Both the position numbers and the translations under genes were made by a program. A stretch of 64,000 bases of DNA from an uncultured Candidatus Binatia bacterium (GTDB taxonomy: Bacteria; Desulfobacterota; Binatia; UBA9968; CAXXLF01), in NCBI GenBank assembly GCA_965218425.1, contig OZ244621.1, forward strand, positions 2,279,369-2,343,368, given 5' to 3'. The notes beneath the pieces were generated by a model. That model searched no databases. It worked only from the letters and a program-made list of their open reading frames with translations, and had not been told where the DNA came from. Shown in pieces: positions 1-64,000 of this stretch; within the stretch, counting starts at the first letter, position 1, and the number at the start of each line of letters is the position of its first letter.

Positions 1-42
1 CATGACAAGTACGACGATCTCTACAAGAAGCTCGCGAAGTGA
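1..42 (+). CDS. 3' end of a putative Phd/YefM-like antitoxin gene (partial, runs off the window start)
   Basis: Frame 1 reads ...HDKYDDLYKKLAK* and stops at 40-42; ATGA overlap with the downstream doc start at 39, typical antitoxin-toxin coupling. Identity as antitoxin is by position only. Confidence 0.35.
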   Translation, partial: HDKYDDLYKKLAK

Positions 43-416
43 CGGACTACCTCACGCCGGTGGAAGTTCTCGCCATTCACGCGGATCAGATCGAGCGGTA
101 CGGGGGGTCGCCCGGCGTCCGGGACCCTGGTCTTTTGGAGGCGGCGCTCTATCGGCCGCAAACCGGCTACTACGCCGATCTCGTTGAGGAAGCCGCTGCG
201 CTGTGGGAGAGTCTGGCCCAAAACCATCCGTTCATCGACGGTAACAAGCGCACGGCCTTTGCCGCGACGTACACGTTTCTGGCGATCAACGGCGCACAAC
301 TCACGGTCGACGCCGGTGAGGCCTACGCCTTCATTTCCGGACTGTACGAAGCAGGAACGTTCCGCTTTGACAATTTGGAACCGTGGCTGCGGCGCAGCGT
401 CAAGGTTGGCGCGTAA
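39..416 (+). CDS. doc: Doc (death-on-curing) / Fic-family type II toxin
   Basis: 125 aa; HxFxDGNKR Fic/Doc motif (NHPFIDGNKRTAF); size and sequence typical of Doc toxins. Confidence 0.85.
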   Translation: MTDYLTPVEVLAIHADQIERYGGSPGVRDPGLLEAALYRPQTGYYADLVEEAAALWESLAQNHPFIDGNKRTAFAATYTFLAINGAQLTVDAGEAYAFISGLYEAGTFRFDNLEPWLRRSVKVGA

Positions 417-741
417 ACAAAACAAGACGGGCCGCACGTCTATACTTGACGCGTCGTCAAGCATTTCTATGTTTTATCAATATCTTCCATCTCTTCAAAG
501 GAACTCGTTTTGCAGGAAAACAAGCTAATATGCTGAAAATGCCTTTGAATGCCTTTTTCTTAGCTATACTAATCTACTTGTTCTTCTAATTGTTCTTACT
601 GATTCAATGATCCGGGTAAATCTGCGGTTAAGGCTCTTTACGCCTTTAGTGTCTCGGCGCGAAAAACTTTGTGGACCGGTGTTGTTGAGGATTCCATGGG
701 TTAAGATCCAACAGGTCAGGGGAGCAGTGAATTTTTCCGGT

Positions 742-1785
742 TTATTTCTTGGCAGTGAAGATCAGGGTCTTCGGGTAATGGTCCACCCAACCGAACCAGA
801 AGGAGGGGGTGACAGGTACGGCCTCCAACCTTTGACCTTTCATTTGACCCTGAACGGCCTTTCCCGTTAGCCCATTCCACACGGAGCCGGTTGTGTCGTC
901 GGTAAGAAAGGTGCCTTTGTAGTTTTCCGGCTGCGTCTTCTTGAATGTAAGAACCCGGTCTTTCACCTGGCGTTTAAACACCATCCCCGTCGCGCTGTCC
1001 TTTTCGAAGACCGCAAGAATTGGGATCCCTTGGAATACGTCATTGACCACCGGCTGCTTGCTCAGGACGGAATAGGGGTAAGCCTTCGCTTTTCCATCGA
1101 TCACTAATCCAAGTACGTATTCTTTGGGATAGACCCTCTTATCAGACAAGCGAGTGGGAATAATCCCCGTGTCTGCGGAACTATAGTATGATTCGTAAGG
1201 GTCCCGTCCCAAGCTGAGGGGAAAAGGCCGTCCACTGGTTAAAACCTTGGAGTCCGGGTAGAGTCCCATCCAGGTCCCCCAACGAGTAAACGTGGATTCC
1301 ATGGGTTTGAGCTTGTTCCCGTCCATTGGGCCTTTGACCGCCGCTCCCACCAGGTGGCTCCAGAGGCTGTCCGTTTGGTGGTCGTACATTATCAGAGAAT
1401 TGGCATGGAGTTTCCCTGAGACCCCAAAGGTCAACTCCTTGTCTGCGATTCTACGGTCATACACGATGGCCGTATAACAGAGGGGTCACCAGGTGACCGC
1501 GATGGGTATGCCGCCAACTTTGTCGTTGACGATTTCAACCCGGCTCAGTGTGGCTACGGGGTAGGCGCGACTGTCCCCATTGATTTCCACACCGATGACG
1601 GATTCGTCCGCCTTGAGCCATTGGGCACTTTTGCCGTCCTGGAACTCGGGGGAGAGGATGGCCGCAATGGCATCCTTGGCCAGGACGGTAATAATCTCAT
1701 TCGGACGAAGGTCTGCCGCATGAGAATGATTTGGCAGGAATAGTAAGACCAACAGGATCAGCCATAGGGGAAGACAGTATTTCAA
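742..1785 (-). CDS. DUF3179-family secreted protein with in-frame TGA (candidate selenocysteine, W-U-P-L-C; alternatively a pseudogene)
   Basis: Two adjacent minus-strand ORFs (1486..1908 and 742..1464) are in the SAME frame separated only by TGA at 1483-1485 (...IAVTW-TGA-PLCYTAIVYDRR...). N-terminus has a signal peptide from a TTG start at 1785 (MKYCLPLWLILLVLLFLPNHSHA). An ATG at 1908 is an alternative start. Confidence 0.55.
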
Positions 1786-1798
1786 TGGGCCCTCTTGT

Positions 1799-2644
1799 TT
1801 AGCTCTGGATAGGTTTGGAAGCGGACCGGGCGAGGTGCAGGAGCTCCTGGATGGGTCTCTTGGAAACCAGAAGGCAGATTCGTTCTCCCATGCGGTGCAT
1901 GACCCCATTTATCCCATCGTTGGAGAAAGTATAAAAACTGACCTTTCTCTCCGGATCAAAGAGCCTGCGGGCTTGTGGTGGAGCGTCTTGTTCCGTGCCG
2001 AGAAAGGTAAAACAACTGACAGAAGGACCGGTGCCCTCGTACACGGCAATGAGGATATCGCGATTGCCGACTTCTTTGACCGTGCCGCCGACGGCCTTTA
2101 ATCCCGCGGAGGATAGATCATAACCCATTGGCGCGAATTTGCCCTCCATGGCCTGGTGCAATTGGTTTTTAATTGCTGATGGGCTTTCGGCTCGGACAAA
2201 GGAAAGGTCGCCTGAAGCAATCTGTGCATGCGCCTCTATGGCTGCCAGAGGCATAGGCTGACCGGTCGGCCAGGTCAGGTAAAATAAAGGGACGAGCAGT
2301 AAAATCAGTGCGGCCGATGCAAAGGCGGGGCGGGTGATGAAATTGGGTGTCCGGGAGAACCCTTTACAACCTTGGGTTGGTTCGGTGGCCTGAGGTGAGA
2401 TATGGTGATCCGCGAGGATCTTTGCTCTGAGATCGGAGGGGGCGGACACTTTGGCGCCGATGGAAAAGAGCTGTTTTTTGAGCTCCTTTTCCTGCTCAAA
2501 TACGGTTTGACAGTTCACGCAATTTTTTAGATGGCTCTCTATGGCCTGTCGCTCGAGGTCATTTAGTTCGCTATCCGCTAGAGCGGTTATAAGCTCCTCG
2601 GCCTCTTTACAAGTCATTTCCGTTACTTTCCTTCCTCCATGCAC
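1799..2644 (-). CDS. anti-sigma factor (zinc-finger HxxxCxxC N-terminal domain, one TM segment, periplasmic C-terminal domain)
   Basis: N-terminal ...MTCKEAEELITALADSELNDLERQAIESHLKNCVNCQ (putative zinc-finger anti-sigma motif), central hydrophobic segment. Likely true start at the internal Met near 2617. Confidence 0.6.
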   Translation of the reverse strand: MHGGRKVTEMTCKEAEELITALADSELNDLERQAIESHLKNCVNCQTVFEQEKELKKQLFSIGAKVSAPSDLRAKILADHHISPQATEPTQGCKGFSRTPNFITRPAFASAALILLLVPLFYLTWPTGQPMPLAAIEAHAQIASGDLSFVRAESPSAIKNQLHQAMEGKFAPMGYDLSSAGLKAVGGTVKEVGNRDILIAVYEGTGPSVSCFTFLGTEQDAPPQARRLFDPERKVSFYTFSNDGINGVMHRMGERICLLVSKRPIQELLHLARSASKPIQS

Positions 2645-2834
2645 AATAGCTATAACCTATACAACGTCGTTCCTACCCCAGGAGTTCCCGAAATATTACC
2701 CCTTTACGGCGGCAAATCGATATCATAGCTCTTGGATGATCCGGGTGATTGTGGTAAGGGGTCTCTTCGTTCCGTGTCTTGTCCTAGAAAATATTCTGCA
2801 CGGAGTCTTGCACGATGACAAGGGGAGAAAGTTT

Positions 2835-4205
2835 ATGACCACGAAATACGATGCCATCGTTATCGGTACAGGCCAGTCGGGCCCTTCCCTGGCCGCGCGG
2901 ATGGCGGGTGAAGGAATGAAAGTTGCCATCATTGAACGCAAGTCGTTTGGTGGCACCTGCGTTAATACCGGTTGAATACCCACCAAGACCCTGGTGGCCA
3001 GTGCCCATGCCGCTCACATTGCAAGGCGTGGGGCTGAATACGGGGTGATGATCGGCGGGCCGGTCACCGTGGATATGAAAAAGGTCAAGGAGCGTAAGGA
3101 CAAGGCGGTGCAGCGGTCCAATCAGGGAGTGGGCAATTGGGTCAAGAACCTGAAGAACGCTAAGGTTTACGAAGACCACGGGCGGTTCGAGGGACCCCAC
3201 GCGGTGCGTGTGGGAGGGGAGCTCATAGAGGCGGATAAGATTTTCATCAATGTCGGCGCGCGCGCGTCGGTAATGGACCTCCCTGGGGTAAATTACTTCA
3301 CCAATTCGAGCATCATGGAGGTGGATTTTCTCCCAAAGCACCTGATCGTGGTCGGCGGAAGCTACATCGGCCTGGAGTTTGGTCAGATGTACAGACGCTT
3401 CGGCAGCGAAGTGACCATCGTGGACCGTGGGCCTCGGTTGACCCAGCAGGATGATGAGGACACTTCCCTGGCGATCAAGGAGATTTTGGAAGCGGAGGGG
3501 GTGAACGTTCGGCTCGAAGCTGAATGTATTTCTGCTGCGCAAAAGGGCGATCAGATCACCGTCAATTTGGACTGCAAAACCGGAGGTAAGGAGGTAACGG
3601 GTACCCACCTGCTGCTCGCCATCGGACGGCGTCCCAACACGGACGACCTGGGCATAGATAAAGCAGGCCTCGAAGTGGATCGGCGGGGGTACATCAAGGT
3701 GGACGATCGGCTTCAGACCAACGTGCCTGGAGTTTGGGCCATTGGGGACTGCAATGGCAAGGGAGCCTTCACCCACACCTCGTATAACGACTATGAAATT
3801 GTTGCGGCCAATCTGTTCGACGACGACCCACGCCGGGTCAGCGACCGAATTTTAACCTATGGGATGTTTATCGATCCGCCCCTCGGACGCGCGGGAATGA
3901 TCGAAGATGCAGTGAAAAAATCAGGCCGCAAAGCGTTGATAGCAAAGAGGCCCATGACTCGTGTGGCGCGCGCCGTGGAGAAAGGCGAGACACAGGGATT
4001 TATGAAGATCTTGGTGGATGCCGAAACCAAAGAGATCCTCGGGGCCGCCGTCCTTGGTGTTGGTGGCGATGAAATCATTCATTCCATCCTGGATGTGATG
4101 TACGCCAAGGCGCCCTGCACGGTTATTCAGCGGGCTGTCCACGCCCACCCAACGGTGTCGGAGCTGATACCCACCATGCTGGGGGACCTGAAGCCGCTGG
4201 AGTGA
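2835..4205 (+). CDS. FAD/NAD(P)-dependent pyridine nucleotide-disulfide oxidoreductase (mercuric reductase / RclA-like class I) with selenocysteine at the redox-active site (GGTCVNTG-U-IPTK)
   Basis: ATG 2835 preceded by AGGGGAG RBS. GxGxxG FAD motif (VIGTGQSG). In-frame TGA at 2973-2975 sits exactly where the second Cys of the conserved CVNxGCIPSK disulfide motif is expected, and the frame continues uninterrupted to 4205 with a second Rossmann motif and the C-terminal HAHPTxSE dimerisation signature. A 7-bp hairpin lies at 2979-2998, just 3' of the TGA. Confidence 0.8.
2979..2998 (+). promoter_or_regulatory. hairpin immediately 3' of the Sec-TGA of the oxidoreductase (candidate bacterial SECIS core)
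   Basis: CCCACCA-AGACCC-TGGTGGG-like 7-bp stem / 6-nt loop at 2979-2998. Confidence 0.4.
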
Positions 4206-4359
4206 TGTGTCCTTCGCTTGGGCAAATGAGCATCAGGGCAAGCCCATCAATTATGAACGGCTAATCTGGACCCTTCCGCGGCTGGTACAGTGCTTGTACG
4301 TGTTTCGACCAGTTCGCAAGATGGATGATGCATGCCCCGGGCTGAGACCCGGGAAGTCT

Positions 4360-4950
4360 TCATTCTCGCTTTTTCCCGCCTTGTTTAACCTCTTCCACCA
4401 TGTAGCATCGTAGGTATTGGTGAAGGTATTTTCTACCCCGGGAAAGTCTGGAGCGAATGGTTCCCAAGGGGCATGAGAGCACCTCCGAGGCCTCTGCATA
4501 TGAAAGCTCTCCCATGTCCACCAGTACAATGGGCGCTCTAAATTCTTCAGGGATTTTGGTCAGGGCCTCATTGACCTTGACGCTCAATTCTTTAGTGTAG
4601 ACATTGTCTTCCGGCCCTGGCTCCGGTCCCGGAAGCGTCTCCCAATAATCTAAGCCCTCTTCGTCCCAGAGACCCCGTCCTTCCACGGCCGCCCATCTTC
4701 TCTTCCTGTGGTGGTGATCGAGAAAAAAGTTATAGAGGATCCGACTCAGCCACGCCTTCAGGTTGGTTCCAGGGGTGAACTGTTCGAATGAATCAAGGGC
4801 ACGTAGATAGGCTTCTTGGACAAGGTCTTGAGCTTCCTGAGGGTCCCTCGATAGGTGTAGGGCAACTCGATAAAGGTGATCGAGGTGTTGCAGCGCCTCT
4901 TGGGCGAAGCGCTCTCTCCCGGCTTTGGTGTTTTTGCCCCTCCGTATCAC
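4360..4950 (-). CDS. ECF (RpoE-like) sigma-70 family sigma factor
   Basis: 196 aa; region 2 (YLRALDSFEQF...AWLSRILYNFFLDHHHRKRR) and region 4 HTH (ELSYAEASEVLSCPLGTIRSRLSRGR). Confidence 0.85.
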   Translation of the reverse strand: MIRRGKNTKAGRERFAQEALQHLDHLYRVALHLSRDPQEAQDLVQEAYLRALDSFEQFTPGTNLKAWLSRILYNFFLDHHHRKRRWAAVEGRGLWDEEGLDYWETLPGPEPGPEDNVYTKELSVKVNEALTKIPEEFRAPIVLVDMGELSYAEASEVLSCPLGTIRSRLSRGRKYLHQYLRCYMVEEVKQGGKKRE

Positions 4951-5310
4951 GCGGCCATTCTAGCTGAGGGGATGGCCCGTGTCTACTTACTTAAATAGTG
5001 GTTCAGGTTTCGAGTCCACCACACCCGTGGGCCGATTCCCTCTGGGGAAGAGTTCCCACGGGCTCTACGACGTGGTGGGAAACACCTTTAGAGTGGACCT
5101 CCACGCCCGGAGAATAGTTTTGAAGGGATGTTCCTGGGATGATTTACCCGGCGCCTGTGGGGCGGCGCAAAAAACCGGAGGCGGCGGGAAGTGGGTTTAT
5201 CCGGGTTGAAGTGGGTTGATGCGGGCTGACGGAACGAAGATGTTGATTTTGACTTGCCGCGAGATTGCTGATATTACCGAAATCAATCTGGTCGTATCGA
5301 AGAGGCGTCT

Positions 5311-6273
5311 ATGCAGAGCTTCGCTGAGAAAATAAGACAAAGCGGCGACAGCTTCCTCAAGCGCAAGGTGGAAACCCTGCAGGTTAACATGGGGAAGTAC
5401 TGCAACCAGGCATGCCTGCACTGTCACGTGGAGGCGGGACCCACCCGGAAGGAAATCATGACTCTGGAAACGGTAGAGTCGGTGCTCCGTTTCCTCGAGA
5501 AGTCCGATGTGCCCACAGTGGACATCACGGGGGGCGCGCCGGAGCTCAACCCGCATTTCGACTACCTCGTGGAGCGCAGCGTCCAGCTTGGCCGCCACGT
5601 GATGGACCGATGCAATCTCACCGTCATCTTTGAACAGGGGAAGGAGTATCTCCCGGACTTCTTTCAAAAAAACCGGGTGGAGCTGATCTGCTCTCTTCCC
5701 TGCTACACAGAGGGGAACGTAGACCAACAGAGGGGCAAAGGGACCTTCAATCTGAGTATCCGGGCGCTGCGGCTTCTGAACGGCCTGGGATATGGAGTCG
5801 AAGGCACGGGTCTGGAGCTGCAATTGGTCTATAACCCGGTGGGGGCTTACCTTCCGTCGCCCCAGGAACGATTGGAACAGGACTATAAGACTATCCTCAA
5901 GGAAGAATACGGCATCGTTTTTAACCATCTCTACTGTCTTACCAATGTGCCCATCACTCGATTTGAGACCTTTCTGAAGGTGCGAAACGAGTATGACCGG
6001 TATATGGAGCTGATCCAGTCCGCGTTCAACCCGGATACCGTGGACAAGGTCATGTGCAGAAACATCTTGAGCGTAGGATGGGAGGGGTCCGTTTACGACT
6101 GTGACTTCAATCAGATGCTGGAGCTGCCGGTCTCGAACCGACAGGGTAAGCCGCTAAAGATCCAGGACCTCCATGCCGATGGCCTGGAAAATCAATCAAT
6201 CGTGGTCGGAAATCACTGCTACGCCTGTACGGCGGGAGCCGGGAGTAGCTGCGGCGGTTCATTAATAGCGTAA
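5311..6273 (+). CDS. arsS: arsenosugar-biosynthesis radical SAM (seleno)protein ArsS family, Cys form
   Basis: CNQACLHCHVEAGP radical-SAM cluster motif, DITGGAPELNP, CDFNQMLEL, and the family-specific C-terminal HCYACTAGAGSSCGG tail. No in-frame TGA here. Confidence 0.8.
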   Translation: MQSFAEKIRQSGDSFLKRKVETLQVNMGKYCNQACLHCHVEAGPTRKEIMTLETVESVLRFLEKSDVPTVDITGGAPELNPHFDYLVERSVQLGRHVMDRCNLTVIFEQGKEYLPDFFQKNRVELICSLPCYTEGNVDQQRGKGTFNLSIRALRLLNGLGYGVEGTGLELQLVYNPVGAYLPSPQERLEQDYKTILKEEYGIVFNHLYCLTNVPITRFETFLKVRNEYDRYMELIQSAFNPDTVDKVMCRNILSVGWEGSVYDCDFNQMLELPVSNRQGKPLKIQDLHADGLENQSIVVGNHCYACTAGAGSSCGGSLIA

Positions 6274-6275
6274 CC

Positions 6276-6345
6276 GCCGCTTTGCGCTGATGGTAAAACG
6301 CAAAGCGCATGGCGCTATACGCAAAGCGTCTTTTCAGTGACGGGT
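6276..6345 (+). terminator. hairpin-rich putative terminator / repeat element downstream of arsS
   Basis: CCGCTTTGCGC...GCGCAAAGCG inverted repeats (two nested stem-loops) followed by TCTTTTC. Confidence 0.4.
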
Positions 6346-6652
6346 TACGAGTACCGAGTGGAAATTGAGGGTGGGTCAAGGGTGTAGTGAAGTCCGCACT
6401 GTCAACCCTCCACTCCCTAACCTGACCCTTAAACACTTTCCACCGGCTACACCGTTTTCTGCTTACTGCGATCTTCATACGGTTTTCTTTGGCGTCTTGG
6501 CGCGAAAAACTCTTTTGAATTCGTTCTTTTAAAGAATTGATGGGTAGAATTCTAACGGCAAGGCGGGGCCGTGCAGGTCAGGCAGTGAGATTGAGGCGCC
6601 TAGACCCGGCCCCCCACAGGACCCGCAATTCGTTTGGGTTTTGCTCAGCTAG

Positions 6653-6847
6653 ATGGTAAATTACCCCATGGCTGATACATTCCTAAAGCGCAAGAAGGAG
6701 CAGGATCGGCAGAAAAAAAAGAGGGAAAAAGAGGCCATGCGACAGGACCGTAAAGCGGAAAAAGCGAATCGTAGGCCCCTGACTCCAGGCGAAGACCCTG
6801 ACATCGCGGGGATCAAGCCCGGCCCTCAACCGCCGATCGACTGGTAA
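6653..6847 (+). CDS. small highly basic hypothetical protein (64 aa, Lys/Arg/Glu-rich)
   Basis: ORF only; composition resembles small nucleic-acid-binding proteins; no recognisable family. Confidence 0.25.
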   Translation: MVNYPMADTFLKRKKEQDRQKKKREKEAMRQDRKAEKANRRPLTPGEDPDIAGIKPGPQPPIDW

Positions 6848-7012
6848 TCCGCCCCTTCACGAGCAACCTGACGTCCTTCCGCATTCACCCCTTGGACCAG
6901 AGGCCAAGTGCCGTCCTCTTTCAGCCTTATGAAAGACTTTTGCATGTCTCCGAACCCGGCGTTCTTTACCGCTCTCTGCCGGCAATCGTTGATCCGAATC
7001 GCTAAACGCGAA

Positions 7013-8317
7013 TCAGGCGCTATCCTCTGCTTTACTCTGCTTCCGATCCGACTCCAGTGACGCCAGCGCCTCCTTTACCAGCTTGCGCCGTAATTCTTTC
7101 TCTTCCTCGCCCGTCAGGTTTGCCGCGCCGGTGACGTGGACTATGCCGTTGCCCAAAACGACGCGGTTGGAACCGACCATCTTTGCAATGGGCATGGCCG
7201 AGGTAATCTGGACCACCGGGATGCCCGCCTTTTCCAGCTCGGTTGATATCGCAGCTCCGCTGCGAGTGCTCGTTCCTCAGGTGGAGGTGAGGATGACGGC
7301 GTCGACCTCCTCCCGCTTCACTTTTTCGGCCATCTCCCTGCCCAGGCGCCGCGTGTTCGAGAGCGGGTTCGATAGACCAGATGTGGAGATGAACTCGTGG
7401 TGGAGTTTTCCGATCCTGCCGCTTCTTTCCATCTCGCGCATGGCGTCGAGGGGCACGAGACGGTCCGGATCCTGTTGAACGAATCTCGGATCATAGCCGC
7501 CGTGAGAGATCTCGTAGTCCTCCCCCCTGAGATCATCCCGGCCGTCGATGCTATAGGAGCCCCACCGGGTGGCGGCTTGTCCTTCGATTTTGTCCGGGTT
7601 GCCCTTCGGAACGAGGCCGCCGTCGGTGATGAGCATGACCTTGGCCTTCGAAAGATCCCCCACGGCGGAGGGCATGGGAACCGGTTTAAAGGAAGTCGGC
7701 AACATCTCAGACTCGAAGGGCTCTCCTTTCACTTTCGTCAGGAGCATATCAACGAGCCGGACGGCGGCCGTCCGATCCGCCAGTTGATCGCGCAGGATAC
7801 CCCGGGAAAGGTAGCCTTCCTCTGCGGGCAGCCCGATGGACTTACCGTGGACGAGCTTTCCTCCCAGACGCGCCATTTTGGTTAGGACTTGCCGCATCTT
7901 GGCGGGGCTCGCACCCGAATTCACGATATAGAGCGCTTCCCGGTTGAGATCCGCCCCCGGGTTCTCGCTGCCCATCCCGGTAACGACGGGAATCCCCAGG
8001 TTGGACTGAACGGCGGCGCAGAGGGACCCCGCCGCCATCCCATATCGACCCGCTTCGAAGCAAGGACCGGCAACGAACAGCTCTGCACCCGCCTCCCGGA
8101 CCTTTGCCAGCACCGCGGCCGTCAACTCCTCCTGGTGTTCCACGGCATGGTTGTCTCCGGAAATGAGGGTCATAACCACACGTGAGCCATCGCCCAGCAG
8201 TTGTTCCAACAGCCTCCCCGGTCCTACGGCCCCCTCACGCGCCTCAAGGGGCATGCCCGCCTGCTCCTCTCCCCCGACTCCGCCGAAAAACTGATTCAAA
8301 TAGTGTACGATTCGCAT
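7013..8317 (-). CDS. grdB: glycine/sarcosine/betaine reductase component B selenoprotein (GrdB family) with in-frame Sec codon
   Basis: N-terminus MRIVHYLNQFFGGVGGEE...GPCFEAGRYG...GIPVVTGM matches GrdB. ORF 7277..8317 ends in TGA (7277-7279) in context EEVDAVILTST-U-GTSTRSGA, and the 67-aa ORF 7013..7216 is its in-frame continuation (...IPVVQITSAMPIA...EEEKELRRKLVKEAL). Confidence 0.85.
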
Positions 8318-8350
8318 TTTTTGACCCTCCTCACCGGATTCGCGACTGGA

Positions 8351-9631
8351 TCAAGTGACCAAAGCCCGCATTCTCGAGGCTCCCTGTTGATTGGTGACGC
8401 CGGCAACGTTCGCAGCGGCGACCTTCGTCGGTCCGGCCAACACCCTCCTCAACTCCGGGGTCGCGGCGATGATCCGATCCACCGGTGCCAACGTGTAATT
8501 CGTTCCGTTTCCGCCGTTGTATACGATGGCATTCACCTCCGGAAAGTTGAAGAGCAGAGCCGACTCGACCCGCCTGTCCCTTGCCATGTCCGAGACCATG
8601 ACAGTGGTTTTTATGCCCATACCTTCCAGGAGCCGAGCGGTCTCCGCCAAGTCGGCATGGGGAACACCGCCGCCGTACTTGGTTAGAATGACGGCGTCCG
8701 CTTTCAACGCCCACCTGACCAGATTCGCAGCCGTCCGACAGTTTCGGTCGCGGTCGAAGTTGTCGGAACCGGCAACGGTCGCCACCGTGCCCACGAAGTT
8801 GAGATGCCGCGCATGGTGGCGACCGTAGAGCTCCAGGATCACGGGGTGATTTTGATAGAAGTAGGTTTCCGCGCCGCCGATGGAAGAATGGTACGATGGG
8901 ACGACGGCGCCGTCCAGCCACTCGTCGGGATGAAGCGGGATGGGCAGCATCCCTTCCGTGTTGGCGCCATAGAGAATGGGCTCGTCCACGCCGGGCTTTC
9001 GCTGGCGCGAGAAGATCTGGCCTACATATGCGACCCGGGGAAGCCCCTCGCGTCCCGCCTCCGCGGGACCCGCCGGGTCGAATTGACGGGTGGATGCCGC
9101 AGGCTGACTCGCCGCAATGCGGGCCATATGAACCGAGAGCCTGAGACCGGCCCGACGATACGCTTTTCCGATGCTTTGAGCGGGCAACTCCGAACGCGTA
9201 CGGGGAATCGCCACCAGGTGGTGCAACGAGGAGTAATTGCTGCCTTCAGCGGCTGCCCCGCTCATCTCCAATACCCGGCCCGTCACGCCCCTGGACTCTC
9301 CCGGAGACCTCTCCGCCAGAACGGTGACGACGGCTCCTTCGAGCACATGGGTCGTCCCCATGCCCGCCGTTTCCGGCGCACCCAGGATGCCCGGGAAATC
9401 AGGGCTTGAGCCCTCTCCTTTAGCTCTGGGCTCGATGATGTCGAAGACGGGCGCGGCCCGACAACTCTCGCCGGGGCGCACGATTTGGAAATCCACGCCG
9501 GTAAGGGCATCGTCTTCAAGAACCAACCGGCGCAGTTCCTCCGGATCGACGACGAGGACCGAGCCGTCGAGACGGGCCGGTGTTTCCAAGCGGATCTCCG
9601 TGATGGGGTGACATGCCAGGGTCAAACGCAT
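8351..9631 (-). CDS. grdE: glycine reductase component B alpha/beta proprotein (GrdE family)
   Basis: MRLTLACHPITEIRLE...IVRPGESCRAAPVFDIIEPR... matches GrdE N-terminus; ~425 aa; internal N-C pair (DRDRNCR) as possible pyruvoyl-forming self-cleavage site. Confidence 0.75.
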   Translation of the reverse strand: MRLTLACHPITEIRLETPARLDGSVLVVDPEELRRLVLEDDALTGVDFQIVRPGESCRAAPVFDIIEPRAKGEGSSPDFPGILGAPETAGMGTTHVLEGAVVTVLAERSPGESRGVTGRVLEMSGAAAEGSNYSSLHHLVAIPRTRSELPAQSIGKAYRRAGLRLSVHMARIAASQPAASTRQFDPAGPAEAGREGLPRVAYVGQIFSRQRKPGVDEPILYGANTEGMLPIPLHPDEWLDGAVVPSYHSSIGGAETYFYQNHPVILELYGRHHARHLNFVGTVATVAGSDNFDRDRNCRTAANLVRWALKADAVILTKYGGGVPHADLAETARLLEGMGIKTTVMVSDMARDRRVESALLFNFPEVNAIVYNGGNGTNYTLAPVDRIIAATPELRRVLAGPTKVAAANVAGVTNQQGASRMRALVT

Positions 9632-9751
9632 TTTTCTTTCCTCTCGTGAAGACCCGGCAAGGGACCGGGAGTCCTCCAGGAGCGAGCGCAATCTCAGACC
9701 GGCTACTGCTCTGCTTATACCTCAAAGCAAGCTTGCCGCCAAGGGTTCAGC

Positions 9752-10219
9752 TTATCCGTCGGCGAGCCCGGAGCGAACCTCCCGCATCGCCGTGGCGATA
9801 GCCTCGGTTTCCACTGCCATCTCGATCAGGCCCACCTCGTCGGCGTAGGTCTCGGGGTCCACCTGCTCCTTGATCTCGGGCTCGGTGATGTGGAAGACGG
9901 GGAGTTTCAAGCCGACGCCGCCGAGCGCTCCCGCCCAGGTCGGATCCCCATCGGTCATGGTCAGGCCGAACAGTTTGCTGCTCTCTGCGGTGGGAGTTCC
10001 GAGAAGGACAACGACACCGGCAGTCCCCGTGGCGTCTACCTTCCGTTTGATTTCTTCTTGACCTTCCAGGTCAAGCGCGCCCGACGCCGTTCAGACGAAA
10101 CAGTGGGTGAGTTCAAGGATGACTTCGGCGCCCGCGCTTTTCGCGCAAAGAGCGATGGAGTTGCCTTGAACGCCGTCTCTTTCTCCCAGAACAATGACTT
10201 TCTTCCCGTTCAGCTTCAT
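9752..10219 (-). CDS. grdA: glycine reductase selenoprotein A (GrdA) with in-frame Sec codon
   Basis: ATG at 10219 with GGGGG RBS. Translation MKLNGKKVIVLGERDGVQGNSIALCAKSAGAEVILELTHCFV-U-TASGALDLEGQEE... closely matches GrdA (…TECFVUTAAGAMDLE…). TGA at 10091-10093; 155 codons. Confidence 0.9.
10057..10075 (-). promoter_or_regulatory. hairpin 3' of the grdA Sec-TGA (candidate SECIS)
   Basis: CUUGACC-UGGAA-GGUCAAG perfect 7-bp stem, 16 nt downstream of UGA on the mRNA. Confidence 0.5.
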
Positions 10220-10335
10220 AACGCCCCCGTCATTCATATCGAGCCGAGACTACGACCTCGCCAAGCCGGAACATCTAGCAGAGGACAGTAGGCGGCAAGA
10301 AATCAACCTCTTGACCTTACTTTTCTTAAATTTAG

Positions 10336-10394
10336 CTTTGACCGCCGCATACCGCTTACTGCGAACTGCTTACTGGTTTCGCTTTGCGCGAGTC
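10336..10394 (+). repeat. 58-bp GC-rich intergenic repeat, copy A (between grdC and grdA)
   Basis: GCCGCATACCGCTTACTGCGAACTGCTTACTGGTTTCGCTTTGCGCGAGTCATC; ~93% identical to the reverse complement of 62384-62445. Confidence 0.8.
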
Positions 10395-10402
10395 ATCCCC
10401 GG

Positions 10403-11854
10403 TTAGTTTTTCGGGTTACGCTCCAATACAAAGGATAATCCGTCCGCCATCTGAGTCATGCGGCCTAAAAACAGGCTCCCTTTGGCCAAGAACATGGCTC
10501 GATCCATAGCCCCCGACACGATACGGTCCACTGCGTGCCCCAGGAAAGGGATCGCCGAGGCGATATGGCCCTGAGTCGGGGCATAACCGGGCATTCCGTG
10601 TGTTTCCGCAAAACTTGAAATCTCGTTAGGGGCGATCTCTTTGTTCCGCGCCGCCAGGGCGGCGATAAGCCTGTAGTTCGTCAACGGAACGTTGCCGTTT
10701 CCGGACGGTTCCGTCACCTCCGGGTTGTGCAGCTCGGTGGCGTACTTGTCGATATCCCCGAAGCGCAATTTTAGTTTCTGCAGCGGCTCGGCCACCAGTG
10801 AGCCGAAGACGGCCTGCTGGCTCGAGCCGGCACCCACCCGGTGCATACCGACGGAATCCAGCCTTAGCCAAGGATGTTTCCCGTCGTCCCCGGAGACGTG
10901 GATGGCAACTCCCGCCAAAACATCCTCCAAGACCGGTTGTTCGTGTTTGAGATGGCCTTGAAACTTCATCCCGAGTTTCGCCAGAGAGCCGCCCCCGACG
11001 ACCACCACATTGCGGAACACACCCGCGCTCACGAGGCTGCCGGCCAGCAGCAAAGCATGGTTCGGACCCGAGCAAAAGCCTTTGACGTCGACCCCGCTCG
11101 CCATGGAGCACCCGCACATTTCCCCGATGGCCTTCGCCAGGTTTCCTCCGCCGCGCTGGTAACGGTCGCCCACCGCCTCCTCGCCGCTGTTTAGAACATA
11201 ATCAATGGCAGCGGCCTGTGCGCCTTCACCCTTCAGGAGCGTCTTCAGGGCCACTACCGCCGTCGCCTTGCAGGCCAGGTTCTCGAGGAGAATGTCGGGC
11301 GCAAGGGAGCGGTCCTCCCGATCGCCCGGCAGGACGCAGCCCACCAATTGCCCGTCCCGCAGATTGAGGGGGAGCGCGGGCGACGGACCGTCGATCCGAG
11401 CCTCGATGGCGGAGAGCGGCTTGCCGTCGTTGAGGTTCGCGGCTTCCACCTTCCCGAAGAGCGGATGGAGTTCCAACGCCCGCCGCGCCGTCCCGAGAAA
11501 ACCTTCCTCGAGCCAAAGCAGCCCGAAGAGATCGCAGAGCTTCATGACGGCGTAAAACTCCTCTTCCGGCATGAATTCACCATGCCGTTGCCGCCGTTCC
11601 GTATCCTGTCTCACGGCAAACCAGGGCCGTTGGAGGGATTTCAGTTCATCGGGGTAGATGGATCCTAGAAATACCCGGTTCGGCGGATAGGACAAAGCGT
11701 CCTCGAAGGAACGGAGCCGCTCCCGAATTCGTTCGCTTACCGCCGCTTCCCGGACGATTTCACGCGCCGGTTTCGAGCCGTGGGTGACAAGTCCGGGCGT
11801 ATGAGATAAAAAGTAGCGAACGGCCTTGATGACTGGTTGATTTCCCGGGGGCAT
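10403..11854 (-). CDS. grdC: glycine reductase complex component C-like protein (GrdC-like, beta-ketoacyl-synthase-like fold)
   Basis: 483 aa; size and context (immediately upstream of grdA-grdE-grdB) fit GrdC. Assignment GrdC versus GrdD is from size only. Confidence 0.5.
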   Translation of the reverse strand: MPPGNQPVIKAVRYFLSHTPGLVTHGSKPAREIVREAAVSERIRERLRSFEDALSYPPNRVFLGSIYPDELKSLQRPWFAVRQDTERRQRHGEFMPEEEFYAVMKLCDLFGLLWLEEGFLGTARRALELHPLFGKVEAANLNDGKPLSAIEARIDGPSPALPLNLRDGQLVGCVLPGDREDRSLAPDILLENLACKATAVVALKTLLKGEGAQAAAIDYVLNSGEEAVGDRYQRGGGNLAKAIGEMCGCSMASGVDVKGFCSGPNHALLLAGSLVSAGVFRNVVVVGGGSLAKLGMKFQGHLKHEQPVLEDVLAGVAIHVSGDDGKHPWLRLDSVGMHRVGAGSSQQAVFGSLVAEPLQKLKLRFGDIDKYATELHNPEVTEPSGNGNVPLTNYRLIAALAARNKEIAPNEISSFAETHGMPGYAPTQGHIASAIPFLGHAVDRIVSGAMDRAMFLAKGSLFLGRMTQMADGLSFVLERNPKN

Positions 11855-11979
11855 GGTCCAGCACTATATCCATTAGGGGCTTACCGGGTCAATCCTGCTC
11901 GAAACGGACGGACACAGTTGAATACTCTCTCGCAATCCTACGTTTCCTCCCACGCCGAGGCTGCCGGGGCGAATCGCTG

Positions 11980-13479
11980 ATGATCCGTCTCTCAACGATT
12001 CCCAATCGGGCGCACCTGATCAACTGGTTTGAATGGGGGGAAGAGGCGTTCCGCGCGGCTCGAGGCCACAATAAGCCCTTGATGCTTTTTTTGCACGCCT
12101 TTTGGTGCCGTATCTGCCAGCGAATGGACGAGGACGCCTTCTCTAACGACGAGAATATCACGTTGCTGAACGCCTACTTCGTCTCGGTCCGGGCGGAGAA
12201 CGCGAAGCGGCCCGACGTGGACGTTCGCTACAATCAAAACGGGTGGCCCACGATTGTTTTCATGACCCCGGAGGGGGAACAGCTCGCCTGCGCGAACAGC
12301 CTTGACGCGGAGGCGCTCGGAAGCCTTTTGGTTCGGGTCTATGAGGCTAATCGGAAGATTCGAAACGAAGTTCGCGGGAAAAAGGGAACACTCGCACGGG
12401 CCCCACGCGAGGCCGCGAGTCGGCCGGACCCCATCGACCATCGGGACTCTGGCGTTTCGGAGATTACCCAGCTGATCATGGGGCTCGCCGACCGCGTTCA
12501 CGGCGGCTACGGGCATGGTCGGAAATATATCCATTCGGATGCGAACGATTTTTTGCTCTCCCGTTATGGAGCGGCAAAGAATTCCGACTATCTCGATCAC
12601 GTGTGTTTAACTCTCGACCGGATGCGGGAGAGTCCGATCCACGATCGTGAAGAGGGCGGGTACTACCGCACTGCCTCCGGTGAGGACTGGAGCGGCCCCC
12701 ACCGGGAAAAGCTTCTGGCGGATCAGGCGGGCATCCTTAACAACTGCCTGGGGGTTTTCGAGATCACTAAAAACCCAACCTATGCGCGTATGGGTGAAGG
12801 CATTATCGACTACCTGAATAACAGGCTTTTGGATTCTTGCAGCGGAACCTATTTCGGTTGCGAGGATTTTATTCGAAGCGAAGACAAGGATGCTTCTTCC
12901 CGGGCAGGGTATTTCTCCATCCTGGACGACTGTATTTACACGGACGCGAACGCCGACGCCATCGGCGCTTACCTCAGAGCCTATGCCGTGTTGGGCAAGT
13001 CGGCCTGCAAGGAGATTGCGTTAAAGGCGCTGGAATTCATCTGGGACAAATGCCGGAGTCCCCGAGGGGGAGTCTATCATTACTTCGACGGCGCGCCTCA
13101 CGGGCCGGGATTGCTCGATGATCAAGCGCGCCTGGGCGCGGTGTTGGTGCATGCATGGAAAGCCACCGGCGAAACTCGGTATCTGGACCGCGCGAAGGAT
13201 TTGGCCGAATTCATTCTGGCGAGACTGAGAAACCCGGCCGGCGGCTACTACGATCTTTCGGCGCCGGGAGCCGCATACCTCCGCTACCCGCTGACTCTGA
13301 TCGAACGGAACGGAGCCGCTGCGGCGTTTTTTTTCGCCCTCGCCGAGTCCAGAGGCGAGGCCAAATACCGGGACGCAGGGGTTTGGGCCATCGGCGCGTT
13401 CACGGGAGATTTCGGTCGGTACGGAATTCACGCGGCGGGGTTCGGTCGAGCGCTCGCTGAATTCGTGCGGCGTCCTTAG
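11980..13479 (+). CDS. DUF255 / YyaL-family thioredoxin-domain protein (thioredoxin-like N-domain plus alpha/alpha-toroid domain)
   Basis: N-terminal NWFEWGEEAFRAARGHNKPLMLFLHAFWCRICQRM (DUF255 thioredoxin-like with CxxC), long helical C-terminal domain. Confidence 0.7.
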   Translation: MIRLSTIPNRAHLINWFEWGEEAFRAARGHNKPLMLFLHAFWCRICQRMDEDAFSNDENITLLNAYFVSVRAENAKRPDVDVRYNQNGWPTIVFMTPEGEQLACANSLDAEALGSLLVRVYEANRKIRNEVRGKKGTLARAPREAASRPDPIDHRDSGVSEITQLIMGLADRVHGGYGHGRKYIHSDANDFLLSRYGAAKNSDYLDHVCLTLDRMRESPIHDREEGGYYRTASGEDWSGPHREKLLADQAGILNNCLGVFEITKNPTYARMGEGIIDYLNNRLLDSCSGTYFGCEDFIRSEDKDASSRAGYFSILDDCIYTDANADAIGAYLRAYAVLGKSACKEIALKALEFIWDKCRSPRGGVYHYFDGAPHGPGLLDDQARLGAVLVHAWKATGETRYLDRAKDLAEFILARLRNPAGGYYDLSAPGAAYLRYPLTLIERNGAAAAFFFALAESRGEAKYRDAGVWAIGAFTGDFGRYGIHAAGFGRALAEFVRRP

Positions 13480-13552
13480 TGCAAGCGGCTTGCGAAGGAT
13501 ACTCGCGCGGGATAAGACTTCACTCATCGACTCACCTAAGGAACGGGAGGAA

Positions 13553-13960
13553 AAAATGGCTGAAAGCGCGCTTCGAGGGAGTTGTCTTTGTAAATCGGTT
13601 CAGTATGAGTTGTGGCCGCCGTTAACGAGGTTTAACCACTGCTATTGCTCGAGGTGCAGGAAGGCCACGGGAGCCGTGCGGGCAACGAATCTCGGGGTGC
13701 CCGTCAACCAGTTCCGTTGGACCAAAGGAGAGGAGATGATCTCGCGTTACGATCTTCCCGAGGCAAGAAGCTTTGCCACGGCCGTCTGTACCCGATGCAA
13801 TTGTCCCGTGCCTCATGCCTCTCGGAACGGTGAGCAAATGGTTGTCCCCTCGGGTACGCTGGACACCGATCCGGGGTCCAAACCTACCGTTCACAGGAAT
13901 TGGGGCAGTCGGGTGAGTTGGGCGGCCCTGGACGAGTCCCACCTGCCGTGTGAAGAGTGA
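13553..13960 (+). CDS. GFA-family protein (glutathione-dependent formaldehyde-activating / CENP-V-like Zn domain)
   Basis: GSCLCKSVQYEL...CYCSRCRK...CTRCNCPV cysteine pattern typical of GFA domain. Confidence 0.7.
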   Translation, partial: KMAESALRGSCLCKSVQYELWPPLTRFNHCYCSRCRKATGAVRATNLGVPVNQFRWTKGEEMISRYDLPEARSFATAVCTRCNCPVPHASRNGEQMVVPSGTLDTDPGSKPTVHRNWGSRVSWAALDESHLPCEE

Positions 13961-14086
13961 AAAAAAAGTAAAAGGGTAAAAGTCCGTCCGGCGCCCTTAT
14001 GTTACCTGATGAGCGGACCCCGGGCACGGCAAATTCGTAAGATCGGAACGCCCGCCGCCGGGCTTAAGTTTGGGGTGGATTAATAT

Positions 14087-15274
14087 ATGAGTGGATTGCG
14101 CGTACTGGTCGGCACGCGAAAGGGAGCATTTATCCTGACTTCGGACGCAGTGCGCCGGCGGTGGCAGGTCAGTGGTCCCCATTTTGCGGGCTGGGAGATC
14201 TACCATGTGAAAGGCTCTCCCGTGGAACCGAACCGACTCTATGCATCGCAGTCCAGTGGCTGGTTCGGGCAGATCATTCAACGTTCCGATGACGGCGGCA
14301 AGACTTGGCATCAACCCGGTACACCAAAGGGGGAGCCCGCCGCCACCCCGCAAGGCATGCCCAAGAGCGAGAGCAACAGGTTCGTTTACGATTCGTCTCC
14401 CGAAACCGGCAAGCCGCTTACCACGCACCAGTCGTACGACGGCACTCCACAACCGTGGGAGTTCAAGCGAGTCTGGCACCTCGAACCTTCGCTGAGCGAT
14501 CCTGACACTGTCTATGCCGGAGTGGAAGACGCGGCCTTGTTCCGCTCCACCGACGGCGGGCAGACGTGGCAAGAAGTCTCCGGTCTGCGCGGCCACGGCA
14601 CGGGATCTTCATGGCAGCCGGGTGCGGGTGGGATGTGCCTGCACACGATCCTTCTGGATCAGAGCAACCCGAACCGGATCTTCACCGCCATTTCGGCCGC
14701 GGGCGCCTTCCGCAGCGACGACGCCGGCAAAACGTGGCAACCCATCAACAGCGGTTTGAAGTCCGAATACATTCCCGACCCAACAGCGGAGGTGGGGCAT
14801 TGCGTGCACCGCCTCGCCATGCATCCTTCGCGTCCGGACGTGCTTTTCATGCAGAAGCACTGGGACGTCATGCGAAGCGATGATGCCGGCGGATCATGGC
14901 GCGAAGTGAGCGGCAATCTGCCCACTGACTTCGGGTTTGCCGTTGACGTTCACGCGCATGAGCCTGACACCGTCTACGTGGTTCCCATCAAGAGCGACTC
15001 GGGGCATTTCCCTCCCGAGGGAAAGCTCCGGGTGTACCGCAGCCGCACGGGTGGAAACGAGTGGGAGCCGCTTACCAAAGGGCTGCCGCAGCGCGATTGT
15101 TACGTCAACGTGTTGCGCGACGCCATGGCAGTGGACTCGCTGGATTTGTGCGGCGTGTACTTCGGCACCACCGGCGGGCAGGTATACGCCTCAAGCGACG
15201 CGGGTGACAGCTGGATCCCCATCGTTCGGGATCTCCCGGCTGTGCTTTCGGTTGAAGTCCAGACTCTGCCATGA
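14087..15274 (+). CDS. BNR/Asp-box repeat protein (sialidase-like beta-propeller fold)
   Basis: Five SxDxGxTW Asp-box repeats ([40 protein letters not shown]). Confidence 0.75.
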
Positions 15275-15567
15275 TCCGGGTGGCGCTCCCTACGCAACTC
15301 AAAAAACTCGCGCGGGTCGAGGGTGAGGTAAGGCTCCAAATCGAGGGTCCGGTCACGCAGGGCTCGGTTCTCGATGCCCTCGAAGCCCGGTATCCGATGC
15401 TCCGCGGGACCGTCCGCGATCAGGTCACGCAAAAGCGGAGAGCGTTCGTGAGATTTTTCGCCTGCGGAGAGGACCTGTCCCATGAAACGCCGGACACCGC
15501 GCTGCCTGAAAAGGTCGCCACGGGCGCGGAACCGTTTCTGATCGTTGGCGCCATCGCCGGGGGCTAG
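15271..15567 (+). CDS. MoaD/ThiS-family beta-grasp sulfur-carrier-like protein (C-terminal GG)
   Basis: 98 aa ending ...[10 protein letters not shown]; ATGA overlap with the upstream BNR gene stop. Confidence 0.6.
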
Positions 15568-16042
15568 AGCCGGCAAGGCATCGTGCAAGTTGCTATTATG
15601 TCCCCGGAACTCGAAAGTAAATATGTCGAAGTCCGTCCCCGAATACAGGCGATGTTTGCGGCGAGAAAATAAATCCGTCCCCATTGATGATTACTGATTA
15701 ACTTCGCGGCCGTCTTCGAGTCTCAATCGGAGGCACTCATCACCGACGTTAAAGAAGCGGCTTTTGCACGTCCAGTCCTCACCTCGATAGTTCAGCTTTG
15801 CTTGTTTTCCCGGCAATCATGTTGTGAAAAGCAAAACGTAGAGGCGCGGCACGTATTCACTTATGCGGTGGACGAATCACAGGCCGCGGGAGATCGTCAA
15901 GATTGAAAGGCCTGACCCCGTGACCGTGACTGACCCCGGCCACACTCTCCACATCGCCCGTTGCCTTGACAGGCAATAGGACGAGTGATATTGCCAAAGC
16001 ACGGATACTCTGGTGCGATGAGGCAGTGACAAAGGAGGCGAG

Positions 16043-17527
16043 ATGGCTTTAGGGACGGCTGAGATTGTGAAAGACGGCACCGATAAACCTTCGCAGGCCC
16101 CCCTGCTTCTGACCCGCGACCTGCATGGTTTTGTCCGGGAGTACGAGCGGGCCTATCCCGACGAGGTGGTGCACATCGAGAAACCGGTCGACGGCAAATG
16201 GGAGATCACCGCTCTGACCATGAAGCTGGAGCAGGCGAAGCGGTTCCCTTTGCTGGTCTTCCATAACGTCCTCATTAACGGCAAGCGGGCGGAGATGCCG
16301 CTGATGACCTTCATGATGGCAAGCCGCCTCAGGCTCGCTCGCGCCATGGGGGTTACGGTGCAGGAGGCCGGGATAGACTGTTTCGAGCGGGTGCAGCGGC
16401 GCGTGAAGCCCGTGGTGGTCTCCCGGTCGAGAGCCCCGGTCAAACAAGTGATCGAGAAAGGGGCGGAGATAGACGTTCGGCGCTTTCCCGCGCCTCACCA
16501 TCACAAGATGGATCCCGGAAGGTACATCACCGAGGGACTGTTTCTGACCTTCAACCGCACGAGCGGCCTCGACAATTCCGCGTATCATCGCGGCTGGCTC
16601 TCGGGACGCGACGAGATTCGCGTCCACCTGGGTCCCCATTCACACAACAGACGCAATCTCCGGGAGTACGAAGGGGCCGGCGAGGACATGCCCGCCGCCT
16701 ATTGGATCGGCCATCACCCGCTGGTCCTCCTGGGCGCGGAAAACCATATCGGACCCGATGAGAGCCATTACGAGACCGCCGGGGGGACCCTGGGCAGTCC
16801 CATGAGGCTCGCACCGTCGGAAACTCTGGGAGAGAACTTTCTCGTGCCTGCGGACGCCGAAGTGGTCATCGAAGGCTACGTGCCCCGCAACCTGCGGGGG
16901 CCCGAGGGACCCTTCGGGGAATTCACGCGCTACGTGGGGCCCCAGAACTGGGGGCCGATGTTCAAGGTCACTGCGGTCACCCGCCGCCGGGACGCCTACT
17001 GGGACGACGTCATGGTCGGGCACACCCACTGGCTGAGCAGCCTGACCAAGGAAGGCGACGTGCTCCGGGCCGTGCGTAAGCTCGTCCCGGGCGCCAAAGC
17101 CGCCCATGCCCCTATGTCCGGGTGCGGCGTGATGCACATGTACCTCCAGATCAAAAAGACCCTGGAAGACCACGGCAGGTCGGCCGCCATCGCGGCGTTC
17201 GGCTCGAGCCCCGGGATCAAGCATGTGTTCGTCTTCGACGAGGACGTGGATATCTTCCAGGAGAAGGAGGTCCTCCTGGCGCTCGCCACCCGATTCCAGG
17301 CGGACCGCGGCCTCATCGTCTTGAACGACATGATCGGCACCGCCCTGGACCCCAGCTCCCCTGGAAAGACCCGAACAACCAAGATCGCCTTCGACTGCAC
17401 CAAGCCGTTGGGCAAGCCCTTCGCCGAGCGACTATCGATCCCGGAGGAGATCCTCGAAAAGATGGACCCGCTGGAGCTGGTGGGAGGGGATCGTTTCGAA
17501 AAGATCCCCATGGAGCCCTGGGGTTAA
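16043..17527 (+). CDS. UbiD-family (prFMN-dependent) decarboxylase
   Basis: 494 aa; UbiD-family signatures throughout (…GPEGPFGEFTRYVG…, …KHVFVFDEDVDIF…ATRFQADRGL…). Confidence 0.8.
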   Translation: MALGTAEIVKDGTDKPSQAPLLLTRDLHGFVREYERAYPDEVVHIEKPVDGKWEITALTMKLEQAKRFPLLVFHNVLINGKRAEMPLMTFMMASRLRLARAMGVTVQEAGIDCFERVQRRVKPVVVSRSRAPVKQVIEKGAEIDVRRFPAPHHHKMDPGRYITEGLFLTFNRTSGLDNSAYHRGWLSGRDEIRVHLGPHSHNRRNLREYEGAGEDMPAAYWIGHHPLVLLGAENHIGPDESHYETAGGTLGSPMRLAPSETLGENFLVPADAEVVIEGYVPRNLRGPEGPFGEFTRYVGPQNWGPMFKVTAVTRRRDAYWDDVMVGHTHWLSSLTKEGDVLRAVRKLVPGAKAAHAPMSGCGVMHMYLQIKKTLEDHGRSAAIAAFGSSPGIKHVFVFDEDVDIFQEKEVLLALATRFQADRGLIVLNDMIGTALDPSSPGKTRTTKIAFDCTKPLGKPFAERLSIPEEILEKMDPLELVGGDRFEKIPMEPWG

Positions 17528-17636
17528 AAGAGATTAGCTGAGGGAGATCCCAAACCGAAGGCGACCTCGCTTACGTTGATTCCCTCCGGGCTATTTGCAA
17601 ACGGCAATAAGGCAAGCCTGCCCCCTCCAAGTCGTT

Positions 17637-20633
17637 TCAGGCCTCGGGCCGTTCGTACGTCAGACCGAACACCGTGTCCGTCATCCAACGCCGAAAAGAC
17701 TCGTTGTCCATGAACTGCTTGAAAAGCTCGGTGTCGTCCTTGAGCACGGCCGTCATCACGCGCGCCAATGCCTTATCGTGCTCGATACGGGCGTTCTGCT
17801 TGTCGGAGTTCCGCTTCGCGTTCCGGTAGGCCGTGTCCGCCGCGACGCGATTCGGGATGTCCTCGGTGATCAGCCTGTGCACCCGGTCCGAGTCGGTCCA
17901 CCGGATATTCCCGAACATCTCGTTGAAGGTCTTGAGGATGTTCGAGAGGCGGTCGAGTTCGGGTTCAGGTTTACGGCCGCCGCCGCCGGCCGGCACCGGC
18001 CCGATCTCGGCTTCCTCGTCCGGCAGTCGGACCTGCATCGCCGCCTTCTTCTCGACCCGGTAGCTGTCCATGTCGATGGACTCAAGGATGCCTCTGGACA
18101 GATCCTCTTCCACGGGCGCGGGGAGCTTCGGCACGAGGAAGTTCAGGAAGATGGAGAGCCTCTCCCACTCGGCGTTCGTGTAGGGCAGGATAGCGGCGAG
18201 GAAGTCGTACGCGCGCCCGAACGCCTTGGCCTTGCCCTTGAAGTCCACCTGCCCGTCCTCGTCGAGCTGCTCCCTGTAATGCGCAACGCAGGCGTCGAGG
18301 ATGGGGTCGAGCCGGTCGCGGTCGGCCCCACCGAGGTAGAGCGTCACGAGCCGGTCGATCTCCGCGTCGGCATAGACCTGGTAGCCGTCGAGGGCGGCCT
18401 TGAGGTCGTGCAGCTTGTTGGGATCGGTCTCCTCGCTCAGGATCGTCGTCCGGTAGTAGTCGGCGAACGCCGCTTGGATGGTGTTGGCATCGTTCATGAA
18501 GTCGAGGACGAACACGTCGTGTTTCTGCGGGTGCGCCCGGTTGAGACGCGACAGCGTCTGGACCGCCTTGATCCCGGACAGGACCTTGTCCACGTACATC
18601 GTGTGCAACAGCGGCTCGTCGTACCCGGTCTGGAACTTGTCGGCGCAAATGAGGAACCGATACGGGTCCTGCCGGATCTCGTCGGCGATCCGCCCGGGCG
18701 GGAAGCCGTTGAGGGACGCCTCACTGACCTTACCCCCGCCATACTCGTGCTCGCCCGAGAAGGCCACGATGGCCTGATACGGGCTCCTGCGCTCCAGGAG
18801 GTACTGCCGGATCGCGTGGTAATACTGGACCGCGCGCTCGATGCCGCCCGTCACCACCATCGCGCGGGCCTTGCCGCCGATCTTGTGGAGCGCCAGCACC
18901 TGTTCGTGGAAGTGGTCCACCATGATCTCGGCCTTGAGCCGGACGGCATGGTCGTGGCTCTCGACGTAGCGGCGCAGCTTCTTGCGGGCGCGCTTGGTGT
19001 CGAACTCGGGATCACCCTCGATCTTCTTGACGAGCTTGTAGTAGCTCTCGACCGGCGTGTAGCGCCCGAGCACGTCCAGGATGAAGCCCTCCTGGATCGC
19101 CTGCTTCATGGTGTAGCCGTGGAACGGTCGGCGCCTGGTCTTCCCGCCCGCGTCGTACGCTTCGCCGAAGGTCTCCAGCGTCTTGTTCTTGGGCGTGGCG
19201 GTGAAGGCGAAGTAGCTCGCGTTCGTGAGGAGCTTCCGCGCGTCCATGATGCGGTTGATCATGTCCTCGGCGGTCTCGTCCTCCTCCTCGGCGCCCGCCT
19301 CGGAGAGCGCCATGTTGAGCGCTGCCGAGGTCCTGCCGCCCTGGCTGGAATGCGCCTCGTCGATGATGATGGCGAAGCGCCGGCCCCGCTGCTCGTTCCC
19401 GATCTCTTCGAGGATGAACGGGAACTTCTGCACCGTCGAGATGATGATCTTCTTGCCGCTCTCGATAAACGCGCGGAGGTCGCCCGAGCGTTCGGCGTGA
19501 CCGACGGTGGCCCCGACCTGGGCGAACTGCTTGACCGTGTCGCGGATCTGCTTGTCGAGGATGCGCCGGTCGGTTACCACGATGATGGAGTCGAACGCCT
19601 CCGCGCCGTCTTTCCTGAGCCCGATCAACTGGTGGGCGAGCCAGGCGATGGAGTTGGACTTCCCGCTGCCGGCCGAGTGCTCGATGAGATACCGTTTCCC
19701 TGCGTCGTGCCGGCCGACGTCCGCCAAGAGGTTCCGCACCACGTCGAGCTGGTGGTAGCGCGGCCAGATCTGCACCGCACTCCTCTTGCCCGTCTTCTCA
19801 TCCTTGGCCTCGACGACCTGCGCATAGTTCTCCAGGATGTCGGTCAGCCCGTTGCGGGTAAGCAGGCGCTTCCAGAGGTAGTCGGTCTTGAGGCCGTTCG
19901 GGTTGGGCGGATTGCCCGCGCCGTCGTTCCAGCCCAGGTTGAAGGGCAGGAACCACGAACCCTTGCCCTTGAGGTGCGTGCAGAACCGCACCTCGTGGTC
20001 GTCCACCGCGAAGTGCGCCACGCAGCGGCCAAACTCGAAGAGCTTCTCGCGCGGGTCGCGGTCGCGTTTGTATTGCTGGACGGCGTCCTCGACAGTCTGC
20101 TTGGTGAGGCTGTTCTTCAGCTCGAAGGTGGCTACCGGCAGGCCGTTGATGAACAGGCCCAGGTCGAGAGCGAGCTGCGTCTCGTCGCGGCTGTAGCGGA
20201 GCTGGCGCGTGACCGAGAAGCGGTTCTGGGCGTAGCGTTCAGCGGCGAGGGGGTTGCCGGGAGACGGCGCGCCGTAGAAGAGTTCGGCGTGATGCGGCCC
20301 GTCCTTGACCCCCTTGCGGAGCACGTCGATGACGCCGCGCTTGCCGACCTCGCCTTGAAGACGCGCCAGGAACTTGCGCCGCGTCGGGCCGTCCTCTTCC
20401 AGGGCGAGCACCTCGGACGCCTTCGGTTGCGTCTCCCGCAGGAACTCCGAGAGCTGGACCAGGTCCACGCAATACTCCCGGTCGTAGTCGTTCGGGTTGC
20501 CGCAGATCCAGCCGGCGCCATAGGCGGCCGGACGCTCGCGCACCACGCCCGCTTGCGCCGGATCGCAGGGGGCTCCCGTCAGAGCCGCGCAGATGAGGCT
20601 TTCAAGTCCCTTCTCGCCGGTGTCGGTGGTCAC
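17637..20633 (-). CDS. hsdR: type I restriction-modification system endonuclease subunit R (HsdR)
   Basis: 998 aa; N-terminal endonuclease region, helicase motif I (HSAGSGKSNSIAW), DEAH box (IIDEAHSSQ), motif VI region; full length for the family. Confidence 0.9.
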   Translation of the reverse strand: MTTDTGEKGLESLICAALTGAPCDPAQAGVVRERPAAYGAGWICGNPNDYDREYCVDLVQLSEFLRETQPKASEVLALEEDGPTRRKFLARLQGEVGKRGVIDVLRKGVKDGPHHAELFYGAPSPGNPLAAERYAQNRFSVTRQLRYSRDETQLALDLGLFINGLPVATFELKNSLTKQTVEDAVQQYKRDRDPREKLFEFGRCVAHFAVDDHEVRFCTHLKGKGSWFLPFNLGWNDGAGNPPNPNGLKTDYLWKRLLTRNGLTDILENYAQVVEAKDEKTGKRSAVQIWPRYHQLDVVRNLLADVGRHDAGKRYLIEHSAGSGKSNSIAWLAHQLIGLRKDGAEAFDSIIVVTDRRILDKQIRDTVKQFAQVGATVGHAERSGDLRAFIESGKKIIISTVQKFPFILEEIGNEQRGRRFAIIIDEAHSSQGGRTSAALNMALSEAGAEEEDETAEDMINRIMDARKLLTNASYFAFTATPKNKTLETFGEAYDAGGKTRRRPFHGYTMKQAIQEGFILDVLGRYTPVESYYKLVKKIEGDPEFDTKRARKKLRRYVESHDHAVRLKAEIMVDHFHEQVLALHKIGGKARAMVVTGGIERAVQYYHAIRQYLLERRSPYQAIVAFSGEHEYGGGKVSEASLNGFPPGRIADEIRQDPYRFLICADKFQTGYDEPLLHTMYVDKVLSGIKAVQTLSRLNRAHPQKHDVFVLDFMNDANTIQAAFADYYRTTILSEETDPNKLHDLKAALDGYQVYADAEIDRLVTLYLGGADRDRLDPILDACVAHYREQLDEDGQVDFKGKAKAFGRAYDFLAAILPYTNAEWERLSIFLNFLVPKLPAPVEEDLSRGILESIDMDSYRVEKKAAMQVRLPDEEAEIGPVPAGGGGRKPEPELDRLSNILKTFNEMFGNIRWTDSDRVHRLITEDIPNRVAADTAYRNAKRNSDKQNARIEHDKALARVMTAVLKDDTELFKQFMDNESFRRWMTDTVFGLTYERPEA

Positions 20634-20651
20634 GCTATCCCTCTTCCATCT

Positions 20652-20969
20652 TCAGATCGGGACCTCTCTCAGTTCACCGGGGCGTATTTCGTCAAGGACA
20701 GTGCGATTCTCTTCTATCCGCGGCTGGATATAGGGCCATGCCGTGGACAGCAGGACGACAATCGCCAGTCGCCTATCTGTGAGATTCCGCTGGTATCGCA
20801 TATTCTGGTCAGTGGTGATGAGGACTTCGTAGCCTTCCTGCTCGGCCTCCTCAACCAAGTCTCCATTTCCGAGTCCTGACTATCCTTGCTCCGCTGCCGT
20901 ATCCACCGAGTGTCCGTGCAGATGCCCTCGAAGCGGCTTAGGCGTTCCCTGGTCGAATAGAATCTTCAC
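20652..20969 (-). pseudogene. DUF5615-family (PIN-like, toxin-like) gene with premature in-frame TAG
   Basis: Minus-strand translation from a GTG overlapping the DUF433 stop: (M)KILFDQGTPKPLRGHLHGHSVDTAAEQG-TAG-SGLGNGDLVEEAEQEGYEVLITTDQNMRYQRNLTDRRLAIVVL... matches DUF5615. The TAG at 20880-20882 falls where family members carry a conserved Trp (TGG). The supplied ORF track lists the distal part as '+', but the + strand there encodes only the antisense read-through of hsdR. Confidence 0.65.
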
Positions 20970-21193
20970 GGTTCTACGGAAACTTTGAGGGACTTTGCCG
21001 CGTGTTCGAGAACGGCTCTGACCTTCCATTCCTCCACGCCCTCGAACCAATCCAGGAACTGTTCTATCGTGGCGCCGCTCTCAAGGTTCTCGAAGAGGGC
21101 AGATACGGGCACTCTGGTTCCGGTGAACACCCAGGCTCCACTAAGCCTGCCGGGTACGCTTTCGACTGCCGGGCACTTTCCCCAGTCCGTCAT
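20966..21193 (-). CDS. DUF433-family protein (antitoxin-like partner of DUF5615)
   Basis: MTDWGKCPAVESVPGRLSGAWVFTGTRVPVSALFENLESGATIEQFLDWFEGV is a typical DUF433 sequence; the gene is immediately upstream of, and translationally coupled to, the DUF5615 gene. Confidence 0.75.
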   Translation of the reverse strand: MTDWGKCPAVESVPGRLSGAWVFTGTRVPVSALFENLESGATIEQFLDWFEGVEEWKVRAVLEHAAKSLKVSVEP

Positions 21194-21996
21194 ACCGTCA
21201 CCTCGGCAGGAGGGTGTAGGTTTCTATCTACACGGTCTGTCAATGGGCCGTCTTCCTCTGACGAGTCCTGCTCGTCCGCCTCATCGGGCAACCGTGCCGC
21301 CGCTTCGCGAACGTCGAGCTTGCCGGTGACCACGTCGGCGATGAGGCGGGTGCGGTACTCGCGGAGGAGGTTGATTTGGTGCTGGGCGCGGTCAATAGCA
21401 ACGTCGATAATGGCGGCAGCTTTGTCGAGATACGTAACGATGGCGGCTTGTTCGGGGAGGGGGGGTAAAGCAAGGATGAGAGCTTTGACCATGCCCGAGT
21501 TAAGCCCGCGCATGATCGAACCCTTCCCCGCAACCGCGATCTGCTTCTTCACATAGGTGGACTCGTCAATAAGCCGCGAGGCGAATCTGACATTGATGCT
21601 AACGTCAGTTCGCAATCGAAGGAGATGCGAATCCATGATACCCATGGGGGCATCGTCAGGAACATAGGTACACCTTCCGGTTGTTCCCATCATCGTCACC
21701 AACAGATCATTTGGGAGCACTTTGCAAGCGGATAGTTCGTTGAATTTCTCTTGGTCGACGAATTTCGTGCCGCGATCAAAGTCCCTGGCAATGACGTTGG
21801 CCTGGCCGTACACTTTGTAACCCGATGGTGACATCTGTTCGAGCTTCAGTTGGCTGCCGAAAGGGCCGATCTTAATCCCGTCATAAGTGCGGAGCTTTCG
21901 GCGAAGTGCGTCAACCTCCCAATGCACTGGAACCTCGCCCAGCCATGGCACGCCAGAGTCCTTCATCGCGGGGTAGGGCTTGAGATCGGCGATCAT
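21190..21996 (-). CDS. hsdS: type I R-M specificity subunit HsdS, half-size (single target-recognition domain plus conserved C-terminal coiled-coil)
   Basis: N-terminal conserved MKDSGVPWLGEVPVHWEV, one TRD, C-terminal LLREYRTRLIADVVTGKLDVREAAARLP. ~268 aa (full-size HsdS ~400-470). Confidence 0.7.
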   Translation of the reverse strand: MIADLKPYPAMKDSGVPWLGEVPVHWEVDALRRKLRTYDGIKIGPFGSQLKLEQMSPSGYKVYGQANVIARDFDRGTKFVDQEKFNELSACKVLPNDLLVTMMGTTGRCTYVPDDAPMGIMDSHLLRLRTDVSINVRFASRLIDESTYVKKQIAVAGKGSIMRGLNSGMVKALILALPPLPEQAAIVTYLDKAAAIIDVAIDRAQHQINLLREYRTRLIADVVTGKLDVREAAARLPDEADEQDSSEEDGPLTDRVDRNLHPPAEVTV

Positions 21997-22127
21997 GCTT
22001 CAGCCTCTCTGTTACCCATTTGCTTTTCGAAGGCTTGGCGCACGAGGCCCATCACGTAAGGCGGTTCGTCCGGCGTGCTCAAGACTACCTCCACGTCGCC
22101 GTTTCCACTGTGACCGATTCCCGTCAT
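21993..22127 (-). CDS. small hypothetical ORF (44 aa) overlapping the hsdS start (ATGA)
   Basis: MTGIGHSGNGDVEVVLSTPDEPPYVMGLVRQAFEKQMGNREAEA; coupling geometry only; could be a remnant of the upstream truncated gene. Confidence 0.2.
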   Translation of the reverse strand: MTGIGHSGNGDVEVVLSTPDEPPYVMGLVRQAFEKQMGNREAEA

Positions 22128-22321
22128 ATCCCGAGCCTGACCCCTGGGACTGGTTGCATTTCATTGCGCCTGCATCGCGCTGCGTAGGCATTGAAGTTCT
22201 CCGGAAAAGCGCGTTTGAACTGAAGCGCAATTCCGCGCCCCATGACCCCGACGCAGTTGACGGTATTGACCAGAGCTTCGGCTTCTTCGGCGAGGATGTC
22301 GCCGGTCTTGTATTCGATCAT
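22124..22321 (-). pseudogene. darG: DarG-like macrodomain (ADP-ribosyl glycohydrolase antitoxin) N-terminal fragment
   Basis: MIEYKTGDILAEEAEALVNTVNCVGVMGRGIALQFKRAFPENFNAYAARCRRNEM matches the N-terminal macrodomain of DarG antitoxins. ORF stops after 65 aa (full length ~340 aa); no DarT toxin gene nearby. Confidence 0.6.
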
Positions 22322-22454
22322 GGCCTTTCCCCTTCCTCGTCAGTAATACCACTCTTTCTTGATTTCAACAGGAGATCGTTCTCGGGAATGATAGAAGGCA
22401 GACGGTCTACATGGACGATGTGGTAGATCTTGGGATCGGCGGGTACCGGCATGG

Positions 22455-22891
22455 TCAGTACTCGGCATCCGACAGTTCGACATCTTGGTCAATGGGTTCG
22501 CGCCATTCCTCAAACTCATCGACTGGCTCCGGTCCCTCGACCTCGTCCGGGAGTCTTGCCGCCGCCTCGCGCACATCGAGCTTGCCGGTGACAATATCGG
22601 CGATGAGTCGGGTGCGGTATTCGCGGAGAAGGGCAAGTTCGCCGTGCGAGAGGTCAATAGCACGCCGTGCGTCTGCCGACTCTTTGCCGACGACCTCGAC
22701 GATAGTGCGCTGCTCCTCCTGTGGCGGACACAGCAACTTGATACGAAGGAACTCCTCCGGGTACATCCTCAGTCGTGACGAGCGGATACCCGTTGACCGG
22801 CGGATGTACTCGCTCTTATATGACGCCGTACGCAGCAGGAGATCAGCGTACTCGGCAAGCAGTCTCGAAGAGCGGTGTGGTTGGTAGACAG
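22455..22891 (-). pseudogene. hsdS: hsdS C-terminal portion, separated from its N-terminal portion by an IS3-family insertion
   Basis: Translation from the IS boundary reads ...YQPHRSSRLLAEYADLLL...LLREYRTRLIADIVTGKLDVREAAARLPDE (HsdS TRD2 plus C-terminal repeat). Joining 24160.. to ..22887 restores a continuous reading ...GIVSPSYAV-YQPHRS... Confidence 0.8.
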
Positions 22892-24159
22892 TGACCTTGC
22901 CCCCTAAAACGAGTCCAGGTGAAATGTTAGGGATTTTGATTTTAGGAAGGAGGCAAGGATGGCAAGAAAGCGATTTACGGCCGAGCAGATTATCCTCAAG
23001 CTGCGTGAGGCGGAGGTGAGCTTGGCCCAAGGGAAGGCGGTGGGCCAGGTGTGCAAGCAGGTGGGGGTAACCGTGCAGACCTACTACCGGTGGAGGAAGG
23101 AATATGGAGGCCTGAAGATGGATCAGGCCAAGAGGCTCAAGGCCTTGGACAAGGAGAATGCGCGGTTGAAGAAGCTGGTGGCGGATCTATCGCTGGACAA
23201 CCAGATCCTGAAGGAAGTGTCCTCGGGAAACTTCTAGGCCCGGCGAAGAGGAGACGAGCGGTGATATGGGCCAGAGAAAGATTGGGACCTGATCGAGTCT
23301 CCGAACGCCGGGCTTGCCAAGTGTTGGGACAGCCGCGATCGACGCAACGAAGAGTCCGAGAGATCCCGGAAGAGGAAGCAAGACTAGTGGCTCGGATGAT
23401 GGAGCTGGCCAGCGAATACGGGCGATACGGCTACCGGAGGATTACGGCCATGCTGCGTGGGGAGGGGTGGAAGGTCAACCACAAGCGAGTGGAGAGGCTC
23501 TGGAGGCAGGAAGGGCTGAAAGTCCTCAGCCGTCAGCCTAAGCGAGGGAGGCTCCGGTTGACTGATGGCTCCTGCATTCGCCTGAGACCGGCGCATCGAA
23601 ACCATGTGTGGAGTTATGACTTCGTGCACGAGCGAACCGAAGACGGTCGGGCCTTTCGGCTGTTGAGCATCCTGGATGAATACACCCGGGAGTGCTTGGC
23701 GATTGATGTGGCCAGACGGATGAATCACCGGGATGTGCTGGAACGGTTAGCGGAGCTATTCGTGGAACGGGGCGTGCCGCAGTCCCTTCGGTCCGACAAT
23801 GGCCCCGAGTTTACGGCTCAGGCTATCCGGGACTGGCTCAAGGCCATTGGTGTCAGGACACTCTACATCGAGCCTGGCAGTCCTTGGGAGAATGGCTACG
23901 TGGAGAGTTTTAACGGAAAACTCAGGGATGAGCTGCTCAACCGGGAGGTGTTTGAAACCCTGAGGGAAGCTCAGGTGCTGATCGAAAGATGGAGAAGAGA
24001 GTATAACCAGCGGCGGCCTCACAGCGCCCTGGGCTATCGTTCTCCGGCACCGGAGGCCTTTCTGCCCAGAGCGCAGGCTGGGAATTCATCCCCATGGGCT
24101 GGACTCCAGATAATTCCGGCTCTAACTTAAAGGGTGGTACCACTCCTGGGGGCAGGTCA
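22892..24159 (+). mobile_element. IS3-family insertion sequence (orfA HTH plus orfB DDE integrase), 1268 bp, imperfect terminal IRs TGACCTTGCCCCC / GGGGGCAGGTCA, 4-bp target-site duplication ACAG
   Basis: orfA 22959..23237 ([20 protein letters not shown]...[18 protein letters not shown]); overlapping orfB 23051..24130 in the -1 frame with the DDE core (…[10 protein letters not shown]…DNGPEFT…[20 protein letters not shown]…). TSD ACAG at 22888-22891 and 24160-24163. Confidence 0.85.
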
Positions 24160-25154
24160 ACAGCATACGAGGGGCTGACTATTCCAGTCTGCCTAGCAAC
24201 GCCCAGAGCGCCCATCCAAGCCCACATCGTATTGATGACCAGATCGCCGGGCCTACACAACTTGTGCCCGACGTTCGACACCGCCATAAACATCGTGATG
24301 TTCTTCTCACTTCGCGGCGTTACTCCGGTAATGTGAGACACGGACAGCAATTCCTCTGAGCCGGTCTCAGAGCGCTCATCCGTTTCCCGGAAGCACCATT
24401 TCGCTGGCCTTATTTCCCAATGCGCCGGCACCTTTCCCAGCCACTCAACGCCGGAGTCCTTGTAGGCCGGGTAGGGCTGGCCGGTGCAGATGTCCACTTG
24501 GCCCGTGACGGCGCGGTGGATGATGGCCTGCTTCTGCTCCTCCAGCAACTTGATCAGCTTCTGCTTGGCGCGGATGTAGCGCCGGATGCGCCGGTCGGCG
24601 TGGTCGAGGAAGCGGACGATGGCAGCCTGTTCGGGGAGGGGGGGGATAACTGTTCTAATCTCTCGGATTTCACTTTCACTAATAGCGGGTACTGGCCCTG
24701 GTTTCGCAATTGTTGCTAAATCAAGGTGCTCCAGCAGCAACAAGACGAACTGCGGGTTGCCACGACGGACGATGCAGCCCATCAGATTGTTGTCTATACA
24801 GCATGGACGCTCGACCACTCGCCTCTTGTTGGTCAATAGTGCCCCGCCAACTTTAGGGAACACGATTGTTCTAGACGGGAAAATGTTTGCGCCAAGTCTT
24901 GATGCGGTACTACGAGCAACGGAGTTATTCCAACTCCCCATCACTCTGTCGTTATTGGGAAGGTTCATATCGGAGACTTTGAAAAACGGCAGTTCCAGGT
25001 TCTGTTGGCCTTGTTCCAAAATTGGAAATCCAGCTCCGCTACTGAAATGCCCTAACCGCTTCAAGGCTATCACTTCCCAATGCGACGGCACATCACCGAG
25101 CCACTCGACACCGGAGGGCTTGTAGGCGGGGTGAGAGTGGATTCTGGCAGTCAT
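24160..25154 (-). pseudogene. hsdS: hsdS N-terminal portion (TRD1 plus central conserved region plus start of TRD2), interrupted by the IS3 element
   Basis: MTARIHSHPAYKPSGVEWLGDVPSHWEV...PLPEQAAIVRFLD...KQKLIKLLEEQKQAIIHRAVTGQVD...YKDSGVEWLGKVPAHWEI...GIVSPSYAV then runs into IS sequence. Confidence 0.8.
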
Positions 25155-27743
25155 GTGAGACCTGCACTTTGCACCGGGACACGAACGGCCAGCCGGTCTC
25201 TCACTTCCTGGTAGATTGGAATGTTGATTCCTTCGGCAACTTCCAGCGTCACGGCCAAGCCGAACCGTATCGGAGCAGGTATATCACTGGCATCGGCACG
25301 ACAGTTGACTTTGATCGCAATGGTGTCCCCGTCCTGGAAGGCCACCGCCCTAGCACCTTCAAGAACCTCGTGCTGAACCGTGCTTCTTTGGACCGCAAAG
25401 CCGTCGGCGCAAACGCGGTCGGGTGCTATATCGTATTTGGGATTGAACCAAAGGTGAGCGATCCGATAGTTCTGACTGGTACTGCTAACCGGAGAGATCC
25501 ATGCGAGCGTAATTGTCAAACGCCTGCGCTCGTTCACAGCTGACAGGCTGGGTGGCAGTGGAAGGATGAACTCAGCTCCTTCGCCATCGCTGAGTTCGCC
25601 AAACCCCAACACCGTGACGCGTTGCTCCGTGCCAGCCATGACCTTCGCGAGATCGACCGAGCCGTATCCCAAGAACCGTCCGAGGTACTCCTTGAGGACT
25701 CGGCTATTTTGGGCGTTCTTCAGGGCGGACTCGTATCGGAATCTAGCATCTGCCCAGTCTGCGCTGTGCACAAGAAGTGCTTTGATCAAAACCACGTCGA
25801 AGTCCGTGGGCAGGGGCGTGTCTAGTTGCCGGCGGAGTTGCTCGATCAGTTCATAAAGAAAGTATGCACCGCGTGCAGCAAGAGCCGCGGCATCGCTTGT
25901 GCCTCTTGTGTGCATTTTTCGGTTCAACTGCCCCGCGTTACCGGGAGTAGCAACGCAGTGTCCAGGAGGGCTAGTAAACCCGTTGGCCTGCAGAGTGGCC
26001 TTGGTATGAGGTAGTTCCCATCTTCTCGCCCAGGAACTGCCTTCCGCCTGGCAGGAAAACATCGGGCTTAATAGCGCGCCGGTATCCTGGTCCATGAGCG
26101 CTGATCACGTTCGGTAAATCTGTCCCTACAAAAGGGTCGATCAGGCGGTTCAGCGAGGGGGATGACGCATCTGCATGTACTGCCCCAATTGTGAGGCCGT
26201 TCAGCGTCTCGGCAGGTGATAACAGCCGCCGGTTACGCGTGTCCATCGCAAGCGCCTTTACCACAGCTCGTTCCCGTTCTTCGGCTGTTAGGGTGCTTAG
26301 GTCAGACCTTGGAAGGTCCAACTCAATATCCTGGAGATGATTGCCTGCACTGACTATGAACAGGATGTTGTACTTCCATGAAAGCCAGTCCAGGAGTCGC
26401 GCCCAGGAACTCATCTCACGGATAAGAGGACGCGTTTGATCGCATATGGACAGATTGATAATGCGAACGCTGAGTGCTGCTGGTGGCTCACCGTTTTCGG
26501 TCTCGTATAATCTCCGCACCGACCTATGGATCAGGTCTATTGGCAGCACATTCGTGGGTATGGCTTCCTCGATGAATCGCCCGGTAGAGTCGCGTCGGGG
26601 TTGCATGACCGGTCTCGTGTACAGCGGTTTTCCTGTCGCATCGCCGTGTTCATTGAGGTCTCCATGACAGATAAGTGATGTCATTGCGGTGCCATGCACA
26701 CGCTCGTGTGCCTGGTAGGCGTTCTCGTAACCATCCGGATCGTCGATGATCAACCGTCCGTCGAGCAGTTGGTGTCCCGTCAGAGGCATGCCGTCGAACA
26801 AGGCCACGACGGGGTCTCCCTGGGGCAGCTCTGGCTTCGGCTCATCCTGAAGAGAATCCGTCTCCTCAGAATCTTCGGACATACGAATCGCGCACTGCCC
26901 GACCGGACGCAGGTGCATTATGTCTTCGCACTGAAGCAACCTAACCTCCTGGAAGGCATGGAGTCGGTCGATGATATCCTGGACTCGGGTTCGGTGTAGT
27001 CGTCCCAGAACGGCATGGTAAGCAATGTCAGGAATGACACATTGCTGGATCACTTCACCGTTCAAGGACGCGATAATTTCGCGAATATTGGATTCAGCCT
27101 GTTCTGGGCGTCTGTCATCCGCCCTGAACCATAACTCGATTTCGAAAGGAACGTTTTCTTGTCCGTACTGTAGGCGATCCTGCCAATCCTCCATGAGGCC
27201 GGTCTCCCGAATCCGATCCTCTGCGTCCCACGGCCGTATGGTATGGAGGCATTCGAATGCGTGTTTCCATGGAGCCAAGCCCCTGGCAAACTTCGTGTTA
27301 CGATTCTTCCGCCACTCTCGAAATAAGTTATACAATTCCTGTAACGCCTGCAGGTCAGTCATTACAAGGAAGAGTTGGCCTTTCAGTTGCTTGTCCGGAC
27401 TCTTCTCATCCTCGAAGCCGTAGTCGGGAGAAATGTCGTCGAGTTCGTATTCAGCTAACCACTCCAACCCCGACACCTTTTCCACCGCTCGGATAAAGTT
27501 CTGTATTGAGCCAATGGTTTCAATCACCAGGACCTGTTCAGGTTGAAGGCCAAGAGGATGATCCTGAAGGGCAAGGCGTTTTTTTTCCATGTTCTCTTGA
27601 AGGCGTTGGAACTGCGGCTCCAGCCGTTCTGCCTGTCGTGATGCGTCCGGGATACTAACTTTCCCTCCGCCTCCACCACGTTTAGCGCGTTCAGTGCGGG
27701 CCGGTTCAGAAAAGACAAGAAGCGGAAGGTTGGTCTCGGCCAT
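25151..27743 (-). pseudogene. ietS: IetS-like S8 (subtilisin-family) serine peptidase, catalytic residues split across two overlapping frames
   Basis: ORF 25971..27743 carries the Asp (VALFDGMP), His (HGTAMTSL) and Asn (SAGN) motifs. ORF 25151..26095, in another frame and overlapping by ~125 nt, carries the Ser motif (GTSDAAALA). A single original gene of ~860 aa is implied, split by a frameshift or by a sequencing error. Confidence 0.6.
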
Positions 27744-27745
27744 GA

Positions 27746-28741
27746 TTAACTGCTTGCCTCTCTACTACTGGACTCCTTGAGTGTGAACCGCTTCTTCCAA
27801 TGGTACAGGTGCTGTTCAACCATATGCTTAATGTTCCCACCCGGCTGTTCCAATACGATTTTTCGGAGGATGTCAGTCCCGAAGTCCTCGACTTCCGCGA
27901 AGCTCAAGCCCCGCATTCGCTGTCCGAGACTACGCGGGGATAGCCCGAGCGGATGTCCGGTCCGCTTCTCGAACCGATTGAACCACTCCTCAATCTGACT
28001 TTGAGTGGGCTGCGGGAGCTCCAATCGAATCTGGAAGCGGCGCCATACGGCACGGTCGAGAAGTTCAGGATGGTTGCTGGCCGTCACGACCACTACGTAG
28101 CTGGGAAGGGCATCGATCTGGAGCAGCAGCGAACTCACGACTCGCTTAATCTCTCCGGTTTCGTGCAGGTCACCGCGTTCCTTTCCCACCGAGTCGAACT
28201 CGTCGAAGAACAGCACACAGTGGCGAGATCTGGCGTGCTCGAAGACTTGGCTTATCCTTTGCGCAGTCTCGCCCAGGTAGCTGCCGATGACTGCTTCATA
28301 GCGGACTACCATGAATGGAACGCTCAAGGCGTCGGCAAGTGCCTCCGCCAGAGTGGTCTTGCCATTCCCTGGAGGCCCGGCAAGCAGTATGCGGTTGCGC
28401 GGTTCGAGGTTGTACGACCGAAGCAGATCGGCGCGGTGCTGTTCGGTCACCAGTTCGCGAATGGTTTCCTCAGCATCGGCGGATAGTATAAGATCCTGCA
28501 GGCGGCGTACCGGGACAACATCTGCCACGAGAGGACCTGCCACCGAATGGGACGACCGTGACGCTGGCTGCGCATAGCGACCGTTCTCGATCTGAAGCTG
28601 CGCAAGCAACCGATCGGCTAGAATGGTGTGGTTCTTCGCACGCTCGTCGGCAGCCAGTGCCTCGACGGTCTTCCGGACTTGGCTCTCGTCGCCTTGTCTA
28701 CTGGCCTTTATCAGGCTCAGGATCAAGTCTGATCGTGCCAT
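27746..28741 (-). CDS. ietA: IetA-like AAA+ ATPase
   Basis: 331 aa; Walker A LLAGPPGNGKTTLA, Walker B VLFFDEFD, sensor region VVVTASNHPELLDRAVWRRF; directly upstream of and abutting the S8 peptidase gene. Confidence 0.65.
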   Translation of the reverse strand: MARSDLILSLIKASRQGDESQVRKTVEALAADERAKNHTILADRLLAQLQIENGRYAQPASRSSHSVAGPLVADVVPVRRLQDLILSADAEETIRELVTEQHRADLLRSYNLEPRNRILLAGPPGNGKTTLAEALADALSVPFMVVRYEAVIGSYLGETAQRISQVFEHARSRHCVLFFDEFDSVGKERGDLHETGEIKRVVSSLLLQIDALPSYVVVVTASNHPELLDRAVWRRFQIRLELPQPTQSQIEEWFNRFEKRTGHPLGLSPRSLGQRMRGLSFAEVEDFGTDILRKIVLEQPGGNIKHMVEQHLYHWKKRFTLKESSSREASS

Positions 28742-28743
28742 GG

Positions 28744-30804
28744 TTATCTCCTGTTACTCTCGGCAGGACGGTTAGACGTTTCGGCTGCCATAATCTTCTG
28801 TAGCAACCCCTCGGTTTCCTTCTCCACTGCCAGAATATCCGCCCGGATCTCTTCCAGCGTGCGCAGCGGCTGCGGCTTGTAGAAGTAGCGGGTGAAGCTG
28901 ATCTCGTAGCCGGTCTTGACGCTCGCCGGGTCGTACCAGGCGTCAGGGGCATAGGGCAGCACCTCGCGGCGAAGGAATGCTTCAATTCCGCCTTCCTCCA
29001 ACAGCGGCGCCTGCTCGGTGTCCCGCAGGTCGGTGTCCGGCTCGTACTCGACGACAGCCGGCTTGCCTTTGACGGTCGCCTCGAACAGGCCGCGCAGGGG
29101 GTCGGGCTCGACGCCCTTCCTGTGGATCTTCTTGATGACGGGCGGCGCGCTCTCGTCCCTCTCGGCGGTCTCCTTGAGCGCCTTGATCTCCTTCGGCGCG
29201 TAGACGCGGTCGGGGTCTATCCCCGTGAGCCGGAGGGGCCGCTCGACCGTCACCTTCCGATACCCGAAGGCGGCGTTCGGGAAGATCTTCGACTGCTCGG
29301 TCTCCTCGAAGGCCAGGAACGTGTCGCAGATGCGCTGGATGTCCTCGTCGGACAGCTCGCAGTTCTTCTTGCCGAGGTTCTTCCGGAGCGGCTTGTACCA
29401 GGGCGCGGCGTCGATGAGCTGGACCTTGCCTTGGCGATGGGCGGGTTTCCGGTTGGTCAGCACCCAGATGTAGGTGGCGATGCCGGTGTTGTAGAACATG
29501 TTGAGCGGCAGCGCGACGATCGCCTCCAGCCAGTCGTTTTCGATGATTCAGCGGCGGATGTTGCTCTCCCCCTGACCGGCGTCTCCGGTAAAGAGCGACG
29601 AGCCGTTGTGGACCTCGGCGATGCGGCTTCCCAGAGGGGCGCCGTGCTTCATCTTCGAGAGCATGTTCGCCAGGAACAGCATCTGACCGTCGCTGGAGCG
29701 GGTGATGAGCGAGTACTCGGCATCGCCGCCGTGTTCGATCAGAAAGCGCCGGTCCTTGATACCCTCCTTGCCGCCCAGGCGCTCCAGGTCGCTCTTCCAG
29801 CTCTTGCCGTAGGGCGGGTTGGAGAGCATGAAGTCGAACTCGCGGGACGGAAAGGCGTCGTTGGAGAGCGTCGAGTGTTCCGGCCCCCCGATGATGTTGT
29901 CGGCGGCTTCCCCCTCGCCCTTGAGGAGGAGGTCAGCCTTGGCGATGGCGTAGGTCTCGGCGTTGATCTCCTGGCCGTAGAGATGGGTGGCCGCCTGCTT
30001 GCCGCGCTGCCCGGCAATCTGCGTCAACGCCTCCTCGGCCACCGTCAACATGCCTCCGGTGCCGCAGGCGCCGTCGTATACCAGGTAGGTCCCGGAGTCG
30101 ATCCGGTCGGCGACAGGCAGGAGGACCAGCTTCGCCATGAGCTGCACGGCATCGCGGGGGGTCCAGTGCTCGCCGGCCTCCTCGTTGTTCTCCTCGTTGA
30201 AGCGGCGGACCAGCTCCTCGAAGACCGTGCCCATCGCGTGGTTATCGAGGCCGGGGTGTTTGATCGACCCGTCGCCGTGGAGGACCGGGTGCGGACTCAG
30301 GTTCACGTCCGGCGAAAGGAACTTCTCGATCAGCGTGCCGAGGGCGTCGGCCTTGGACAGGCGGGGGATCTGGTTCCGAAACTCGAACTTCTCCAGGATG
30401 TCCTGCACGTTCGGCGAGAAGCCGTCGAGATACGCCTCGAAGTCGGCCTTGAGCTGCTGTTGGCCGGCGCGGGCCTTGAGGTCGGGCAGCGTGAACTTCG
30501 ATGTGTTGTGGAACGCCTGGCCGGCGGCCTGACGCAGTGCCTGGTCCTGGTGGATGATCTTCGCCTGGTCGAGCGAGGCCTTCATCTCCAGCACGGCCGG
30601 CTTGCTCGGCTCCAGGAGGGAGTCGAGCCGCCGCAGCACGGTCATGGGCAAGATCACATCCCGATACTTGCCGCGGACGTAGAGGTCTCGCAGCACGTCA
30701 TCCGCGATGCCCCAGATGAAGTTGGCGATCCAGCCGAGTTGAGATTGGTCCACGGGAATCCTGGAAAGGCTCTGCCGGGATGTCCTTTTCGGCCGCCCCG
30801 GCAC
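28744..30804 (-). pseudogene. hsdM: type I R-M N6-adenine DNA methyltransferase HsdM with in-frame TGA at a conserved Trp position
   Basis: ORF 29548..30804 contains the HsdM N-domain and catalytic NPPYG, and stops at TGA (29548-29550) in ...FTGDAGQGESNIRR-TGA-IIENDWLEAIVALP... The frame then continues into ORF 28744..29499 (MFYNTGIATYIWVLTNRK...). Confidence 0.75.
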
Positions 30805-31386
30805 GTATTATTTAAGGTAACCGATCCACGGCCGCGATACAATGTATTGTATTGGGCCGCCACATCTTGCACTCTTCGGGTCTTCGCGTGCTCAATGAGA
30901 TGAGCCAACCCCCCGGGTGCAATGTCTTCGCAATAAGCTTCCCTGAAGGCTGTGGTCGGGACAATCGCTGACTTGTTCAGCGCCTCGATACCGTAGCAGC
31001 GTCCCCTCCGGTCACTACCGCTTTTTTGGTGTAGTTCGATCAATCGAAATGAACGAAACACGTTATCTACTGCACAAGACGTGACCCAGTGTTGCGCTCG
31101 GCGACGTCGTAGGCTCAGAATGAGGCGCCGCCCACCCCGATTTAACGGCCCTGAAAGGGCCGTTTTTCGACCCCTAAATGCCCCGGAAAATCCGGCCGGT
31201 TTCCGGCCCATTTCCAATTATTTCCGTCCGCCTACGCTCAATCGGTCAATCCCCCGGCGTGCTCTTCTACGTTTCATGATGCGATAGTAGGCGCCAGGGC
31301 ACTCGATCCGCAGTGGACGTGACATGCGTGGGACTCACTACGGCCAAGTTATCGCTATTCGTCCACCGATTATCACCCGGTCTCAC

Positions 31387-32178
31387 TTACTTGACAGTAT
31401 CGAACCCGGCCATGTCCTTCGCCCGCGAGGGCTCGATCCGTTCGACTCCGTCGTCATCGACGGTGAAAAAAGACCTCTCCTCGTACATGCAGCCGGACGG
31501 GCAGTCGCCCCAAGCCCTACGGAAGATGACATGCCAGGTCCCGCGCGACTTCGTTGCTTCGATATCGGAACCATCTCCAAGCAGCACATCGGGCTCCGCG
31601 TAGCTGACGCACTCCATCGCCTGGTAAGCCCTCCTCGCTGCGTCGATGTTCAGCGGTTCGTCGAAGTACATGGCGACCACACCGGTGGAGAAGAACGGCC
31701 GCACGGCCCACAGACCTAGTTTTGCATTGAGGGCATCGAACTCCGCGCGTGCGGTGCGGAGCGGGACGGAACCGCGTTCATCGTCAAGGAGACCGGACAC
31801 GGCTTCCAACAGCTTCGGCTCCAGACCGAGAAGAAGCGTCCCGAGCTTATGATCCTCCCGTGCGGAGATCTCCGCCATCGCCGGATACGCGTCTCGGATC
31901 CGCGCCAGAACCCGCCCGATCTCGCGGCCGAGCTCGCGTCGCCGACTTGCGTCCAACAACAAGTCATCGCTTTCTCTTCGCAGGATGCGATCGGCCAGAA
32001 CGGCAGCTTCCGTGGAGGCCGACGGTTGCCAGGGGTCCGCGCGGGCGAAGATCCGGACTTCGGCCTCTGCCGATGCTTCCGGGGGCGATGCGCCGCAGCC
32101 TGCCAGGGCCAGGGCGCAGCACGCCGCAAACCCGAAGCAAATCCACTCGGTCGGCCCTTTCAGACGTGACAGATCCAT
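31387..32178 (-). CDS. hypothetical lipoprotein
   Basis: Signal peptide plus lipobox (…CCALALAGCGAS…); no family recognised. Confidence 0.4.
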   Translation of the reverse strand: MDLSRLKGPTEWICFGFAACCALALAGCGASPPEASAEAEVRIFARADPWQPSASTEAAVLADRILRRESDDLLLDASRRRELGREIGRVLARIRDAYPAMAEISAREDHKLGTLLLGLEPKLLEAVSGLLDDERGSVPLRTARAEFDALNAKLGLWAVRPFFSTGVVAMYFDEPLNIDAARRAYQAMECVSYAEPDVLLGDGSDIEATKSRGTWHVIFRRAWGDCPSGCMYEERSFFTVDDDGVERIEPSRAKDMAGFDTVK

Positions 32179-32969
32179 CTCGAACGAAACACTCCTTAGC
32201 CGGCTGCCGACAATAAAGTATTTTAATTTATATAGCAACGGCATGTTCCCAGGACGCAAAGGCAAGTGGTCGGCTATTTCGATAATGCTGAGATGACACT
32301 AAATGACGAGCCGGATTCAAATTGAACTCACAGGCGTGAAGTATATTGAGCGGCTCGACCTGAAAATCGTCGAACAGAATCTGCCGATAGCTATCAACAA
32401 TTAGATCGCCCCGCCTTGGTTCACGCGAAGGGAACGGAATGACCGGGCATATTTCGTCTGGCCGCAGTTTTTCGCGGATCAAGGACAAGCGTTCGGCCAG
32501 TCTTGAACAGCTTTGTACCGCTATATTGTCTCCAGATAATAACGTTCCGTAACGGCTATATAAAGCTTTTAATCATGTGGAGGTATCCGGAGTGCAGGAT
32601 TACCCGTCTTCAGTTGTCCGGCAAAATAACCGACTGAAGCCTAACATTCGTTGCTACCTGTAGAGGTCAACACAGGTATTCGAACAGAAAACAAAATGAA
32701 ATTGGCATTGAAGTCAGGTATGATTTTTCGTATTTCGAACCTGCCACAAAATAGAAAGCCGCACGAAAATTGGTTAGCCCCGCCGATGGAATCGGTATGG
32801 GGCATAACCCGCCCGGTACTGAGGACCGAGGTGCACGTTCGGTTCCCGGCTCAACTCCGCCGCCCGCTCCAGGTCCCCCGCCTGGTGCGCTTCCTTCCGT
32901 CGATCCACGGGCTTTCGCCGGGCGCCGTCGCTGCCTTGCTCCGATCGACCGGCCCGCAGGGTCACAGAC

Positions 32970-33821
32970 CTACTCCACCGCTGCGATCCATTCCTTCTTC
33001 CAGGCCCCGACGCTCTTCCCTGTGACCCTCAAGATGCTTCCCCCGGTATCGCTGGCGGAATAGATCCGCATGATTTTCGAAACGCCTGTGTTCTTTAGGA
33101 GATAGCCGACGTAGGAGCCGGCAAAGATGTAGAACATCCGGCGCACGCGCCGATCATGAAATCCCGGAACGCCGTTTTTACCGATGAGATCCAAGGCTTC
33201 CAACGCCGTGTGTCGCCCCTCACGCAGCAGGTCTCGCGTCAATTCGTCAATCGGCGTGCCGAAATTCGGGAACGCCGGAAAGCCATCCAAGCGGTCGTTC
33301 AGATGCGCCGCCAGCCCCTCCTTCAGCCACAGTGCGTGCCAATCCCAACCGATAATATGAACCGTCTCGTGAAGAAAGGGCGTCCGCTGTTGCTTGGCGA
33401 AAGAGAGGAAGATGATGGGATGTAGGTATTTTCGGGGCTGGTAGCCGGTTATCGTGTGCGAAGGCTTGCGTCGGCTATGGACGAAATATTCGATCCTCTT
33501 CTGCTTATAGATATTGCTTGGAAACTTGACCCCCAAGAACGCTTCAACTTCGGCAATCCCCTTGTCGATCCGGCGATGCAGCTGTCGCGAAACGTCCTTG
33601 GAGAGGTAATCCGCTTCCACCCAGACAATGGAACGTTCGGAGACAAGCTTTTGCCCGCTCTCTTTGATGGACTCGATCATGCGGATGTCGCGGCACTTCC
33701 CTGCGATTGGCCCGTGCAGGCATTCTGCGGCCTGTCCTCTCCCCGCCTGAGTGGCTATGAGAGCGCAGCCTATGACCAACGCCGAGCGCCGAATGGGCCA
33801 TGTTTTCCATACGCCCCGCAT
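32970..33821 (-). CDS. hypothetical secreted protein with HExxH motif (possible metallopeptidase-like)
   Basis: N-terminal signal-like segment; FLHETVHIIGWDWH contains HExxH; otherwise no recognisable family. Confidence 0.35.
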   Translation of the reverse strand: MRGVWKTWPIRRSALVIGCALIATQAGRGQAAECLHGPIAGKCRDIRMIESIKESGQKLVSERSIVWVEADYLSKDVSRQLHRRIDKGIAEVEAFLGVKFPSNIYKQKRIEYFVHSRRKPSHTITGYQPRKYLHPIIFLSFAKQQRTPFLHETVHIIGWDWHALWLKEGLAAHLNDRLDGFPAFPNFGTPIDELTRDLLREGRHTALEALDLIGKNGVPGFHDRRVRRMFYIFAGSYVGYLLKNTGVSKIMRIYSASDTGGSILRVTGKSVGAWKKEWIAAVE

Positions 33822-34412
33822 GATCGTCCTTTTTTAAAATTAACCCGATTCCGCTCTTCCAGTCAACATAGCCCCTGGTAGTGGTTCAGTCTGAGCCGTC
33901 GGAAAAGAGTTTTCCCGTTGACCGTCATACTTGCTGGGGTAATATTCAATGCATGCCAACCAAAGGACCGGGTAAGAAGCGAGACTTCACACAGATCGCC
34001 AAAGCCATCATCGACAAGGTGACCGGCAACACCCCACCAGAGAAACCGGATACCAGAAACCCGCACTCTGTCGCGCTGAGCAGGCTATGCGCGAGCAAAA
34101 GAGGGTAAGCGCGGGCCAAAAGCCTTTCAGCGAAGCGACGAAGGGAAATAGCTCAAAATGCAGTACTGGTGGCGAGCAGCAGGCAGAATATCATATTTGG
34201 AAAGGCGTTAAAGATTCCCCCTTGTCCCCGGAGAGGGATGCCGCTTGCTTACAGCCGGTAAGTGCTTGTTGACCCGACAATCAAAAAACCGCCGCTATCG
34301 AGGCCACGGAATCCGTTGGGTCAAATGTCGATCAACGTCCGATCGCCCTCCGGCATAGCGGCATTGAGCGGCAACTGGAGTCAGTTGCCGCCGTCTGCCG
34401 TTATTCTTGACC

Positions 34413-35975
34413 CTATTTATCCAGCCAGAGGTAATTGAGCCCGCCGCCATGGTAGCGGAAGTGACCCCCACTATCCGTATTGAAGCCCTTGACGTAGTCC
34501 CGGAACATAAAAAAGCGGGGTGTAAAGCCGATGGGTATATCCGGTATGTCTTCGGTCACTTTGGCGACAATTTTTTGAAAGAGTTCCTTCCGCTTCTCGG
34601 GATCGGACTCGACCTCGGCCTGTTTAATGAATGAGTCCATCTCCTTGTCGCAGTAACCGGCTGAATTTGCGGCCCGTTTCTTCAGATCGTGTTCGCATAT
34701 GAACTCAGGCCCATACGTAGGGTAAGGATCGGGATCGAATGAACCCCCGGAAAACCTCAAGGCGAAATCGCCTGAGCGTTGGCTTGCGACATAGGCACTG
34801 TAGTCCATGACCTGAAGGACGACCTTCAAGCCGATCTTTTTAAGCTGGGCCTGAAGCGTTGCCCCTTCGGTTTCCATGTCTTCGCCCTGCCGCCCCGTGA
34901 TCGCGATCGGCTCTCCCTTATAGCCGGATTCCTTCAGGAGGGCTTTGGCCTTTTTGAGATCCAGCTTCGGCGTAGGTATCCCCTTGAAATGCCAGACATG
35001 CCCCTTGGGATATAGTTGGTTGGTAGTTTCTCCAAACCCAAAATAGGCTGCCTCTAGAATTTCCTTTTTGTTGATGGCATGGGCTACGGCCTGGCGCAGC
35101 TTCTTGTTGTTGAAGGGCGCGCCTGCGACGTTAAAGTTGAGGTGGCGATAACCGGCATGAGGGGCTTGCACATGGCGGATCCCTTTGATCTTGCCATTGA
35201 GGACCTGCTTCACCCACTCGTAGGGAGCCCGCTCGATGATGTCCACGTCTCCCGCGCGCAATGCCGTGAAGCGCACGGTGGAATTCCGGATGGGCCTGAT
35301 TACGAGCTTGTCGATGAAGGCCTTGTGCCCCCAATAGCCGTCATAGCGTTCGAGGACGATTCGCTGCCTGGCCCGCCACTCAACGAACTTGAACGGCCCG
35401 GTCCCCGGGGGAAACGAGCTGGGCTTGGAAATACCCGCTTGCACGGATTCTTTGGGGATGACGGAAAAGGCGCGGATGTCCGAAAGCAGCGAAAGAAACG
35501 CCGGGCTGGCTTTTTTCAGGGAAATCTTCAGCGTATGTTTATCTACGGCTTCCGCCCGCTCAACCAGGGTGAGCCGGACAAAACCGTAGGCTCCATTCTT
35601 GGGATTCTTCGTGTAGTCGATGGCGAACTTCGCGTCTTCTGCCGTCACCTCCCGGCCGTTGTGGAATTTGACTCCTTTGCGCAGCCGGAACGTATATTGC
35701 CTGCCGTCCTTGGAGATCTCCCACGACTCGGCGAGGTTCGGGCGAATTTTTCCCTCTAGATCAATGGTCAAGAGCGACTCGAACATGAGGTCACGGAGGG
35801 ATTTATCGGTGGATGAAGTTCTGACCAGAGGGTTCATCATGGTCAGATCCTTACGGGTTGAAAAGGTTAAAGTGCCGCCCCGCTTGGGTTGGCCTTGCGC
35901 GTTACCGGCCGGCGCCGCAAGGGCCAATAAGAAGGATGATAAAACTAGGCCTGCAATAATATTCCATTGCTTCAT
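34413..35975 (-). CDS. ABC transporter substrate-binding protein, family 5 (peptide/nickel type)
   Basis: 520 aa, signal peptide, SBP_bac_5-like sequence throughout. Confidence 0.8.
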   Translation of the reverse strand: MKQWNIIAGLVLSSFLLALAAPAGNAQGQPKRGGTLTFSTRKDLTMMNPLVRTSSTDKSLRDLMFESLLTIDLEGKIRPNLAESWEISKDGRQYTFRLRKGVKFHNGREVTAEDAKFAIDYTKNPKNGAYGFVRLTLVERAEAVDKHTLKISLKKASPAFLSLLSDIRAFSVIPKESVQAGISKPSSFPPGTGPFKFVEWRARQRIVLERYDGYWGHKAFIDKLVIRPIRNSTVRFTALRAGDVDIIERAPYEWVKQVLNGKIKGIRHVQAPHAGYRHLNFNVAGAPFNNKKLRQAVAHAINKKEILEAAYFGFGETTNQLYPKGHVWHFKGIPTPKLDLKKAKALLKESGYKGEPIAITGRQGEDMETEGATLQAQLKKIGLKVVLQVMDYSAYVASQRSGDFALRFSGGSFDPDPYPTYGPEFICEHDLKKRAANSAGYCDKEMDSFIKQAEVESDPEKRKELFQKIVAKVTEDIPDIPIGFTPRFFMFRDYVKGFNTDSGGHFRYHGGGLNYLWLDK

Positions 35976-36014
35976 GGTAAAGCCCTCCTTTTGAAGCGAT
36001 TGATTACCATTAGG

Positions 36015-36245
36015 TCATGGCCATGTCAATATCTCGCCCGCCGGCCGGTCTTGCCGTCGGGGAGATGGATCGCGGCGTCGAACCGGGCGGCGGCATCGGC
36101 GTGGTCGATTTCGTCGATCGGCCTCCTGCCGAAGGCGGGGAGGATGCGGGCCTTGAGATAGATGCGCGCGGTCTTGCGCCCGGAGGGTTTCCAATTGGGG
36201 TCGGGGCGGCGCAGATATTGCTCGGCGAACGCCTTGAAAGATTGA
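36015..36245 (-). pseudogene. remnant of a P4-type tyrosine integrase (N-terminal SAM-like domain fragment only)
   Basis: Minus-strand frame without start codon: ...RPWLFQSFKAFAEQYLRRPDPNWKPSGRKTARIYLKARILPAFGRRPIDEIDHADAAARFDAA... matches the integrase N-terminal domain; catalytic domain absent. Confidence 0.5.
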
Positions 36246-36320
36246 AACAGCCAAGGTCTTGTTGTACCGATCTTTCAGTTCCTGTAGCGTCGGCCTTAAC
36301 GGGCCGGTGAGGATTGAAAT

Positions 36321-36959
36321 ATGATCAAGGCTGCATTCCTGACCTGTTTGACGGTCGTGCACGCGATCCTGTTGGCAAGCGCCGCCGGGGCCCGGTCGAT
36401 GGAAGCGGCGCACGCCGCATTCGCCGAAGGCCGATTTGTCAAGGCCGCCGAGATCGGCCAAGCCCTCAAGACATCCGACGGATATGCGCTGGCGGCCAAG
36501 TCGCTGGCGATACACGGCTACTTAATCGCAAAAGAGGAAGAGAAGCAGGCTTTGTTCGACCGCGCCATGCTGTTGGCGGAAGAGGCGGTCCGGCTCGACG
36601 CGGCCAATCCGGAGGCCCATCTCCAGTCGGCCCATGCCATGGGCCGATACGCGCAGACAATCGGCATGTTGCAAGCAGTCAGTGGAGGATATGCGACGAA
36701 GGTGCGCGAGGCCGTCGGAGAGGCGCTACGGCTGGACCCGAAAATGGCGGCCGCTCATTTGGGCCTGGCCACGTGGCACGCGGAACTCGTCAACGGCGCG
36801 GGTTTAATGTCCGGTTTTCTTTATGGGGCTACCGAAAAGCAAGCTCATGCACACTACGAGCGGACCCTTGAGCTTGCGCCCGATGAAAAGGTGGCGTTTG
36901 TCGAATACGCGTTCGGCCTTTTGCTGATGGGCGACCATAAACCGCGAGCAGGCGCGTGA
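36321..36959 (+). CDS. hypothetical exported protein (TPR-like helical)
   Basis: N-terminal signal peptide (MIKAAFLTCLTVVHAILLASAAGA); no family assigned. Confidence 0.4.
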   Translation: MIKAAFLTCLTVVHAILLASAAGARSMEAAHAAFAEGRFVKAAEIGQALKTSDGYALAAKSLAIHGYLIAKEEEKQALFDRAMLLAEEAVRLDAANPEAHLQSAHAMGRYAQTIGMLQAVSGGYATKVREAVGEALRLDPKMAAAHLGLATWHAELVNGAGLMSGFLYGATEKQAHAHYERTLELAPDEKVAFVEYAFGLLLMGDHKPRAGA

Positions 36960-37570
36960 TTTGCTCATGAGCGCGATCAAGATGCCGTCCAAGGACGCTT
37001 TCGACCGTCTCATTCACCAAAAGGCGGTGGAGCGACTGGCGTCCCTCGACGGCAGGTAGTCAAGTCGAAGAAGTTCGAAGTCTGAAGTTTGAAAATAGGG
37101 CAAAGGCTTTTCTTCTCCCTATAATCCGCACCGCGACGCTTACGGGATAACCTCAAAGCTCATTTGCCGGAGGTGATGGTCCAACGTCAATGCCCGGCAA
37201 ATTCGCAATTCTCGCATGAGAACAAAGCCGCGGCAGTTGGTAAAGGGGAACTCCTTGTCCCGGTAGCGGAAGAAGGGCGACCGTGCCAATTCTCTTCGTG
37301 CTTCGTCAATGGACTCGATCCGCAGTCGCGCCGCGCCGTCGATTTGCGGCTACCAAGCTTCAGCGGCATCAAGACCAAGGCGGAACCGGATGGTGGTTAA
37401 CGTCTCGTCGATCACATAGTCGGTGGTCGCTAGCGCGCCTCCCTCCGATAACCGTTGACCCCGAGCTTGCCGTATGGCCGAGTTCGCGGCATCGGTGCGG
37501 TCGGTGGCGGCAATCTACTTTTGAGGACCAAGGTCTGAATGCCAGACCTATTCATCGGATATTTCACGTC

Positions 37571-38044
37571 TCAAATAGTGACACAAGGAACCGATTCCCG
37601 GTCAACCGGACGTTCAGCTTCAGCCAAGTTTCGAAGCGGCGTTGCCAAGGAGACTTCTCGCCTCCTCGAAGGATGTAATGCGAAGAGGACCGAGCACGCC
37701 GGCGTCTCGGCGGCCTCCGTTTGGCAGAAGAAAAACCGCCGGCTATCGAACTCCTCCGGGTCCGTCCAGTGCTCCAACAGTCGCTTGGTAATTCCCGTAA
37801 CGCCCGGATACCCGGCTTCGCGCCATGCCCGCACGCACGGCCGAATCCGGTTGACCAGAGGGATCTCGATGAAATGGCCCGGGTCATCGAATGATCGGGA
37901 GCCCTCCGAGGCAATGACGTATCCGGCCGGGCGACGACCTTCTGCAAGATCGAACAGATGCGTCGTCCGATCGTAACTCCAGTGCCGGGCCGGCTCCTCG
38001 TAGGGTGAGTTGACGATCAGCTGGTCAATAGTTGTTCGCGCCAT
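37571..38044 (-). pseudogene. N-terminal fragment of a type III restriction Res-subunit / DEAD-box helicase family protein
   Basis: MARTTIDQLIVNSPYEEPARHWSYDRTTHLFDLAEGRRPAGYVIASEGSRSFDDPGHFIEIPLVNRIRPCVRAWREAGYPGVTGITKRLLEHWTDPEE...RRFFFCQTEAAET matches the characteristic N-terminus of res-like helicases; ORF only 157 aa. Confidence 0.55.
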
Positions 38045-38046
38045 TA

Positions 38047-38463
38047 TCAGCCCTGTGAAGGAATGTCAGGCTCAGGCGGCACGAGTGGTTCGAGCAGGGC
38101 GATCAACCTTGGCAGGTCTTCCCGCACCGTTTGCCACACAATATCAAGGTTTATGCTGAAATACGCATGCCGACGATTTCCTCCCACGGAATGGCTGACA
38201 ACTGTCCGCGAGTGGTTTCGATTATCTGTAGTGGGGTCGGGTAGAGGGCCTAAGGTCCAGGGGCACGTTCCGGCTGAGTAGATCCGTGACCGCATGACCG
38301 TGTCGTCCAAAGTGAGCCTTCGCGTCAGCCGCACACGATCTTGCGGGCCTTCCAGCGTTTTCCGGTTCAGCAGCCGTTTCTGATACACCACCTGATTCTG
38401 TTCATCGATCAGTCCCACGACACTGTTGTTAGAGTGCAAGTCGATGACACCGTACAATTGCAT
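38047..38463 (-). mobile_element. IS110-family (DEDD) transposase N-terminal fragment
   Basis: MQLYGVIDLHSNNSVVGLIDEQNQVVYQKRLLN... matches IS110-family transposase N-termini; the rest of the ORF is out of family, so it is truncated or frameshifted. Confidence 0.45.
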
Positions 38464-38640
38464 AAGCTCCCTCCTTGAGTTGTAATGTTGGTTATCAAAC
38501 CAACTTACCGCCTCTTGGTGGAGCCTTCTAAATGATTATCAAATCTTTTGCTGACAAATTAGTGGTCCAGCTTGCAGCTGAAAACCGATGGCCCGTCATT
38601 TAGATTTGATGCCGGCGGTCAAGTAGATAAGGGGTTTTTC

Positions 38641-38925
38641 ACCTTTAGTTAAGGATGTCTTTGAAAATATGCGGGGGAGCTACTCCGGAACCGGAGGTGA
38701 ACCAGAGCATAGGTCCGAACTGTTGGATGGCCAGGTTCCCGCTGAAGTAGAGCCCCGGGATACTTGACTGGAAATGTTCGTCCAGGAGGGGGAATCCTCC
38801 GGATACCTTCAGGTGAATAAGAATAGTTTCATAATCTAGAAAAAAGAGGTTGGATACCGCAGGCCGAAAACCCGTGCCTAGGATGATATGGTCCGCCTCC
38901 AGCGGCTGCGGAGTTAAGGCTCGCC
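38641..38925 (-). pseudogene. C-terminal remnant of an FAD-dependent pyridine-nucleotide oxidoreductase
   Basis: Minus-strand frame ...PQPLEADHIILGTGFRPAVSNLFFLDYETILIHLKVSGGFPLLDEHFQSSIPGLYFSGNLAIQQFGPMLWFTSGSGVAPPHIFKDILN*. Its upstream part overlaps the amidohydrolase 3' end in another frame. Confidence 0.35.
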
Positions 38926-40038
38926 GTAAAAACGCACGGCGTTGTCGTACAGGAATTTTCCCTTCTGTGCCTTCGTGAGGTCGGTTCGGTTCACCAGCTC
39001 CGTCGCCGCGTTCTCCCTTGCCTCGCCGTGCGGAAAGTCTGAAGCGAAAAGCACGTGGTTTTCACCCATGAGCTCGATCTCACCGGGCAAGAGCGGGTCC
39101 TCGGCCTCCGGGGCCACGAACAACTTTCCCGATTTGAGATAGTGTCCGATATCTCTCTGCGGCAGTGTCTTTATCGCCGCGTCTGTCCGGTAGGTTGGAA
39201 GATAGTGGCCAATACGCCCCGCCATGTAAAATAGCCACTCGGCTCCAAATTCCAAGAAGGCTACCTTTAAGTCGGGATACTTGTCGAGCATGCCATGTCC
39301 CACCACCGCCACAAAAGCAAGTACCGCGGGGAGGGACATTCCGATGGCATGGGCATCGAGTCTGCTCTGGCAGAGGCGCTCGAAGGGAGGGAAGCTCATT
39401 CCCATGTGGACGCAGAGCGGAAGCCCGCTATGGGCCAATTCATCCCAGACAGGACCGAAGGTGGAATCAGACAACATGCACTCCCCCGCTGTTCCGTATA
39501 CAACCGCGGCGCTTGCCCCCATTCCCAGCATCTCTTGGAGAGCCTCGCACCCTTGTCGGGAATCACGCAGAGGCAGGAGGCCGGCCCACTTGAGCCGCTT
39601 TGAGAAGTGGGTACACTGGCGTCCGACGTAGCGGTTATAGGCTCGAAACAGGACCGCTTCGAAGGTTGGGTCCGACGTAGCATTGGCATACAGCGTCGTG
39701 GGAAATACAAATTGAACATCAATTCCTGCCCTGTCCAGTTCACGAATTCGAGACTCCGGGTTCGACAGGTCAAGACTTTCTACGACCTGCGGTGATGCGC
39801 CGAACTCCTCAAGGACATCCGTTGGCTTATTGGCGCCTTGAGTAGCCGGCCCAAATGGGTGAGGCTGCATTCGACCATCCATCAGCCACCCTGTGTTCCA
39901 TCTGCCCATACCGTCGTGGTCAGAGACTCTTACGGCACGAGGACGCCGCGCCGCGTACTCGGGAGGCAGGTCTTCCCACATCTTGGGACTCAAAATTACA
40001 TGCGCATCAGCATCGTAAATGCGATAGTCCTGAAACAT
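38914..40038 (-). CDS. amidohydrolase-2 family metal-dependent hydrolase
   Basis: 374 aa; ...MGENHVLFASDFPHGE... and overall TIM-barrel amidohydrolase pattern. Confidence 0.7.
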   Translation of the reverse strand: MFQDYRIYDADAHVILSPKMWEDLPPEYAARRPRAVRVSDHDGMGRWNTGWLMDGRMQPHPFGPATQGANKPTDVLEEFGASPQVVESLDLSNPESRIRELDRAGIDVQFVFPTTLYANATSDPTFEAVLFRAYNRYVGRQCTHFSKRLKWAGLLPLRDSRQGCEALQEMLGMGASAAVVYGTAGECMLSDSTFGPVWDELAHSGLPLCVHMGMSFPPFERLCQSRLDAHAIGMSLPAVLAFVAVVGHGMLDKYPDLKVAFLEFGAEWLFYMAGRIGHYLPTYRTDAAIKTLPQRDIGHYLKSGKLFVAPEAEDPLLPGEIELMGENHVLFASDFPHGEARENAATELVNRTDLTKAQKGKFLYDNAVRFYGEP

Positions 40039-40499
40039 ATTTACCGTCCCCCGTCAGCAAAATGATTTCCCAAACATTCTCTACATGAGTATGAACACTT
40101 GGCGCGCCCCATAAATGTTTCCGGTCAGTCCACGCCCCGTCCCTTTAGCAGAAAAGAGTGTCCGACATCAAGCTACTAGGTCAATTCCCTATATACGCTT
40201 CCTTAGCATTGTGTTTTTGATATCGAAATTATCGGTCTAACAGCCAAATTTGGTTGTGCTGCAATTTTCAGATTTAAAAACAGTCAATTGGCTTGGTCCA
40301 GCGCGGCGTGGAAGAAAGATTGTCAAGATATCCAGGCCCGACCCCTTGACCTTCCACTTCGATAGGCCATAAGGGTCTTTATTGTCCGACCTTGTCGGTT
40401 GGCTCCAAAATAATCCACCTTCAATAAATGGGTGCCGATCTTTAAAAGAGCCCGAGAGGTTCTTTAATTCCTTAGGAGTCGCTGGACTCCCGCGCACCT

Positions 40500-40742
40500 T
40501 TAGTTTGCCCTCTTTTTTTGCCGCTCGATCCGGGGCTTGGGCAATTGGAGCTCTTGGTCGATCCCGTCCAGAATGGAAGGGTCAAGCTTGAATCGTTCCA
40601 GCAGCTCCGGCGTTGATTTCGGTATTTGCGCGGTAAACCCATTTTGCGGGAGTATTAGCAAGAGGGCCAGGAAGCATAAAGAGCCCGTAAGTTTCTTGGA
40701 GTTTTTTACCATGGCCTTTCTCCTTTCGTGGAGCCCACGCAT
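40500..40742 (-). CDS. small secreted hypothetical protein
   Basis: Signal peptide MVKNSKKLTGSLCFLALLLILPQNGFTAQ; 80 aa. Confidence 0.3.
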   Translation of the reverse strand: MRGLHERRKAMVKNSKKLTGSLCFLALLLILPQNGFTAQIPKSTPELLERFKLDPSILDGIDQELQLPKPRIERQKKRAN

Positions 40743-41023
40743 AATAGTTCCACTTGGATTCTGTCGAGGCGCGTCCTCCCAGCGAACCGTATCTCAGTAT
40801 TTTATTGACAATTGACATGCATTCGAAGCTTTACTAGAGGTTACCTGAGGCAGGAACTCTCCAAACATTAGCGAAACTTTCGGTAGGATATGAGGCCAGC
40901 GAGGGCGGGGAGCGGCAAGGACCAATAATTTCCAAAGGTTTATTAGCCGGCCGGGATTGTAGGATTCCCTGATCCGAATTCTGTTAAAGGTTTTTAACGG
41001 GAGGCTCTTGAAGAGTTAAGAAA

Positions 41024-43339
41024 GTGAAAATGAATAACACAAGTTCTGTAACAGGTCAGGCAAGATCGGCAGACATCGCGCGGGCCCTCAAGGTTTCCGA
41101 GCAACGCCTCGATGGCCCGTTAAAGGTGAGTGGACAGGCGCGTTTCACAGCTGACGTATGCCTCCCGGGGATGTTGTGGGCCAAGTTTCTATTGAGCCCT
41201 GTAGCCCACGCGCGCGTCGTTTCTGTTGACGTATCAGCCGCCAAAGCGTTCCCGGATGTGCATGCTGTGCTGACGGGTGCTGATATTGGCCAAAGACGGT
41301 TCGGCCGCCAATATTATGATTGGCCAGTGCTGGCAACCGACCGAGTAAGGTTCATCGGTGATCGAGTGGCCGCAGTGGCGGCCACGAGCCCGGAGGTTGC
41401 TGAGGAAGCAGTGAATCTTATTAAATTCGAGTATGAAGAGCTTCCTTCTGTCTTTGATCCAGAAGCTGCTCTGGGCGATAACACACCCATCCTGCATCCT
41501 GACCGGTCAGAGTACTATTACCGGTCAGGTCAGTTTCCGGCAGTGCCCCACCCGAACCTGCAAGGGCATCGGCTGATACAGAAAGGTGATTTGGACATTG
41601 AGGGGGCTTTTGCCCGGGCTGACCGCGTCTTCGAGGACATCTACACGGCTCCACGTCAGCATCAGGGCTTTATCGAACCGCATACAGCCGTAGTCTGGAT
41701 TGAATCCGATGGAACGGTGCGCGTCGTGTCGACCAATAAATCTCCGTTCCTGTTAAGGCATCAATTGTCAGTGGTCACTGGAGTTGTTCCCGAGCGGATC
41801 ATGGTTGACAGCATGTATATCGGCGGTGACTTTGGTGGCAAGGGGCTCTCAATCGACGAGTTTGCCTGTTATTACCTAGCTCAGGCAACCAGCCTTCCCG
41901 TAAAATCGGTTATGTCATACACGGATGAACTACAAGCCTCGAACCCATTGCACTCCGCCAAATTCTATTTGCGTACAGGAGTAACCAAAGATGGCCACAT
42001 CATTGCGCACCAATCCCGCGTGTTCTTTAATGGCGGCGCCTATGCTGCGGGGAAACCAATTCCAGGCCTAACTCCTCCGTCTGGGTGGGGTGCCCTTGAG
42101 GTTTACAACGTGCCCAACGCCCGAATGGAGACCTTCCTCTGCTACACCAACACGGTCCCGGCTGGGCAAAGGCGGGCTACCGGCGCTGTGTTCTCCGCGC
42201 TGGCAGGCGAGGGGCATGTGGATCATATTGCGCGAGAATTGCAGATGGACCCGCTGAACTTCCGGCTCGCGAATGCGATTCGTGACGGCGACACGGGCCT
42301 CGCAGGGGAAGGTATAAGGAACCCAAGGGTTCTCGCTGTACTGGAAGCGATTCGAGGCAAAACAAAGTGGGGTAGGAAAGCCAAGCGACCAAACCATGGA
42401 CGTGGGATAGCGATACGTCGGAGCCATGTAGGCCAAGGCAAAACGGAGACTGCCTTTCACCTTCGCCCCGTAGGAAAAATTGAAACGGTCTACGGGACGC
42501 CGGATCAAGGTAGCGGTTCCCACACGGTGATCCAGCGAATCGCAGCCGCTGTGCTTTCAGTCAAACCCGAGCGAATTCTGGTAAAATATGAGACGACCGC
42601 AAAGGCACCTTACGATCCAGACGGCGCGGGTTCGAGCCGGGTGACCCATATTGCAGGGCAGAGCGCAATCTCGGGGGCGACAAAACTTAAGGAGAAGTTA
42701 GAGCATCTTGCCTCGGAGGTAATGGGCTGGCCTGCAGGCAAGGTCAGCCTCAAGCAGGACAGGTTTGTGGTCGGTCGTGGATCCTCGAATTGGGCGAGCT
42801 TTGAAGAGGTTACAGACCGCATTTTACTTCAAGGGCCAGTAGAGGTCCTCGGCTCGTATGATAGCAGCAGCCAACAACCGGAAGCTCGCGACTTTAATTT
42901 CTGCGCGTACATGATTGAGGTCCGAATAGATCCAGTCACTGGTCAAGTTCACCCCATCGAGGCGGTCATGGCTGTGGACGTTGGGACCATCATCAACCCA
43001 ATTGCCCACCAGGGTCAACTGGAAGGCAACTTTGTCTTCGGGCTGAGTAGCGCATTGATGGAAGAGTTACTTGTCGAGGATGGGAAAGTTACCAATCTAA
43101 GTCTGGGCGAGTATAAACTTCCGACAACAATGGACATACCTCCGTTACAAACTGTCTTAGTGCCCACTGACATCGGACCCGGCCCCTTCGGGGCTAAATC
43201 AGTGGGTGAGATCGCAAACAGCGCAGTTGTTCCTGCTATTGCCAATGCTGTGTACGACGCGGTCGGGTGCCGTGTCATGACCTTACCCATCACTGCGGAA
43301 AGAGTGTTCAAAGCCCTCAGAAAATCAGACAAGGCGTGA
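41024..43339 (+). CDS. xanthine dehydrogenase / aldehyde oxidase family molybdopterin-binding large subunit (CoxL/XdhA-like)
   Basis: 771 aa; a/b hammerhead and MoCo-binding domains recognisable. No FeS or FAD subunit genes adjacent. Confidence 0.8.
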   Translation: MKMNNTSSVTGQARSADIARALKVSEQRLDGPLKVSGQARFTADVCLPGMLWAKFLLSPVAHARVVSVDVSAAKAFPDVHAVLTGADIGQRRFGRQYYDWPVLATDRVRFIGDRVAAVAATSPEVAEEAVNLIKFEYEELPSVFDPEAALGDNTPILHPDRSEYYYRSGQFPAVPHPNLQGHRLIQKGDLDIEGAFARADRVFEDIYTAPRQHQGFIEPHTAVVWIESDGTVRVVSTNKSPFLLRHQLSVVTGVVPERIMVDSMYIGGDFGGKGLSIDEFACYYLAQATSLPVKSVMSYTDELQASNPLHSAKFYLRTGVTKDGHIIAHQSRVFFNGGAYAAGKPIPGLTPPSGWGALEVYNVPNARMETFLCYTNTVPAGQRRATGAVFSALAGEGHVDHIARELQMDPLNFRLANAIRDGDTGLAGEGIRNPRVLAVLEAIRGKTKWGRKAKRPNHGRGIAIRRSHVGQGKTETAFHLRPVGKIETVYGTPDQGSGSHTVIQRIAAAVLSVKPERILVKYETTAKAPYDPDGAGSSRVTHIAGQSAISGATKLKEKLEHLASEVMGWPAGKVSLKQDRFVVGRGSSNWASFEEVTDRILLQGPVEVLGSYDSSSQQPEARDFNFCAYMIEVRIDPVTGQVHPIEAVMAVDVGTIINPIAHQGQLEGNFVFGLSSALMEELLVEDGKVTNLSLGEYKLPTTMDIPPLQTVLVPTDIGPGPFGAKSVGEIANSAVVPAIANAVYDAVGCRVMTLPITAERVFKALRKSDKA

Positions 43340-43377
43340 ATCGCCTGACCTAGGGAACCCCTGGCGGTTTCTTGTTC

Positions 43378-44168
43378 TTATCGTAATAAATAGGTGGCGG
43401 TAAACTCGGGTTTGCGACGCTCGGTGAAGGCAGCGGACCCTTCATCATAGGCTTTGCTCTGGCGCAGGTGTGCGTAGTACTCACGATGCACTTTGAACCC
43501 TTCTTCCCAGCCCTGGATATCGTACAACAGTTTGTAGATGTACTCTTTGGTATGAGCGGCGATGAGTCTTCCGTTCCGATTGATGGTTGTGCATAGTTTC
43601 ATGCAGTCATCAACCAGCTTGTCGGGTTCACAGATCTTTTGCACCAACCCGAGTCGAAAGGCCGTCTCGGCGTCAACCATTTGGCCGGTGAAGGCAAACC
43701 AGAAGGCCCGGCCCGAGGTGAGGGTTGTCAAGTATGAAGGCCAAGCAGCCAGATGAGACCAACGGACCTCAGAGCAACCGAATTTCGCCTGTGGGACACA
43801 GTATCGAACGTCGCAGTTCAGGGCGAGACTGAAGCCGCCACCGACGGCAAAGCCGTTGATCGCGGCGATAACCGGCTTGTTCATCTCCAGGTCGCGCAGG
43901 TTCGAGTAATTCCGATTTCCAAAGCGTGGTTTTGAAACTCACCTCTTGCCGCGGCCAGGTTTTCTTTCAAGTCCCCACCCGCGCAAAAGGAATCCCCGGA
44001 GCCGGTTAAAATAATGGTCCAGACATCGTCGTCGTCCTTGGCCCTTTGCCACGCCTCGTCCAAAGCCCGGTGAAGGTCACTGCTGATGGAATTCTTTTTC
44101 TCTGGACGATTGAGCTGAATGATTGCCGTATGTGGCTCTCGTTTTTCGTAGATTAGAAGGTCTGCCAT
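43378..44168 (-). pseudogene. enoyl-CoA hydratase/isomerase (crotonase) family gene split by a frameshift
   Basis: ORF 43881..44168 gives the N-terminal part (…LNRPEKKNSISSDLHRALDEAW…ILTGSGDSFCAGGDLKE…). ORF 43378..43884 in another frame gives the remainder (MNKPVIAAINGFAVGGGFSLALNCDV…). Confidence 0.7.
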
Positions 44169-44245
44169 GGCCGCTCCCTTTTTCTGATACAGAAGACCAT
44201 CGGATTAAATGGATGCCTAATCTCAGGATCCAATGGTTCGATCGT

Positions 44246-44752
44246 CTATTCATGAATGTCGATGAACACGCAATCGAGGTCAGACAGGTGGGACTTCCCG
44301 TAGCGACAGGTTGCTAATAGCGCGAGTCTTGCCTCCCTATCCGGACCCAGCCCTACCGGCTTTGCGGCGCTGGACGGGTCGGACTTCTCTAGATTTTCTA
44401 AATCCTTTCTTACGGTATCGATGCTTTCGACTTTGAAACCTACATGGTCCAAACTGGGTTTCTCGATCCCTGTCCCTTTGAAATTCGTGATGTCCCAAGA
44501 ATTAATTACTAGAGTTACCCTCCCATCGGTCAGGTAATAATTAGAATCCTCCAGTGCTTTGTCCTCCTCTTCGAGTTCAAATATCTCCCGATAAAACCGT
44601 GCAATTTCTGGCGGATCTAGGACACGCAATACGAAGTGGTCTATAGGCGTGAATAAGGGGTCAAGTTGACCCCTTTGCCTCCAACGAAAACACCGTTGAA
44701 ACTCCGATTTTTCAAGCCGGAAATCTCCTGAGGATTTCCAGGGCATTCGCAA
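44246..44752 (-). CDS. VOC (glyoxalase/bleomycin-resistance/dioxygenase) family protein
   Basis: …IDHFVLRVLDPPEIARFYREIFELEE…DHVGFKVESIDTVRKDLE… VOC fold pattern. Confidence 0.55.
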   Translation of the reverse strand: MRMPWKSSGDFRLEKSEFQRCFRWRQRGQLDPLFTPIDHFVLRVLDPPEIARFYREIFELEEEDKALEDSNYYLTDGRVTLVINSWDITNFKGTGIEKPSLDHVGFKVESIDTVRKDLENLEKSDPSSAAKPVGLGPDREARLALLATCRYGKSHLSDLDCVFIDIHE

Positions 44753-44953
44753 TGAATTCTGTCCGCTAACAAAAGCCGTTATGTCAGGCGGGCGAGCCCC
44801 GGGTAAGTACCGGGTGAGAAACCGTGCGCAATGCGCGTCGGAGACGGTACGGATAGCCTCAGGAACCGTGGCGGTTCCGGCTGTCCCGGCGAGCGGACGC
44901 GCATCTTCCCGCCTGAGACCTCGATCCCGCCGAGGGGTGGATGCCGGTCAAGG

Positions 44954-45856
44954 TCAGCGGCGTCGAATGCGCGGATCCAGGGCGTCGCGCAGGCCGTCGC
45001 CCATGTAGTTCACGCTCAATACGGTCAGCGAGATTGCAAGACCCGGCCAGATCGCGCGGGCCGGAGTGATGTTGAGGAAAGGCACACCGTCGTAAAGCAA
45101 CCGACCCCAGGTCGGGAAATCGGACGGGAATCCGAGACCGAGAAAACTCAGTGCGCTTTCCGTAATGATCGCTTGCGCGATGCCGAGCGTGGCCGCAACC
45201 ATGATCGGGCTCAACGCATTGGGGAAGACATGCCGCAGGATGACCCGGTGCGGCCGCGCGCCGAGGCCGCGGGCGGCGAGGACAAACTCCCGCTGTTTGA
45301 TCCCGAGCACCTCTCCGCGAACGATACGCGCGGTCTGCATCCAGCTTGTGATGCCGATGACGACTACGATCAGGATGAATATTCCGACCTCCGATCCCAG
45401 GGTGGATCGCAGCGGGTCCCGGAATAACATGATGCTGACGAGCAGCAACGGCAGAACCGGCAACGCCAGGAAGAGATCGGTCAGCCGCATCAGCAAACCG
45501 TCGAGTCTCCGTAAGAAGCCTGCCATGACGCCGATGAAGGCTCCGAGGGTCAATGACAGAACCATTGCGGTGACTCCCACGGCAAGCGAAATCCGCCCGC
45601 CTGCCAGCACCCGGGCGAACATGTCGCGGCCGAGATTGTCCGTGCCCATCGGGTGAGCGAACGACATGCCCTGGTTCTTGGCCTTGTAGTCGAGAAATTG
45701 CGGGTCGATGCCGTGGACGGCGGATCCGAACAGGACCGCCGACGCGATCAGCGAAAATGCCGCGGCGCCGACCAGCGCACCCTTATGTTTCAGGAACTGA
45801 TGCCAGACATATTGCGTTGGCGAGCGGTATCGCTCGGAATGAACCGGTTCAGTCAT
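44954..45856 (-). CDS. ABC transporter permease (DppC/OppC-like)
   Basis: 300 aa, six TM segments, binding-protein-dependent transport signature. Confidence 0.8.
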   Translation of the reverse strand: MTEPVHSERYRSPTQYVWHQFLKHKGALVGAAAFSLIASAVLFGSAVHGIDPQFLDYKAKNQGMSFAHPMGTDNLGRDMFARVLAGGRISLAVGVTAMVLSLTLGAFIGVMAGFLRRLDGLLMRLTDLFLALPVLPLLLVSIMLFRDPLRSTLGSEVGIFILIVVVIGITSWMQTARIVRGEVLGIKQREFVLAARGLGARPHRVILRHVFPNALSPIMVAATLGIAQAIITESALSFLGLGFPSDFPTWGRLLYDGVPFLNITPARAIWPGLAISLTVLSVNYMGDGLRDALDPRIRRR

Positions 45857-46868
45857 ATCGAATCTGCGGGTCCAATACCCCGTACAGGAGGTCCGCCACC
45901 AGATTGAACATCACGATCAGGACCGCGAAGATAAACGTCACGGTTTGCACGGTGGGGATGTCGGCGCCTTCGATTGCGCCGATCAGCAACTGACCGACAC
46001 CGTTAATGCGGAATATCTGTTCGGTGATGATGGCCCCCGCGAAGGTCGACGGGAGTCCGAGTGCGATCACCGTGACGACCGGTATCATGCTGTTGCGTAG
46101 CACGTGGACCAGGATGACGACCGGTTCCGCGAGCCCCTTGGCACGCGCGGTGCGCACGTATTCCTGTTTGAGGTTGTCGAGGACCGCGGAGCGGGTGAAG
46201 CGACTGAGCTGCGCCGCGTTGAACAGCCCGAGCACCATGACCGGCATGATCATCTGCTTGACCTGGTAGACGAAGCCGTCGAGGTCGGTCACCTTGTGGG
46301 TGGTGTCGTAGATCGACGGCAGCCAGCCGAGAATGGCGCTGAAGATCACGATGAGCACCGTTCCCGTGAAGAAGGTCGGAATCGAGAAGCCTACCATGGT
46401 GACGAAAGTGCCGACCTGGTCGAAGACCGAGTACTGCCGGTAGGCGGAGAAGACACCGACCGGCACCGCGATCAGGATGGCGACAAGGTAGGAGATGCCC
46501 ACGACGGTCAGGGTCTGCGGCAGCCGAGTTGCGATCAGGTCCACCACCGGCGAGCGGGTCGACCATGAGCGCACGCGCAGGCGCTCGCCGGAATTACCGA
46601 TCTCGATTCCCCACAGCTGCTCGAGCATATTAAGCGGCTCATTGATCATGAACTGCTCAAGCCACCTGAAATAGCGGATGTGGAACGGCTGTCCGAGCCC
46701 GAGACTCTCCCTGATCATTTTCCGGGTCTCCGGAGGGATCGTCAGCGGAAGTTGAGCGGTGGGGTCATTCGGTGCCAGGTCGAGCAGTGCGAAAATGACG
46801 AAGCTGATCGCCAGCAGCGTTGGGATCGAGAAAAGCAGGCGTCTGGCCGCGTACCTTAACATGGACAT
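45849..46868 (-). CDS. ABC transporter permease (DppB/OppB-like)
   Basis: 339 aa; overlaps the downstream permease start. Confidence 0.8.
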   Translation of the reverse strand: MSMLRYAARRLLFSIPTLLAISFVIFALLDLAPNDPTAQLPLTIPPETRKMIRESLGLGQPFHIRYFRWLEQFMINEPLNMLEQLWGIEIGNSGERLRVRSWSTRSPVVDLIATRLPQTLTVVGISYLVAILIAVPVGVFSAYRQYSVFDQVGTFVTMVGFSIPTFFTGTVLIVIFSAILGWLPSIYDTTHKVTDLDGFVYQVKQMIMPVMVLGLFNAAQLSRFTRSAVLDNLKQEYVRTARAKGLAEPVVILVHVLRNSMIPVVTVIALGLPSTFAGAIITEQIFRINGVGQLLIGAIEGADIPTVQTVTFIFAVLIVMFNLVADLLYGVLDPQIRYD

Positions 46869-46947
46869 GGCTCGTGCGCTTGACGGATCACGGGAAGCGT
46901 GCGGGCTGGGGGTGCCGCGGGCCTTCCAAAATCAGCTCCACGTCACG

Positions 46948-48665
46948 CTACTTCCGGCGGCGCCACTCCTGAATGTTCCATGGTGTTGCGTCCCAGGCGT
47001 TATGCCGGACGCCGTCGAGGGACAGCGCCTTTGCGGCGACATCGCCGCGGTGGATCAGGGGGATCAACGCACCGTAGTCCACCAGCATGTCGTTCATCGA
47101 CCTGGCAATGGCCGCGCGTTTCTCGATCCCCGCCGTTTTGGCAAACAACTCCGCCAGCTTGTCGTATTTCGGGTTGCAATAGCGTGGCACATTGCGGCCG
47201 ATCCATTGCTTTTCGGGACCCGGGATCTCATCGCAGATCCAGTTCTGCGTGTAGGCCTGTGGATCGGTCCCGTCGAAGTTGTCGGTGTACATCTCGATGT
47301 CCGCGTAGAACTTCTGGTAGGTGTCCGGGCTCGACGGATCGCTGCCGAAAAACACCGACGCGTTGATGTTCTTCAACTCGGTCTCGACGCCGATCTCACG
47401 CCACATCTGCTTGATCAGGGCCTGGGTGCCCTGACGGACGGAATTGGTCGAGGTCTGGTAGAGGATCGAAAGCCGGGTCCCATCCTTTGCGCGAATGCCG
47501 TCCGGGCCACGGGTCCAGCCGGCGGCGTCGAGCAGCCTGTTGGCGCCCGCGATGTCCTGGGTCTTGCACCAGTCGTTGGCGGTCGAGGCATAGACCGCCG
47601 GGGCCGGGAGAATGTTGCAGGTCACCCGACCTGCGGGACCGTAACCGGCGTCGACCAGGATCTCCCGGTCGATGGCCATCGACAGCGCACGCCGCACCGC
47701 CGGATCCGAGAGGAAGGGGTGCGGGTTCCCGCCGCCCTGGTAGGTTGCTCTTTTGTCGCCCAGCGCCGGATCGGGATTGCTGAGCTGCACCACCAGGCGC
47801 TCGACCATGGTACCGAAGGCCGATATCACCTCGCCCCTGCCGGTATCAGCCATGGCAGCGAGGATCTCGGGCTCGACCTGGAGATTCCAGGCATAGTCGA
47901 ACTCGCCGGTCTGAAGTACGGCGCGGGCCGCCGAAACCGCATCGCCGCCGCCCTTCAGCAGAACCGAGGAGAAGGCCGGCAGGTCGGGATCGCGGTATCT
48001 GCCGTTCAGTTCGTACCGGACGACGTCGTTGGGCCGGAATTCCTTCACCTTGAAAGGGCCGGTACCGATGGGACCGAAGTTCTGCCTGGTGCACTCCGGC
48101 GCCTTTGCACCCATGCAGTTCTCGAATTGCCGCTTCTGTATGACCGGCGAGACCGAACCGACGAACGGAGCGTAGGGGAACGGCATCGGAACACCGAAAG
48201 ATATCCGTACCGCGTGGTCGGCGACAGCCTCGACGGACTCGACGTCCTGAAACCGGCTGGCCGCGTTGCAGCCGCCTTCGGGATCCATGCAGTAGGCTGC
48301 CGTGAACGCGACGTCCGCCGCGGTAAACGGTGTGCCGTCCGACCACACCACGTCATTCCTGAGCTTCCAGGTGATCGACATAAGATCCGTCGAGACTCCG
48401 CCATTCTCGACGGTTGGAATCTCCGCAGCCAGCGCGGGAACCATGATGCCGTTCTCGTCGTAGCGCGCCAGTGGCTCGAGGATGATCGAAGCCGCGTGGA
48501 TATCCTTGGTTCCCCCCGACAGGAACGGGTTCAGGATCGACGGCGCCTGCCAGTAGAGTATCTTCAACCGGCCGTCGGTCCCTTGCTCGGCGACGGCCGC
48601 GGAAGCGAGCGTCGCGACGGCGAACGCTGTCAGGATGAACGATCGTGGTTTCACATCAAAGGCAC
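46948..48665 (-). CDS. ABC transporter substrate-binding protein, family 5
   Basis: Signal peptide VKPRSFILTAFAVATLASAAVA (GTG start inferred); SBP_bac_5-like. Confidence 0.75.
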
Positions 48666-49332
48666 CAGGGCAAAGGTCACCTATTAGAAGGCGGTAGTCA
48701 AGAGGCAAGACTGATCCGCTGAGAAATAATTCCCTTTGGTTCACCCGCCGGCATTGTGATCGCCGGTAACGCGCGCCTGTTTTCGTTGGTTCGGTGTCGG
48801 ACATGGTCCGCACCACTCACCCATCAGGATCAAGTCTTGGCCTATATACTTGATGTCACAATTACATAGGCGATACGGGTTCTAGTGCTGAACGATCGAT
48901 TTCCCTGTTCGGTCTGAACAGCCCCGGACCAGGCCCATTACCCGCGACTTTGCAAGCGCTTTCAGGGCGACGTGTCCAGCATAAGGCGCAAGCGAGTTTC
49001 GTCATCCCCGTGCATAGCGCATTTTGCTTCTTTCAACAGGAATTGGCAGCCTATATTGTTCGAGGTACCCAGGTCCCTTTCCGCTGCCCGAACTCGCCGT
49101 CGAACGGCCTGTCGCTGCGCTGTGACATTCACAACCCGTTCGACGCCGGCTACGCGACGATAACACTGGCACCTGAAAGCGGGATCATGCTATCATCCTC
49201 ACCATGAGGATTATCGCGCTGGCGGCCCTAGAGGGTCTTTCTCGATGCCGGCCGCCTAGCATCAGGGGAATGATGCGCCCATGTGATGATCGTTTCGATC
49301 GCTGTTGAGAACTGTCCGGCAATGGAGGAGAG

Positions 49333-50307
49333 GTGATCATGAAATGGTTGATTGGAATGGCCGCGGGTATGGTCCTTGCCGCCGGCGCGGCGCATGCCGG
49401 CGAGACATGGAATATGCCCACGGCTTACGCGGACTCGAACTACCATACCCGCAACGCCAAGCTGTTCGCCGAAGCGGTGGGGCTCTGCACCGGGAGCGAG
49501 TTGAAGATCGTCGTGCACGGAGACGGCTCGCTGATCAAGGGCGACCAGATCAAGCGCGCCGTACAGACCGGCCAAGCTCCCATCGGCGAACGGCTCCTGA
49601 GCGCACATCAGGACGAGAACGCGCTGTTCGGGTTCGACTCGGTGCCGTTTCTGGCCTCGTCCTTCGAGGCGTCGGAGAAACTCTGGCGCGCGGCGAAGCG
49701 GAAACTGACCGCGATCCTCGCCGACCAGAACCTGGTGTTGCTCTATTCGGTGCCCTGGCCGCCGCAGGGGATGTACTTCAAGAAGGAGATCACCGCCGTG
49801 GCGGACATGGCCGGGATCAAATTCCGCGCCTATAGCGCCGCTACCGCTCGGCTCGCGGAACTCGCAAAGATGTTGCCCGTGCAAGTCGAGGCCGCCGAGC
49901 TCATGCATGTACTGGCGACCGGGGTGGCCGAGGCCTTCATCTCCTCGGCCGCGACCGGTTATTACCGCAAGGTCTGGAAACATGTCGGCTATTTCTACGA
50001 CACTCGGGCTTGGCTGCCGCGCAACTACGTGTTCGCCAATAAGGAAGCGTTCGAGACCCTGAGCTCGCAGGCACGTAACTGCCTGCGCTCCTCCGCCTTG
50101 TTGGCGGAAGCCGCGGGCACGACGCGCGCCCGCGAGCTGATGGGATGGCATCTGAAGCAGCTTGCCGCCAACGGTATGAGCGTACGGGCGCCTGGCAAGC
50201 AGCTCGCCGCCGATCTCGCCGAGATTGGCGCGACGATGTCGGCCGAGTGGGCCGCCGCCGCAGGAAGCGACGGCGCGGCGATCATCAAGGCCTATAAGAT
50301 GCAATAA
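49333..50307 (+). CDS. TRAP transporter substrate-binding protein (DctP family)
   Basis: 324 aa, signal peptide, DctP-like sequence; no dctQ/dctM adjacent. Confidence 0.7.
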   Translation: MIMKWLIGMAAGMVLAAGAAHAGETWNMPTAYADSNYHTRNAKLFAEAVGLCTGSELKIVVHGDGSLIKGDQIKRAVQTGQAPIGERLLSAHQDENALFGFDSVPFLASSFEASEKLWRAAKRKLTAILADQNLVLLYSVPWPPQGMYFKKEITAVADMAGIKFRAYSAATARLAELAKMLPVQVEAAELMHVLATGVAEAFISSAATGYYRKVWKHVGYFYDTRAWLPRNYVFANKEAFETLSSQARNCLRSSALLAEAAGTTRARELMGWHLKQLAANGMSVRAPGKQLAADLAEIGATMSAEWAAAAGSDGAAIIKAYKMQ

Positions 50308-50735
50308 AGGGAGGAGCGCAAGCCTCAGCCTCCCCCTTGTGAAGGCGGCCATGACGCCGACGTTATGCCGCCTTCCGCCGCCCCCCTCGGATGACACGGG
50401 AGTGAGGGAGTTGGAATGAGGCAAGAAACGTGGCGATCTATATCGGAGGACTGCAAAGGGCTATGATACAGTTCCGTCAGTGGAATCATCTTATGGGGTA
50501 GAAAGTAAGATGGCGGGATCTGGAAAGCCACGGAAACGGATTGAAGAGATCGAGAGACATATTCTCAGCCGGCAAGCGTAGGCTTGACCCCTTGCCTTCT
50601 AACACCCGACCATGCGGGTTTCAATGTCATGGAAGCAAGGCATTCACTTGCGCCCGGCGCCGGTGTTCGTTACCGTAGTCGGGTGGAGCGGGATTCAGAC
50701 TTCGCCGTCCTTCGCGCGGCAATTCGGATGTCACA

Positions 50736-51596
50736 GTGGGATTCGTAACCGACGTTGTTCTACCGATTGCGCTTGCCTTCATCATGTTCGCGCTCGGCCT
50801 CGGTCTTACCTTCGGCGACTTTGCCCGGGTCGCGACGCGTCCGCGCGATTTCGTTGTGGGCCTCCTGTCCCAGGTCCTGCTACTGCCCGTGGTGGCCTTC
50901 CTGCTTGTCAGCGTGTGGCCGCTGCCGCCGGAGTTGGCGCTTGGCGTCATGATCATAGCGGCGGCCCCGGGGGGTGTGACTTCCAACATCCTGACCGCGT
51001 TTGCGCGGGGTGACGTGGCATTGTCGATATCACTGACCGCGGTGATGAGCCTGCTCTGCGTCGTCACCGTTCCGTTCGTCGTTACGTTCTCCTACAGTCA
51101 TCTCGTAGGCGGCGATACCGCAGCCGACGTGTCCGTTGCCCGCACGGCGGTCAGCGTGTTCGTCATTGTCACTCTACCCGTTCTGATTGGCCTATTGGTG
51201 CGTCGGCTGGCCGGAGGCTTTGCCGTCCGGTTCGGGCCGACGGCGCGAAAGATTTCGGCCGTGCTTTTCGTGCTGGTCCTGGCGAGCGCGATCTACCAGG
51301 AGCGCAACAACATCGTCAACTACTTCGCTCAGGCTGGCCTGGTCACGCTGGTGCTCAACCTGGCCATGATGGTGCTGGCCTATCTTTTGGCACAGCTCTT
51401 CGCTTCCGGCCTGCGCCAGCGTATCGCCATCACCATCGAATGCGGCCTTCAGAACGGCACCTTGGCCATCGCCGTGGCCACCTTGCTGTTCGGCAGCGGC
51501 CTCGCCACAATTCCCGCGGCAACTTACAGCCTGATCATGTTCGCGACCGCGCTCATCTTCATCACGATCCTGCGCTGCCGCGTTCCGGAGCGGTAG
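50736..51596 (+). CDS. bile acid:sodium symporter (BASS) family transporter
   Basis: 286 aa, multi-TM, BASS-like motifs. Confidence 0.7.
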   Translation: MGFVTDVVLPIALAFIMFALGLGLTFGDFARVATRPRDFVVGLLSQVLLLPVVAFLLVSVWPLPPELALGVMIIAAAPGGVTSNILTAFARGDVALSISLTAVMSLLCVVTVPFVVTFSYSHLVGGDTAADVSVARTAVSVFVIVTLPVLIGLLVRRLAGGFAVRFGPTARKISAVLFVLVLASAIYQERNNIVNYFAQAGLVTLVLNLAMMVLAYLLAQLFASGLRQRIAITIECGLQNGTLAIAVATLLFGSGLATIPAATYSLIMFATALIFITILRCRVPER

Positions 51597-51728
51597 TGGA
51601 GCCGGCTGGTCCGTTATCGGTTGGGACTATCCGATCTCGTCTTCGGCGCGGCGAAGCAGTAAAGATCAAGCCGTTTGTGTCAAAGGGATAAACGCAGCCG
51701 CAGATAATAACAACCAAGGAGGTTCGAA

Positions 51729-52019
51729 ATGCTGTCACAGATTCGCATTTACACGATCAACAAGGGCCAGATGGAGGCCTTCCTCAAGCACTTCAAAGAG
51801 GAAATTATTGTGGTGCACGAGAAAATCGGCCTTCCTATTATCGGCACTTGGGTGAACCGTCCGCAGAACGAGTTTATCTGGGTCAGGACCTACAGAGACG
51901 AGGCGGACCGTGAGGCGAAGGGCAAAGCGTTCCAGGCGGAGATAAAAGCGGCCGGGATCAAGCTGGGAGGGAACGTCGCGAAGATGGAAGTACGCGATGT
52001 CGAAACGGCGTTCGCCTAG
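51729..52019 (+). CDS. NIPSNAP family protein
   Basis: 96 aa; MLSQIRIYTINKGQMEAFLKHFKEEIIVVHEKIG... typical NIPSNAP. Confidence 0.7.
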   Translation: MLSQIRIYTINKGQMEAFLKHFKEEIIVVHEKIGLPIIGTWVNRPQNEFIWVRTYRDEADREAKGKAFQAEIKAAGIKLGGNVAKMEVRDVETAFA

Positions 52020-52459
52020 CCGGCAACGCGCTCCTGAACCACGGTTGGCGGGGTGGTCCCGGATATCTGCCTGAAGAGGGGGCAAGTTGAATCGACCCGG
52101 GTTTCGAAGGGGATTACGCGCGCTGCCAGGTCGGACCGGCCGATTTCGCGGCTTGGCAAAAAGTATGGACTGGGCCAGCCGCGTAAAGAGTCAGAGGGGT
52201 CGGGCCTTGCACTCTATGAAAGGGGACGTTGCGACTTTTATGACCTTCTGCGCGTGGTTGGACACGCAGCGGGACATTGTGTCGCTAATCTTGTCGTGGG
52301 CAGGCGCGTCGAGGCGCTTGTGTTGTTTCAGCTCAGTCCGGCGATATGCTATTCTTGATCACGCTCGTTCTTGGAGACCGACTCTGTCCCCTGGGCCTGA
52401 AGGTCAACCCTATCCGGAAGCTTCCTTGACCCTGTCAGCCTAACAGACAAAATACCGTC

Positions 52460-53137
52460 ATGTCTCCTATGAAAGGATTGCAGATGAGATCCATTATTCG
52501 TTTCCTCGGAGTTTTGCTCATGGGGTGCCTGGTCGCCACTAACGCGCATGCGATGCAGGATGATGTGGATCAAGCCTTGACGATTTTCAAACGCTTTCAG
52601 AGCATTCCCGAGAACGCCATTCCACCAGCGGTGATGCGGGACGCGAAGGGCCTGGCGATACTTACCGTCACAAAAGCCGGTTTCATCTTTAGTGGTCGAG
52701 GAGGGACGGGCATAGTCGTCGCGCGAACCGGTAAAGGTTGGAGCGGTCCTTCAGGGATCGGTTCGGGAGGGGTAGGCGTGGGATTTCAGGCTGGGGCCAA
52801 CACCACTGAATTCGTGATCGTTCTCAACACGGACAAGGCCGTTGACGCGTTCGCAAAAAGGGGTAACGTTACCCTCGGGGGCGCCCTCAGTGTTGCGGTC
52901 GGACCCGTTGGACGCTCCGCCGAAGCCGACGTGGCCATCCAGGCGGCCATGTACACTTACAGTCGCTCCCAGGGAGTCTTCGCCGGCGTATCTTTGGAGG
53001 GTACCGTCATTGGCGTGCGGACCAAGGCCAACGCGAAATACTACGGCAAGCCCGTCAAAGCGAAAGATATTCTCGCAGGCAAGGTGAAACCTCCAGCCGG
53101 TGCGCAGAACCTGTTGAAAGAGTTATCGAAATACTGA
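52460..53137 (+). CDS. SYLF (Ysc84/DUF500) lipid-binding domain protein, secreted
   Basis: Signal peptide; SYLF-domain sequence (…GLAILTVTKAGFIFSGRGGTGIVVAR…). Confidence 0.7.
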   Translation: MSPMKGLQMRSIIRFLGVLLMGCLVATNAHAMQDDVDQALTIFKRFQSIPENAIPPAVMRDAKGLAILTVTKAGFIFSGRGGTGIVVARTGKGWSGPSGIGSGGVGVGFQAGANTTEFVIVLNTDKAVDAFAKRGNVTLGGALSVAVGPVGRSAEADVAIQAAMYTYSRSQGVFAGVSLEGTVIGVRTKANAKYYGKPVKAKDILAGKVKPPAGAQNLLKELSKY

Positions 53138-53267
53138 AGGTGGTCGATGTTTTTGCCTTCACGCCAGGACTGACTAGGTTCTGGGGTCAGACCTGGATAT
53201 ATGGATAATCTTGCAGACCGTGGTTTCGAACGGTGCGATCAACGCCCTGTCATTTTCGTAATCGTGG

Positions 53268-53774
53268 TTATGCGTGTTCGGACACGTATTGGCGCATGGT
53301 GTCGAGGGTCTTTTCGCCGATACCTTTAATGTCCTGAAGCTTGTCTTGGTCCAGGGCTTTTTTGAGATCCTTGAGGCTTCGGATCTTATATTTTTTACTA
53401 AGGACCCGGATCGTCTTTGCGCCGAGGCCGGGTATAGCCGTTAACTCCAGGACGGTTTTCGGGACCCGGTGTACCCATTGCTCCATCTTGGCGCAGGTGC
53501 CCGTCTTGAGGAACTCTCCGATGATCCCGGCAATGGTAGCGCCCACGCCGGGAATCTTGTTAAGGCGTCCCTCCTGATGTAATTGAATTACCGATTCGGG
53601 AAAGCGCGAGATGGTATAGGCTACCCGTCCGTACTGTTTCGCGTGGGATTCGTCGTATCCGCAAATAATCAGATAGTCTCCCATACCTTTGATCTGGTCG
53701 GCAATCTTATCATTGCCGCGCCAGCGCTTCCTGCCTTTCGCATCGGTATAGGATTGATCTCCGTTGGTTGTCAT
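53268..53774 (-). CDS. helix-hairpin-helix DNA-binding protein (Pol X N-terminal-like)
   Basis: Two HhH motifs (…IPGVGATIAGII…, …IPGLGAKTIRVL…, …IKGIGEKTLDTM…). Confidence 0.55.
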   Translation of the reverse strand: MTTNGDQSYTDAKGRKRWRGNDKIADQIKGMGDYLIICGYDESHAKQYGRVAYTISRFPESVIQLHQEGRLNKIPGVGATIAGIIGEFLKTGTCAKMEQWVHRVPKTVLELTAIPGLGAKTIRVLSKKYKIRSLKDLKKALDQDKLQDIKGIGEKTLDTMRQYVSEHA

Positions 53775-53959
53775 AGGGGAAAGACCGCGAAGAGTTTTAA
53801 CGCAGATTTACGCGGATACTTGAATAGCAAAGAGCAGAGCACTCAGAGAAGTGAGCAATAAGCAGTGTTCTCCCGTGGCTCAGTACTCTTTTCTCAGTAC
53901 TAAATGGCGTCTTTGCGCGAGGTATCTTTTTTCCGAGTCCGGAATCCAAACCCCCAGTT

Positions 53960-54649
53960 TTAAAGCATACCGTGATCGCTGAAACTGAAATACCGATCGT
54001 GACCGATCACCACATGGTCCAGGACCCGGATGCCCATCACTTCTCCTACTTCTTTTAACCTTCTGGTAATCTCTATATCCTCCTGGCTGGGGGTAGGGTC
54101 GCCGCTGGGGTGATTGTGGACAAAGAGCACTGCTGCGGCGGATTCCCGGATGATGGGATTGTAGACCTCACGGGGATGCACCAAAGAGGCAGTGAGGGAT
54201 CCCTCGGAGATTTTGACCTCACGAATTTTCCGGTTTTTATTGTTTAGGAGGACCGCGTAAAAGATCTCACGATTCACTTTGTGGAACTTGTCCTGGAAGT
54301 GCCGGAAGACGTTTTCCGGGGATTTTAATGGTTCTCCCGCCTTCCATGTTTCACGTCCCATTCTACGGCCTATTTCCAGGCAGGCCTTGATCTGGGCCAA
54401 CTTGGCTGAGCCTAAACCTTTGATAACCCTCAGTTCCTTTGGGGAAGCCTCGTCGAGGCCTTTTAGCCCATTAAACCGTTTTAGTAGGGCCCGGGCATGA
54501 TCCAGGGCGGTTTCTTTTGTACTTGCGTTTCCGGTTCTCAGGATGATGGCGAGGAGCTCGGCCTCGGTGAGGGATTGAGGGCCGTTGTGGAGGAGTTTTT
54601 CCCTGGGCCGGTCCTCTTCCGGCCACTCTTTAATGGTTTGGTATCGAGC
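53960..54649 (-). CDS. radC: RadC-family JAB/MPN domain protein
   Basis: HNHPSGDPTPSQEDIEITRRL JAMM motif; HhH N-domain. Confidence 0.8.
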   Translation of the reverse strand, partial: ARYQTIKEWPEEDRPREKLLHNGPQSLTEAELLAIILRTGNASTKETALDHARALLKRFNGLKGLDEASPKELRVIKGLGSAKLAQIKACLEIGRRMGRETWKAGEPLKSPENVFRHFQDKFHKVNREIFYAVLLNNKNRKIREVKISEGSLTASLVHPREVYNPIIRESAAAVLFVHNHPSGDPTPSQEDIEITRRLKEVGEVMGIRVLDHVVIGHDRYFSFSDHGML

Positions 54650-54695
54650 CATAATAATGCCTATTCCAATAACAAACTTTTTCGCGCCAAGACAC

Positions 54696-54800
54696 CAAGC
54701 TCGCAAAGATAAGAATCTAGCTCTTGTTTCCGAACCTGGCGTTCTTTGCGCCTTTGCGCGAGTTGTCTTTATCCGAATCCCTTTAACTGATGCCCAATAT
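54696..54800. repeat. ~100-bp intergenic repeat (family 2), copy between moaC and radC
   Basis: TTCGCGCCAAGACACCAAGCTCGCAAAGA...CGCCTTTGCGCGAGTTGTCTTTATCCGAATCCC; homologous to 56306-56420 and partially to 53905-53945, 6481-6520, 641-670. Confidence 0.7.
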
Positions 54801-55279
54801 TACTTTTTACGGCTAAAGGTTCCGCTTTTGCCGCCACTTTTTTGAGTTAGCTGGATCTCGCCGATGGTCATCTCACGATCGGCGGCTTTGCACATGTCAT
54901 AGATGGTAAGTGCGGAAACTGACACGGCGGTCATGGCCTCCATCTCGACGCCGGTCTGGCCTGTCACTTTTATGGTAGCTTCAATTTCCACCCTGGAAGG
55001 GTTCTTCTCAGGAGTGAGAGTGATTTCAACTGATGTAATGTTGAGGGGGTGGCACATGGGGACGAGGTCGGACGTCCTTTTAGCTCCCATGATTCCGGCC
55101 ACCCGGGCCACGGAAAAAACGTCTCCCTTTGCCACTCTTTTTTCTATAATCATGGCGAGGGTTTCGGCACGCATGAGTATTTTTCCCCGCGCCGCCGCCA
55201 CTCGGCAGGTTATGTCCTTTTCCGTCACGTCCACCATCCGCGCGCGGCCTTGGGCGTCCAAATGGGAGAGTTTGGCCAT
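54800..55279 (-). CDS. moaC: cyclic pyranopterin monophosphate synthase MoaC
   Basis: 159 aa; MoaC signature (…MVDVTEKD…GDVF…ARVAGIMGAKRTSDLVPMCHPL…). Confidence 0.9.
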   Translation of the reverse strand: MAKLSHLDAQGRARMVDVTEKDITCRVAAARGKILMRAETLAMIIEKRVAKGDVFSVARVAGIMGAKRTSDLVPMCHPLNITSVEITLTPEKNPSRVEIEATIKVTGQTGVEMEAMTAVSVSALTIYDMCKAADREMTIGEIQLTQKSGGKSGTFSRKK

Positions 55280-55350
55280 GGTTGCCTCCTTAGACCCGAT
55301 GGGATCTGCAGTTTCTTCCTGCCAAAGGGTTTTTATGGTACAAGAATCAC

Positions 55351-56292
55351 ATGGAGAAAAAAAGCCACTACCGCGTAATCATTCTGGGATCCGGTCCGGC
55401 GGGCCTTACCGCCGCCCTCTATGCGGCCAGGGCAGAGCTGGAGCCCCTGGTGATAGAAGGGAGCCAGCCGGGGGGCCAACTAACCATTACCACCGACGTG
55501 GAGAACTATCCAGGATTTCCCAAGGGTATCCTTGGTCCCGAACTGATGGATGAATTCAAAAGACAGGCGGAGCGATTTGGTACCCGGACTTTATTTGGCG
55601 ATGTGACAGAGGTCAGCCTCCAGAAAAGGCCTTTTCAGCTCGAAGTAGGTAAAAATACCCTCACGTGCGATACTCTTATTATTTCAACGGGTGCCTCGGC
55701 AAAGCTTTTGGGGCTGGAATCGGAAAAGAAACTGATGGGATACGGCGTCTCGGCCTGCGCCACCTGCGACGGTTTTTTCTTTAAAGAAAAGGAAGTGGTC
55801 TGCGTCGGGGGAGGAGACACGGCCATGGAGGAGGCCACCTTTCTCACCAAGTTCGCTTCAAAAGTCCATGTGGTCCATCGCCGGAACAAGCTCCGGGCAT
55901 CGAAAATCATGCAGGATCGCGCCATGAAAAACCCCAAGATCAATTTCATCTGGGACAGTGTAGTGGAAGAGATTAACGGTGATTCCCAAAATGGTGGCGT
56001 CACCGGTGTGAGGCTAAAGAACGTAAAAACGGGAAAGACCGAGGAGTTTAAGTGTGACGGTGTGTTTCTGGCCATCGGGCACGAACCCAACAGCAAGCCC
56101 TTCGCGGGACAGTTGGAAATGGATGAGCAGGGATATATCCTCACCCATGACGGTACCAAGACCAGCATTCCTGGCGTCTTTGCCTGTGGCGATATACAGG
56201 ACCATGTCTATCGTCAGGCTGTCACCGCTGCCGGCTCCGGTTGCATGGCGGCCATCGATGCGGAACGGTTCTTGGAAAGCCAGGAATCCTGA
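55351..56292 (+). CDS. trxB: thioredoxin-disulfide reductase
   Basis: 313 aa; GSGPAG FAD motif, CATC redox motif, [15 protein letters not shown] motif. Confidence 0.9.
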
Positions 56293-56305
56293 TCACGTCA
56301 ACAAA

Positions 56306-56420
56306 GATTAAAAATTCTCGCGCCAGGACGCCAAGCTCGCAAAGAAGAGATGTTTTCTCGCTGAGGGACTTAGCGCCCTTTGCACAAGCCATCCCATTCC
56401 GGATCCCTTAATCCAGAATT
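56306..56420. repeat. ~100-bp intergenic repeat (family 2), copy downstream of trxB
   Basis: TCTCGCGCCAGGACGCCAAGCTCGCAAAGAAG...CGCCCTTTGCACAAGCCATCCCATTCCGGATCCC. Confidence 0.7.
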
Positions 56421-56605
56421 CAGCAGAGAATTTAAATATCATTGACTCCTCTTTAAAAAGAGCAATGTTTTTGTTTGTCGTCGGCTCCCGACAAACAAAA
56501 GGTTAATTCTCTGCGCCCTCTGCGGTGAGATGTCCGAATCTTTATCTGCGAGAGTCTGCGTTTAATCGTATTTGACGCTTTGCGCCATGCGCTTTGCCTT
56601 TTTGG

Positions 56606-57463
56606 TTACCAATAGTTGTTTGCCATCTGGTAGACCGCGTGGACCACACCCTCACAGACTTTTGCCATGAACCCCAAGTCCAGGGTATCGATGGTGTCGG
56701 TGCGGCCATGATAGTTCGGATTACGAAAAAACGAAGTGTCGGTCACCAAGAGCGCAGGATAGTCGAGGTCCCAAAAAGGGGAATGGTCGCTCAAGCGTAC
56801 CGCGGGAATCAGGGATCCGTTGCCCGGGACCGCCAGGGTTTCAACGGGCAACCCGGGTACTTTTCGTGTCAGGCGGGAAAACTTTTTCAGCAGCGAGTTT
56901 GAGTTCCAATTGCCGACCACAGCAATGAAGTTCCCTTGTTCAGGGTAAAACCAACTGAGCCCAATGGGGTACTTCTGGCTGCCTGGGCGGTTGTCGGTGT
57001 AGCCAACCATTTCGAGAGATATCATGGCATTGACTTTAGCTCCGGCAGCCCTGAGTTTTTTCGCGAAATGAGTGCTACCGATCATGTTGAGCTCTTCAAG
57101 GTTGAAGGCGCAAAATAGCACCGGAGACCGCAGTCTCGTTTGTGCCAGAGTGCGGGCGGCCTCAAGCAACACGGCGACGCCGCTCGCGTTGTCGTCTGCT
57201 CCCGGGGTCCCCATCACGGAATCGAAGTGGGCGCCAACGATGATCAGGGGTGAGCGTGGGTTTGATCCACCCCGGCCAATGATGTTGCGGAATTTTCTCC
57301 TTCTGTAGTTAAAGGTGTCGTTCTCAACGGTAAGCCCGTAGCTCCGGAATTCCTTCTCGATGTAGCTTTCGACTGCAGCGAGATGCCCCGGGCTGCTGAA
57401 GGGACTTCTCTCTGATACGATGCGTTGGAGTTTTTTTTCGATCTCTTTAGGGTCGATTCTCAA
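56606..57463 (-). CDS. M28-family peptidase (aminopeptidase)
   Basis: …[23 protein letters not shown]… M28 zinc-binding pattern. Confidence 0.75.
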
Positions 57464-58230
57464 GAAGTACTATCCCGCATTCTCACGGGAACCCCCCGAT
57501 CTTTGAGATAGGATTTGCACTCCTGGATGGTGTATTCCTGATAATGGAAGATGGATGCGGCCAGGGCGGCACTGGCATTGCCCGTTGCGAGTCCCTGGTG
57601 GATATGTTTGGGTGTCCCCACGCCGCCGGATGCGATAACAGGAATGACGACTCGGTCTGAGATGGCTCGGGTGAGCTTTAGATCATAGCCGTTCTTGGTA
57701 CCATCCCGATCCATGCTGGTCAGGAGTATTTCACCGGCACCGAAGGTTGCCATTTGATCCGCCCAGGTGCAGGCATCGAGTCCGGTGGGCTTTCTTCCCC
57801 CATGGGTAAAGACTTCCCAATGGTCACCCACACTCTTGGCGTCAATGGCGACAACGATACATTGGCTGCCAAAGGTTTCTGCCGCTTCCCGAACGAACTC
57901 TGGCCTGGTCACCGCCCCGGTGTTGATGGAAACTTTGTCGGCACCGGCCTTGAGGAGCTTTCTGATGTCGTCCAGTTGATTGATCCCGCCTCCGACCGTG
58001 AGGGGCATAAAGACCTGATCAGCGGTCCGCGCCACGATGTCCAAGATGATTTGTCTCTTCTCGTGGGAAGCGGTGATATCCAAAAAGCAGAGCTCGTCGG
58101 CTCCCTCCTGATCGTAGAGCCTGGCAACCTCCACCGGGTCTCCCGCGTCCTTGAGTCCGACAAAATTGACCCCCTTGACAACCCGTCCCGCGTCAACGTC
58201 AAGGCATGGGATGATTCGTTTGGTCAGCAT
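57460..58230 (-). CDS. hisF: imidazole glycerol phosphate synthase cyclase subunit HisF
   Basis: 256 aa; [12 protein letters not shown]…, …SGGVG… canonical HisF. Confidence 0.9.
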
Positions 58231-58496
58231 AAAAACTATTTTTGCTCTCGCGTTCCGCGATTATTCCTTATTTCCTAACTTTAAGACCTAGACAGAAATA
58301 TAATCAAAAGGCGGCAGAATAGGAAGCGCCCTAATATTCACTCTCCCGGTGCGGATTTTTGACCGAGAAAGGGGGCTTTTCGTGTCAGTACGGGTGCTTT
58401 CGTGGATTAAGGAGAGAGTTTGTGGATGATTGACATTAGCTTTCTTGCGGTGATAGGGTTCGGGCCGTCAGTCGTCAGACAAGAGGAGACAGTACG

Positions 58497-59528
58497 ATGA
58501 AAAGAACAATACTTGTTTTTTTCAGTTTGTCTCTAGCCGTCGTTTCTGTGATAGCGTCCTCGACAATAGCTTCAAGCGAGGACTTTTACAAAGGTAAGAC
58601 CCTAAGGTTTCTCGTGCCATTTCCGCCTAGCGGCGGTTGGGATGCCTATAGAAGAGTCGCCGCTAAACACATTACCAAATACATTCCCGGAAAACCTTCC
58701 ATCATTGTTCAGAACATGCCTGGGGCCAGCGGCATGGTAGGGGTGAATTTTCTCTACAATAGGGTAAAGCCAGACGGGCTCACCATAGGAATGTTTCAGA
58801 CCACCAATGCCTTTTTGCAGCTTGCGGGAGACTCGGCCGTAAAGTTCGACGTAGGGAAAGCAAACTGGCTCGGCGTTTTTTCCACCCGCGTCAGTACCTG
58901 TGTGGTGCGCACGGATTCTCCCTTCAAGACAATCCAGGATATAATTGATTCCAAGGAACCCTTGCATAGTGACGCAGTGTCACGGAGTGGCGGAACAACC
59001 ATGGAACCCATGTTGATGAACAAGATCCTGAAAACGAACATCGAAGTGGTTTCGGGGTATCCGGGGACCTCTGCTATTCGTATGGCCTTGAGACGAGGAG
59101 CAGTGCAGGGGATTTGTGGGTGGGGCTGGGCTTCGGTCAAGTCCACTGGCAAGGAACTTTTGGAAAAGGGGACCATCCGGGTTCTGATACAGGCTGCTAA
59201 CCAACGTGAGCCTGACATTCCGAAGGATGTGTCTCTGATCACCGACTTGGCTCCCAGTGATATGCGCCCCCTTTTAAACGTCGATCTTATCCCCCGGACC
59301 GTGGGATGGAACATGATGCTGCAGCCAGGCGTGCCTCAGGATCGGGTGAATATACTTCAAGATGCTTTTGACACGACTATGAAGGACCCGAAGTTTCTAG
59401 AGCACGCCGAAAAGGTCAGGCTGCCCATAAGGCCCTTAAGGGGAGAGCGGATTGCCCAAATGTTTGATCAACTCTTCAAGGAAGCGACTCCAGACGTAAT
59501 CACCGAGCTTAAAAAAATAATGCACTAA
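58497..59528 (+). CDS. tripartite tricarboxylate transporter substrate-binding protein (TctC/Bug family)
   Basis: 343 aa, signal peptide, …FLVPFPPSGGWDAYRR…NMPGASG… Bug-family pattern; no tctA/tctB adjacent. Confidence 0.65.
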   Translation: MKRTILVFFSLSLAVVSVIASSTIASSEDFYKGKTLRFLVPFPPSGGWDAYRRVAAKHITKYIPGKPSIIVQNMPGASGMVGVNFLYNRVKPDGLTIGMFQTTNAFLQLAGDSAVKFDVGKANWLGVFSTRVSTCVVRTDSPFKTIQDIIDSKEPLHSDAVSRSGGTTMEPMLMNKILKTNIEVVSGYPGTSAIRMALRRGAVQGICGWGWASVKSTGKELLEKGTIRVLIQAANQREPDIPKDVSLITDLAPSDMRPLLNVDLIPRTVGWNMMLQPGVPQDRVNILQDAFDTTMKDPKFLEHAEKVRLPIRPLRGERIAQMFDQLFKEATPDVITELKKIMH

Positions 59529-59564
59529 TCACCCCATCCATTTTACTACGAGGATTAGACAACT

Positions 59565-60524
59565 ATGGTGAAGAATTCACACGTCAAGATGGTTTTGCCA
59601 CCTGCCCCCTGGACGAAGGCCCTCGAGGAAGGCTCCGTGAAAGTGCCCGGGCTATCGTGGGAAGCCATGACCGAAATCTCTGGCGCCCCTGAACGTTTTG
59701 TGGCGACCCATGCAGAGGATATAGACGTAGGGGAGAATGGTCTGCGGCGATACATCATTGACCTGCTAAAGGGTGCTCCCCGCCTGGCGATTCCAGCTTT
59801 CTTTGGCCGTGAACACATGCAGCGTAACCTCCTTGTGAGTGCAGATTCGGGTTTCACCCACCCGCGAGACCTGGCGGGTAAAAAAATCGGCTCGCGCCTG
59901 ACCGTTTCCTCCGGTACAGGCGCCGCAGTGCTCATGATGCTGGAACAGGGGTACAATCTACCCCTCGGCGATATGATTTTCTGCATGGGGGATCCGGACA
60001 ATCTCAAAAACAACCGAATGGGTCTTCAGGTCAAACAGGGACCCGCCACCGACAAGGAGGGTTTCCAGCTTCTGATCAAAGGGGAGCTGGACGCGCTCAT
60101 TCTCACCAGTGGTCCGCGCTATTTTTCCATGTTCGGTCACGACCGGCTCGACGAGGCGGTGGCCGCCCATCCCGGGGTACGGGTACTGATTAACGACCCA
60201 TCCATGATTGCGGAGACCTATCGTAGGTCAGGGCTATACCCCATATCGGACCTAGTGGTTCTGGGCCAAAAGGCCGTTGCCACCGACCCCGAAGTGCCGG
60301 CGAAGGTACTTACGGCCCTTTCCGAAGCGAATAAACGGTCGTCCAACTATCGCAATGAAGCGGAAGAAAAATTGGCCCGGGACGAGATAGCGCTCCTTGG
60401 TACCGACCCCCATGAATACAAGCTCGGGACGGAGCAACGAAAAAATATCGCGGCCTATACGGACTTCTTCTATCGGATGGGCGCTATTGAAAAGTACGTG
60501 GAACCGGAGGATCTCTTTATATAA
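59565..60524 (+). CDS. PBP2-fold (NMT1/THI5/SsuA-like) domain protein, no signal peptide
   Basis: 319 aa; weak resemblance to NMT1/PhnD-like binding-fold proteins; cytoplasmic. Confidence 0.3.
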   Translation: MVKNSHVKMVLPPAPWTKALEEGSVKVPGLSWEAMTEISGAPERFVATHAEDIDVGENGLRRYIIDLLKGAPRLAIPAFFGREHMQRNLLVSADSGFTHPRDLAGKKIGSRLTVSSGTGAAVLMMLEQGYNLPLGDMIFCMGDPDNLKNNRMGLQVKQGPATDKEGFQLLIKGELDALILTSGPRYFSMFGHDRLDEAVAAHPGVRVLINDPSMIAETYRRSGLYPISDLVVLGQKAVATDPEVPAKVLTALSEANKRSSNYRNEAEEKLARDEIALLGTDPHEYKLGTEQRKNIAAYTDFFYRMGAIEKYVEPEDLFI

Positions 60525-60565
60525 CGCTGCCGGTGGAAATCTTTATGGTTGGTAACCGTACTCTA

Positions 60566-61032
60566 TCAACCGTTTGAGCATTCGTTCCTGAATCTCCACG
60601 GGCCAGGCCGCATCAAAAGAGGATTTCGCCGGGATCTGCTCCTTGCTCCAATGCTTTGGCCAGGTACAGTCGAAAAGGGCCCTGGCACCCCGAGCGTTTT
60701 TCTCTCTTCCGAGCTCAAAAACGGGATCAAGGATCCTCTCACCGTGGGTGAGAACTTGTGAATATTGCGTTCAGGGTGACAGCGAGTGCTGAAGGCCCAA
60801 AGGACCTCTCCCATGTTGGTCACATCAATGTCTTCGTCAAAAATAAATAGGTGATAGGGCAGGGGGCGTACGGCCTGGGAGCTCCAGACGGCCGATGCCG
60901 TGGGGTCCGTGCATAATAGGGGTAAAGCATTTTCGTAGAAACAAACAGGAGATTGGTGGCGCCTTCAGGAGGCGAATAGAGTCCGGTGACGGGGAAACCC
61001 CGATCCCTGAGATCTTCTAGTAGAGCGCCCAT
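60566..61032 (-). pseudogene. C-terminal remnant of a UbiD-family decarboxylase (frameshifted, N-terminal ~300 codons absent)
   Basis: Frame A: ...GFPVTGLYSPPEGATNLLFVSTKMLYPYYAR.... Frame B: ...AVWSSQAVRPLPYHLFIFDEDIDVTNMGEVLWAFSTRCHPERN.... Together these align to the UbiD C-terminal region. Confidence 0.5.
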
Positions 61033-61164
61033 TGTTTACGTATAAATGGTTGACTTATCAAGCATTTATCAGCAATATCAACATAATCAGTCGATCAGCG
61101 TTGAAACGATGATCAAGGGACGAGAATGAGCCGCGAAATGTGATGGTAAGGGAAGAGAGGCGCT

Positions 61165-62250
61165 TCAGTCTCGAATATCTTGGGTAAACCAATTCGTTGG
61201 GACTTCCAGGCCAAGGCCAAGTTCCCTTGCCCTGCGGACCACGTACTCGGCCACGGATGCGAACTGGAGACCCTGAGTGCCGTCATTAACGAAAAAGGTT
61301 TTTTGTCCGTTGTCAGTCCGTCCTTGTATCCTTCCAGACATTATTTCGGTCAAGGTGGGATAGCTCTTTTCGAAGAGATCCACAGCGGGTTGGCGAATTC
61401 TTCCCATCTCCGACTCGCTTCCGGCTACGTAGGCGGCATAGCCGGCGATGCGCTGCATCCCTTCATCGAGGCTTAGGATCGTCCCGCGCCCGAGTTTGAT
61501 TACCAGGTGACAGTGATCAACGATTTCCGGAGACCACTCGTTTGGTCTGACGCAGGTGAGGTGGACTCCGGGCGCGATCCAGCCTGGCTCCCGCACCACC
61601 ACCTCAATGGAATCGGTGCAGGTGGCTACGATGTCCGACCCCTTTACGACCTTTTGTATGTCCTGTTCGGGGACCACGTCCAACTTGAGTTGAGCGCTCA
61701 TTTCCCTCGCAAAAGTTTCGCGGTGCTCCCTGGTCGGGCTGTAAACCTTGACCCTGCTCAAATCTCGTACTTCGTGAAAAGCTTCGAGATAGCTGCGTGC
61801 CATGCCGCCGGACCCAAGCATGCCCACCACGGATGCGTCGGCTCTTGCCAGGTACCTGGCGCCCAATCCGGCACAGGCCCCCACCCTCATGTGCTGTATG
61901 ATACCGTCGTTGACCATGGCCAGCGGCTCCGCGTTACGGGTGGAAAAAACCAGGATCAATCCACAATAGGTCCCCGGTTCGATGCAGTACTTCTCAACTG
62001 TCTTTCCATCCGGCCAATGAAGCATGTCGGACTTCATGCGAATGGCAAAAGTCTCATGGGTACGGGAGACTCCCTCCATGGTACCCCAGCGAAACATTAA
62101 CTCCGGGTCATCGTTTGGAGCGAAGATATCGATCCTCGGTCTGTAACGCGCTCGATCCTGGCTGAGATCCTTGTAGCCGACCTCCAGGGCTTCCAGACAT
62201 CCCTTCATGTTGAGGATCTTTTCCACAGTCTGGTTATTTATGATTAGCAT
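61165..62250 (-). CDS. ornithine cyclodeaminase / mu-crystallin family protein
   Basis: 361 aa; Rossmann GSGGMARS motif and OCD-family pattern. Confidence 0.75.
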   Translation of the reverse strand: MLIINNQTVEKILNMKGCLEALEVGYKDLSQDRARYRPRIDIFAPNDDPELMFRWGTMEGVSRTHETFAIRMKSDMLHWPDGKTVEKYCIEPGTYCGLILVFSTRNAEPLAMVNDGIIQHMRVGACAGLGARYLARADASVVGMLGSGGMARSYLEAFHEVRDLSRVKVYSPTREHRETFAREMSAQLKLDVVPEQDIQKVVKGSDIVATCTDSIEVVVREPGWIAPGVHLTCVRPNEWSPEIVDHCHLVIKLGRGTILSLDEGMQRIAGYAAYVAGSESEMGRIRQPAVDLFEKSYPTLTEIMSGRIQGRTDNGQKTFFVNDGTQGLQFASVAEYVVRRARELGLGLEVPTNWFTQDIRD

Positions 62251-62383
62251 GGCTCATCCCTATCATATTTCGAAAGCCCAGCCAAAGTTTGAAGAACTAT
62301 TAACCGTAGATATTCGCAGACTGGGAAACGGCAAGATGCATAGTGCAAAACGCAGGAAGTGGATTGCTGAATCGGGATGAAGA

Positions 62384-62445
62384 TGTCTCGCGCAAAGCGA
62401 AACCAGTGGGCAGTTCGCAGTGAGCGGTATGCGGTAGTCAAGGTT
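62384..62445 (-). repeat. 58-bp GC-rich intergenic repeat, copy B (inverted; between ocd and MFS transporter)
   Basis: Reverse complement CCGCATACCGCTCACTGCGAACTGCCCACTGGTTTCGCTTTGCGCGAGACATC. Confidence 0.8.
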
Positions 62446-62593
62446 GAATTCAAGAAAGGCAAGGTGGAGGGACTGATTTCTTGCTGCTTGCTGCCTCCCG
62501 CTCGCTGTTCTCGCTTTGCGAACTTACCCCCCTATTGAACCGGTTCCTTTTGTCGTATAGTCTTTCATCCAAAACGAATGCCCCTAGCCGGCA

Positions 62594-63973
62594 TTGGACT
62601 CCAAAAAATTTATTGAACTCAGCAACACCAACCATCCGATGCTGAAGCGAATCGTTGACGTAAAAAACGGCGAATCCCGTGCCCTGTGGTGGTCTTTTGC
62701 ATACTTCTTTTTTTTGTTGTGCAGCTACTACATTTTACGCCCGGTGCGAGATGAAATGGGCATCCAGGGCGGAGTGAGAAGTCTCAAGTGGGTGTTCACG
62801 GGTACCTTTGTGGCCATGCTATTCGCCGTTCCGATCTTTGGTGCAGTGGCCGCACGGTTCCCCCGGCAAAAACTCCTGCCGATTGTTTATTATTTTTTCA
62901 TTATCGACATCCTGATTTTCTATGTCTTGTTGGAAAGCGGCATCGCAACCCCTTATGTGGCGCGGGCCTTCTTTATCTGGGTCAGCGTCTTCAACCTCTT
63001 TGTGATCTCTGTCTTCTGGAGTTTTATGGCAGACTTGTTCACCAACGAACAGGCACGGCGACTTTTTGGCTTTATTGCTGCCGGTGGGAGCGCGGGGGCC
63101 ATCATAGGTCCATCGGTGACGGCGGTGCTCGCCAGGCCCCTTGGAACGTTTAACCTGTTATTGATTTCTGCCGTGATTCTGGGTTTGGCGGTTGTATGTA
63201 TCCGGCAATTGGGAAACTGGGCCGCACAGTCCGAAGGCATTGTCACTTCGAATGAAAATGAGATTTCGGAAGAAGTAACGGCGACGGACGCCCAATATGC
63301 GAAGGCGCCTGTTGGAGGGGGTGTCTTCACCGGGATAAAGGCGGTTTTCCAGTCACCCTATCTACTGGGAATCGGCCTTTATATCTGGCTATACACGACG
63401 CTGTCTACCTTTTTGTATTTTGAGCAGGCCCATATCGTGAAGGAGGCTTTTGCCGACTCAGAAAGCAGAACTGCACTATTCGCTTACATGGACCTTGCGG
63501 TGAATTCCCTCACGGTGGTTGGACAGGTGCTCGTCACGGCGAAAATCGTTGGCCGTTTTGGTCTGCCAATTACCCTGGCACTTTTACCTGGCCTGGCGGT
63601 ATTGGGCTTTTTCGTGTTGGGATTATTCCCTTCTCTCGCCGTGCTCATCGGTTTTCAAATCGTGCGCAGGGCCGGTAACTATGGCATCGCATGGCCGGCC
63701 CGGGAGATGCTCTACACGGTGATAAGCCGTGAGGAGAAGTACAAGGCAAAAAATTTCATCGACACGGTGCTTTACCGTGGGGGCGACGCGGTGAGCGGAT
63801 GGGTTTTTGCAGCTCTGCAAGGCGCAGGACTCGGGCTCTCGGCGATCTCTTTTGTGGCCGCTCCCATTGCCGCTGTTTGGTTGGTCACGGGCTGGGGATT
63901 GGGAAAGAAACAGGAGACCCTACGAACACCACCAACCAACGAAGCAATACCGGAACACGTTTTACAGACCTGA
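62594..63973 (+). CDS. MFS-type transporter (TLC / nucleotide-transporter-like)
   Basis: 459 aa, ~12 TM segments; N-terminal …LCSYYILRPVRDEMG… motif. Confidence 0.55.
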   Translation: MDSKKFIELSNTNHPMLKRIVDVKNGESRALWWSFAYFFFLLCSYYILRPVRDEMGIQGGVRSLKWVFTGTFVAMLFAVPIFGAVAARFPRQKLLPIVYYFFIIDILIFYVLLESGIATPYVARAFFIWVSVFNLFVISVFWSFMADLFTNEQARRLFGFIAAGGSAGAIIGPSVTAVLARPLGTFNLLLISAVILGLAVVCIRQLGNWAAQSEGIVTSNENEISEEVTATDAQYAKAPVGGGVFTGIKAVFQSPYLLGIGLYIWLYTTLSTFLYFEQAHIVKEAFADSESRTALFAYMDLAVNSLTVVGQVLVTAKIVGRFGLPITLALLPGLAVLGFFVLGLFPSLAVLIGFQIVRRAGNYGIAWPAREMLYTVISREEKYKAKNFIDTVLYRGGDAVSGWVFAALQGAGLGLSAISFVAAPIAAVWLVTGWGLGKKQETLRTPPTNEAIPEHVLQT

Positions 63974-64000
63974 ATGTAGTTATAGTATTTGGCATGGAGG

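Follow-up and report, generated by a model that had tools for sequence, protein, structure and literature searches.

The question raised by this locus is whether four genes that each contain one in-frame TGA encode selenoproteins or are decaying, and whether the hairpins that follow these TGAs are SECIS elements. The genes lie in a window of 64,000 nucleotides (contig OZ244621.1 of an uncultured Candidatus Binatia bacterium) that has a G+C content of 57%. Two of them, grdA and grdB, belong to an operon together with grdC-like and grdE-like genes. The other two encode a class-I FAD disulfide oxidoreductase and a DUF3179 protein (Table 1). In each of the four, family models match both sides of the TGA. 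The first-pass annotation had proposed a hairpin after every one of these TGAs and had treated the hairpins as the main sequence-level argument for read-through, rather than decay, at the two uncertain genes, the oxidoreductase and DUF3179. All four hairpins were found, roughly where they had been placed. Read-through appears to be the right reading for all four genes, and the four in-frame TGAs very probably encode selenocysteine (Sec). This reading is based on the alignment of the TGAs with cysteine, on the presence of TGA across whole clades and on the intact frames downstream. It is not based on the hairpins.

Table 1. Features of the window that bear on the in-frame TGAs (hairpin positions in nt are counted with the U of UGA as nt 1)
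Feature	Position	Strand	Detail
DUF3179 protein, CDS	about 742-1785	minus	oxidoreductase lies on the other strand
DUF3179 putative SECIS hairpin	1452..1474	minus	UACGG.CAU-CGUGU-AUG.CCGUA, nt 15-37, -6.5 kcal/mol
DUF3179 putative Sec codon	1486..1488	minus	motif W-U-P-L-C; PF11376 283 bits across the TGA
zf-HC2 anti-sigma factor	1799-2644	opposite to oxidoreductase	
Class-I FAD disulfide oxidoreductase, CDS	2835-4205	plus	ordinary TGA stop at the end
Oxidoreductase putative Sec codon	2973..2975	plus	motif C-V-N-T-G-U
Oxidoreductase hairpin reported first	2980..2997	plus	CCACCA-AGACCC-UGGUGG, nt 8-25, 6 bp, -8.8 kcal/mol
Oxidoreductase extended stem-loop of the Sec clade	2988..3046	plus	nt 16-74, candidate SECIS
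Oxidoreductase second hairpin of the Sec clade	3049..3066	plus	UGAUCGG-CGGG-CCGGUCA, nt 77-94, 7/7 pairs
ECF sigma factor	4360-4950	opposite to oxidoreductase	
Operon grdC-like, grdA, grdE-like, grdB (in this order)	7013-11854	minus	
GrdB-family selenoprotein B, CDS	7013-8317	minus	
grdB putative SECIS hairpin	7249..7265	minus	(U)CGCAGC-GGA-GCUGCG(A), nt 15-31, -10.7 kcal/mol
grdB putative Sec codon	7277..7279	minus	motif S-T-U-G-T-S-T-R-S
grdA, CDS	9752-10237	minus	
grdA putative SECIS hairpin	10057..10075	minus	CUUGACCU-GGA-AGGUCAAG, nt 19-37, -10.5 kcal/mol
grdA putative Sec codon (UGA)	10091..10093	minus	motif C-F-V-U
HsdM methylase, fifth in-frame TGA of the window	29550-29548		splits the gene

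TGA is the commonest ordinary stop codon in the window, and a reassignment of the genetic code is therefore excluded. The oxidoreductase gene itself ends in TGA. The four in-frame TGAs are present in independent assemblies, and an assembly error is therefore unlikely. The genes selA, selB and selD are missing from the window, and a tRNA scan gave no gene for tRNA-Sec, so the Sec machinery has to be assumed. Rfam gave no match for the whole window at gathering thresholds, nor for positions 600-10400 at E-values up to 1, and no match to a bacterial SECIS was among the results.

The first-pass annotation spoke of four in-frame TGAs in all, and this count was incomplete. A fifth splits the gene for an HsdM methylase. 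Solved homologues have T or Q, and no Cys, opposite this TGA, and the best model hairpin after it reaches only -4.5 kcal/mol. It is a real nonsense-type TGA, in contrast to the four Sec sites. Two further pairs of ORFs split by a TGA (34413-36521 and 50603-51691) were rejected as unrelated ORFs or junk frames. ArsS (5311-6273) was considered as a further Sec gene and was rejected as well; it has the Cys form and a TAA stop.

The standard for the hairpins was the bSECIS consensus model of Zhang and Gladyshev in the form given in PMC13188914. The model calls for a loop of 3-9 nt with a G within its first two positions, a stem of 4-16 bp, a distance of 16-37 nt from the UGA to the loop and a folding energy of -7.5 kcal/mol or lower. 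At 3000 random in-frame coding positions from long ORFs of the window, a hairpin that fits the model followed with -7.5 kcal/mol or lower in 19% of cases, with -6.5 kcal/mol or lower in 27% and with -10.5 kcal/mol or lower in 6-7%. Permutation of synonymous codons (400 per gene, with the protein and the codon usage kept) gave p = 0.07 for grdA, 0.07 for grdB, 0.14 for DUF3179 and 0.48 for the oxidoreductase. No single hairpin was significant by folding energy, whether against random in-frame positions or against synonymous-codon permutation.

Hairpin presence alone is weak evidence for Sec at the four TGAs. The hairpins of the two uncertain genes, in which the main argument for read-through had been seen, do not stand out against random positions or against codon-permuted versions of the genes. 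Equally good hairpins at random positions had been named beforehand as the outcome that would speak against the argument, and this outcome was obtained for the oxidoreductase and for DUF3179. Apart from grdA and grdB, a scan of the window for a TGA with a hairpin and an open frame returned 13 sites that are spurious. The lesson for methods is that in G+C-rich DNA a hairpin that follows a TGA says almost nothing. A real SECIS and a by-product of coding can be separated by comparison with Cys homologues and by conservation at synonymous sites.

The translation of grdA is continuous save for one TGA stop. It matches PF04723 (173.7 bits) and NF040748 (177.6 bits, cut-off 130). The hairpin in grdA, CUUGACC(U)-GGA-(A)GGUCAAG, has either 8 bp around a GGA triloop or, in another reading, 7 bp around a UGGAA loop. 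Its start is 15 nt after the UGA, not 16 nt as first reported, and the distance from the UGA to the loop is 23 nt. It has all five features of the bSECIS model. The stem is kept in both relatives that possess grdA (L210 and L211), and the synonymous sites upstream vary. An E-to-D change in one of the two alters the loop only. The case for Sec in grdA is the conservation of the TGA and the homology past it. The oxidoreductase, DUF3179 and grdB count as selenoproteins by the general Sec/Cys criterion, which asks for an in-frame TGA opposite Cys in homologues, a TGA kept in other lineages and homology on both sides of it.

The grdB hairpin is present as it had been described. It has 7 bp, a GGA loop and 18 nt from the UGA to the loop, and it also fits the bSECIS model in all five respects. 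Nearly all of the best 120 database relatives of the N-terminal part of grdB are gene calls of about 346 aa that end at the TGA. DNA was retrieved for four orthologues (76-91% identity) and one paralogue. The stem codons CGC, AGC, GCU and GCG are identical in five orthologues and one paralogue, with a background codon identity of 18.9%. The loop codon GGN has A, C or U as its third base, and the flanking synonymous sites vary freely. This pattern, a fixed stem with a tolerant loop position, is what would be expected of a functional stem. The protein passes the TIGR01918 subfamily model (455.5 bits) and lies below every NCBIfam equivalog cut-off for GrdB, GrdF and GrdH (TIGR01917, 421 bits vs 602). 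Its motif is UxxSxxS (U-G-T-S-T-R-S), without the UxxCxxC of GrdB, and it does not pass as a GrdB equivalog. Judged by profile and motif, protein B is a divergent member of the GrdB family. The GrdB motif has been described as UxxCxxC (PMC13188914).

What grdA and grdB have in common is a GGN triloop on a stem of at least 6 bp. This motif occurs 31 times in 128 kb, which gives P of about 0.005 per site at the allowed spacing. Its presence at two of the four sites is therefore not a matter of chance. A stem of 7-8 bp, a GGN triloop and 18-23 nt from the UGA to the loop make up the organism's own consensus, as found in grdA and grdB. Comparison with such a consensus had been suggested as a check on the hairpins. 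The two grd genes share it, and the hairpins of the oxidoreductase and DUF3179 lack the GGN triloop. The bSECIS model accommodates grdA and grdB, the spacing of the oxidoreductase hairpin fails, and DUF3179 fits in geometry and has an energy of -6.5 kcal/mol against the required -7.5.

The DUF3179 hairpin, UACGG...CGUGU...CCGUA, was also located as reported. It has 8 bp with one mismatch, a CGUGU loop with G in second position and 20 nt from the UGA to the loop. Of the best 120 database relatives of the DUF3179 protein, 118 are partial calls of 202-245 aa that start after the TGA. The exact match to the window protein (P0002, 215 aa) is likewise truncated. The sole full-length match among these 120 (P0001) is a Cys homologue that reads WCPLC, and the TGA aligns with the first Cys of this motif. 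DUF3179 with UxxC/T is a selenoprotein family already listed in PMC13188914.

The synonymous sites of DUF3179 were compared in six Sec orthologues (64-85% aa identity). Out of 160 degenerate codons with an invariant amino acid, 20 are identical in all six (12.5%). Eight of these 20 form one unbroken run, from +4 to +11 (nt 13-36), exactly over the hairpin. A seventh Sec orthologue agrees, and the 24 nt are identical in 7/7. The probability of such an eight-codon run by chance is 0.125^8, or about 6e-8 per position. An invariant run over a hairpin that is thermodynamically weak therefore points to strong constraint at the RNA level. In the only Cys-type DUF3179 gene compared (L206), 23 of the 24 hairpin nt are unchanged. 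Thus, the conservation may be partly unrelated to Sec, or the Cys form may be recent. Synonymous-site constraint among orthologues supports the hairpins of grdA, of grdB and of DUF3179 as putative SECIS elements, and for these three genes the first proposal appears to hold. It does not extend to the oxidoreductase, where the hairpin first reported is probably a by-product of coding.

The oxidoreductase matches NF004992, a PRK06370-type FAD-containing oxidoreductase, over residues 1-455 at 775.3 bits (cut-off 629). It possesses the Pyr_redox_2 and Pyr_redox_dim domains and the active-site signature GGTCVNxGC. In the alignment the TGA takes the place of the second Cys of the CVNxGC (CxxxxC) redox pair. 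Of its genomic relatives, 80 with 65-76% identity were compared. Cys occupies the position of the TGA in 78 of them, and one (L053) was not resolved. The remaining relative, L004 from a Syntrophobacteraceae MAG, has a TGA that is followed by a full open frame. A TGA at the identical codon was found in L004, L203, L204 and L214 and, by a scan for the pattern GGTCxNxG-TGA-xPTK, on at least 120 metagenome contigs from soil and wetland. Contigs that hold the whole frame mostly have 410-425 open codons after the TGA. All database relatives at or above 86% identity are truncated calls, and those at or below 78% are full-length Cys proteins. A TGA that is fixed in a clade at the second redox Cys, with open frames after it, argues for Sec and against decay. 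In 200 oxidoreductase loci no grd or DUF3179 genes were found.

Decay would mean that the TGAs of the oxidoreductase and DUF3179 are inactivating nonsense mutations and that both genes are pseudogenes with chance hairpins. Gene callers do split both genes, the hairpins of both are no better than chance, and HsdM demonstrates that a real nonsense-type TGA does occur in the window. Such an origin is nevertheless hard to credit when lineages whose aa identity falls as low as 64-75% have the same TGA and full-length frames after it. The TGAs are placed exactly on redox-active Cys positions, the adjoining synonymous sites are constrained, and the UxxC of DUF3179 marks a recognised selenoprotein family. 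The T or Q found opposite the HsdM TGA offers a contrast. It is very improbable that these two genes are pseudogenes.

The oxidoreductase hairpin had been described as a 7-bp stem at 2979-2998. A hairpin does exist there (2980-2997), with 6 bp rather than 7. It starts 4 nt after the UGA and has 10 nt from the UGA to the loop, where the model minimum is 16. During decoding of the UGA, the 5' arm (nt 8-13) would sit in the mRNA channel of the ribosome. In the 78 Cys homologues at least five of the six pairs are kept in 73% and all six in 23%, and several Cys homologues carry the identical hairpin sequence. The codons for P-T-K-T-L-V give rise to the hairpin, and this accounts for its presence in Cys homologues. 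The Sec orthologue L214 has only 4/6 pairs, and the hairpin is not conserved in the other Sec subgroups of the oxidoreductase.

All four genes could still be selenoproteins with the oxidoreductase SECIS at 2980-2997, as first proposed. The hairpin is stable, a double change from G-C to G-U in L004 preserves it, and some published bacterial SECIS elements lie outside the consensus model (PMC13188914). The short spacing, the frequency of the pairs among Cys homologues and their partial loss in the TGA-bearing L214 speak against this placement, which is considered quite improbable. The hairpin was rejected as the oxidoreductase SECIS and is regarded as a coding by-product.

A better candidate is possibly located further downstream. 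The oxidoreductase of the window belongs to a Sec sub-subgroup of seven sequences (window, L203, L204, L214, L190, L004, and L181). In this sub-subgroup 13 of 28 codons downstream of the UGA are synonymously identical, vs one of 27 upstream. All members fold into an extended stem-loop (nt 16-74) that is followed by a perfect hairpin (nt 77-94). The extended stem-loop has a conserved base helix (nt 16-21 with 69-74), a core helix (nt 32-38 with 54-60, or 3004-3010 with 3026-3032) and an apical loop UCACAUU (nt 42-48). Every one of the seven Sec relatives retains 6-7 of the 7 pairs of the core helix, with one A-C mismatch in L214. Among the 78 Cys homologues, 1% have all seven pairs and 5% have at least six. 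Two-sided changes occur at core pairs 33-59 and 35-57. Covariation was not significant in a set of six close relatives from about three lineages, since 81 of 500 shuffles reached the observed score. The extended stem-loop is non-canonical because it has no G in the first two loop positions and a spacing of 38 nt. The hairpin at nt 77-94 has 7/7 pairs and invariant synonymous sites in all seven Sec relatives, and it pairs fully in 1% of the Cys homologues. The structure at 2988-3066 is the best candidate for the oxidoreductase SECIS, as a non-canonical element. This assignment is tentative, a little short of an even chance.

The two parts of this structure could also have different roles. The SelB-binding element of the oxidoreductase would then be the hairpin at nt 77-94, and nt 16-74 would be a folded spacer that leaves about 21 unpaired-equivalent nt from the UGA. 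The perfect pairing and the invariant synonymous sites in the Sec relatives would suit this division, as would the conserved base helix. The second and third positions of the CGGG loop are G, which the consensus calls for. A bacterial SECIS of such a split design was not found in the literature searched. The peptide M-I-G-G-P-I-T is specific to the clade, so shared ancestry could explain the identity, and there is no covariation because nothing varies. This division of roles is considered unlikely.

Comparisons across the wider oxidoreductase family gave no common signal. Folding energies over the region do not differ between Sec and Cys oxidoreductase genes, and the pooled profiles of synonymous conservation in Sec and Cys oxidoreductases have no shared peak. 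For all 15 Sec sequences of the subgroup to which the window's oxidoreductase belongs, RNAalifold returned no consensus structure, because the sub-subgroups carry different elements. One sub-subgroup possesses a canonical hairpin, GGCGCU-GGUCGCG-AGCGCC at nt 15-33, which is missing from the window. Other oxidoreductase subgroups have their own conserved hairpins, and these are mostly canonical (for example UCUAUCC-GGC-GGAUAGA at nt 23-39). An alternative hairpin of the window oxidoreductase at nt 21-42 (-6.2 kcal/mol, with a loop that begins with GU) was rejected, since Cys homologues have its pairs just as often. This hairpin shares its position with a conserved hairpin of another oxidoreductase subgroup.

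The explanation that is preferred, and considered probable, is that of four real selenoprotein genes, in which the reported hairpins are the SECIS elements of grdA, grdB and DUF3179 and the structure at 2988-3066 is the more likely signal of the oxidoreductase. In these genes a ribosome that reaches the UGA would meet a stem-loop within the CDS, starting 11-15 nt further 3', to which a predicted SelB would bind. SelB would carry GTP and Sec-tRNA(Sec) to the stem-loop, as in the established bacterial pathway. The SelB complex would then out-compete release factor 2, and Sec would be inserted. In grdA, grdB and DUF3179 the hairpins reported first would act as the signals, and the DUF3179 element would be weak thermodynamically and invariant in sequence. 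In the oxidoreductase the hairpin at nt 8-25 would be accidental, and the signal would more likely be the structure of the Sec clade, which lies outside the published consensus.

The candidates in all four genes resemble the bacterial SECIS, for which E. coli fdhF is the paradigm, in being stem-loops within the CDS just 3' of an in-frame UGA. The minimal SECIS element of E. coli lies 11 nt after the UGA. The grdA and grdB elements have a similar start, at nt 15-19, and fit the bacterial pattern fully, with 7-8 bp, a 3-nt loop that begins with GG, 18-23 nt to the loop and -10.5 kcal/mol or better. The DUF3179 element differs in its energy, which is above the cut-off. The oxidoreductase has no fitting element; the reported hairpin is too close to the UGA, and the clade-specific loop is 38 nt away and lacks a leading G.

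The grd genes and DUF3179 also have close counterparts among known selenoproteins. As in the GrdA and GrdB of glycine/sarcosine/betaine reductase, Sec would be placed at the CxxU of GrdA and at the U position of GrdB, and the gene order is grdC-like, grdA, grdE-like, grdB. Protein B differs from GrdB in having U-G-T-S-T-R-S in place of UxxCxxC. The DUF3179 selenoprotein (PF11376, UxxC/T) was first reported from Olavius symbiont metagenomes. The protein of the window has the same domain and the same U-P-L-C, and nothing essential differs. The SECIS elements of grdA and grdB and the DUF3179 selenoprotein are thus of known kinds. What is added for DUF3179 is the stretch of 24 nt over the hairpin that is invariant across seven orthologues.

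The oxidoreductase is a full-length match to the class-I pyridine-nucleotide disulfide oxidoreductases (PRK06370-type), the relatives of MerA, RclA, lipoamide dehydrogenase and glutathione reductase. It differs from them in that the second Cys of the redox pair would be Sec. In glutathione reductase this second Cys is the flavin-proximal, charge-transfer thiol. In mammalian thioredoxin reductase, Sec is found in a C-terminal GCUG tail. The listed prokaryotic Sec-flavoproteins are CoA-disulfide reductase (UGxP) and type III sulfide:quinone reductase (HxxU), and the CxxxxU of the window differs from both. A class-I flavoprotein with CxxxxU is absent from an inventory of May 2026 that lists 119 prokaryotic selenoprotein families. 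It was not found in the 2026 review, in BSepDB, in the deep-Sep, GOS, Olavius and Chaudhuri-Yeates papers or in full-text searches, and a description elsewhere is possible. The CVNTG-U flavoproteins are apparently an uncatalogued and widespread selenoprotein group. The chances appear evenly balanced that they form an uncatalogued class-I Sec-flavoprotein family (GGTCxNxG-U-xPTK) with subgroup-specific SECIS elements, of which that of the window's subgroup would be a non-canonical element of about 80 nt with two hairpins.

For annotation, the four genes are split or truncated by pipelines, and each should be joined as one selenoprotein. For biology, Sec would be used in a flavin-adjacent redox pair that was not inventoried in 2026 among the 119 families and that at least 120 contigs from soil and wetland carry. 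The oxidoreductase and the DUF3179 selenoprotein adjoin an ECF sigma and anti-sigma pair. This adjacency suggests that the organism may possess a selenium-dependent stress regulon.

There are at least 120 metagenome contigs (L081-L200) that carry class-I flavoprotein disulfide reductases with the motif GGTCxNxG-TGA-xPTK, and the TGA is followed in these by a full open frame. Taken with the window's oxidoreductase (2835-4205), the TGA-bearing reductases can be divided into three or more subfamilies, and each of these has a distinct conserved hairpin. In the window's sub-subgroup, the synonymous sites of the perfect hairpin downstream of the UGA (see table) are without change in all seven Sec relatives, the window included. 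The CxxxxU-type class-I flavoprotein disulfide reductase is absent from an inventory of 119 selenoprotein families (PMC13188914).

Coordinates of features in the window
Feature	Position	Strand	Remarks
7-bp perfect hairpin	3049-3066	+	UGAUCGG-CGGG-CCGGUCA; nt 77-94 after oxidoreductase UGA
ArsS radical-SAM protein, Cys form	5311-6273	+	TIGR04167; …GSSCGGSLIA, then stop TAA
GrdB-family protein	7013-8317	-	motif U-G-T-S-T-R-S (UxxSxxS)
GrdE-like partner of GrdB-family protein	8351-9691	-	172 bits vs cut-off 780
DsbH/thioredoxin-like protein, 499 aa	11980-13479	+	divergently oriented neighbour of grd operon
HsdM type I restriction-modification methylase	28744-30807	-	HsdM_N + N6_Mtase domains; in-frame TGA 29550-29548

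A fifth in-frame TGA breaks the HsdM frame into ORFs of 418 aa and 251 aa. The residue opposite this TGA in solved homologues is T or Q rather than Cys, and the best model hairpin has an energy of -4.5 kcal/mol. A nonsense mutation or an assembly error is the probable origin of this TGA, which provides a negative control from within the window. ArsS belongs to a family that is frequently a selenoprotein.

The GrdB-family protein falls under all of the NCBIfam equivalog cut-offs, and it possesses UxxSxxS where GrdB has UxxCxxC. This protein and its GrdE-like partner make up a divergent Grd-type reductase. Hundreds of close metagenome relatives are labelled glycine or betaine reductase without consistency. 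A second grdB paralogue with UxxCxxS is present in one relative (L213, 8948-10009, minus strand), and its TGA is followed by the same hairpin as in the window's grdB, here CGCAGC-GGU-GCUGCG. Since the DsbH/thioredoxin-like gene also adjoins the grd operon in L210, L211, and L212, its product may be the operon's thiol-redox partner.

The only Cys-type DUF3179 homologue compared at the DNA level, that of L206 (P0001), still matches the Sec-type hairpin at 23 of its 24 invariant nucleotides. Either the conversion from Sec to Cys was recent, or the constraint is not purely that of a SECIS. The AhpC/TSA peroxiredoxin genes adjoining DUF3179 are annotated as short fragments in L208 (9044-9274, 76 aa) and L209 (7827-8417, 79 and 95 aa). 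These broken calls are the signature of a candidate further Sec codon, as yet unannotated.

The cluster at 742-4950 contains an ECF sigma factor, the Sec-oxidoreductase on the opposite strand, a zf-HC2 anti-sigma factor, and the Sec-DUF3179 gene. Its synteny is kept in L203, L204, and L214 and is partial in L207 and L208. This shared gene order suggests a stress regulon that would hold two selenoproteins.

Follow-up and report, generated by a model that had tools for sequence, protein, structure and literature searches.

Two intergenic sequences of 140 nt, one between grdC and grdA (copy A) and the other between ocd and a divergent transporter gene (copy B), are homologous copies of a dispersed hairpin repeat, here called family 1, in a 64,000-nucleotide stretch (the window) of contig OZ244621.1 from an uncultured Candidatus Binatia bacterium. 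Their resemblance is far beyond chance. The histidinol dehydrogenase of this DNA is most similar to proteins labeled Deltaproteobacteria bacterium (86%) and Candidatus Binatia (73%), which makes a Binatia-like organism probable. Small palindromic or mobile repeats are an ordinary kind of element, of which family 1 represents a new family, and we consider family 1 likely to be a non-coding, non-autonomous, hairpin-forming repeat of the MITE/REPIN/BIME type that is dispersed in a small uncultured (soil) clade. A REP/MITE-like element was among the readings offered in a preliminary description of this DNA, and it is the reading that agrees with the inverted ends, the long hairpin, the mixture of filled, empty and replaced sites that close relatives show, and the neutral-rate divergence documented below.

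An inverted pair of 140-nt copies

A repeat finder run on the window returned an inverted pair at 10258-10397 (-) and 62382-62521 (+) that aligns over 140 nt without gaps at 79% identity (111/140), with an E value of 1e-29 to 1e-30 in local BLASTN and an agreeing MAFFT alignment (Table 1). The 5' half is about 90% identical (90-91% over the 55-60 nt at the 5' side, read toward the downstream gene) and the remainder 65-75%. The preliminary description had given two copies of about 58 bp at 93% identity; the pair is real, its identity is 91% at 10338-10392 (50/55) and 90% over 60 nt, and the 58-nt stretch is just the 5' half of the 140-nt element and not the whole repeat. Similarly, the shorter relative proposed at 62470-62530 does resemble the repeat, but it is the 3' arm of copy B, which is partly complementary to the 5' arm of that same copy, and not a separate relative.

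Table 1. Repeat copies, modules and neighboring genes in the window.
Feature	Coordinates	Strand	Remarks
Family 1, copy A	10257..10397	-	183-nt spacer from the grdC stop (10403) to the grdA start (10219)
Copy A, outer 5' arm CTCGCGCAAAGCG	10392 to 10380	-	
Copy A, inner palindrome	about 10379 to 10268	-	
Copy A, degenerate outer 3' arm GGCTTGGCGAG	10267 to 10257	-	
Family 1, copy B	62382..62521	+	between the divergent ocd and Npt-type transporter genes
Copy B, outer 5' arm CTCGCGCAAAGCG	62387-62399	+	
Copy B, inner palindrome	about 62400-62509	+	
Copy B, outer 3' arm CGCTTTGCG	62512-62520	+	
Family-2 hairpin (about 95 nt)	54668..54775	-	moaC/radC spacer; arms CTCGCGCAAAGGCGCAAAG ... CTTGGTGTCTTGGCGCGAA, plain loop GTTCGGAAACAAGAGC...
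Second family-2 hairpin	56305..56400	-	convergent spacer, trxB-like and peptidase M28 genes
Outer 5' arm module AAAGATACCTCGCGCAAAGACGCC	53905..53950	-	radC/HHH-domain gene spacer; preceded by a small GGATTCCGGA palindrome
Fragmentary modules	6452..6518	+	716-nt convergent spacer 3' of grdB
CGCTTTGCG / CGCAAAGCG / CGCAAAGCG hairpin cluster	6278..6328	+	directly after the stop of a radical-SAM gene
Isolated family-2 3'-arm fragment GTGTCTCGGCGCGAAAAACTTTG	635..675	+	
grdC-like gene	11854 to 10403	-	
grdA	starts 10219	-	in-frame UGA
grdE-like gene	9691 to 8351	-	Gly_reductase component-B subunit
grdB	8317 to 7277	-	continues past a UGA
ocd	61165-62250	-	
Sigma-70-like TTGAAC, 15-nt spacer, TATAGT	62535..62561	+	3' of copy B, outside the repeat

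Both copies are oriented toward their downstream gene. The gene context given earlier (grdC/grdA and ocd/transporter) holds, except that the product labeled an MFS transporter is an Npt1/Npt2 (TLC-like) transporter. Its gene probably starts at ATG 62639, the start favored by homologues of 444-445 aa; the contig's own gene call starts at TTG 62594 and gives 459 aa.

The coding content of the element is limited to spurious antisense ORFs. The shared peptides reported earlier are present in these ORFs (...AYRLLRTAYWFRFAR / ...AYRSLRTAHWFRFAR), and the element accounts for both reading frames (10194-10406 and 62244-62462) as well as for false genes in relatives (e.g., L058 11424-11669), which bears on the annotation of these genomes. 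We rejected a coding role for the shared peptide, since the ORF is antisense to the operon and the conservation of the peptide simply tracks that of the DNA.

Nested anatomy and folding

Each copy folds as a long imperfect hairpin with two nested parts, short outer arms and an inner palindrome of ~110 nt. The outer arms (CTCGCGCAAAGCG ... CGCTTTGCG) form the base of the stem, and the inner palindrome, which has a G-rich 5' arm of tandem CAGTRAGC-type units and a C/T-rich 3' arm, sits within the apical loop of the shorter outer hairpin. The inverted ends read CTCGCGCAAAGCG ... CGCTTTGCG in copy B and CTCGCGCAAAGCG ... GGCTTGGCGAG in copy A, and in a second hairpin type of the window (family 2) they extend to AAAGATGACTCGCGCAAAG / CTTGGCGCGAGAATCTTT. 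As in MITEs, terminal inverted repeats surround a short core that holds no transposase gene. The arms are tandem direct units (CCAGTAAGCAG..CGCAGTAAGCGG) and not self-palindromes, and the ends read CTCGCG; read directly from the sequence, family 1 has no self-palindromic REP arms of 20-40 nt with a GTAG/CGTC head, and GTAG is confined to the loop region of the element, where it is not conserved.

Single-sequence folds of the copies range from -43 to -54 kcal/mol, and the RNAalifold consensus of four distinct copies has four helices comprising 38 pairs. In this consensus 93% of cells are paired, a fraction that falls to 28-57% when the partner is shifted by 1-3 columns in the same four-copy alignment. 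Covariance analysis, which the preliminary description had proposed, supports retention of the stem at this level of pairing, but compensatory change occurs at 3/38 pairs, too few among four sequences to be significant. The observed covariation score was reached by 8 of 500 column shuffles. In a tally of the consensus-fold tables, G.U occupies 28 of the 152 stem cells on the strand that faces the downstream gene and A.C occupies 4. The A.C cells would be G.U on the opposite strand. This sense-strand bias agrees with the G-rich 5' arm being the better conserved of the two. Sense and antisense fold energies are mixed, with the antisense strand equal or better for some copies, and so do not identify the strand that folds. 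Retained pairing combined with sense-strand G.U bias could mean selection for function, and to that extent it counts against the repeat interpretation that we prefer.

A mosaic of modules

The preliminary description spoke of shorter relatives that share the core of the 58-bp copies. The family is not made up of shortened versions of one 58-mer, however; it is a mosaic of separable modules (outer arms, inner palindrome and other hairpins) that recombine from site to site. The relatives that it placed at 6283-6345 and 6440-6480 are real, but their likeness to family 1 is at the level of modules only. At 6452-6487 a family-1-like 3'-arm piece (CTGCTTACTGCG, 75% identity over 36 nt, E 0.03) is followed at 6487-6518 by a family-2 3' arm (CTTTGGCGTCTTGGCGCGAA), and the cluster at 6278..6328 has only a 9-mer motif in common with family 1. 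The intergenic DNA of the window (13.5 kb) contains this 9-mer (CGCAAAGCG/CGCTTTGCG) seven times, and the coding DNA (50.5 kb) contains it once. The outer arms of the family-2 hairpin in the moaC/radC spacer are of the same type as those of family 1, and the module in the radC/HHH-domain gene spacer is 79% identical over 38 nt to the sequence just 5' of copy B.

The outer arms belong to a much wider superfamily of palindromes built from octamer repeats, with the consensus CTCGCG(CAAAGRCG)n ... (YCTTKGCG)nCGAG. The exact motif CTCKCGCMAAG occurs four times in the window, always between genes, and was absent from about 50 unrelated loci fetched by chance. The outer-arm motif also appears within 8 kb beyond the window, and its sites are always flanked by unrelated housekeeping genes. 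Outer arms, inner hairpins, the small GGATTCCGGA palindrome and a TTAACCGCAGATTT block recur across spacers as separable modules in differing combinations, in the manner of BIME and BOX elements; the inner-type hairpin even occurs without outer arms, in a weak relative at L063 12411-12528 (E 3e-4).

Searches for further copies

Full copies of family 1 are few in the sequence available. The source genome has two in 72 kb, and about 42 kb from a sister species has one, in addition to the weak relative at L063 12411-12528. When 228 kb from the source and its sisters were searched with profile and covariance models, no further full copy was recovered. The exact 18-mer GCGCAAAGCGAAACCAGT was found at 34 loci in 185,579 GTDB species genomes, and the exact 18-mer CAGTTCGCAGTRAGCGGT at 16 loci in JGI metagenomes, none with extended similarity, and we thus regard both sets as chance matches, although exact 18-mer patterns are possibly too strict for copies at 75-80% identity. 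When the peptide of the spurious ORF was used as a proxy for copies, one match only (P0372) was obtained among 1.84 billion representative proteins. P0372 is a spurious ORF in a public protein set with an element-derived core between different, unrelated flanks, and accordingly indicates one further locus in some genome.

The low count in the source genome, the exact-word scans without other copies and the single extra locus from the peptide proxy weigh against a dispersed repeat. The first two would also be expected of a chance resemblance or a one-off local duplication that belongs to no family. We consider such an origin extremely improbable, given the E value of about 1e-30 for the pair, the homologous copies in at least two other genomes (L052 and L058), the third type of locus represented by P0372, and the fact that copy B is missing from the orthologous site of relatives and is not derived from copy A. 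The L052 and L058 copies and P0372 already contradict it.

No transposase or RAYT was detected in the 50 ORFs, of 51 called in the window, that were scanned with Pfam or among the Pfam marks on record for the genes called in the extension beyond the window, and no RAYT was found among the Pfam marks on record for genes at the loci of relatives. This lack of a mobilizing gene in the Pfam-scanned ORFs, together with the lack of a defined target-site duplication (see below), is a further point against the preferred interpretation.

Filled, empty and replaced sites in related genomes

Orthologous loci were fetched via homologues of GrdC and of the transporter, which provided informative sites in five related metagenomic genomes. 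At the grdC-grdA spacer, family 1 is present in L052 and in L058-L062 (GrdC 90% identical to that of the window in each). In L055 (GrdC 88%) the same 5' edge (GATGACTCTCGCAAAGG) and the same 3' edge enclose a different, family-2 interior, which is homologous end to end to the moaC/radC hairpin of the window (54668-54775). The element is absent from L056 (GrdC 87%), where the spacer is 31 nt long, and from L057 (79%) and L053 (77%). This spacer therefore contains family 1 in three lineages including that of the window and another hairpin in a fourth, while a fifth has an empty spacer of 31 nt. By GrdC, the window clusters with L058 and L052, and L055 clusters with L056, so that family 1 at this position is restricted to one small clade.

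Similarly, family 1 occupies the ocd-transporter spacer only in the source genome. In L063/L065 the flanks and outer arms are kept and the interior is a plain loop of 36 nt, while L066 carries yet another, third kind of hairpin. The association between element and gene is thus lost in relatives with 77-88% identity in GrdC and 88-91% identity in the transporter, and filled and empty orthologous sites coexist among related genomes, as they do for MITEs. The filled sites could not be aligned to the 31-nt L056 spacer with a clean junction, and a target-site duplication is not definable because this empty site is too diverged; a short ATGA lies near both ends of the element at the grd site and not at the 62k site.

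The orthologous copies diverge at about the rate of synonymous sites, while 93% of stem positions remain paired. Between window copy A and L058 the element is 73.8% identical, compared with 73.4% for four-fold sites in grdC; the corresponding values are 69.2 and 76.4% for window copy A and L052, and 80.8 and 74.5% for L058 and L052. The similarity of element and four-fold identities indicates no detectable constraint on primary sequence. Compared with copy B, copy A shows 78.6% identity and the L058 copy 81.5%. Since copies from other genomes resemble copy B at least as closely as copy A does, copy B was not recently copied from copy A and points to an unseen donor.

The occurrence of the same outer arms with different interiors at one site suggests loop insertion or interior exchange. 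We propose that resident outer hairpins acquired the inner palindrome on at least two occasions, one at the grdC-grdA spacer in the ancestor of three lineages and the other at the ocd-transporter spacer in the source lineage only. The palindrome may have arrived by insertion into the loop of the outer hairpin or by recombinational exchange between common outer arms, and the donor of copy B would be a copy outside the data.

Expression signals and possible effects on neighboring genes

Rfam yielded nothing across the window at gathering score and nothing for either copy at E values up to 10, and the window contains no tRNA or tmRNA genes. Scans found neither a sigma-70-like promoter nor a terminator-like site at either copy, and the single terminator-like site detected (62595-62577, -) falls outside copy B. 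No U-tract follows the hairpin, the downstream sequences being GGCGAGGTCGTAG... and GAACTTACCCCCC..., and at neither copy does a hairpin combine with a U-tract or occlude a ribosome-binding site. A sigma-54 promoter was also considered in the conserved TGATTTCTTGC, where GG-N10-GC fits copy A and L052; this candidate was rejected because the spacing is off by one base in copy B.

The pair TTGAAC and TATAGT located 3' of copy B is the probable promoter of the transporter gene, as it is kept in three genomes while the sequence 5' of it varies; its 15-nt spacer explains why the promoter scan missed it. Copy B, which lies upstream of this probable promoter, is probably inert. Copy A is positioned differently, with its hairpin ending about 38 nt before the grdA ATG and the GGGGG ribosome-binding site outside the hairpin. 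Since only 31 nt separate grdC from grdA in a relative, an element at the grd locus must be co-transcribed with the operon. In the message that spans grdC and grdA, copy A would form a stable stem-loop (-43 kcal/mol). Elements such as REP, ERIC and Correia act as determinants of mRNA processing and stability. By analogy, a modest effect of copy A on mRNA processing or stability is plausible, and copy A would at most be a determinant of this kind and not a ligand- or gene-specific switch. The effect on the polarity of the grd operon that was raised in the preliminary description is possible.

The attenuator and other regulatory readings offered there fared less well. That both copies face their downstream gene and that the long stem is conserved, with a few compensatory changes, could point to a gene-specific cis-regulatory RNA (a riboswitch, attenuator or leader) through which grdA and the transporter gene respond to a common signal. 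We judge this highly unlikely. At both loci, close relatives either lack the element or carry something else in its place, so that it is not conserved beyond the closest of them, its sequence evolves at the synonymous rate, and grdA (glycine reductase protein A) and the Npt1/Npt2 nucleotide-type transporter are functionally unrelated and have no common pathway. Neither a lineage-wide association with a gene nor a known RNA family nor significant covariation was found, the element carries no U-tract or terminator, the hairpin of copy A leaves the ribosome-binding site of grdA free, and a conserved promoter-like pair lies downstream of copy B. The grdC-grdA spacer is thus not a conserved regulatory leader.

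An independently transcribed family of small-RNA genes is likewise very improbable. While the stable structure and intergenic location are what such genes would have, the missing promoter and terminator signals, the position of copy A inside an operon spacer that is just 31 nt long in a relative, the neutral-rate divergence and the negative Rfam searches all speak against it.

Outer arms in phage contigs

Two scans of viral collections recovered the outer-arm motif in 20 IMG/VR contigs of 44-68% GC, and the contigs that were checked encode tail tube, capsid, terminase, tape-measure and related proteins. The phage arms consist of tandem octamers, 5' CTCGCG(CAAAGRCG)n and 3' (YCTTKGCG)nCGAG, that pair with periodic single (1x1) mismatches. 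Some phage hairpins hold other nested palindromes (L075, L076), and other phage copies consist of one arm only. Two scans of viral contigs did not find the family-1 inner palindrome, the one match lying by chance inside a capsid gene, and BLASTN of the element against GenBank phage and plasmid sets gave no match. Full-text literature searches likewise returned nothing relevant on Binatia repeats, and no paper in the library searched contained the octamer strings.

An alternative to a selfish repeat is that the hairpin, or at minimum its CTCGCG(CAAAGRCG)n arms, serves the host as a functional signal, which phages would then have adopted. It might be an intercistronic RNA module, such as an RNase processing site, a 5' stabilizer or a site for a host factor, that boosts or uncouples the next gene. 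Copy A is located directly 5' of grdA, and GrdA is made in large amounts in the glycine reducers that have been studied. The phage motif lies just 5' of genes for the terminase large subunit, major head-protease, major tail, tail tube and late activator proteins, and among arm-only phage copies with a downstream ORF, 7 of 11 ORFs start 40-54 nt after the start of the motif, those identified encoding terminase, major head-protease, major tail and late-activator proteins. Moreover, the motif is common to genomes that range from 44 to 68% GC, the arms retain their periodic 1x1 mismatches, and pairing is kept, with G.U bias on the sense strand, despite neutral-rate drift.

Phage genomes, however, have little non-coding space, so that any intergenic element adjoins a start codon and placement near late genes alone proves little. 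The arm-only copies are unable to form a hairpin, and a test of hairpin orientation relative to genes by arm type gave a signal too weak to use. In bacteria, copies are found in convergent spacers and 5' of a promoter as well, one (L058 18514-18587) is antisense to its neighbors, and close relatives lack the element at the same site. We therefore consider a functional host signal of this sort unlikely. A more specific proposal, which we regard as doubtful, is that this lineage and its phages use the octamer module CTCGCG(CAAAGRCG)n, either by itself or paired with (YCTTKGCG)nCGAG in a hairpin, as a functional signal not described before. If true, the module would be an RNA or single-stranded-DNA element recognized by a host factor that, placed 5' of strongly expressed or operon-leading genes (grdA and, in phages, those for terminase, major head, major tail and tail tube), sets mRNA processing, stability or translation, and family 1 would be a lineage-specific elaboration of this module, not junk.

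Significance

Family 1 gives a little-known lineage of soil bacteria a repeat family that is modular and palindromic, with one palindrome nested in another. The repeats are gained and lost over the time in which species diverge, and they form hot spots where gene order is otherwise conserved. Because the outer-arm motif is found both in these bacteria and in 20 environmental phage contigs, it could be used as a signal that links those phages to hosts, and if functional it would point to a new expression signal. The findings have no bearing on any long-standing open question.

Comparison with known repeat systems

Bacterial MITEs are elements of 100-200 nt without an ORF, with inverted ends and a long stem-loop, that occupy intergenic or intra-operon positions and leave filled and empty sites (PMC3184786). 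Like ERIC/IRU of enterobacteria, Correia/NEMIS of Neisseria and Nezha of cyanobacteria, family 1 matches MITEs in size, ends, stem-loop, placement and filled and empty sites, and it can, as they can, be co-transcribed with neighboring genes. Unlike MITEs, it has no demonstrable target-site duplication or known parent IS with matching ends (which would read CTCGCGCAAAG), and it is nested inside another palindrome with arms built of short tandem units.

REP elements and REPINs are mobilized by RAYT transposases (PMC3116915, PMC3337134), and REPs are tagged with GTAG/CGTC heads (PMC3733652). Family 1 resembles REPINs in that its two inverted arms and the spacer between them fold into a single long hairpin whose arms are imperfect and strand-asymmetric. 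Its copies are likewise inherited mostly vertically, turn over slowly and lie between genes, including convergent pairs. In contrast to REPINs, the arms are not short self-palindromic REPs and carry no GTAG/CGTC head at their ends; while REPINs typically number hundreds of copies and have a RAYT, family 1 has two full copies in 72 kb, and a RAYT was not found in the available sequence.

Mosaic and nested repeats include the BIMEs of Escherichia coli, the pneumococcal BOX elements (boxA-boxB-boxC) and the Chunjie-type repeats of Geobacter. Family 1 has no sequence similarity to these, and to our knowledge neither the octamer periodicity of its arms nor their sharing with phage genomes has a counterpart among them. 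Like BIME, BOX and Chunjie elements, family 1 is nevertheless built from separable modules that vary in combination and number, with one palindrome set inside another.

Gene content of the window

The glycine/sarcosine/betaine reductase cluster (6990-11854) has the gene order grdC-grdA-grdE-grdB, as do three loci with GrdC homologues in related genomes (L053, L057, L058), and grdD does not adjoin grdC in the window cluster or at any of these three loci. A divergent DUF255 thioredoxin-like gene at the cluster is kept in all relatives. In-frame UGA occurs at codon 43 of grdA and after codon 346 of grdB.

A type I restriction-modification island spans 17637-30804 and also carries an AAA ATPase and S8 peptidase pair. 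Third-position GC is ~0.9 in hsdR and both hsdM ORFs, compared with 0.6-0.7 in most other genes, and the repeats common to the two hsdS-like ORFs may reflect shuffling of specificity subunits. Elsewhere, a HepT-like ribonuclease ORF (38047-38463, minus strand) adjoins a small ORF (37571-38044, minus strand), together a probable toxin-antitoxin pair, and a DUF3179 gene is broken into two ORFs (742-1464 and 1486-1908, minus strand), being either a frameshifted pseudogene or the product of an indel error in the 8x long-read assembly.

Upstream of the Npt-type transporter gene, TTGAAC and TATAGT (62535-62561) form a pair that the promoter scan missed because their spacer is 15 nt. The pair is kept at this spacing in three genomes amid variable surrounding sequence and is likely the transporter promoter.

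Hairpin modules in other spacers

The 716-nt spacer between the convergent DUF3641 radical-SAM gene and grdB (6274-6989) is densely filled with hairpin modules, including a further type, a G-rich/C-rich palindrome, that is found again a little past the window end. Another module, TTAACCGCAGATTT ... AGCAAAGNGCAGAGCNCTCAGAGAAGTGAGCAGTAAGCAGT, is shared by non-orthologous sites in the source genome and its sister species, and sequence resembling the inner palindrome of the family-1 hairpin continues on from it.

Synteny between the source genome past the window end (~65,300-65,830) and the sister-species transporter locus L063 (12560-12700) ends directly past a conserved GGCTGTAGGCTC block, which lies downstream of an aldo-keto reductase gene. 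A repeat-rich spacer adjoins this break, a possible rearrangement breakpoint at repeats.

Coordinates of repeat modules and restriction-modification genes (positions >64,000 continue the window numbering into the source genome)
Feature	Position	Strand
G-rich/C-rich palindrome, in 716-nt spacer	~6355-6430	
G-rich/C-rich palindrome, past window end	64,974-65,260	
TTAACCGCAGATTT ... AGCAAAGNGCAGAGCNCTCAGAGAAGTGAGCAGTAAGCAGT, window	53796-53870	+
TTAACCGCAGATTT ... AGCAAAGNGCAGAGCNCTCAGAGAAGTGAGCAGTAAGCAGT, L063	12375-12445	
TTAACCGCAGATTT ... AGCAAAGNGCAGAGCNCTCAGAGAAGTGAGCAGTAAGCAGT, past window end	64976-65040	
hsdR	17637-20633	-
hsdS-like ORFs (two)	21190-21996, 23937-25154	-
Internal repeats common to hsdS-like ORFs	21266-21400 / 22528-22662; 21916 / 24414 / 25074	
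hsdM (split, two ORFs)	28744-29499, 29548-30804	
CTCGCG(CAAAGRCG)n examples, phage contigs	L069 906-985, L069 2757-2845, L085 10816-10865, L075 1725-1840	

The octamer-repeat motif in phage contigs

The outer-arm motif CTCGCG(CAAAGRCG)n has no Rfam family, and a literature search returned no match. It occurs in 20 environmental phage contigs from IMG/VR (L069-L088; GC 44-68%), either as a complete hairpin or as one arm alone, often a short way upstream of a gene for terminase or for a major head, major tail or tail tube protein. One of these contigs, L085, is nearly identical across ~48 nt to the module located at 54.7 kb in the window.

Follow-up and report, generated by a model that had tools for sequence, protein, structure and literature searches.

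Stepwise pseudogenisation of a composite defence island built on a type I restriction-modification operon

Introduction

Defence systems turn over fast, and their loss is usually deduced by comparing which genomes have them and which do not. In type I restriction-modification (R-M) systems, restriction and modification both depend on the M2S core, and half-size HsdS subunits, truncated naturally or by experiment, are reported from deletion studies of EcoDXXI and EcoR124I to function as dimers.

DarTG modules inside type I operons have precedents (PMC5179494; PMC12255303); in the RRDM island of enteropathogenic E. coli, DarTG2 is embedded between hsdS and hsdR of the type I operon (PMC12255303). 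Pairs of PIN and COG2442 (DUF433) proteins are described as VapBC-type toxin-antitoxin modules, such as VapBC10 of Synechocystis (PMC3834315; PMC2701414), and our literature search found no paper treating DUF433 together with DUF5615. The literature searched also gave no statement on IetAS (PADLOC PDLC04232 and PDLC04233) embedded in a type I operon; its co-localisation with RM III in E. coli was noted.

Here we describe a locus within a 64,000-nucleotide stretch of DNA from an uncultured Candidatus Binatia bacterium, the whole of which is referred to below as the window. The locus is a real, stepwise pseudogenisation of a composite defence island of an already known kind: a horizontally mobile type I R-M operon with further anti-phage cassettes, disabled by seven or more separate mutations, most of them verified. 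It resembles the RRDM island in that the order hsdM-hsdS-darT-darG-hsdR recurs in five related loci (L015, L013, L021, L063, and L075) and the darT and darG remnants of the window occupy exactly the position of DarTG2 in RRDM. Unlike RRDM, however, the window has darT and darG only as remnants in an apparently inactivated island, which adds IetAS, a GmrSD-like remnant, a half-size hsdS, and a DUF433/PIN pair, with no RptR-like regulator or M48 peptidase identified at the locus. Intermediate states of defence-island loss are preserved here, most of them verified in two samples.

Organization of the Island

The features of the island are listed in Table 1. The original prediction had read this region as a graveyard of defence genes, and that reading was borne out: all five lesions that it listed were found in place on the minus strand, and the genes that it took to be intact (hsdR, ietA, DUF433, and the half-size hsdS) proved to be intact ORFs by Pfam, PADLOC, and alignment with relatives.

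Table 1. Features of the defence island, in window coordinates
Feature	Position	Strand	Remarks
hsdR, type I restriction subunit	17637..20633	-	998 aa, intact ORF
PIN-like DUF5615 gene, putative toxin	20652..20968	-	TAG at 20880-20882; GTG start overlaps DUF433 stop
DUF433 (COG2442) gene, putative antitoxin	20966..21193	-	75 aa, intact; Pfam DUF433 2-55/56 (47 bits)
Half-size hsdS	21190..21996	-	268 aa; one target-recognition domain and C-terminal conserved helix
GmrSD-like (DUF262/DUF1524) type IV restriction gene remnant	21996..22148	-	last 51 codons; called ORF 21993-22127
darG remnant	22124..22321	-	57 homologous codons (22321->22151) and 8 codons into next remnant
darT remnant	22318..22452	-	44 codons; PADLOC DarT 5-35/196
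Full-size hsdS, 3' part	22455..22891	-	contains target-site duplication copy 22888-22891
IS3-family insertion sequence	22892..24159	+	1268 bp; orfA 22959-23237; orfB end 24130
Full-size hsdS, 5' part	24160..25154	-	Pfam Methylase_S; contains duplication copy 24160-24163
ietS (S8 protease of IetAS)	25151..27743	-	+1 frameshift, extra C at 26010/26011
ietA (AAA+ ATPase of IetAS)	27746..28741	-	331 aa, intact
hsdM	28744..30804	-	TGA at 29548-29550; probable true start 30753

The island was compared with 80 related loci, taken from a set of 589+, and with contigs L086 and L100, which were assembled independently from a second sample (ERZ25067264). Among the 80 loci, hsdM and hsdR are spaced 0.8-8.6 kb apart, and the cargo includes full-length DarT in 13, DarG in 14, GmrSD-like proteins in 5 (with 9 more partial), DUF433 in 9, and IetA in 2. 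Judged by these sequences, embedded cassettes are routine in this type I family. The cassettes of the relatives appear to be interchangeable: IetAS lies between hsdM and hsdS, DarTG after hsdS, and the DUF433/PIN-like pair before hsdR, and a GmrSD-like type IV enzyme is a further one.

In a GC3 plot of the window, hsdM and hsdR lie at ~0.90 vs ~0.66 for the cargo; a GC3 frame plot across the window was uninformative for locating frameshifts, the GC3 contrast of host genes being too small. The island boundary is placed at hsdM, because a tblastx search with the 3.8 kb upstream of hsdM gave zero matches against the 80 related loci; this search also found no RptR-like gene there. Seven of the 11 gene units in the island are disrupted, vs ~2 of ~40 flank genes checked (Fisher p = 9e-5). 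Outside the island, both samples also have an enoyl-CoA hydratase gene with a frameshift. With this frameshift and a multi-copy insertion sequence outside, decay is enriched within the island without being confined to it, and the pseudogenes and insertion sequence copies elsewhere in the genome indicate that part of the decay is genome-wide. A look-up of the permease at 45849-46868 gave no match.

The Type I Genes

The hsdM gene is interrupted by an in-frame TGA (context ...GESNIRR*IIENDWLEA...) at a position where Trp is found in 57/57 relatives with readable sequence, as had been proposed from the window sequence, and the same TGA is present in L100. It splits the gene into products of 401/418 aa and 251 aa, between which the Pfam domains HsdM_N and N6_Mtase are divided, so that no complete HsdM capable of entering the M2S core is encoded. 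Intact HsdM proteins of relatives have 660-662 aa and are at most 91% identical to that of the window; no intact allele of the window hsdM at 99% identity or above was found. Reassignment of TGA to Trp was considered and rejected, since TGA is the normal stop in six of the eight island genes. Rfam, at its gathering thresholds, has no matches in the window, and hence no recognized recoding or SECIS element lies at the hsdM TGA.

The TGA is common to two structurally different haplotypes, that of the window and that of L100, which diverge at 29229; the hsdM of L100 additionally lacks the 3' part. A chimeric join at 29229 in the window contig is formally possible, but the window hsdM is collinear with all relatives across this position, and it is L100 that carries the deletion. 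The sole SNV between the two in 14.6 kb causes R107P in HsdM, at a column conserved to at least 98%, and would fit relaxed constraint following the stop.

The full-size hsdS is split by an IS3-family element, as originally described: excising the element in silico yields an uninterrupted HsdS of 475 aa, 56% identical to that of L015. The element encodes an OrfA with a helix-turn-helix and an overlapping OrfB with a DDE rve domain (Pfam HTH_Tnp_1, HTH_21, rve, and rve_3), has the terminal repeats TGACCTTGCCCCC / TGACCTGCCCCC, and is flanked by a 4-bp target-site duplication, ACAG (22888-91 and 24160-63). Its ends were read by eye, the inverted-repeat finder having given no match for them. Ten records from two samples contain copies that are 99.9-100% identical across exactly 1268 bp, at eight or more distinct sites and mostly with 4-bp duplications; the element is active and multi-copy. 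With two overlapping ORFs, TG...CA ends, short duplications, and multiple identical copies, it has nothing unusual for the IS3 family, although no site for a programmed -1 frameshift was identified; the 4-bp duplication and the TGACCTGCCCC ends may point to the IS407 group.

The half-size HsdS is complete at both its N and C termini (C-terminal type ...LLREYRTRLIADVVTGKLDVREAA...) and matches PADLOC Specificity_I. Over residues 1-230, it shares 79% identity with the first half of the full-size HsdS of L014, and a half-size hsdS of 273 aa occupies the same position in L007. It resembles the half-size subunits of EcoDXXI and EcoR124I in having one target-recognition domain and one conserved helix between complete termini, but differs in that the full-size hsdS and the hsdM that accompany this copy, whose function is predicted, are both disrupted. 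Two target-recognition domains and two helices occur together only in the interrupted full-size HsdS; the half-size copy is intact as an ORF. A phase-variable hsdS shufflon was rejected, because a search for inverted repeats between the hsdS copies found none.

HsdR combines an N-terminal PD-(D/E)xK nuclease region with an SF2 motor (Pfam HSDR_N, SWI2_SNF2, ResIII, and T1R_D3-like), and its translation shows the motifs GSGKS, DEAH, and D...ELK. It aligns over its full length with the 80 relatives at 74-85% identity and deviates at one column conserved to at least 98% (Q318E), the median for the relatives being 2.

The Embedded Cassettes

In ietS, the extra C divides the gene into ORFs of 590 and 314 aa, the first with the motifs ALFDG, HGT, and SAGN and the second with GTSDAAA. 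The catalytic Asp/His/Asn and Ser therefore fall in different frames, as the original prediction had noted, and the gene is a pseudogenised member of IetAS, its Asp/His/Ser triad not being joined in one polypeptide. At this site, the window reads GGGAACTACCTCATACC, and the closely related loci L101/P0242 and L102 read GGGAACTACTCATACC; the allele of L101/P0242 is intact, with 857 aa and 96% identity to the window. Removal of one base gives an IetS of 863 aa that scores 1060 bits with the PADLOC IetS model (positions 1-851/855). IetA (PADLOC IetA, 485 bits, positions 1-326/330; Pfam AAA) is 71% identical to the proteins of L056 and L066. Thus, both window proteins match IetAS end to end once the frameshift is removed, and the window differs from a typical IetAS in that frameshift. 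The pair is embedded between hsdM and hsdS in the window, L056, L066, L101, and L102.

DarTG, which in intact form comprises a DarT of ~213 aa and a DarG of ~350 aa, is represented by remnants of a member. The original prediction had darG truncated with no darT; the truncation held, with 57 homologous codons among the 65 of the ORF, but a darT remnant of 44 codons does exist (22452->22318). In it, the N-terminal ~21-30 codons are joined out of frame to the last ~10-16 (22372->22343), with an internal loss of ~530-545 nt and DNA breakpoints at 22389 and 22372 relative to L015; it ends in ..VEIKKEWYY*, and the intact relatives of 213 aa end in ..WYY. The darG remnant (Pfam Macro 1-38/118; PADLOC DarG 1-57/329) is 95% identical to the 353-aa DarG of L015, and its codon 57 is fused directly, at ~22149-22151, to a GmrSD-like remnant, so that the locus joins two cassette sets.

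This 51-codon remnant, which was absent from the earlier lesion list, shares 78-80% identity with the C-terminal ends of proteins of ~710 aa in L007 and L008. The family assignment is based on the full-length homologue of L008, which matches PADLOC Orf5, HEC-06, and mREase_IV; the remnant itself lies beyond both the N-terminal DUF262 domain (DGQQR) and the DUF1524 nuclease domain of a GmrSD-like protein.

A small PIN-like gene comes after DUF433, its start overlapping the DUF433 stop (GTGA), as in PIN-COG2442 pairs of the VapBC type. In the window, however, the PIN-like partner has a premature TAG (...AAEQG*SGLGNG...), and even with the Trp restored it scores 22.5 bits against Pfam DUF5615, just below the 23.8-bit cutoff. 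The place of the pair also differs, directly upstream of hsdR in a type I operon and kept in nine relatives, whose DUF433 homologues are 64-82% identical. The claim that the TAG replaces a conserved Trp proved correct: GW stands at this point in 9/9 DUF433-adjacent homologues of related loci, and the same TAG occurs in L086.

Software that annotates defence systems automatically would credit this locus with type I R-M, IetAS, and possibly DarTG, none of which is likely functional.

Real Mutations or Assembly Errors

Whether these lesions reflect inactivation or assembly error, a choice left open by the original prediction, is resolved in favour of real mutations for four of the five by the second-sample contigs; the ietS frameshift rests on one visible assembly, next to two closely related alleles without the extra C. 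L086 corresponds to window positions 24780-7637 with 3 SNVs and 0 indels and carries the DUF5615 TAG, the insertion sequence with its site and duplication unchanged, and the darT/darG/GmrSD junctions, in agreement with the earlier argument that the insertion and the darG truncation cannot be assembly errors. L100 corresponds to 43821-29229 with 1 SNV and 0 indels and carries the hsdM TGA. Across samples, 39,373 shared bases show 9 SNVs and 0 indels, and the window-specific SNVs that a third sample could polarise belong without exception to the G:C>A:T class, as do both nonsense changes. The suggested comparison with relatives for intact alleles succeeded for ietS (L101/P0242, 96%) but not for hsdM (best 91%). 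The additional C was seen only in the window contig and one 4.46-Mb contig that is not counted as independent, and exact look-ups of IetA and of the 401-aa HsdM and 590-aa IetS fragments returned only the window's own contig and one similar place.

The alternative, that the TGA, the TAG, and the +1 C are consensus errors of a low-coverage long-read metagenome assembly and that the genes are really intact, appears improbable. It draws on the name of the window contig (ctg256646_8x_l), which suggests ~8x coverage, on homopolymer indels in 2x contigs of the same project, on the nature of the ietS change (a C-to-CC length change absent in L101 and L102), and on hsdM, which has no intact allele of 99% identity or more to argue either way. 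However, the TGA and the TAG recur in independent contigs of the other sample at 11-12x, as does the enoyl-CoA hydratase frameshift outside the island; the 95% upper bound derived from 0 indels in 39,373 shared bases predicts <0.2 indels in ietS, and CC is no long homopolymer. With both stops reproduced, no indels, and no long homopolymer, assembly error survives as an explanation for ietS only. In-frame stops in long-read metagenome assemblies thus deserve a cross-sample check before dismissal as errors.

Proposed History of the Island

We put the probability at about 85% that the locus is one minus-strand operon on a widely transferred hsdM...hsdS...hsdR frame, dead via independent real mutations. 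The older events would be deletions that gutted darT and joined darG codon 57 to the last 51 GmrSD-like codons, fusing a cassette set of the IetAS/DarTG type to one of the GmrSD/DUF433 type. The G-to-A nonsense changes at Trp codons of hsdM and the PIN-like gene would have come later, as would the insertion of the active IS3-family element into the full-size hsdS, and the +1 C in ietS would be the most recent event. Indeed, the remnants of darT, darG, and GmrSD are already present in L102, an IS-free haplotype in which the ietS +C is absent. This gives a relative order, from the DarTG/GmrSD-like deletions through the hsdM/PIN-like nonsense changes and the hsdS insertion to the ietS frameshift; the lesions themselves, their reality across two samples, their ancestral states, and their excess over the flanks are shown, and the order and the reason for the decay (relaxed or negative selection) are inferred.

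The hsdM stop would abolish restriction and modification together, since each requires the M2S core, avoiding the lethal state of restriction without methylation and leaving hsdR as an ORF that is intact but without function. Within the two-gene modules, it would be the effector or toxin (darT, the PIN-like gene, and ietS) that is damaged each time, the other partner surviving or having outlasted it, and for pairs resembling toxin-antitoxin modules, toxin-first would be the only viable order of loss. The locus may thus illustrate two rules of safe loss, by which a type I system dies via M or S, not R, and toxins or effectors go before their partners; this effector-first pattern is based on three or four modules only.

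The stop in hsdM could also be taken as an expression damper in an attenuated, weakly active system, in which low levels of wild-type HsdM pair with a dimer of the half-size HsdS and with HsdR. Among the stops, UGA is the leakiest, with tRNA-Trp misreading it, so that traces of full-length HsdM able to work with the half-size HsdS are conceivable; no nonsense change other than TGG>TGA gives the wild-type protein on read-through. This explanation also gains from the lack of decay signs in hsdR and the half-size hsdS, from the half-size hsdS at the same position in L007, and from the persistence of the TGA across the structural divergence of two haplotypes. It is nevertheless highly improbable: no recoding signal was found, Rfam being empty for the window; the TGA is the ordinary stop of most island genes; the radical R107P change struck a conserved HsdM column after the stop; the hsdM of L100 is also without its 3' part; and the TAG of the PIN-like gene would not be rescued by UGA read-through. 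A separate matter is whether selection against a toxic or costly island (autoimmunity), rather than neutral drift, drove the decay. The lesions strike the effector partners darT, PIN-like gene, and ietS as well as the M/S core, they are strongly enriched relative to the flanks, and hsdMSR or darTG2 cloned without their repressor in E. coli gave only inactivated clones (PMC12255303). Yet neutrality also predicts that the toxin is lost first, because losing the antitoxin first is lethal; accessory genes lose function faster than core genes anyway; and relatives carry scattered lesions as well: hsdM is frameshifted in L011, L026, and L030, hsdR has stops in L054 and L074, ietS has a stop in L056, and the PIN gene is frameshifted in L066. 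Selection of this kind is possible, though we lean against it; cost or toxicity as the cause is inferred, and neutral decay after the first hit fits the data equally.

With its predicted loss of function, the island is an ordinary case, though an unusually well documented one, of a bacterial immune locus that decays in situ. A more tentative and rather unlikely reading is that the conserved, GC3-rich hsdM and hsdR act as a recombination scaffold for the swapping of whole cassettes. The exchanged units may be IetAS, DarTG, GmrSD-like, Fic, PIN/DUF433, and alternative hsdS cassettes, with exchange points at the hsdM 3' end, the conserved helices of hsdS, and the hsdR 5' end. If so, the window, L100, and L102 would be snapshots of cassette exchange within one species, and the graveyard would partly be a by-product of integron-like turnover, not simple decay. 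Swapping of this kind may leave scars in the form of fused remnants and hsdM 3' stubs; stray hsdM 3' fragments occur in 6 of the 80 related loci.

Organization of the Island

The window is part of a 1.495-Mb contig (ENA ERZ25072670 ctg256646_8x_l) of a long-read metagenome assembly. HisF and UbiD belong to clusters (>=90% identity) containing proteins named 'Candidatus Binatia bacterium' and 'Deltaproteobacteria bacterium', so the host is probably Binatia-like. Its type I restriction-modification island is encoded entirely on the minus strand, in the order hsdM, ietA, ietS, hsdS, remnants, and hsdR (table below). The original prediction described this locus as a defence-island graveyard with five lesions, and that interpretation is supported, with the lesions confirmed and two corrections made. 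The island represents a known kind of phenomenon, here well documented, rather than a new type of system.

Features of the island and its flanks in window coordinates
Feature	Position	Strand	Remark
hsdM	30753/30804 to 28744	minus	in-frame TGA
ietA	28741 to 27746	minus	
ietS	27743 to 25151	minus	frameshifted
full-size hsdS	25154 to 22455	minus	IS inside at 22892-24159
darT remnant	22452 to 22318	minus	
darG remnant	22321 to 22124	minus	
GmrSD-like gene remnant	22148 to 21996	minus	51 codons
half-size hsdS	21996 to 21190	minus	
DUF433 gene	21193 to 20966	minus	
PIN-like DUF5615 gene	20968 to 20652	minus	TAG at 20880-82
hsdR	20633 to 17637	minus	
three genes directly upstream of hsdM	31387-33821	minus	292/285, 63, and 283 aa
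HepT-like gene and adjoining gene	37571-38463	minus	second gene 157 aa
enoyl-CoA hydratase gene	43378-44170	minus	frameshift near 43900-43990
PolX-like ORF	53268-53774	minus	168 aa
DUF3179 gene	742-1908	minus	TGA at 1486-1488
glycine reductase cluster	7013-8317 and 9752-10090	minus	GrdB, GrdA, Gly_reductase

GC3 is ~0.90 in hsdR and hsdM, ~0.66 in the cargo between them (20652-28741; ietAS, hsdS, DUF433, and others), and 0.63-0.82 in host genes; the conserved hsdM/hsdR frame and the cargo differ in compositional history. The long plus-strand ORFs at 17595-20879 and 29122-30903 were rejected as genes: they are artefacts antisense to hsdR and hsdM, whose GC3 is very high.

Lesions in the Type I Genes

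The stop codon in hsdM, at 29548-50 (GESNIRR-stop-IIENDWLEA), does fall at a conserved Trp, which occupies this column in 57/57 related loci with readable sequence; intact HsdM relatives in the protein database have 660-662 aa, with identities of at most 91%. At columns conserved to at least 98%, HsdM otherwise deviates only by R107P and HsdR only by Q318E, the median for HsdR among 79 relatives being 2. Since R107P is also the sole SNV separating the window from L100, a second-sample contig, over 14.6 kb, it is later than the TGA shared by the two.

The full-size hsdS is split, as predicted, by an IS3-family element with a target-site duplication: the insertion measures 1268 bp, has the ends TGACCTTGCCCCC and TGACCTGCCCCC, and is flanked on either side by ACAG, and taking out the element and one ACAG restores a 475-aa HsdS without other defect. 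Copies 99.9-100% identical over exactly the same 1268 bp were found at at least eight other sites in both samples, mostly with 4-bp duplications; the element is active. IS1595-, IS256-, and other IS3-type transposase genes also lie near these copies (L089-L098, from the same genome in both samples), suggesting an IS-rich host genome. The half-size HsdS consists of the first recognition domain of a full-size HsdS like that of the related locus L014 (79% over 230 residues) plus a C-terminal helix, and a comparable 273-aa gene occupies the same place in L007. It may be functional in principle, yet has no HsdM to work with.

Lesions in the Cassettes

The catalytic residues of the protease IetS lie in two frames, with the Asp, His, and Asn motifs in a first ORF of 590 aa and GTSDAAA in a second of 314 aa, whereas ietS of the relatives L056 and L066 has a single frame across the shift point. 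Comparison with the 96.2% identical third-sample allele on L101 (P0242, 857 aa), which has GGGAACTACTCATACC in place of the window's GGGAACTACCTCATACC, places the lesion at one extra C at 26010/26011. Without one base, ietS encodes an 863-aa protein whose match to the PADLOC IetS model spans positions 1-851 of 855.

The toxin gene darT, originally thought to be missing, persists as a remnant retaining both ends of DarT—that is, ~21-30 codons from its start and ~10-16 codons from its end, the two parts being in different frames, with DNA breakpoints relative to the locus L015 at 22389 and 22372. Intact relatives have a DarT of 213 aa, ending in WYY, and a DarG of ~350 aa. The truncation of darG was borne out, its homology to L015 (95%) ending after codon 57, at 22151. 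Directly thereafter, a stretch starting at 22148 shows 78-80% identity to the final 51 residues of a ~710-aa GmrSD-like protein, a remnant absent from the original prediction. The intact protein, encoded between hsdM and hsdS in L007, L008, L052, L065, and L072, matches the PADLOC Orf5, HEC-06, and type IV restriction models. The remnant shows that a single illegitimate junction connects two cassette sets in this locus.

The DUF5615 gene starts with a GTG overlapping the DUF433 stop, and its TAG replaces, as expected, a conserved Trp: in relatives, each of the nine homologues that follow DUF433 has GW at this point. Among toxin-antitoxin modules, PIN-COG2442 pairs are a recognised VapBC type (PMC3834315, PMC2701414).

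Inactivation or Assembly Error

The original prediction had left a choice between genuine inactivation and assembly error. Exact-protein look-ups identified contigs from a second sample (ERZ25067264) covering 39,373 window bases with 9 SNVs and no indels in total. L086 (ctg791138_11x_l) corresponds to window 24780 to 7637, with three SNVs and no indel, and carries the IS at the identical site, the darT/darG/GmrSD junctions, the half-size hsdS, and the DUF5615 TAG; L100 (ctg835110_12x_l) corresponds to 43821 to 29229, with one SNV and no indel, and carries the hsdM TGA. With four of the five lesions recurring, assembly error is excluded for these. Fewer than 0.2 assembly indels are expected in ietS (95% upper bound). 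Among the lesions, only the extra C in ietS lacks visible independent support. The truncated 590-aa product is recorded from a 4.46-Mb contig as well. L102 (ERZ25067264 ctg554240_2x_l), a noisy 2x contig 99.5% identical across hsdM 3′-ietA-ietS, lacks both the extra C and the IS when aligned with window 29130-21474, although darT, darG, and the GmrSD-like gene are already reduced to remnants in it. The extra C is therefore probably the youngest mutation, a consensus error being the less likely alternative. The indels of L102 itself fall within homopolymers and resemble errors due to 2x coverage, and its hsdS has a different second recognition-domain segment.

L100 departs from collinearity at window 29229 (L100 14593 onward), inside hsdM, which is fused, with a change of frame, to an hsdM 3′ end differing from that of the window. 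Beyond it lie an N-terminal GmrSD fragment, an hsdS of 470 aa, and a second hsdR (87% nucleotide identity, called as 754 + 244 aa). Since no relative breaks collinearity with the window hsdM at 29229, L100 is the deleted version, and the difference reflects either polymorphism in structure or the presence of a second type I locus within one species.

The SNVs at 197, 540, 1793, 3536, 8650, 20031, and 20858 are almost all A/T in the window and G/C in other samples. Four of them can be polarised with the third-sample contig L084, and each proves to be a G:C>A:T change that arose in the lineage of the window, the same class as both Trp-to-stop mutations.

Flanking Genes as a Control

Pfam profile coverage of 30 further window ORFs, together with precomputed gene tables, served as a control. 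Disruption affects 7/11 island units and ~2 of ~40 outside (p = 9e-5); decay is concentrated in the island, but not unique there. The only clear frameshift among control ORFs is that in the enoyl-CoA hydratase gene, whose N-terminal ~85 residues lie in another frame; being also present in L100, it marks a real pseudogene outside the island. The PolX-like ORF is limited to helix-hairpin-helix domains from the N-terminus of a PolX-type polymerase; neither a polymerase nor a PHP part follows downstream, and the gene may be truncated. Two in-frame TGAs look like selenocysteine codons rather than lesions. That in the DUF3179 gene, splitting it into two ORFs (IAVTW-TGA-PLCYT) in three assemblies, resembles the first Cys of a CxxC motif; the other lies in GrdB (LTST-TGA-GTST), in a glycine reductase cluster implying that the host decodes some UGA codons as selenocysteine. 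Rfam reported no SECIS element at the gathering threshold.

Relatives and Probable Course of the Decay

An HsdR search yielded 589 related stretches, of which 80 loci with 74-85% identity were kept, from Acidobacteriota, Gemmatimonadota, Chloroflexota, Proteobacteria, Planctomycetota, and Firmicutes isolates; horizontal transfer of the hsdM/hsdR frame is widespread. The hsdM-to-hsdR spacing ranges from 0.8 to 8.6 kb (median 4.7 kb) and hsdS needs only ~1.4 kb, so most members carry cargo. Full-length DarT is present in 13 of the 80 loci, DarG in 14, the GmrSD-like gene in 5 (partial in 9), DUF433/PIN in 9, and IetAS in 2, as well as in L101 and L102. DarTG embedded in type I operons has already been published (PMC5179494; PMC12255303). 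Lesions recur among relatives, with hsdM frameshifts in L011, L026, and L030, hsdR stops in L054 (a Moorella mulderi isolate) and L074, an ietS stop in L056, and a PIN frameshift in L066.

Restriction by HsdR depends on the M2S core; an hsdM stop or hsdS insertion would therefore remove methylation and restriction together and be tolerated, with hsdR lingering as an unselected ORF until mutated. In the toxin-antitoxin-like modules, the genes presumably destroyed first are those of the toxins or effectors, namely darT, the PIN-like gene, and ietS, which would be the only viable order. This course of loss is inferred from type I and toxin-antitoxin knowledge, and may have been driven either by selection against cost or autoimmunity or by drift after a first inactivating hit.

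Cassettes are flanked by extra hsdM 3′ stubs in L003, L020, L039, L063, L070, L073, and L101. In L101 (1-2166), where ietS is intact, hsdM and ietA are separated by a Fic gene, itself called in two parts, and after it by a ~265-nt duplicate of the hsdM 3′ end that looks like a recombination scar moving with the IetAS cassette. In the window, neither Pfam nor PADLOC gives a match for the three genes immediately upstream of hsdM, which also lack counterparts in the 80 related loci. The HepT-like gene and its neighbor, ~7 kb from the island, look like a HEPN/MNT-type toxin-antitoxin pair.

Follow-up and report, generated by a model that had tools for sequence, protein, structure and literature searches.

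The window analysed here, a stretch of 64,000 nucleotides from an uncultured Candidatus Binatia bacterium, carries a Type I R-M locus with hsdM, hsdR and an hsdS gene that is split by 1,268 bp of inserted DNA. The locus raises the question of what this DNA is, how it came to be there, and what it has left of the specificity gene. The evidence described below makes it very probable that an intact, autonomous insertion sequence (IS) of the IS407 subgroup was inserted into codons 331-332 of a 475-codon hsdS. The limits of the element and of the target-site duplication (TSD) that flanks it are as follows.

22888..22891, no strand, left TSD copy ACAG, read directly from the sequence
22892..24159, + strand, complete IS of 1,268 bp, assigned to the IS407 subgroup of the IS3 family, unnamed
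22892..22904, + strand, IRL (TGACCTTGCCCCC), 5′-TG end
24148..24159, + strand, IRR (GGGGGCAGGTCA), CA-3′ end
24160..24163, no strand, right TSD copy ACAG, read directly from the sequence

The original prediction had proposed an element bounded by terminal repeats at these very positions and a clean 4-bp duplication on both sides of it, and both proposals proved accurate to the base. The two repeat arms differ solely in one extra T in IRL, and the termini (TGACCTTGCCCCC...GGGGGCAGGTCA) are of the TG...CA type required of the IS3 family. The length of the element and its 4-bp TSD also fit the ranges of this family (~1.0-1.75 kb and 3-5 bp, respectively).

The locus is present in two metagenome assemblies built from long reads (ERZ25072670 and ERZ25067264), with a coverage of ~8x and 11-13x as given in the contig names. 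By means of the identical OrfA, ten copies of the IS were retrieved from these assemblies, which showed that the element is multi-copy, with further near-identical copies at other places in this genome. The copies are 99.9-100% identical across exactly positions 1-1268, IS sequence is absent outside the proposed ends, and the flanks diverge from the first base outside the element. A perfect 4-bp direct repeat borders six of the ten copies, corresponding to 5/9 distinct insertion sites (ACGA at one site found in both assemblies, GGAG, GAAA, ACAG and CAGC), the chance expectation for a matching repeat being 1/256 per copy. Since the ten copies share exact ends, differ in their flanks and include six with 4-bp repeats, the ends of the IS do not reflect a chance match. 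The TSD-less copies were checked manually as possible products of reciprocal IS-IS recombination, and this explanation was rejected because their flanks failed to pair among the retrieved copies.

The coding capacity of the element, together with the signals predicted to govern its expression, is listed below.

22959..23237, + strand, orfA from the ORF list (92 aa), with an HTH_Tnp_1 DNA-binding domain and a leucine zipper
23225..23231, + strand, predicted slip site for −1 frameshifting, the heptamer G_GGA_AAC, two codons ahead of the stop of orfA
23231..24130, + strand, orfB (−1 frame, open from 23051), with HTH_21 and the DDE catalytic core
23237..23314, + strand, stem-loop with a predicted stimulatory role, which begins 5 nt past the heptamer

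An AGGAGG ribosome-binding site precedes orfA, whose product matches the Pfam HTH_Tnp_1 domain at 60.9 bits and bears a leucine zipper of four heptads (L63, L70, L77 and L84, read from the sequence). OrfB contains HTH_21 (58.8 bits), rve (72.9 bits) and rve_3 (101.5 bits). When OrfA and OrfB are fused at the heptamer, a protein of 390 aa is obtained, bearing a DD(35)E triad (D221, D280 and E316, the last two being separated by 35 residues) and R323 at E+7. The fused OrfAB matches the NCBIfam equivalog NF033516, transpos_IS3, with 310 bits over profile positions 7-366 of 369, well above the curated cut-off of 160 bits, and this, along with the Pfam domains, bears out the earlier assignment to the IS3 family. 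The IS481 profile gives 155.8 bits for the fused OrfAB, under its cut-off of 224.

The orfA and orfB frames partly overlap; orfB is read in the −1 frame, and the overlap contains an in-phase slippery motif. As had been noted earlier, the overlap is devoid of the A-AAA-AAG heptamer; indeed, it contains no run of six or more A residues. The slip site suggested instead, GGGAAAC near 23225, lies at 23225-23231 exactly in the X_XXY_YYZ phase of orfA. It is retained in 41 of 48 diverse aligned relatives, all 48 of which have GGGAAAN, followed in the alignment by TTC-TRA-GCCC. Such a slip site is not unusual, since, of the heptamers used by a minority of IS1- and IS3-family elements, G_GG.A_AA.C is one of the more common (PMC4066793).

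The stem-loop predicted downstream of the heptamer has an MFE of −36.8 kcal/mol in an 80-nt segment (z = −4.72, with none of 200 shuffles equally stable), and the stem-loops of the closest clade give z values from −4 to −7.6. It is solely the full 80-nt segment that is exceptional, as a shorter fold of 76 nt gives z = +0.46. Across the family, covariation under a two-helix model derived from the window was not significant (61.8% of cells paired vs. 61.0% in shuffles), and RNAalifold on the 48 relatives returned only a trivial 3-bp helix. Because the family-wide structure tests were null and only the 80-nt segment stands out, we limit the predicted hairpin to the closest clade of the element. 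An Rfam scan of the window gave no match, no tRNA genes were found in it, and no sigma-70-like promoter was found in 22300-25300.

The nearest characterised counterpart is IS407/IS407A, the prototype of the subgroup; IS407A has inverted repeats TGACCTGCCCCCT/AGGGGGCAGGTCA and 4-bp direct repeats (PMC2877748, Table 2). Its IRR is identical to that of our element in 12 of 12 bases, while the IRL of the element differs by a 1-nt insertion, the extra T (PMC2877748); the terminal repeats thus do match a known IS3-family element, and the termini fit the IS407 type TGACCTGCCCCC. Both elements duplicate 4 bp of the target, which is the TSD length of the IS407 subgroup, as opposed to 3 bp in other subgroups and 5 bp in IS2 (PMC10045372). 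Their orfA and orfB genes are likewise arranged in the 0/−1 frames, with G_GGA_AAN followed by a stop codon and GCCC. At the protein level, however, the IS407/IS407A elements of Burkholderia share only ~40% amino-acid identity with our element over OrfAB. In comparisons restricted to pairs of sequences, elements with an IS407 or ISBp1 annotation gave 37-42% amino-acid identity and 228-298 bits over OrfA and OrfB, vs. 24-30% and ~60-110 bits for IS2-, IS629- and IS600-type elements. An IS407-like copy in a Burkholderia phage (L174) has the same last 12 IRR bases, an IRL from which that of our element again differs by a 1-nt insertion, and a TSD, GGGA. It is of similar length (1,236 bp vs. 1,268 bp) and reads GGGAAAG...TGAGCCC, with G in place of C as the last base of the heptamer. 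Judged by these sequence features, the element very probably represents a previously unnamed member of the IS407 subgroup.

The host is an uncultured bacterium, and the closest relatives of the IS were found in Acidobacteriota/Bryobacterales MAGs (L001-L018; OZ240092.1, OZ252113.1, OY760074.1 and CBDFJA01). These unnamed sister elements are 1,266-1,269 bp long and share 78-79% nucleotide identity and 79-82% OrfB amino-acid identity with our element, which is below the identity usual for isoforms under the ISfinder convention. Those with 78% nucleotide identity can be aligned over its full length, bases 1 to 1268, and end in the termini found here; 4-bp repeats border 4 of 15 of them. Like our element, the sister ISs are multi-copy with 4-bp TSDs; the terminal 12-13 bases and the frameshift region GGGAAACTTCTAGGCCCG are identical, and the same long hairpin is predicted. 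They differ in that their inverted repeats reach ~25 bp, the inner part of IRR mirroring IRL. In our element this part is substituted (GAGTGGTACCA vs. GAACGAGTCCA in the sister clade) and no longer mirrors IRL. In a plasmid database, the best match to the IS, annotated as 'IS3 family transposase', reached at most 66% nucleotide identity.

The better-studied IS911, IS3 and IS2 share with the element the HTH, leucine zipper, HTH_21 and DDE architecture, the TG...CA ends and the −1 frameshift fusion, for which the element has the signal. They belong to other subgroups with TSDs of 3 or 5 bp (PMC10045372), and mostly use heptamers of the A_AAA_AAG type (PMC4066793). Their copy-out-paste-in transposition via a circle is presumably also the mechanism of our element. 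By analogy with these three, infrequent −1 slippage of ribosomes on G_GGA_AAC would produce the OrfAB transposase, and OrfA alone may serve as a regulator. OrfAB would then excise a copy of the IS as a circle with abutted ends, and integration of the circle through staggered cuts 4 bp apart would create the ACAG duplication. Inspection by eye of the abutted-end junction revealed no convincing −35/−10 promoter pair.

The insertion had been called recent in the original prediction, partly on account of its intact TSD. This view can be kept, but a recent date draws more support from the near-identity of at least nine insertion sites than from the TSD. However, both assemblies with the locus carry the insertion, which leaves no known empty site. 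It could be argued that the IS is a fixed, immobile relic of an old insertion, in agreement with its occurrence in both available assemblies with no empty site found, with the divergence of the inner part of IRR from the sister clade, and with the lack of a TSD in 4 of 10 copies, as expected after later rearrangements. We consider this very unlikely, since at least nine distinct sites hold copies with 0-1 substitutions per 1,268 bp, the element has retained intact its two ORFs and two termini as well as the heptamer and the DDE triad, and the hsdS halves are free of further lesions.

With the element identified as an inserted IS, the interrupted gene can be described as two parts.

24160..25154, − strand, 5′ segment of hsdS (codons 1 to ~332), encoding TRD1, the central conserved region and the greater part of TRD2
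22455..22891, − strand, 3′ segment of hsdS (codons ~331-475), encoding the remainder of TRD2 and the conserved helix at the C-terminus

The IS lies at codons 331-332, within the second TRD, in the orientation opposite to the gene. Excision of 22892-24163, i.e., the IS with one ACAG, yields an uninterrupted ORF for a two-TRD HsdS of 475 aa, the reconstructed empty site being ...GGTGTGGTTGGTAGACAGCATACGAGGGGCTG... The junction peptide GIVSPSYAVYQPHRSS aligns gap-free with intact 470-480-aa homologues, and the full-length homologues of this size show 60-71% identity. Moreover, the reconstructed protein matches the PADLOC profile Specificity_I (PDLC03191) in one stretch (residues 7-439, profile positions 10-434 of 436), and it is collinear with S subunits of full length, its two TRDs alternating with two conserved helical regions. 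The claim that the pre-insertion hsdS can be rebuilt exactly is thus upheld by the gap-free junction and the single unbroken profile match, and only the length has to be corrected, from ~476 to 475 aa.

When the reconstructed HsdS was used as the query of a protein search, a single match reached 99% identity, namely the truncated product of 405 aa encoded by this genome, with the next at 71%. The junction peptide PSYAVYQPHR gave no match when JGI metagenomes were scanned with exact degenerate codons, and a scan of these metagenomes for relatives gave partial segments of at most 75% identity. Because an empty site or an intact allele above 75% identity was absent from all collections searched, both available assemblies carrying the insertion, the pre-insertion hsdS is a reconstruction and not an observed allele.

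As it stands, the 5′ ORF of hsdS continues into the IS, giving a 405-aa product (P0001 in a public collection) in which TRD1, the central conserved region and a portion of TRD2 are followed by a tail of 73 aa encoded by the IS. The break falls inside TRD2, and the product joins ~100 residues of the broken domain to unrelated sequence. We infer that a full-length S subunit cannot be made, and that the Type I enzyme is therefore deprived, as far as this subunit is concerned, of both restriction and DNA recognition for methylation.

The surroundings of hsdS include a further specificity-like gene.

21190-21996, half-size HsdS of 268 aa, comprising a single TRD and the conserved C-terminal helix, 1.2 kb downstream

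The island as a whole combines the Type I R-M system and an embedded IetAS module with a DarG remnant, present as a fragment nearby, and this spare half-hsdS. The host locus has a decayed appearance: the reading frame of hsdM is interrupted by a TGA at codon 419 (29548-29550), within the methyltransferase domain, and the embedded IetS gene is frameshifted (about 25910-26006). Alternatively, the TGA in hsdM and the frameshift in IetS could be errors of the 8x assembly.

In this setting, the IS insertion might be regarded as one silencing step in a stacked defence island that could also re-programme specificity to a palindromic site, a reading that we find highly improbable; if it were true, an expanding IS would drive a change of R-M specificity in an uncultured lineage. 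The corresponding precedent is EcoDXXI, where, after a Tn5 insertion in hsdS, the half-subunits reportedly dimerise and recognise a palindromic site. In both cases a mobile element interrupts a two-TRD Type I specificity gene, and the open 405-aa ORF, which keeps TRD1 and the central conserved region, as well as the separate 268-aa half-HsdS 1.2 kb downstream, would provide candidates for such a dimer. However, the Tn5 break in EcoDXXI is said to have fallen between the TRDs, leaving a functional half-subunit, whereas here the break lies within TRD2 and not at a domain boundary, and the required hsdM is itself interrupted by the TGA. That the truncated or the half-size HsdS dimerises to alter the specificity is therefore scarcely credible, and a loss of function through this subunit remains the preferred reading.

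The same hsdS insertion was found in the second assembly, 99.98% identical across 17 kb, thus indicating that it is not an assembly artefact. Next to negligible is the chance that the junctions arose from a low-coverage (8x) long-read assembler mis-joining or collapsing contigs through a repeated IS, as the coverage in the contig names (~8x and 11-13x), the multi-copy nature of the IS and the end of the second assembly's contig ~620 bp past the IS might suggest, for the flanks are halves of a single hsdS that join in frame with exactly one 4-bp duplication, the rejoined protein is collinear with its homologues, which a chimeric join would not yield, and the junctions are identical in an independent assembly.

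Taken together, the results describe an ordinary event brought about by a well-known kind of element, and the current understanding of IS3 elements and Type I R-M systems is left unchanged. For annotation, the results mean that hsdS should be recorded as an IS-disrupted pseudogene and not as two hypothetical ORFs (the gene calls of 405 aa and 103 aa). The element, with its ends, TSD length and frameshift site defined, is suitable for submission to ISfinder as a new member of the IS407 subgroup, and the comparison of 48 sequences lends family-level support to the view that the frameshift cassette of this clade consists of G_GGA_AAC, followed by a stop codon and GCCC. Finally, the at least nine near-identical copies document a recent expansion of the IS in an uncultured genome.

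The left junction of the insertion reads ...GGTAG-ACAG-TGACCTTGCCCCCTAAAACG... and the right one ...CCTGGGGGCAGGTCA-ACAG-CATACG..., confirming the 4-bp target-site duplication of the original prediction. The features of the element are as follows.

22888-22891 and 24160-24163: target-site duplication ACAG, read from the sequence
22892-24159: the element, 1,268 bp, between the ACAG copies
22959-23237: orfA; fusion to the -1 frame at 23231 would give a 390-aa protein
23225-23231: heptamer G_GGA_AAC in X_XXY_YYZ phase, two codons 5' of the orfA stop
23237-23314: pairs of a predicted stem-loop within the 80-nt segment 23236-23315, starting five nt after the heptamer

The terminal arms match over 12 bases, the left arm having one extra T, and a motif search found no second copy of the terminal motif in the 64-kb window. 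An exact sequence look-up of the 92-aa OrfA revealed the identical protein at ten additional locations, spread over two metagenome assemblies, ERZ25072670 (containing the window) and ERZ25067264. Each of the ten copies matches the window's element at 99.9-100% identity over precisely bases 1-1268, and their flanks diverge directly outside. The nearest relatives (78% nucleotide identity) likewise align over the full length, bases 1 to 1268, with identical termini. Since copies and relatives end at exactly these bases, IS sequence beyond the proposed ends is excluded. Perfect 4-bp direct repeats flank six of the ten copies (ACGA, GGAG, GAAA, ACAG, CAGC), ACGA marking a single site found in both assemblies. 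The other four identical copies (L085, L086, L088 and L089, with the IS at 2434-3701 in each) lack a duplication, their flanks being catc/atgt, tcat/atgg, caac/ctcc and cgac/gctg. Among the retrieved copies, these flanks do not pair with one another as reciprocal recombination products would. L089 adjoins pieces of a different IS3-family element and an IS256-type (Transposase_mut) transposase.

Excision of 22892-24163 joins the flanks into a continuous 475-codon ORF on the minus strand, so that the exact reconstruction of hsdS (predicted at ~476 aa) holds. The reconstructed HsdS gives a single continuous match to full-length Type I specificity-subunit profiles, and its intact homologues are 470-480 aa long with 60-71% identity. 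The duplicated CTGT covers codons 331-332 (Ala-Val) in ...GIVSPSYAVYQPHRSS..., within the second target-recognition domain (TRD), and in the homologue alignment the region around the junction is conserved and free of gaps (consensus GIVSPSYAVYRP). At present, the upstream part of hsdS runs into the IS, yielding a 405-aa product found in a public protein collection (P0001).

The IS3-family assignment was borne out by the 390-aa fusion, which scores 310 bits against NCBIfam transpos_IS3 (cut-off 160), covers nearly the whole profile and matches Pfam HTH_Tnp_1, HTH_21, rve and rve_3. The catalytic residues are D221, D280 and E316; 35 residues separate D280 from E316, and an arginine follows at E316 +7. 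OrfA has four leucines spaced seven residues apart. Target duplications are 4 bp long in the IS407 subgroup, 5 bp in the IS2 subgroup and 3 bp in the others (PMC10045372), and the window's element shares the 4-bp length with IS407. IS407A is published with the ends TGACCTGCCCCCT...AGGGGGCAGGTCA and target repeats of 4 bp (PMC2877748 Table 2); a 1,236-bp IS407-like copy in Burkholderia phage vB_FKKS2 shares the IS407A ends, is flanked by a GGGA duplication and contains the motif GGGAAAG...TGAGCCC. In pairwise comparisons with a phage collection, IS407- or ISBp1-annotated elements showed 37-42% identity across both ORFs, and IS2-, IS629- and IS600-type elements 24-30%. No plasmid record exceeded 66% nucleotide identity. 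Judged by duplication length, termini and pairwise identities, we assign the element, as yet unnamed, to the IS407 subgroup.

Scanning a single genome for each species yielded 584 relatives. Those nearest to the element (OrfB identity 79-82%) reside in Acidobacteriota and Bryobacterales MAGs, and 4 of 15 have 4-bp repeats. In sister ISs L001-L016 the inverted repeat reaches ~25 bp, with AACGAGTCCA on both arms; in the window's element, as in every copy of it, the right arm reads GAGTGGTACCA in its inner part (within 24110-24147), and the mirroring of the left arm is lost. Despite this divergence, the element has reached at least nine sites.

No A-rich heptamer occurs in the orfA/orfB overlap, as originally noted for A-AAA-AAG, and the proposed slip site GGGAAAC gained comparative support as a putative frameshift signal. 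Among 48 non-identical relatives (62-82% OrfB identity), GGGAAA is kept in all 48 and the seventh base is C in 41, while TTC-TRA-GCCC downstream is nearly invariant. A few relatives deviate from GGGAAAN: L062 carries AAAAAAC at the equivalent site; L063 carries GGTAAAC and is probably a mutated copy, since L079, which comes from that genome too, shows GGGAAAC; in L019 and L037 the site is GCTCAAC or GCTCAAA and the upstream sequence differs. G_GG.A_AA.C is among the next commonest ISfinder IS1/IS3-family heptamers after A_AAA_AAG and A_AAA_AAA, and is rated a low-efficiency heptamer in E. coli (Sharma et al., PMC4066793).

The 80-nt segment is predicted to fold at -36.8 kcal/mol (z = -4.72), and none of 200 shuffles was as stable. 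The hairpin energy of 0.46 kcal/mol per nt lies inside the range of 271 IS3-family members (0.452 +/- 0.124; PMC4066793). The four members of the closest clade have z between -4 and -7.6, and the closing stem of the sister IS L001 bears a compensatory change (GGCG/CGCC to GACG/CGUC). The wider family has a median z of -1.05, with pair counts no better than in shuffles; we propose the predicted hairpin for the closest clade only.

The search for an empty site in related genomes found none: neither a 5.8-billion-protein collection nor JGI metagenomes yielded an intact hsdS allele, and the only other assembly with the locus, 99.98% identical over 17 kb, carries the same insertion. Because both assemblies are occupied, the suggested recency rests on the near-identical copies and an hsdS sequence free of secondary lesions, which point to a recent event. 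The 31-kb contig L093 (ERZ25067264 ctg791138) ends inside 5' hsdS, ~620 bp past the IS (window 24780), which may be due to heterogeneity among strains or to poor coverage farther upstream, in the IetS/hsdS region.

The disrupted gene lies in a defence locus ordered hsdM, IetA, IetS, hsdS::IS, DarG fragment, half-size hsdS, DUF433 gene, hsdR, all on the minus strand.

28744-30804, minus: hsdM, in-frame TGA at codon 419 (29548-29550)
27746-28741, minus: IetA, AAA ATPase (PADLOC model, 485 bits)
25151-27743, minus: IetS, S8 protease (PADLOC model, 737 bits)
22124-22321, minus: 65-aa ORF, DarG (macrodomain antitoxin) fragment
21190-21996, minus: half-size hsdS, 268 aa
20652-21193, minus: DUF433 gene (75 aa) and an unannotated 68-aa ORF, directly upstream of hsdR

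The single TGA splits hsdM into ORFs of 418 and 251 codons within a conserved methyltransferase motif (...GESNIRR*IIENDWLEAIVALP...), with same-frame homology to solved HsdM structures on either side; the stop is a genuine nonsense mutation or else an error of the consensus. In the IetAS module, located between hsdM and hsdS, a frameshift at ~25910-26006 splits IetS into 590- and 254-aa pieces matching profile positions 1-570 and 600-851 of 855. Because long-read coverage is 8x, both lesions could be consensus errors. The DarG fragment between the disrupted and half-size hsdS genes, matching only the first 57 of 329 model positions (E = 3e-30), is the remnant of a DarTG system. The half-size gene corresponds to the C-terminal half of S-subunit profiles (one TRD and the conserved helix), and over 122 nt its 3' conserved region forms a direct repeat (79% identity) with the disrupted hsdS 3' end. 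The DUF433 gene and the 68-aa ORF, neither matched by PADLOC, may form a small toxin-antitoxin-like pair.

The anatomy of the element is established, and its mode of movement can be proposed from studied IS3-family members: low-level -1 frameshifting would produce OrfAB, transposition would proceed by copy-out-paste-in via a circle with abutted ends, and a target cut staggered by 4 bp would give the duplication. Without a full-length S subunit, modification and restriction via that subunit should both be abolished, a loss that is tolerated, as the M2S core is needed for restriction. The insertion, correctly recognized and now well described, is in itself an ordinary event, which adds a new member to the already known IS407 subgroup.
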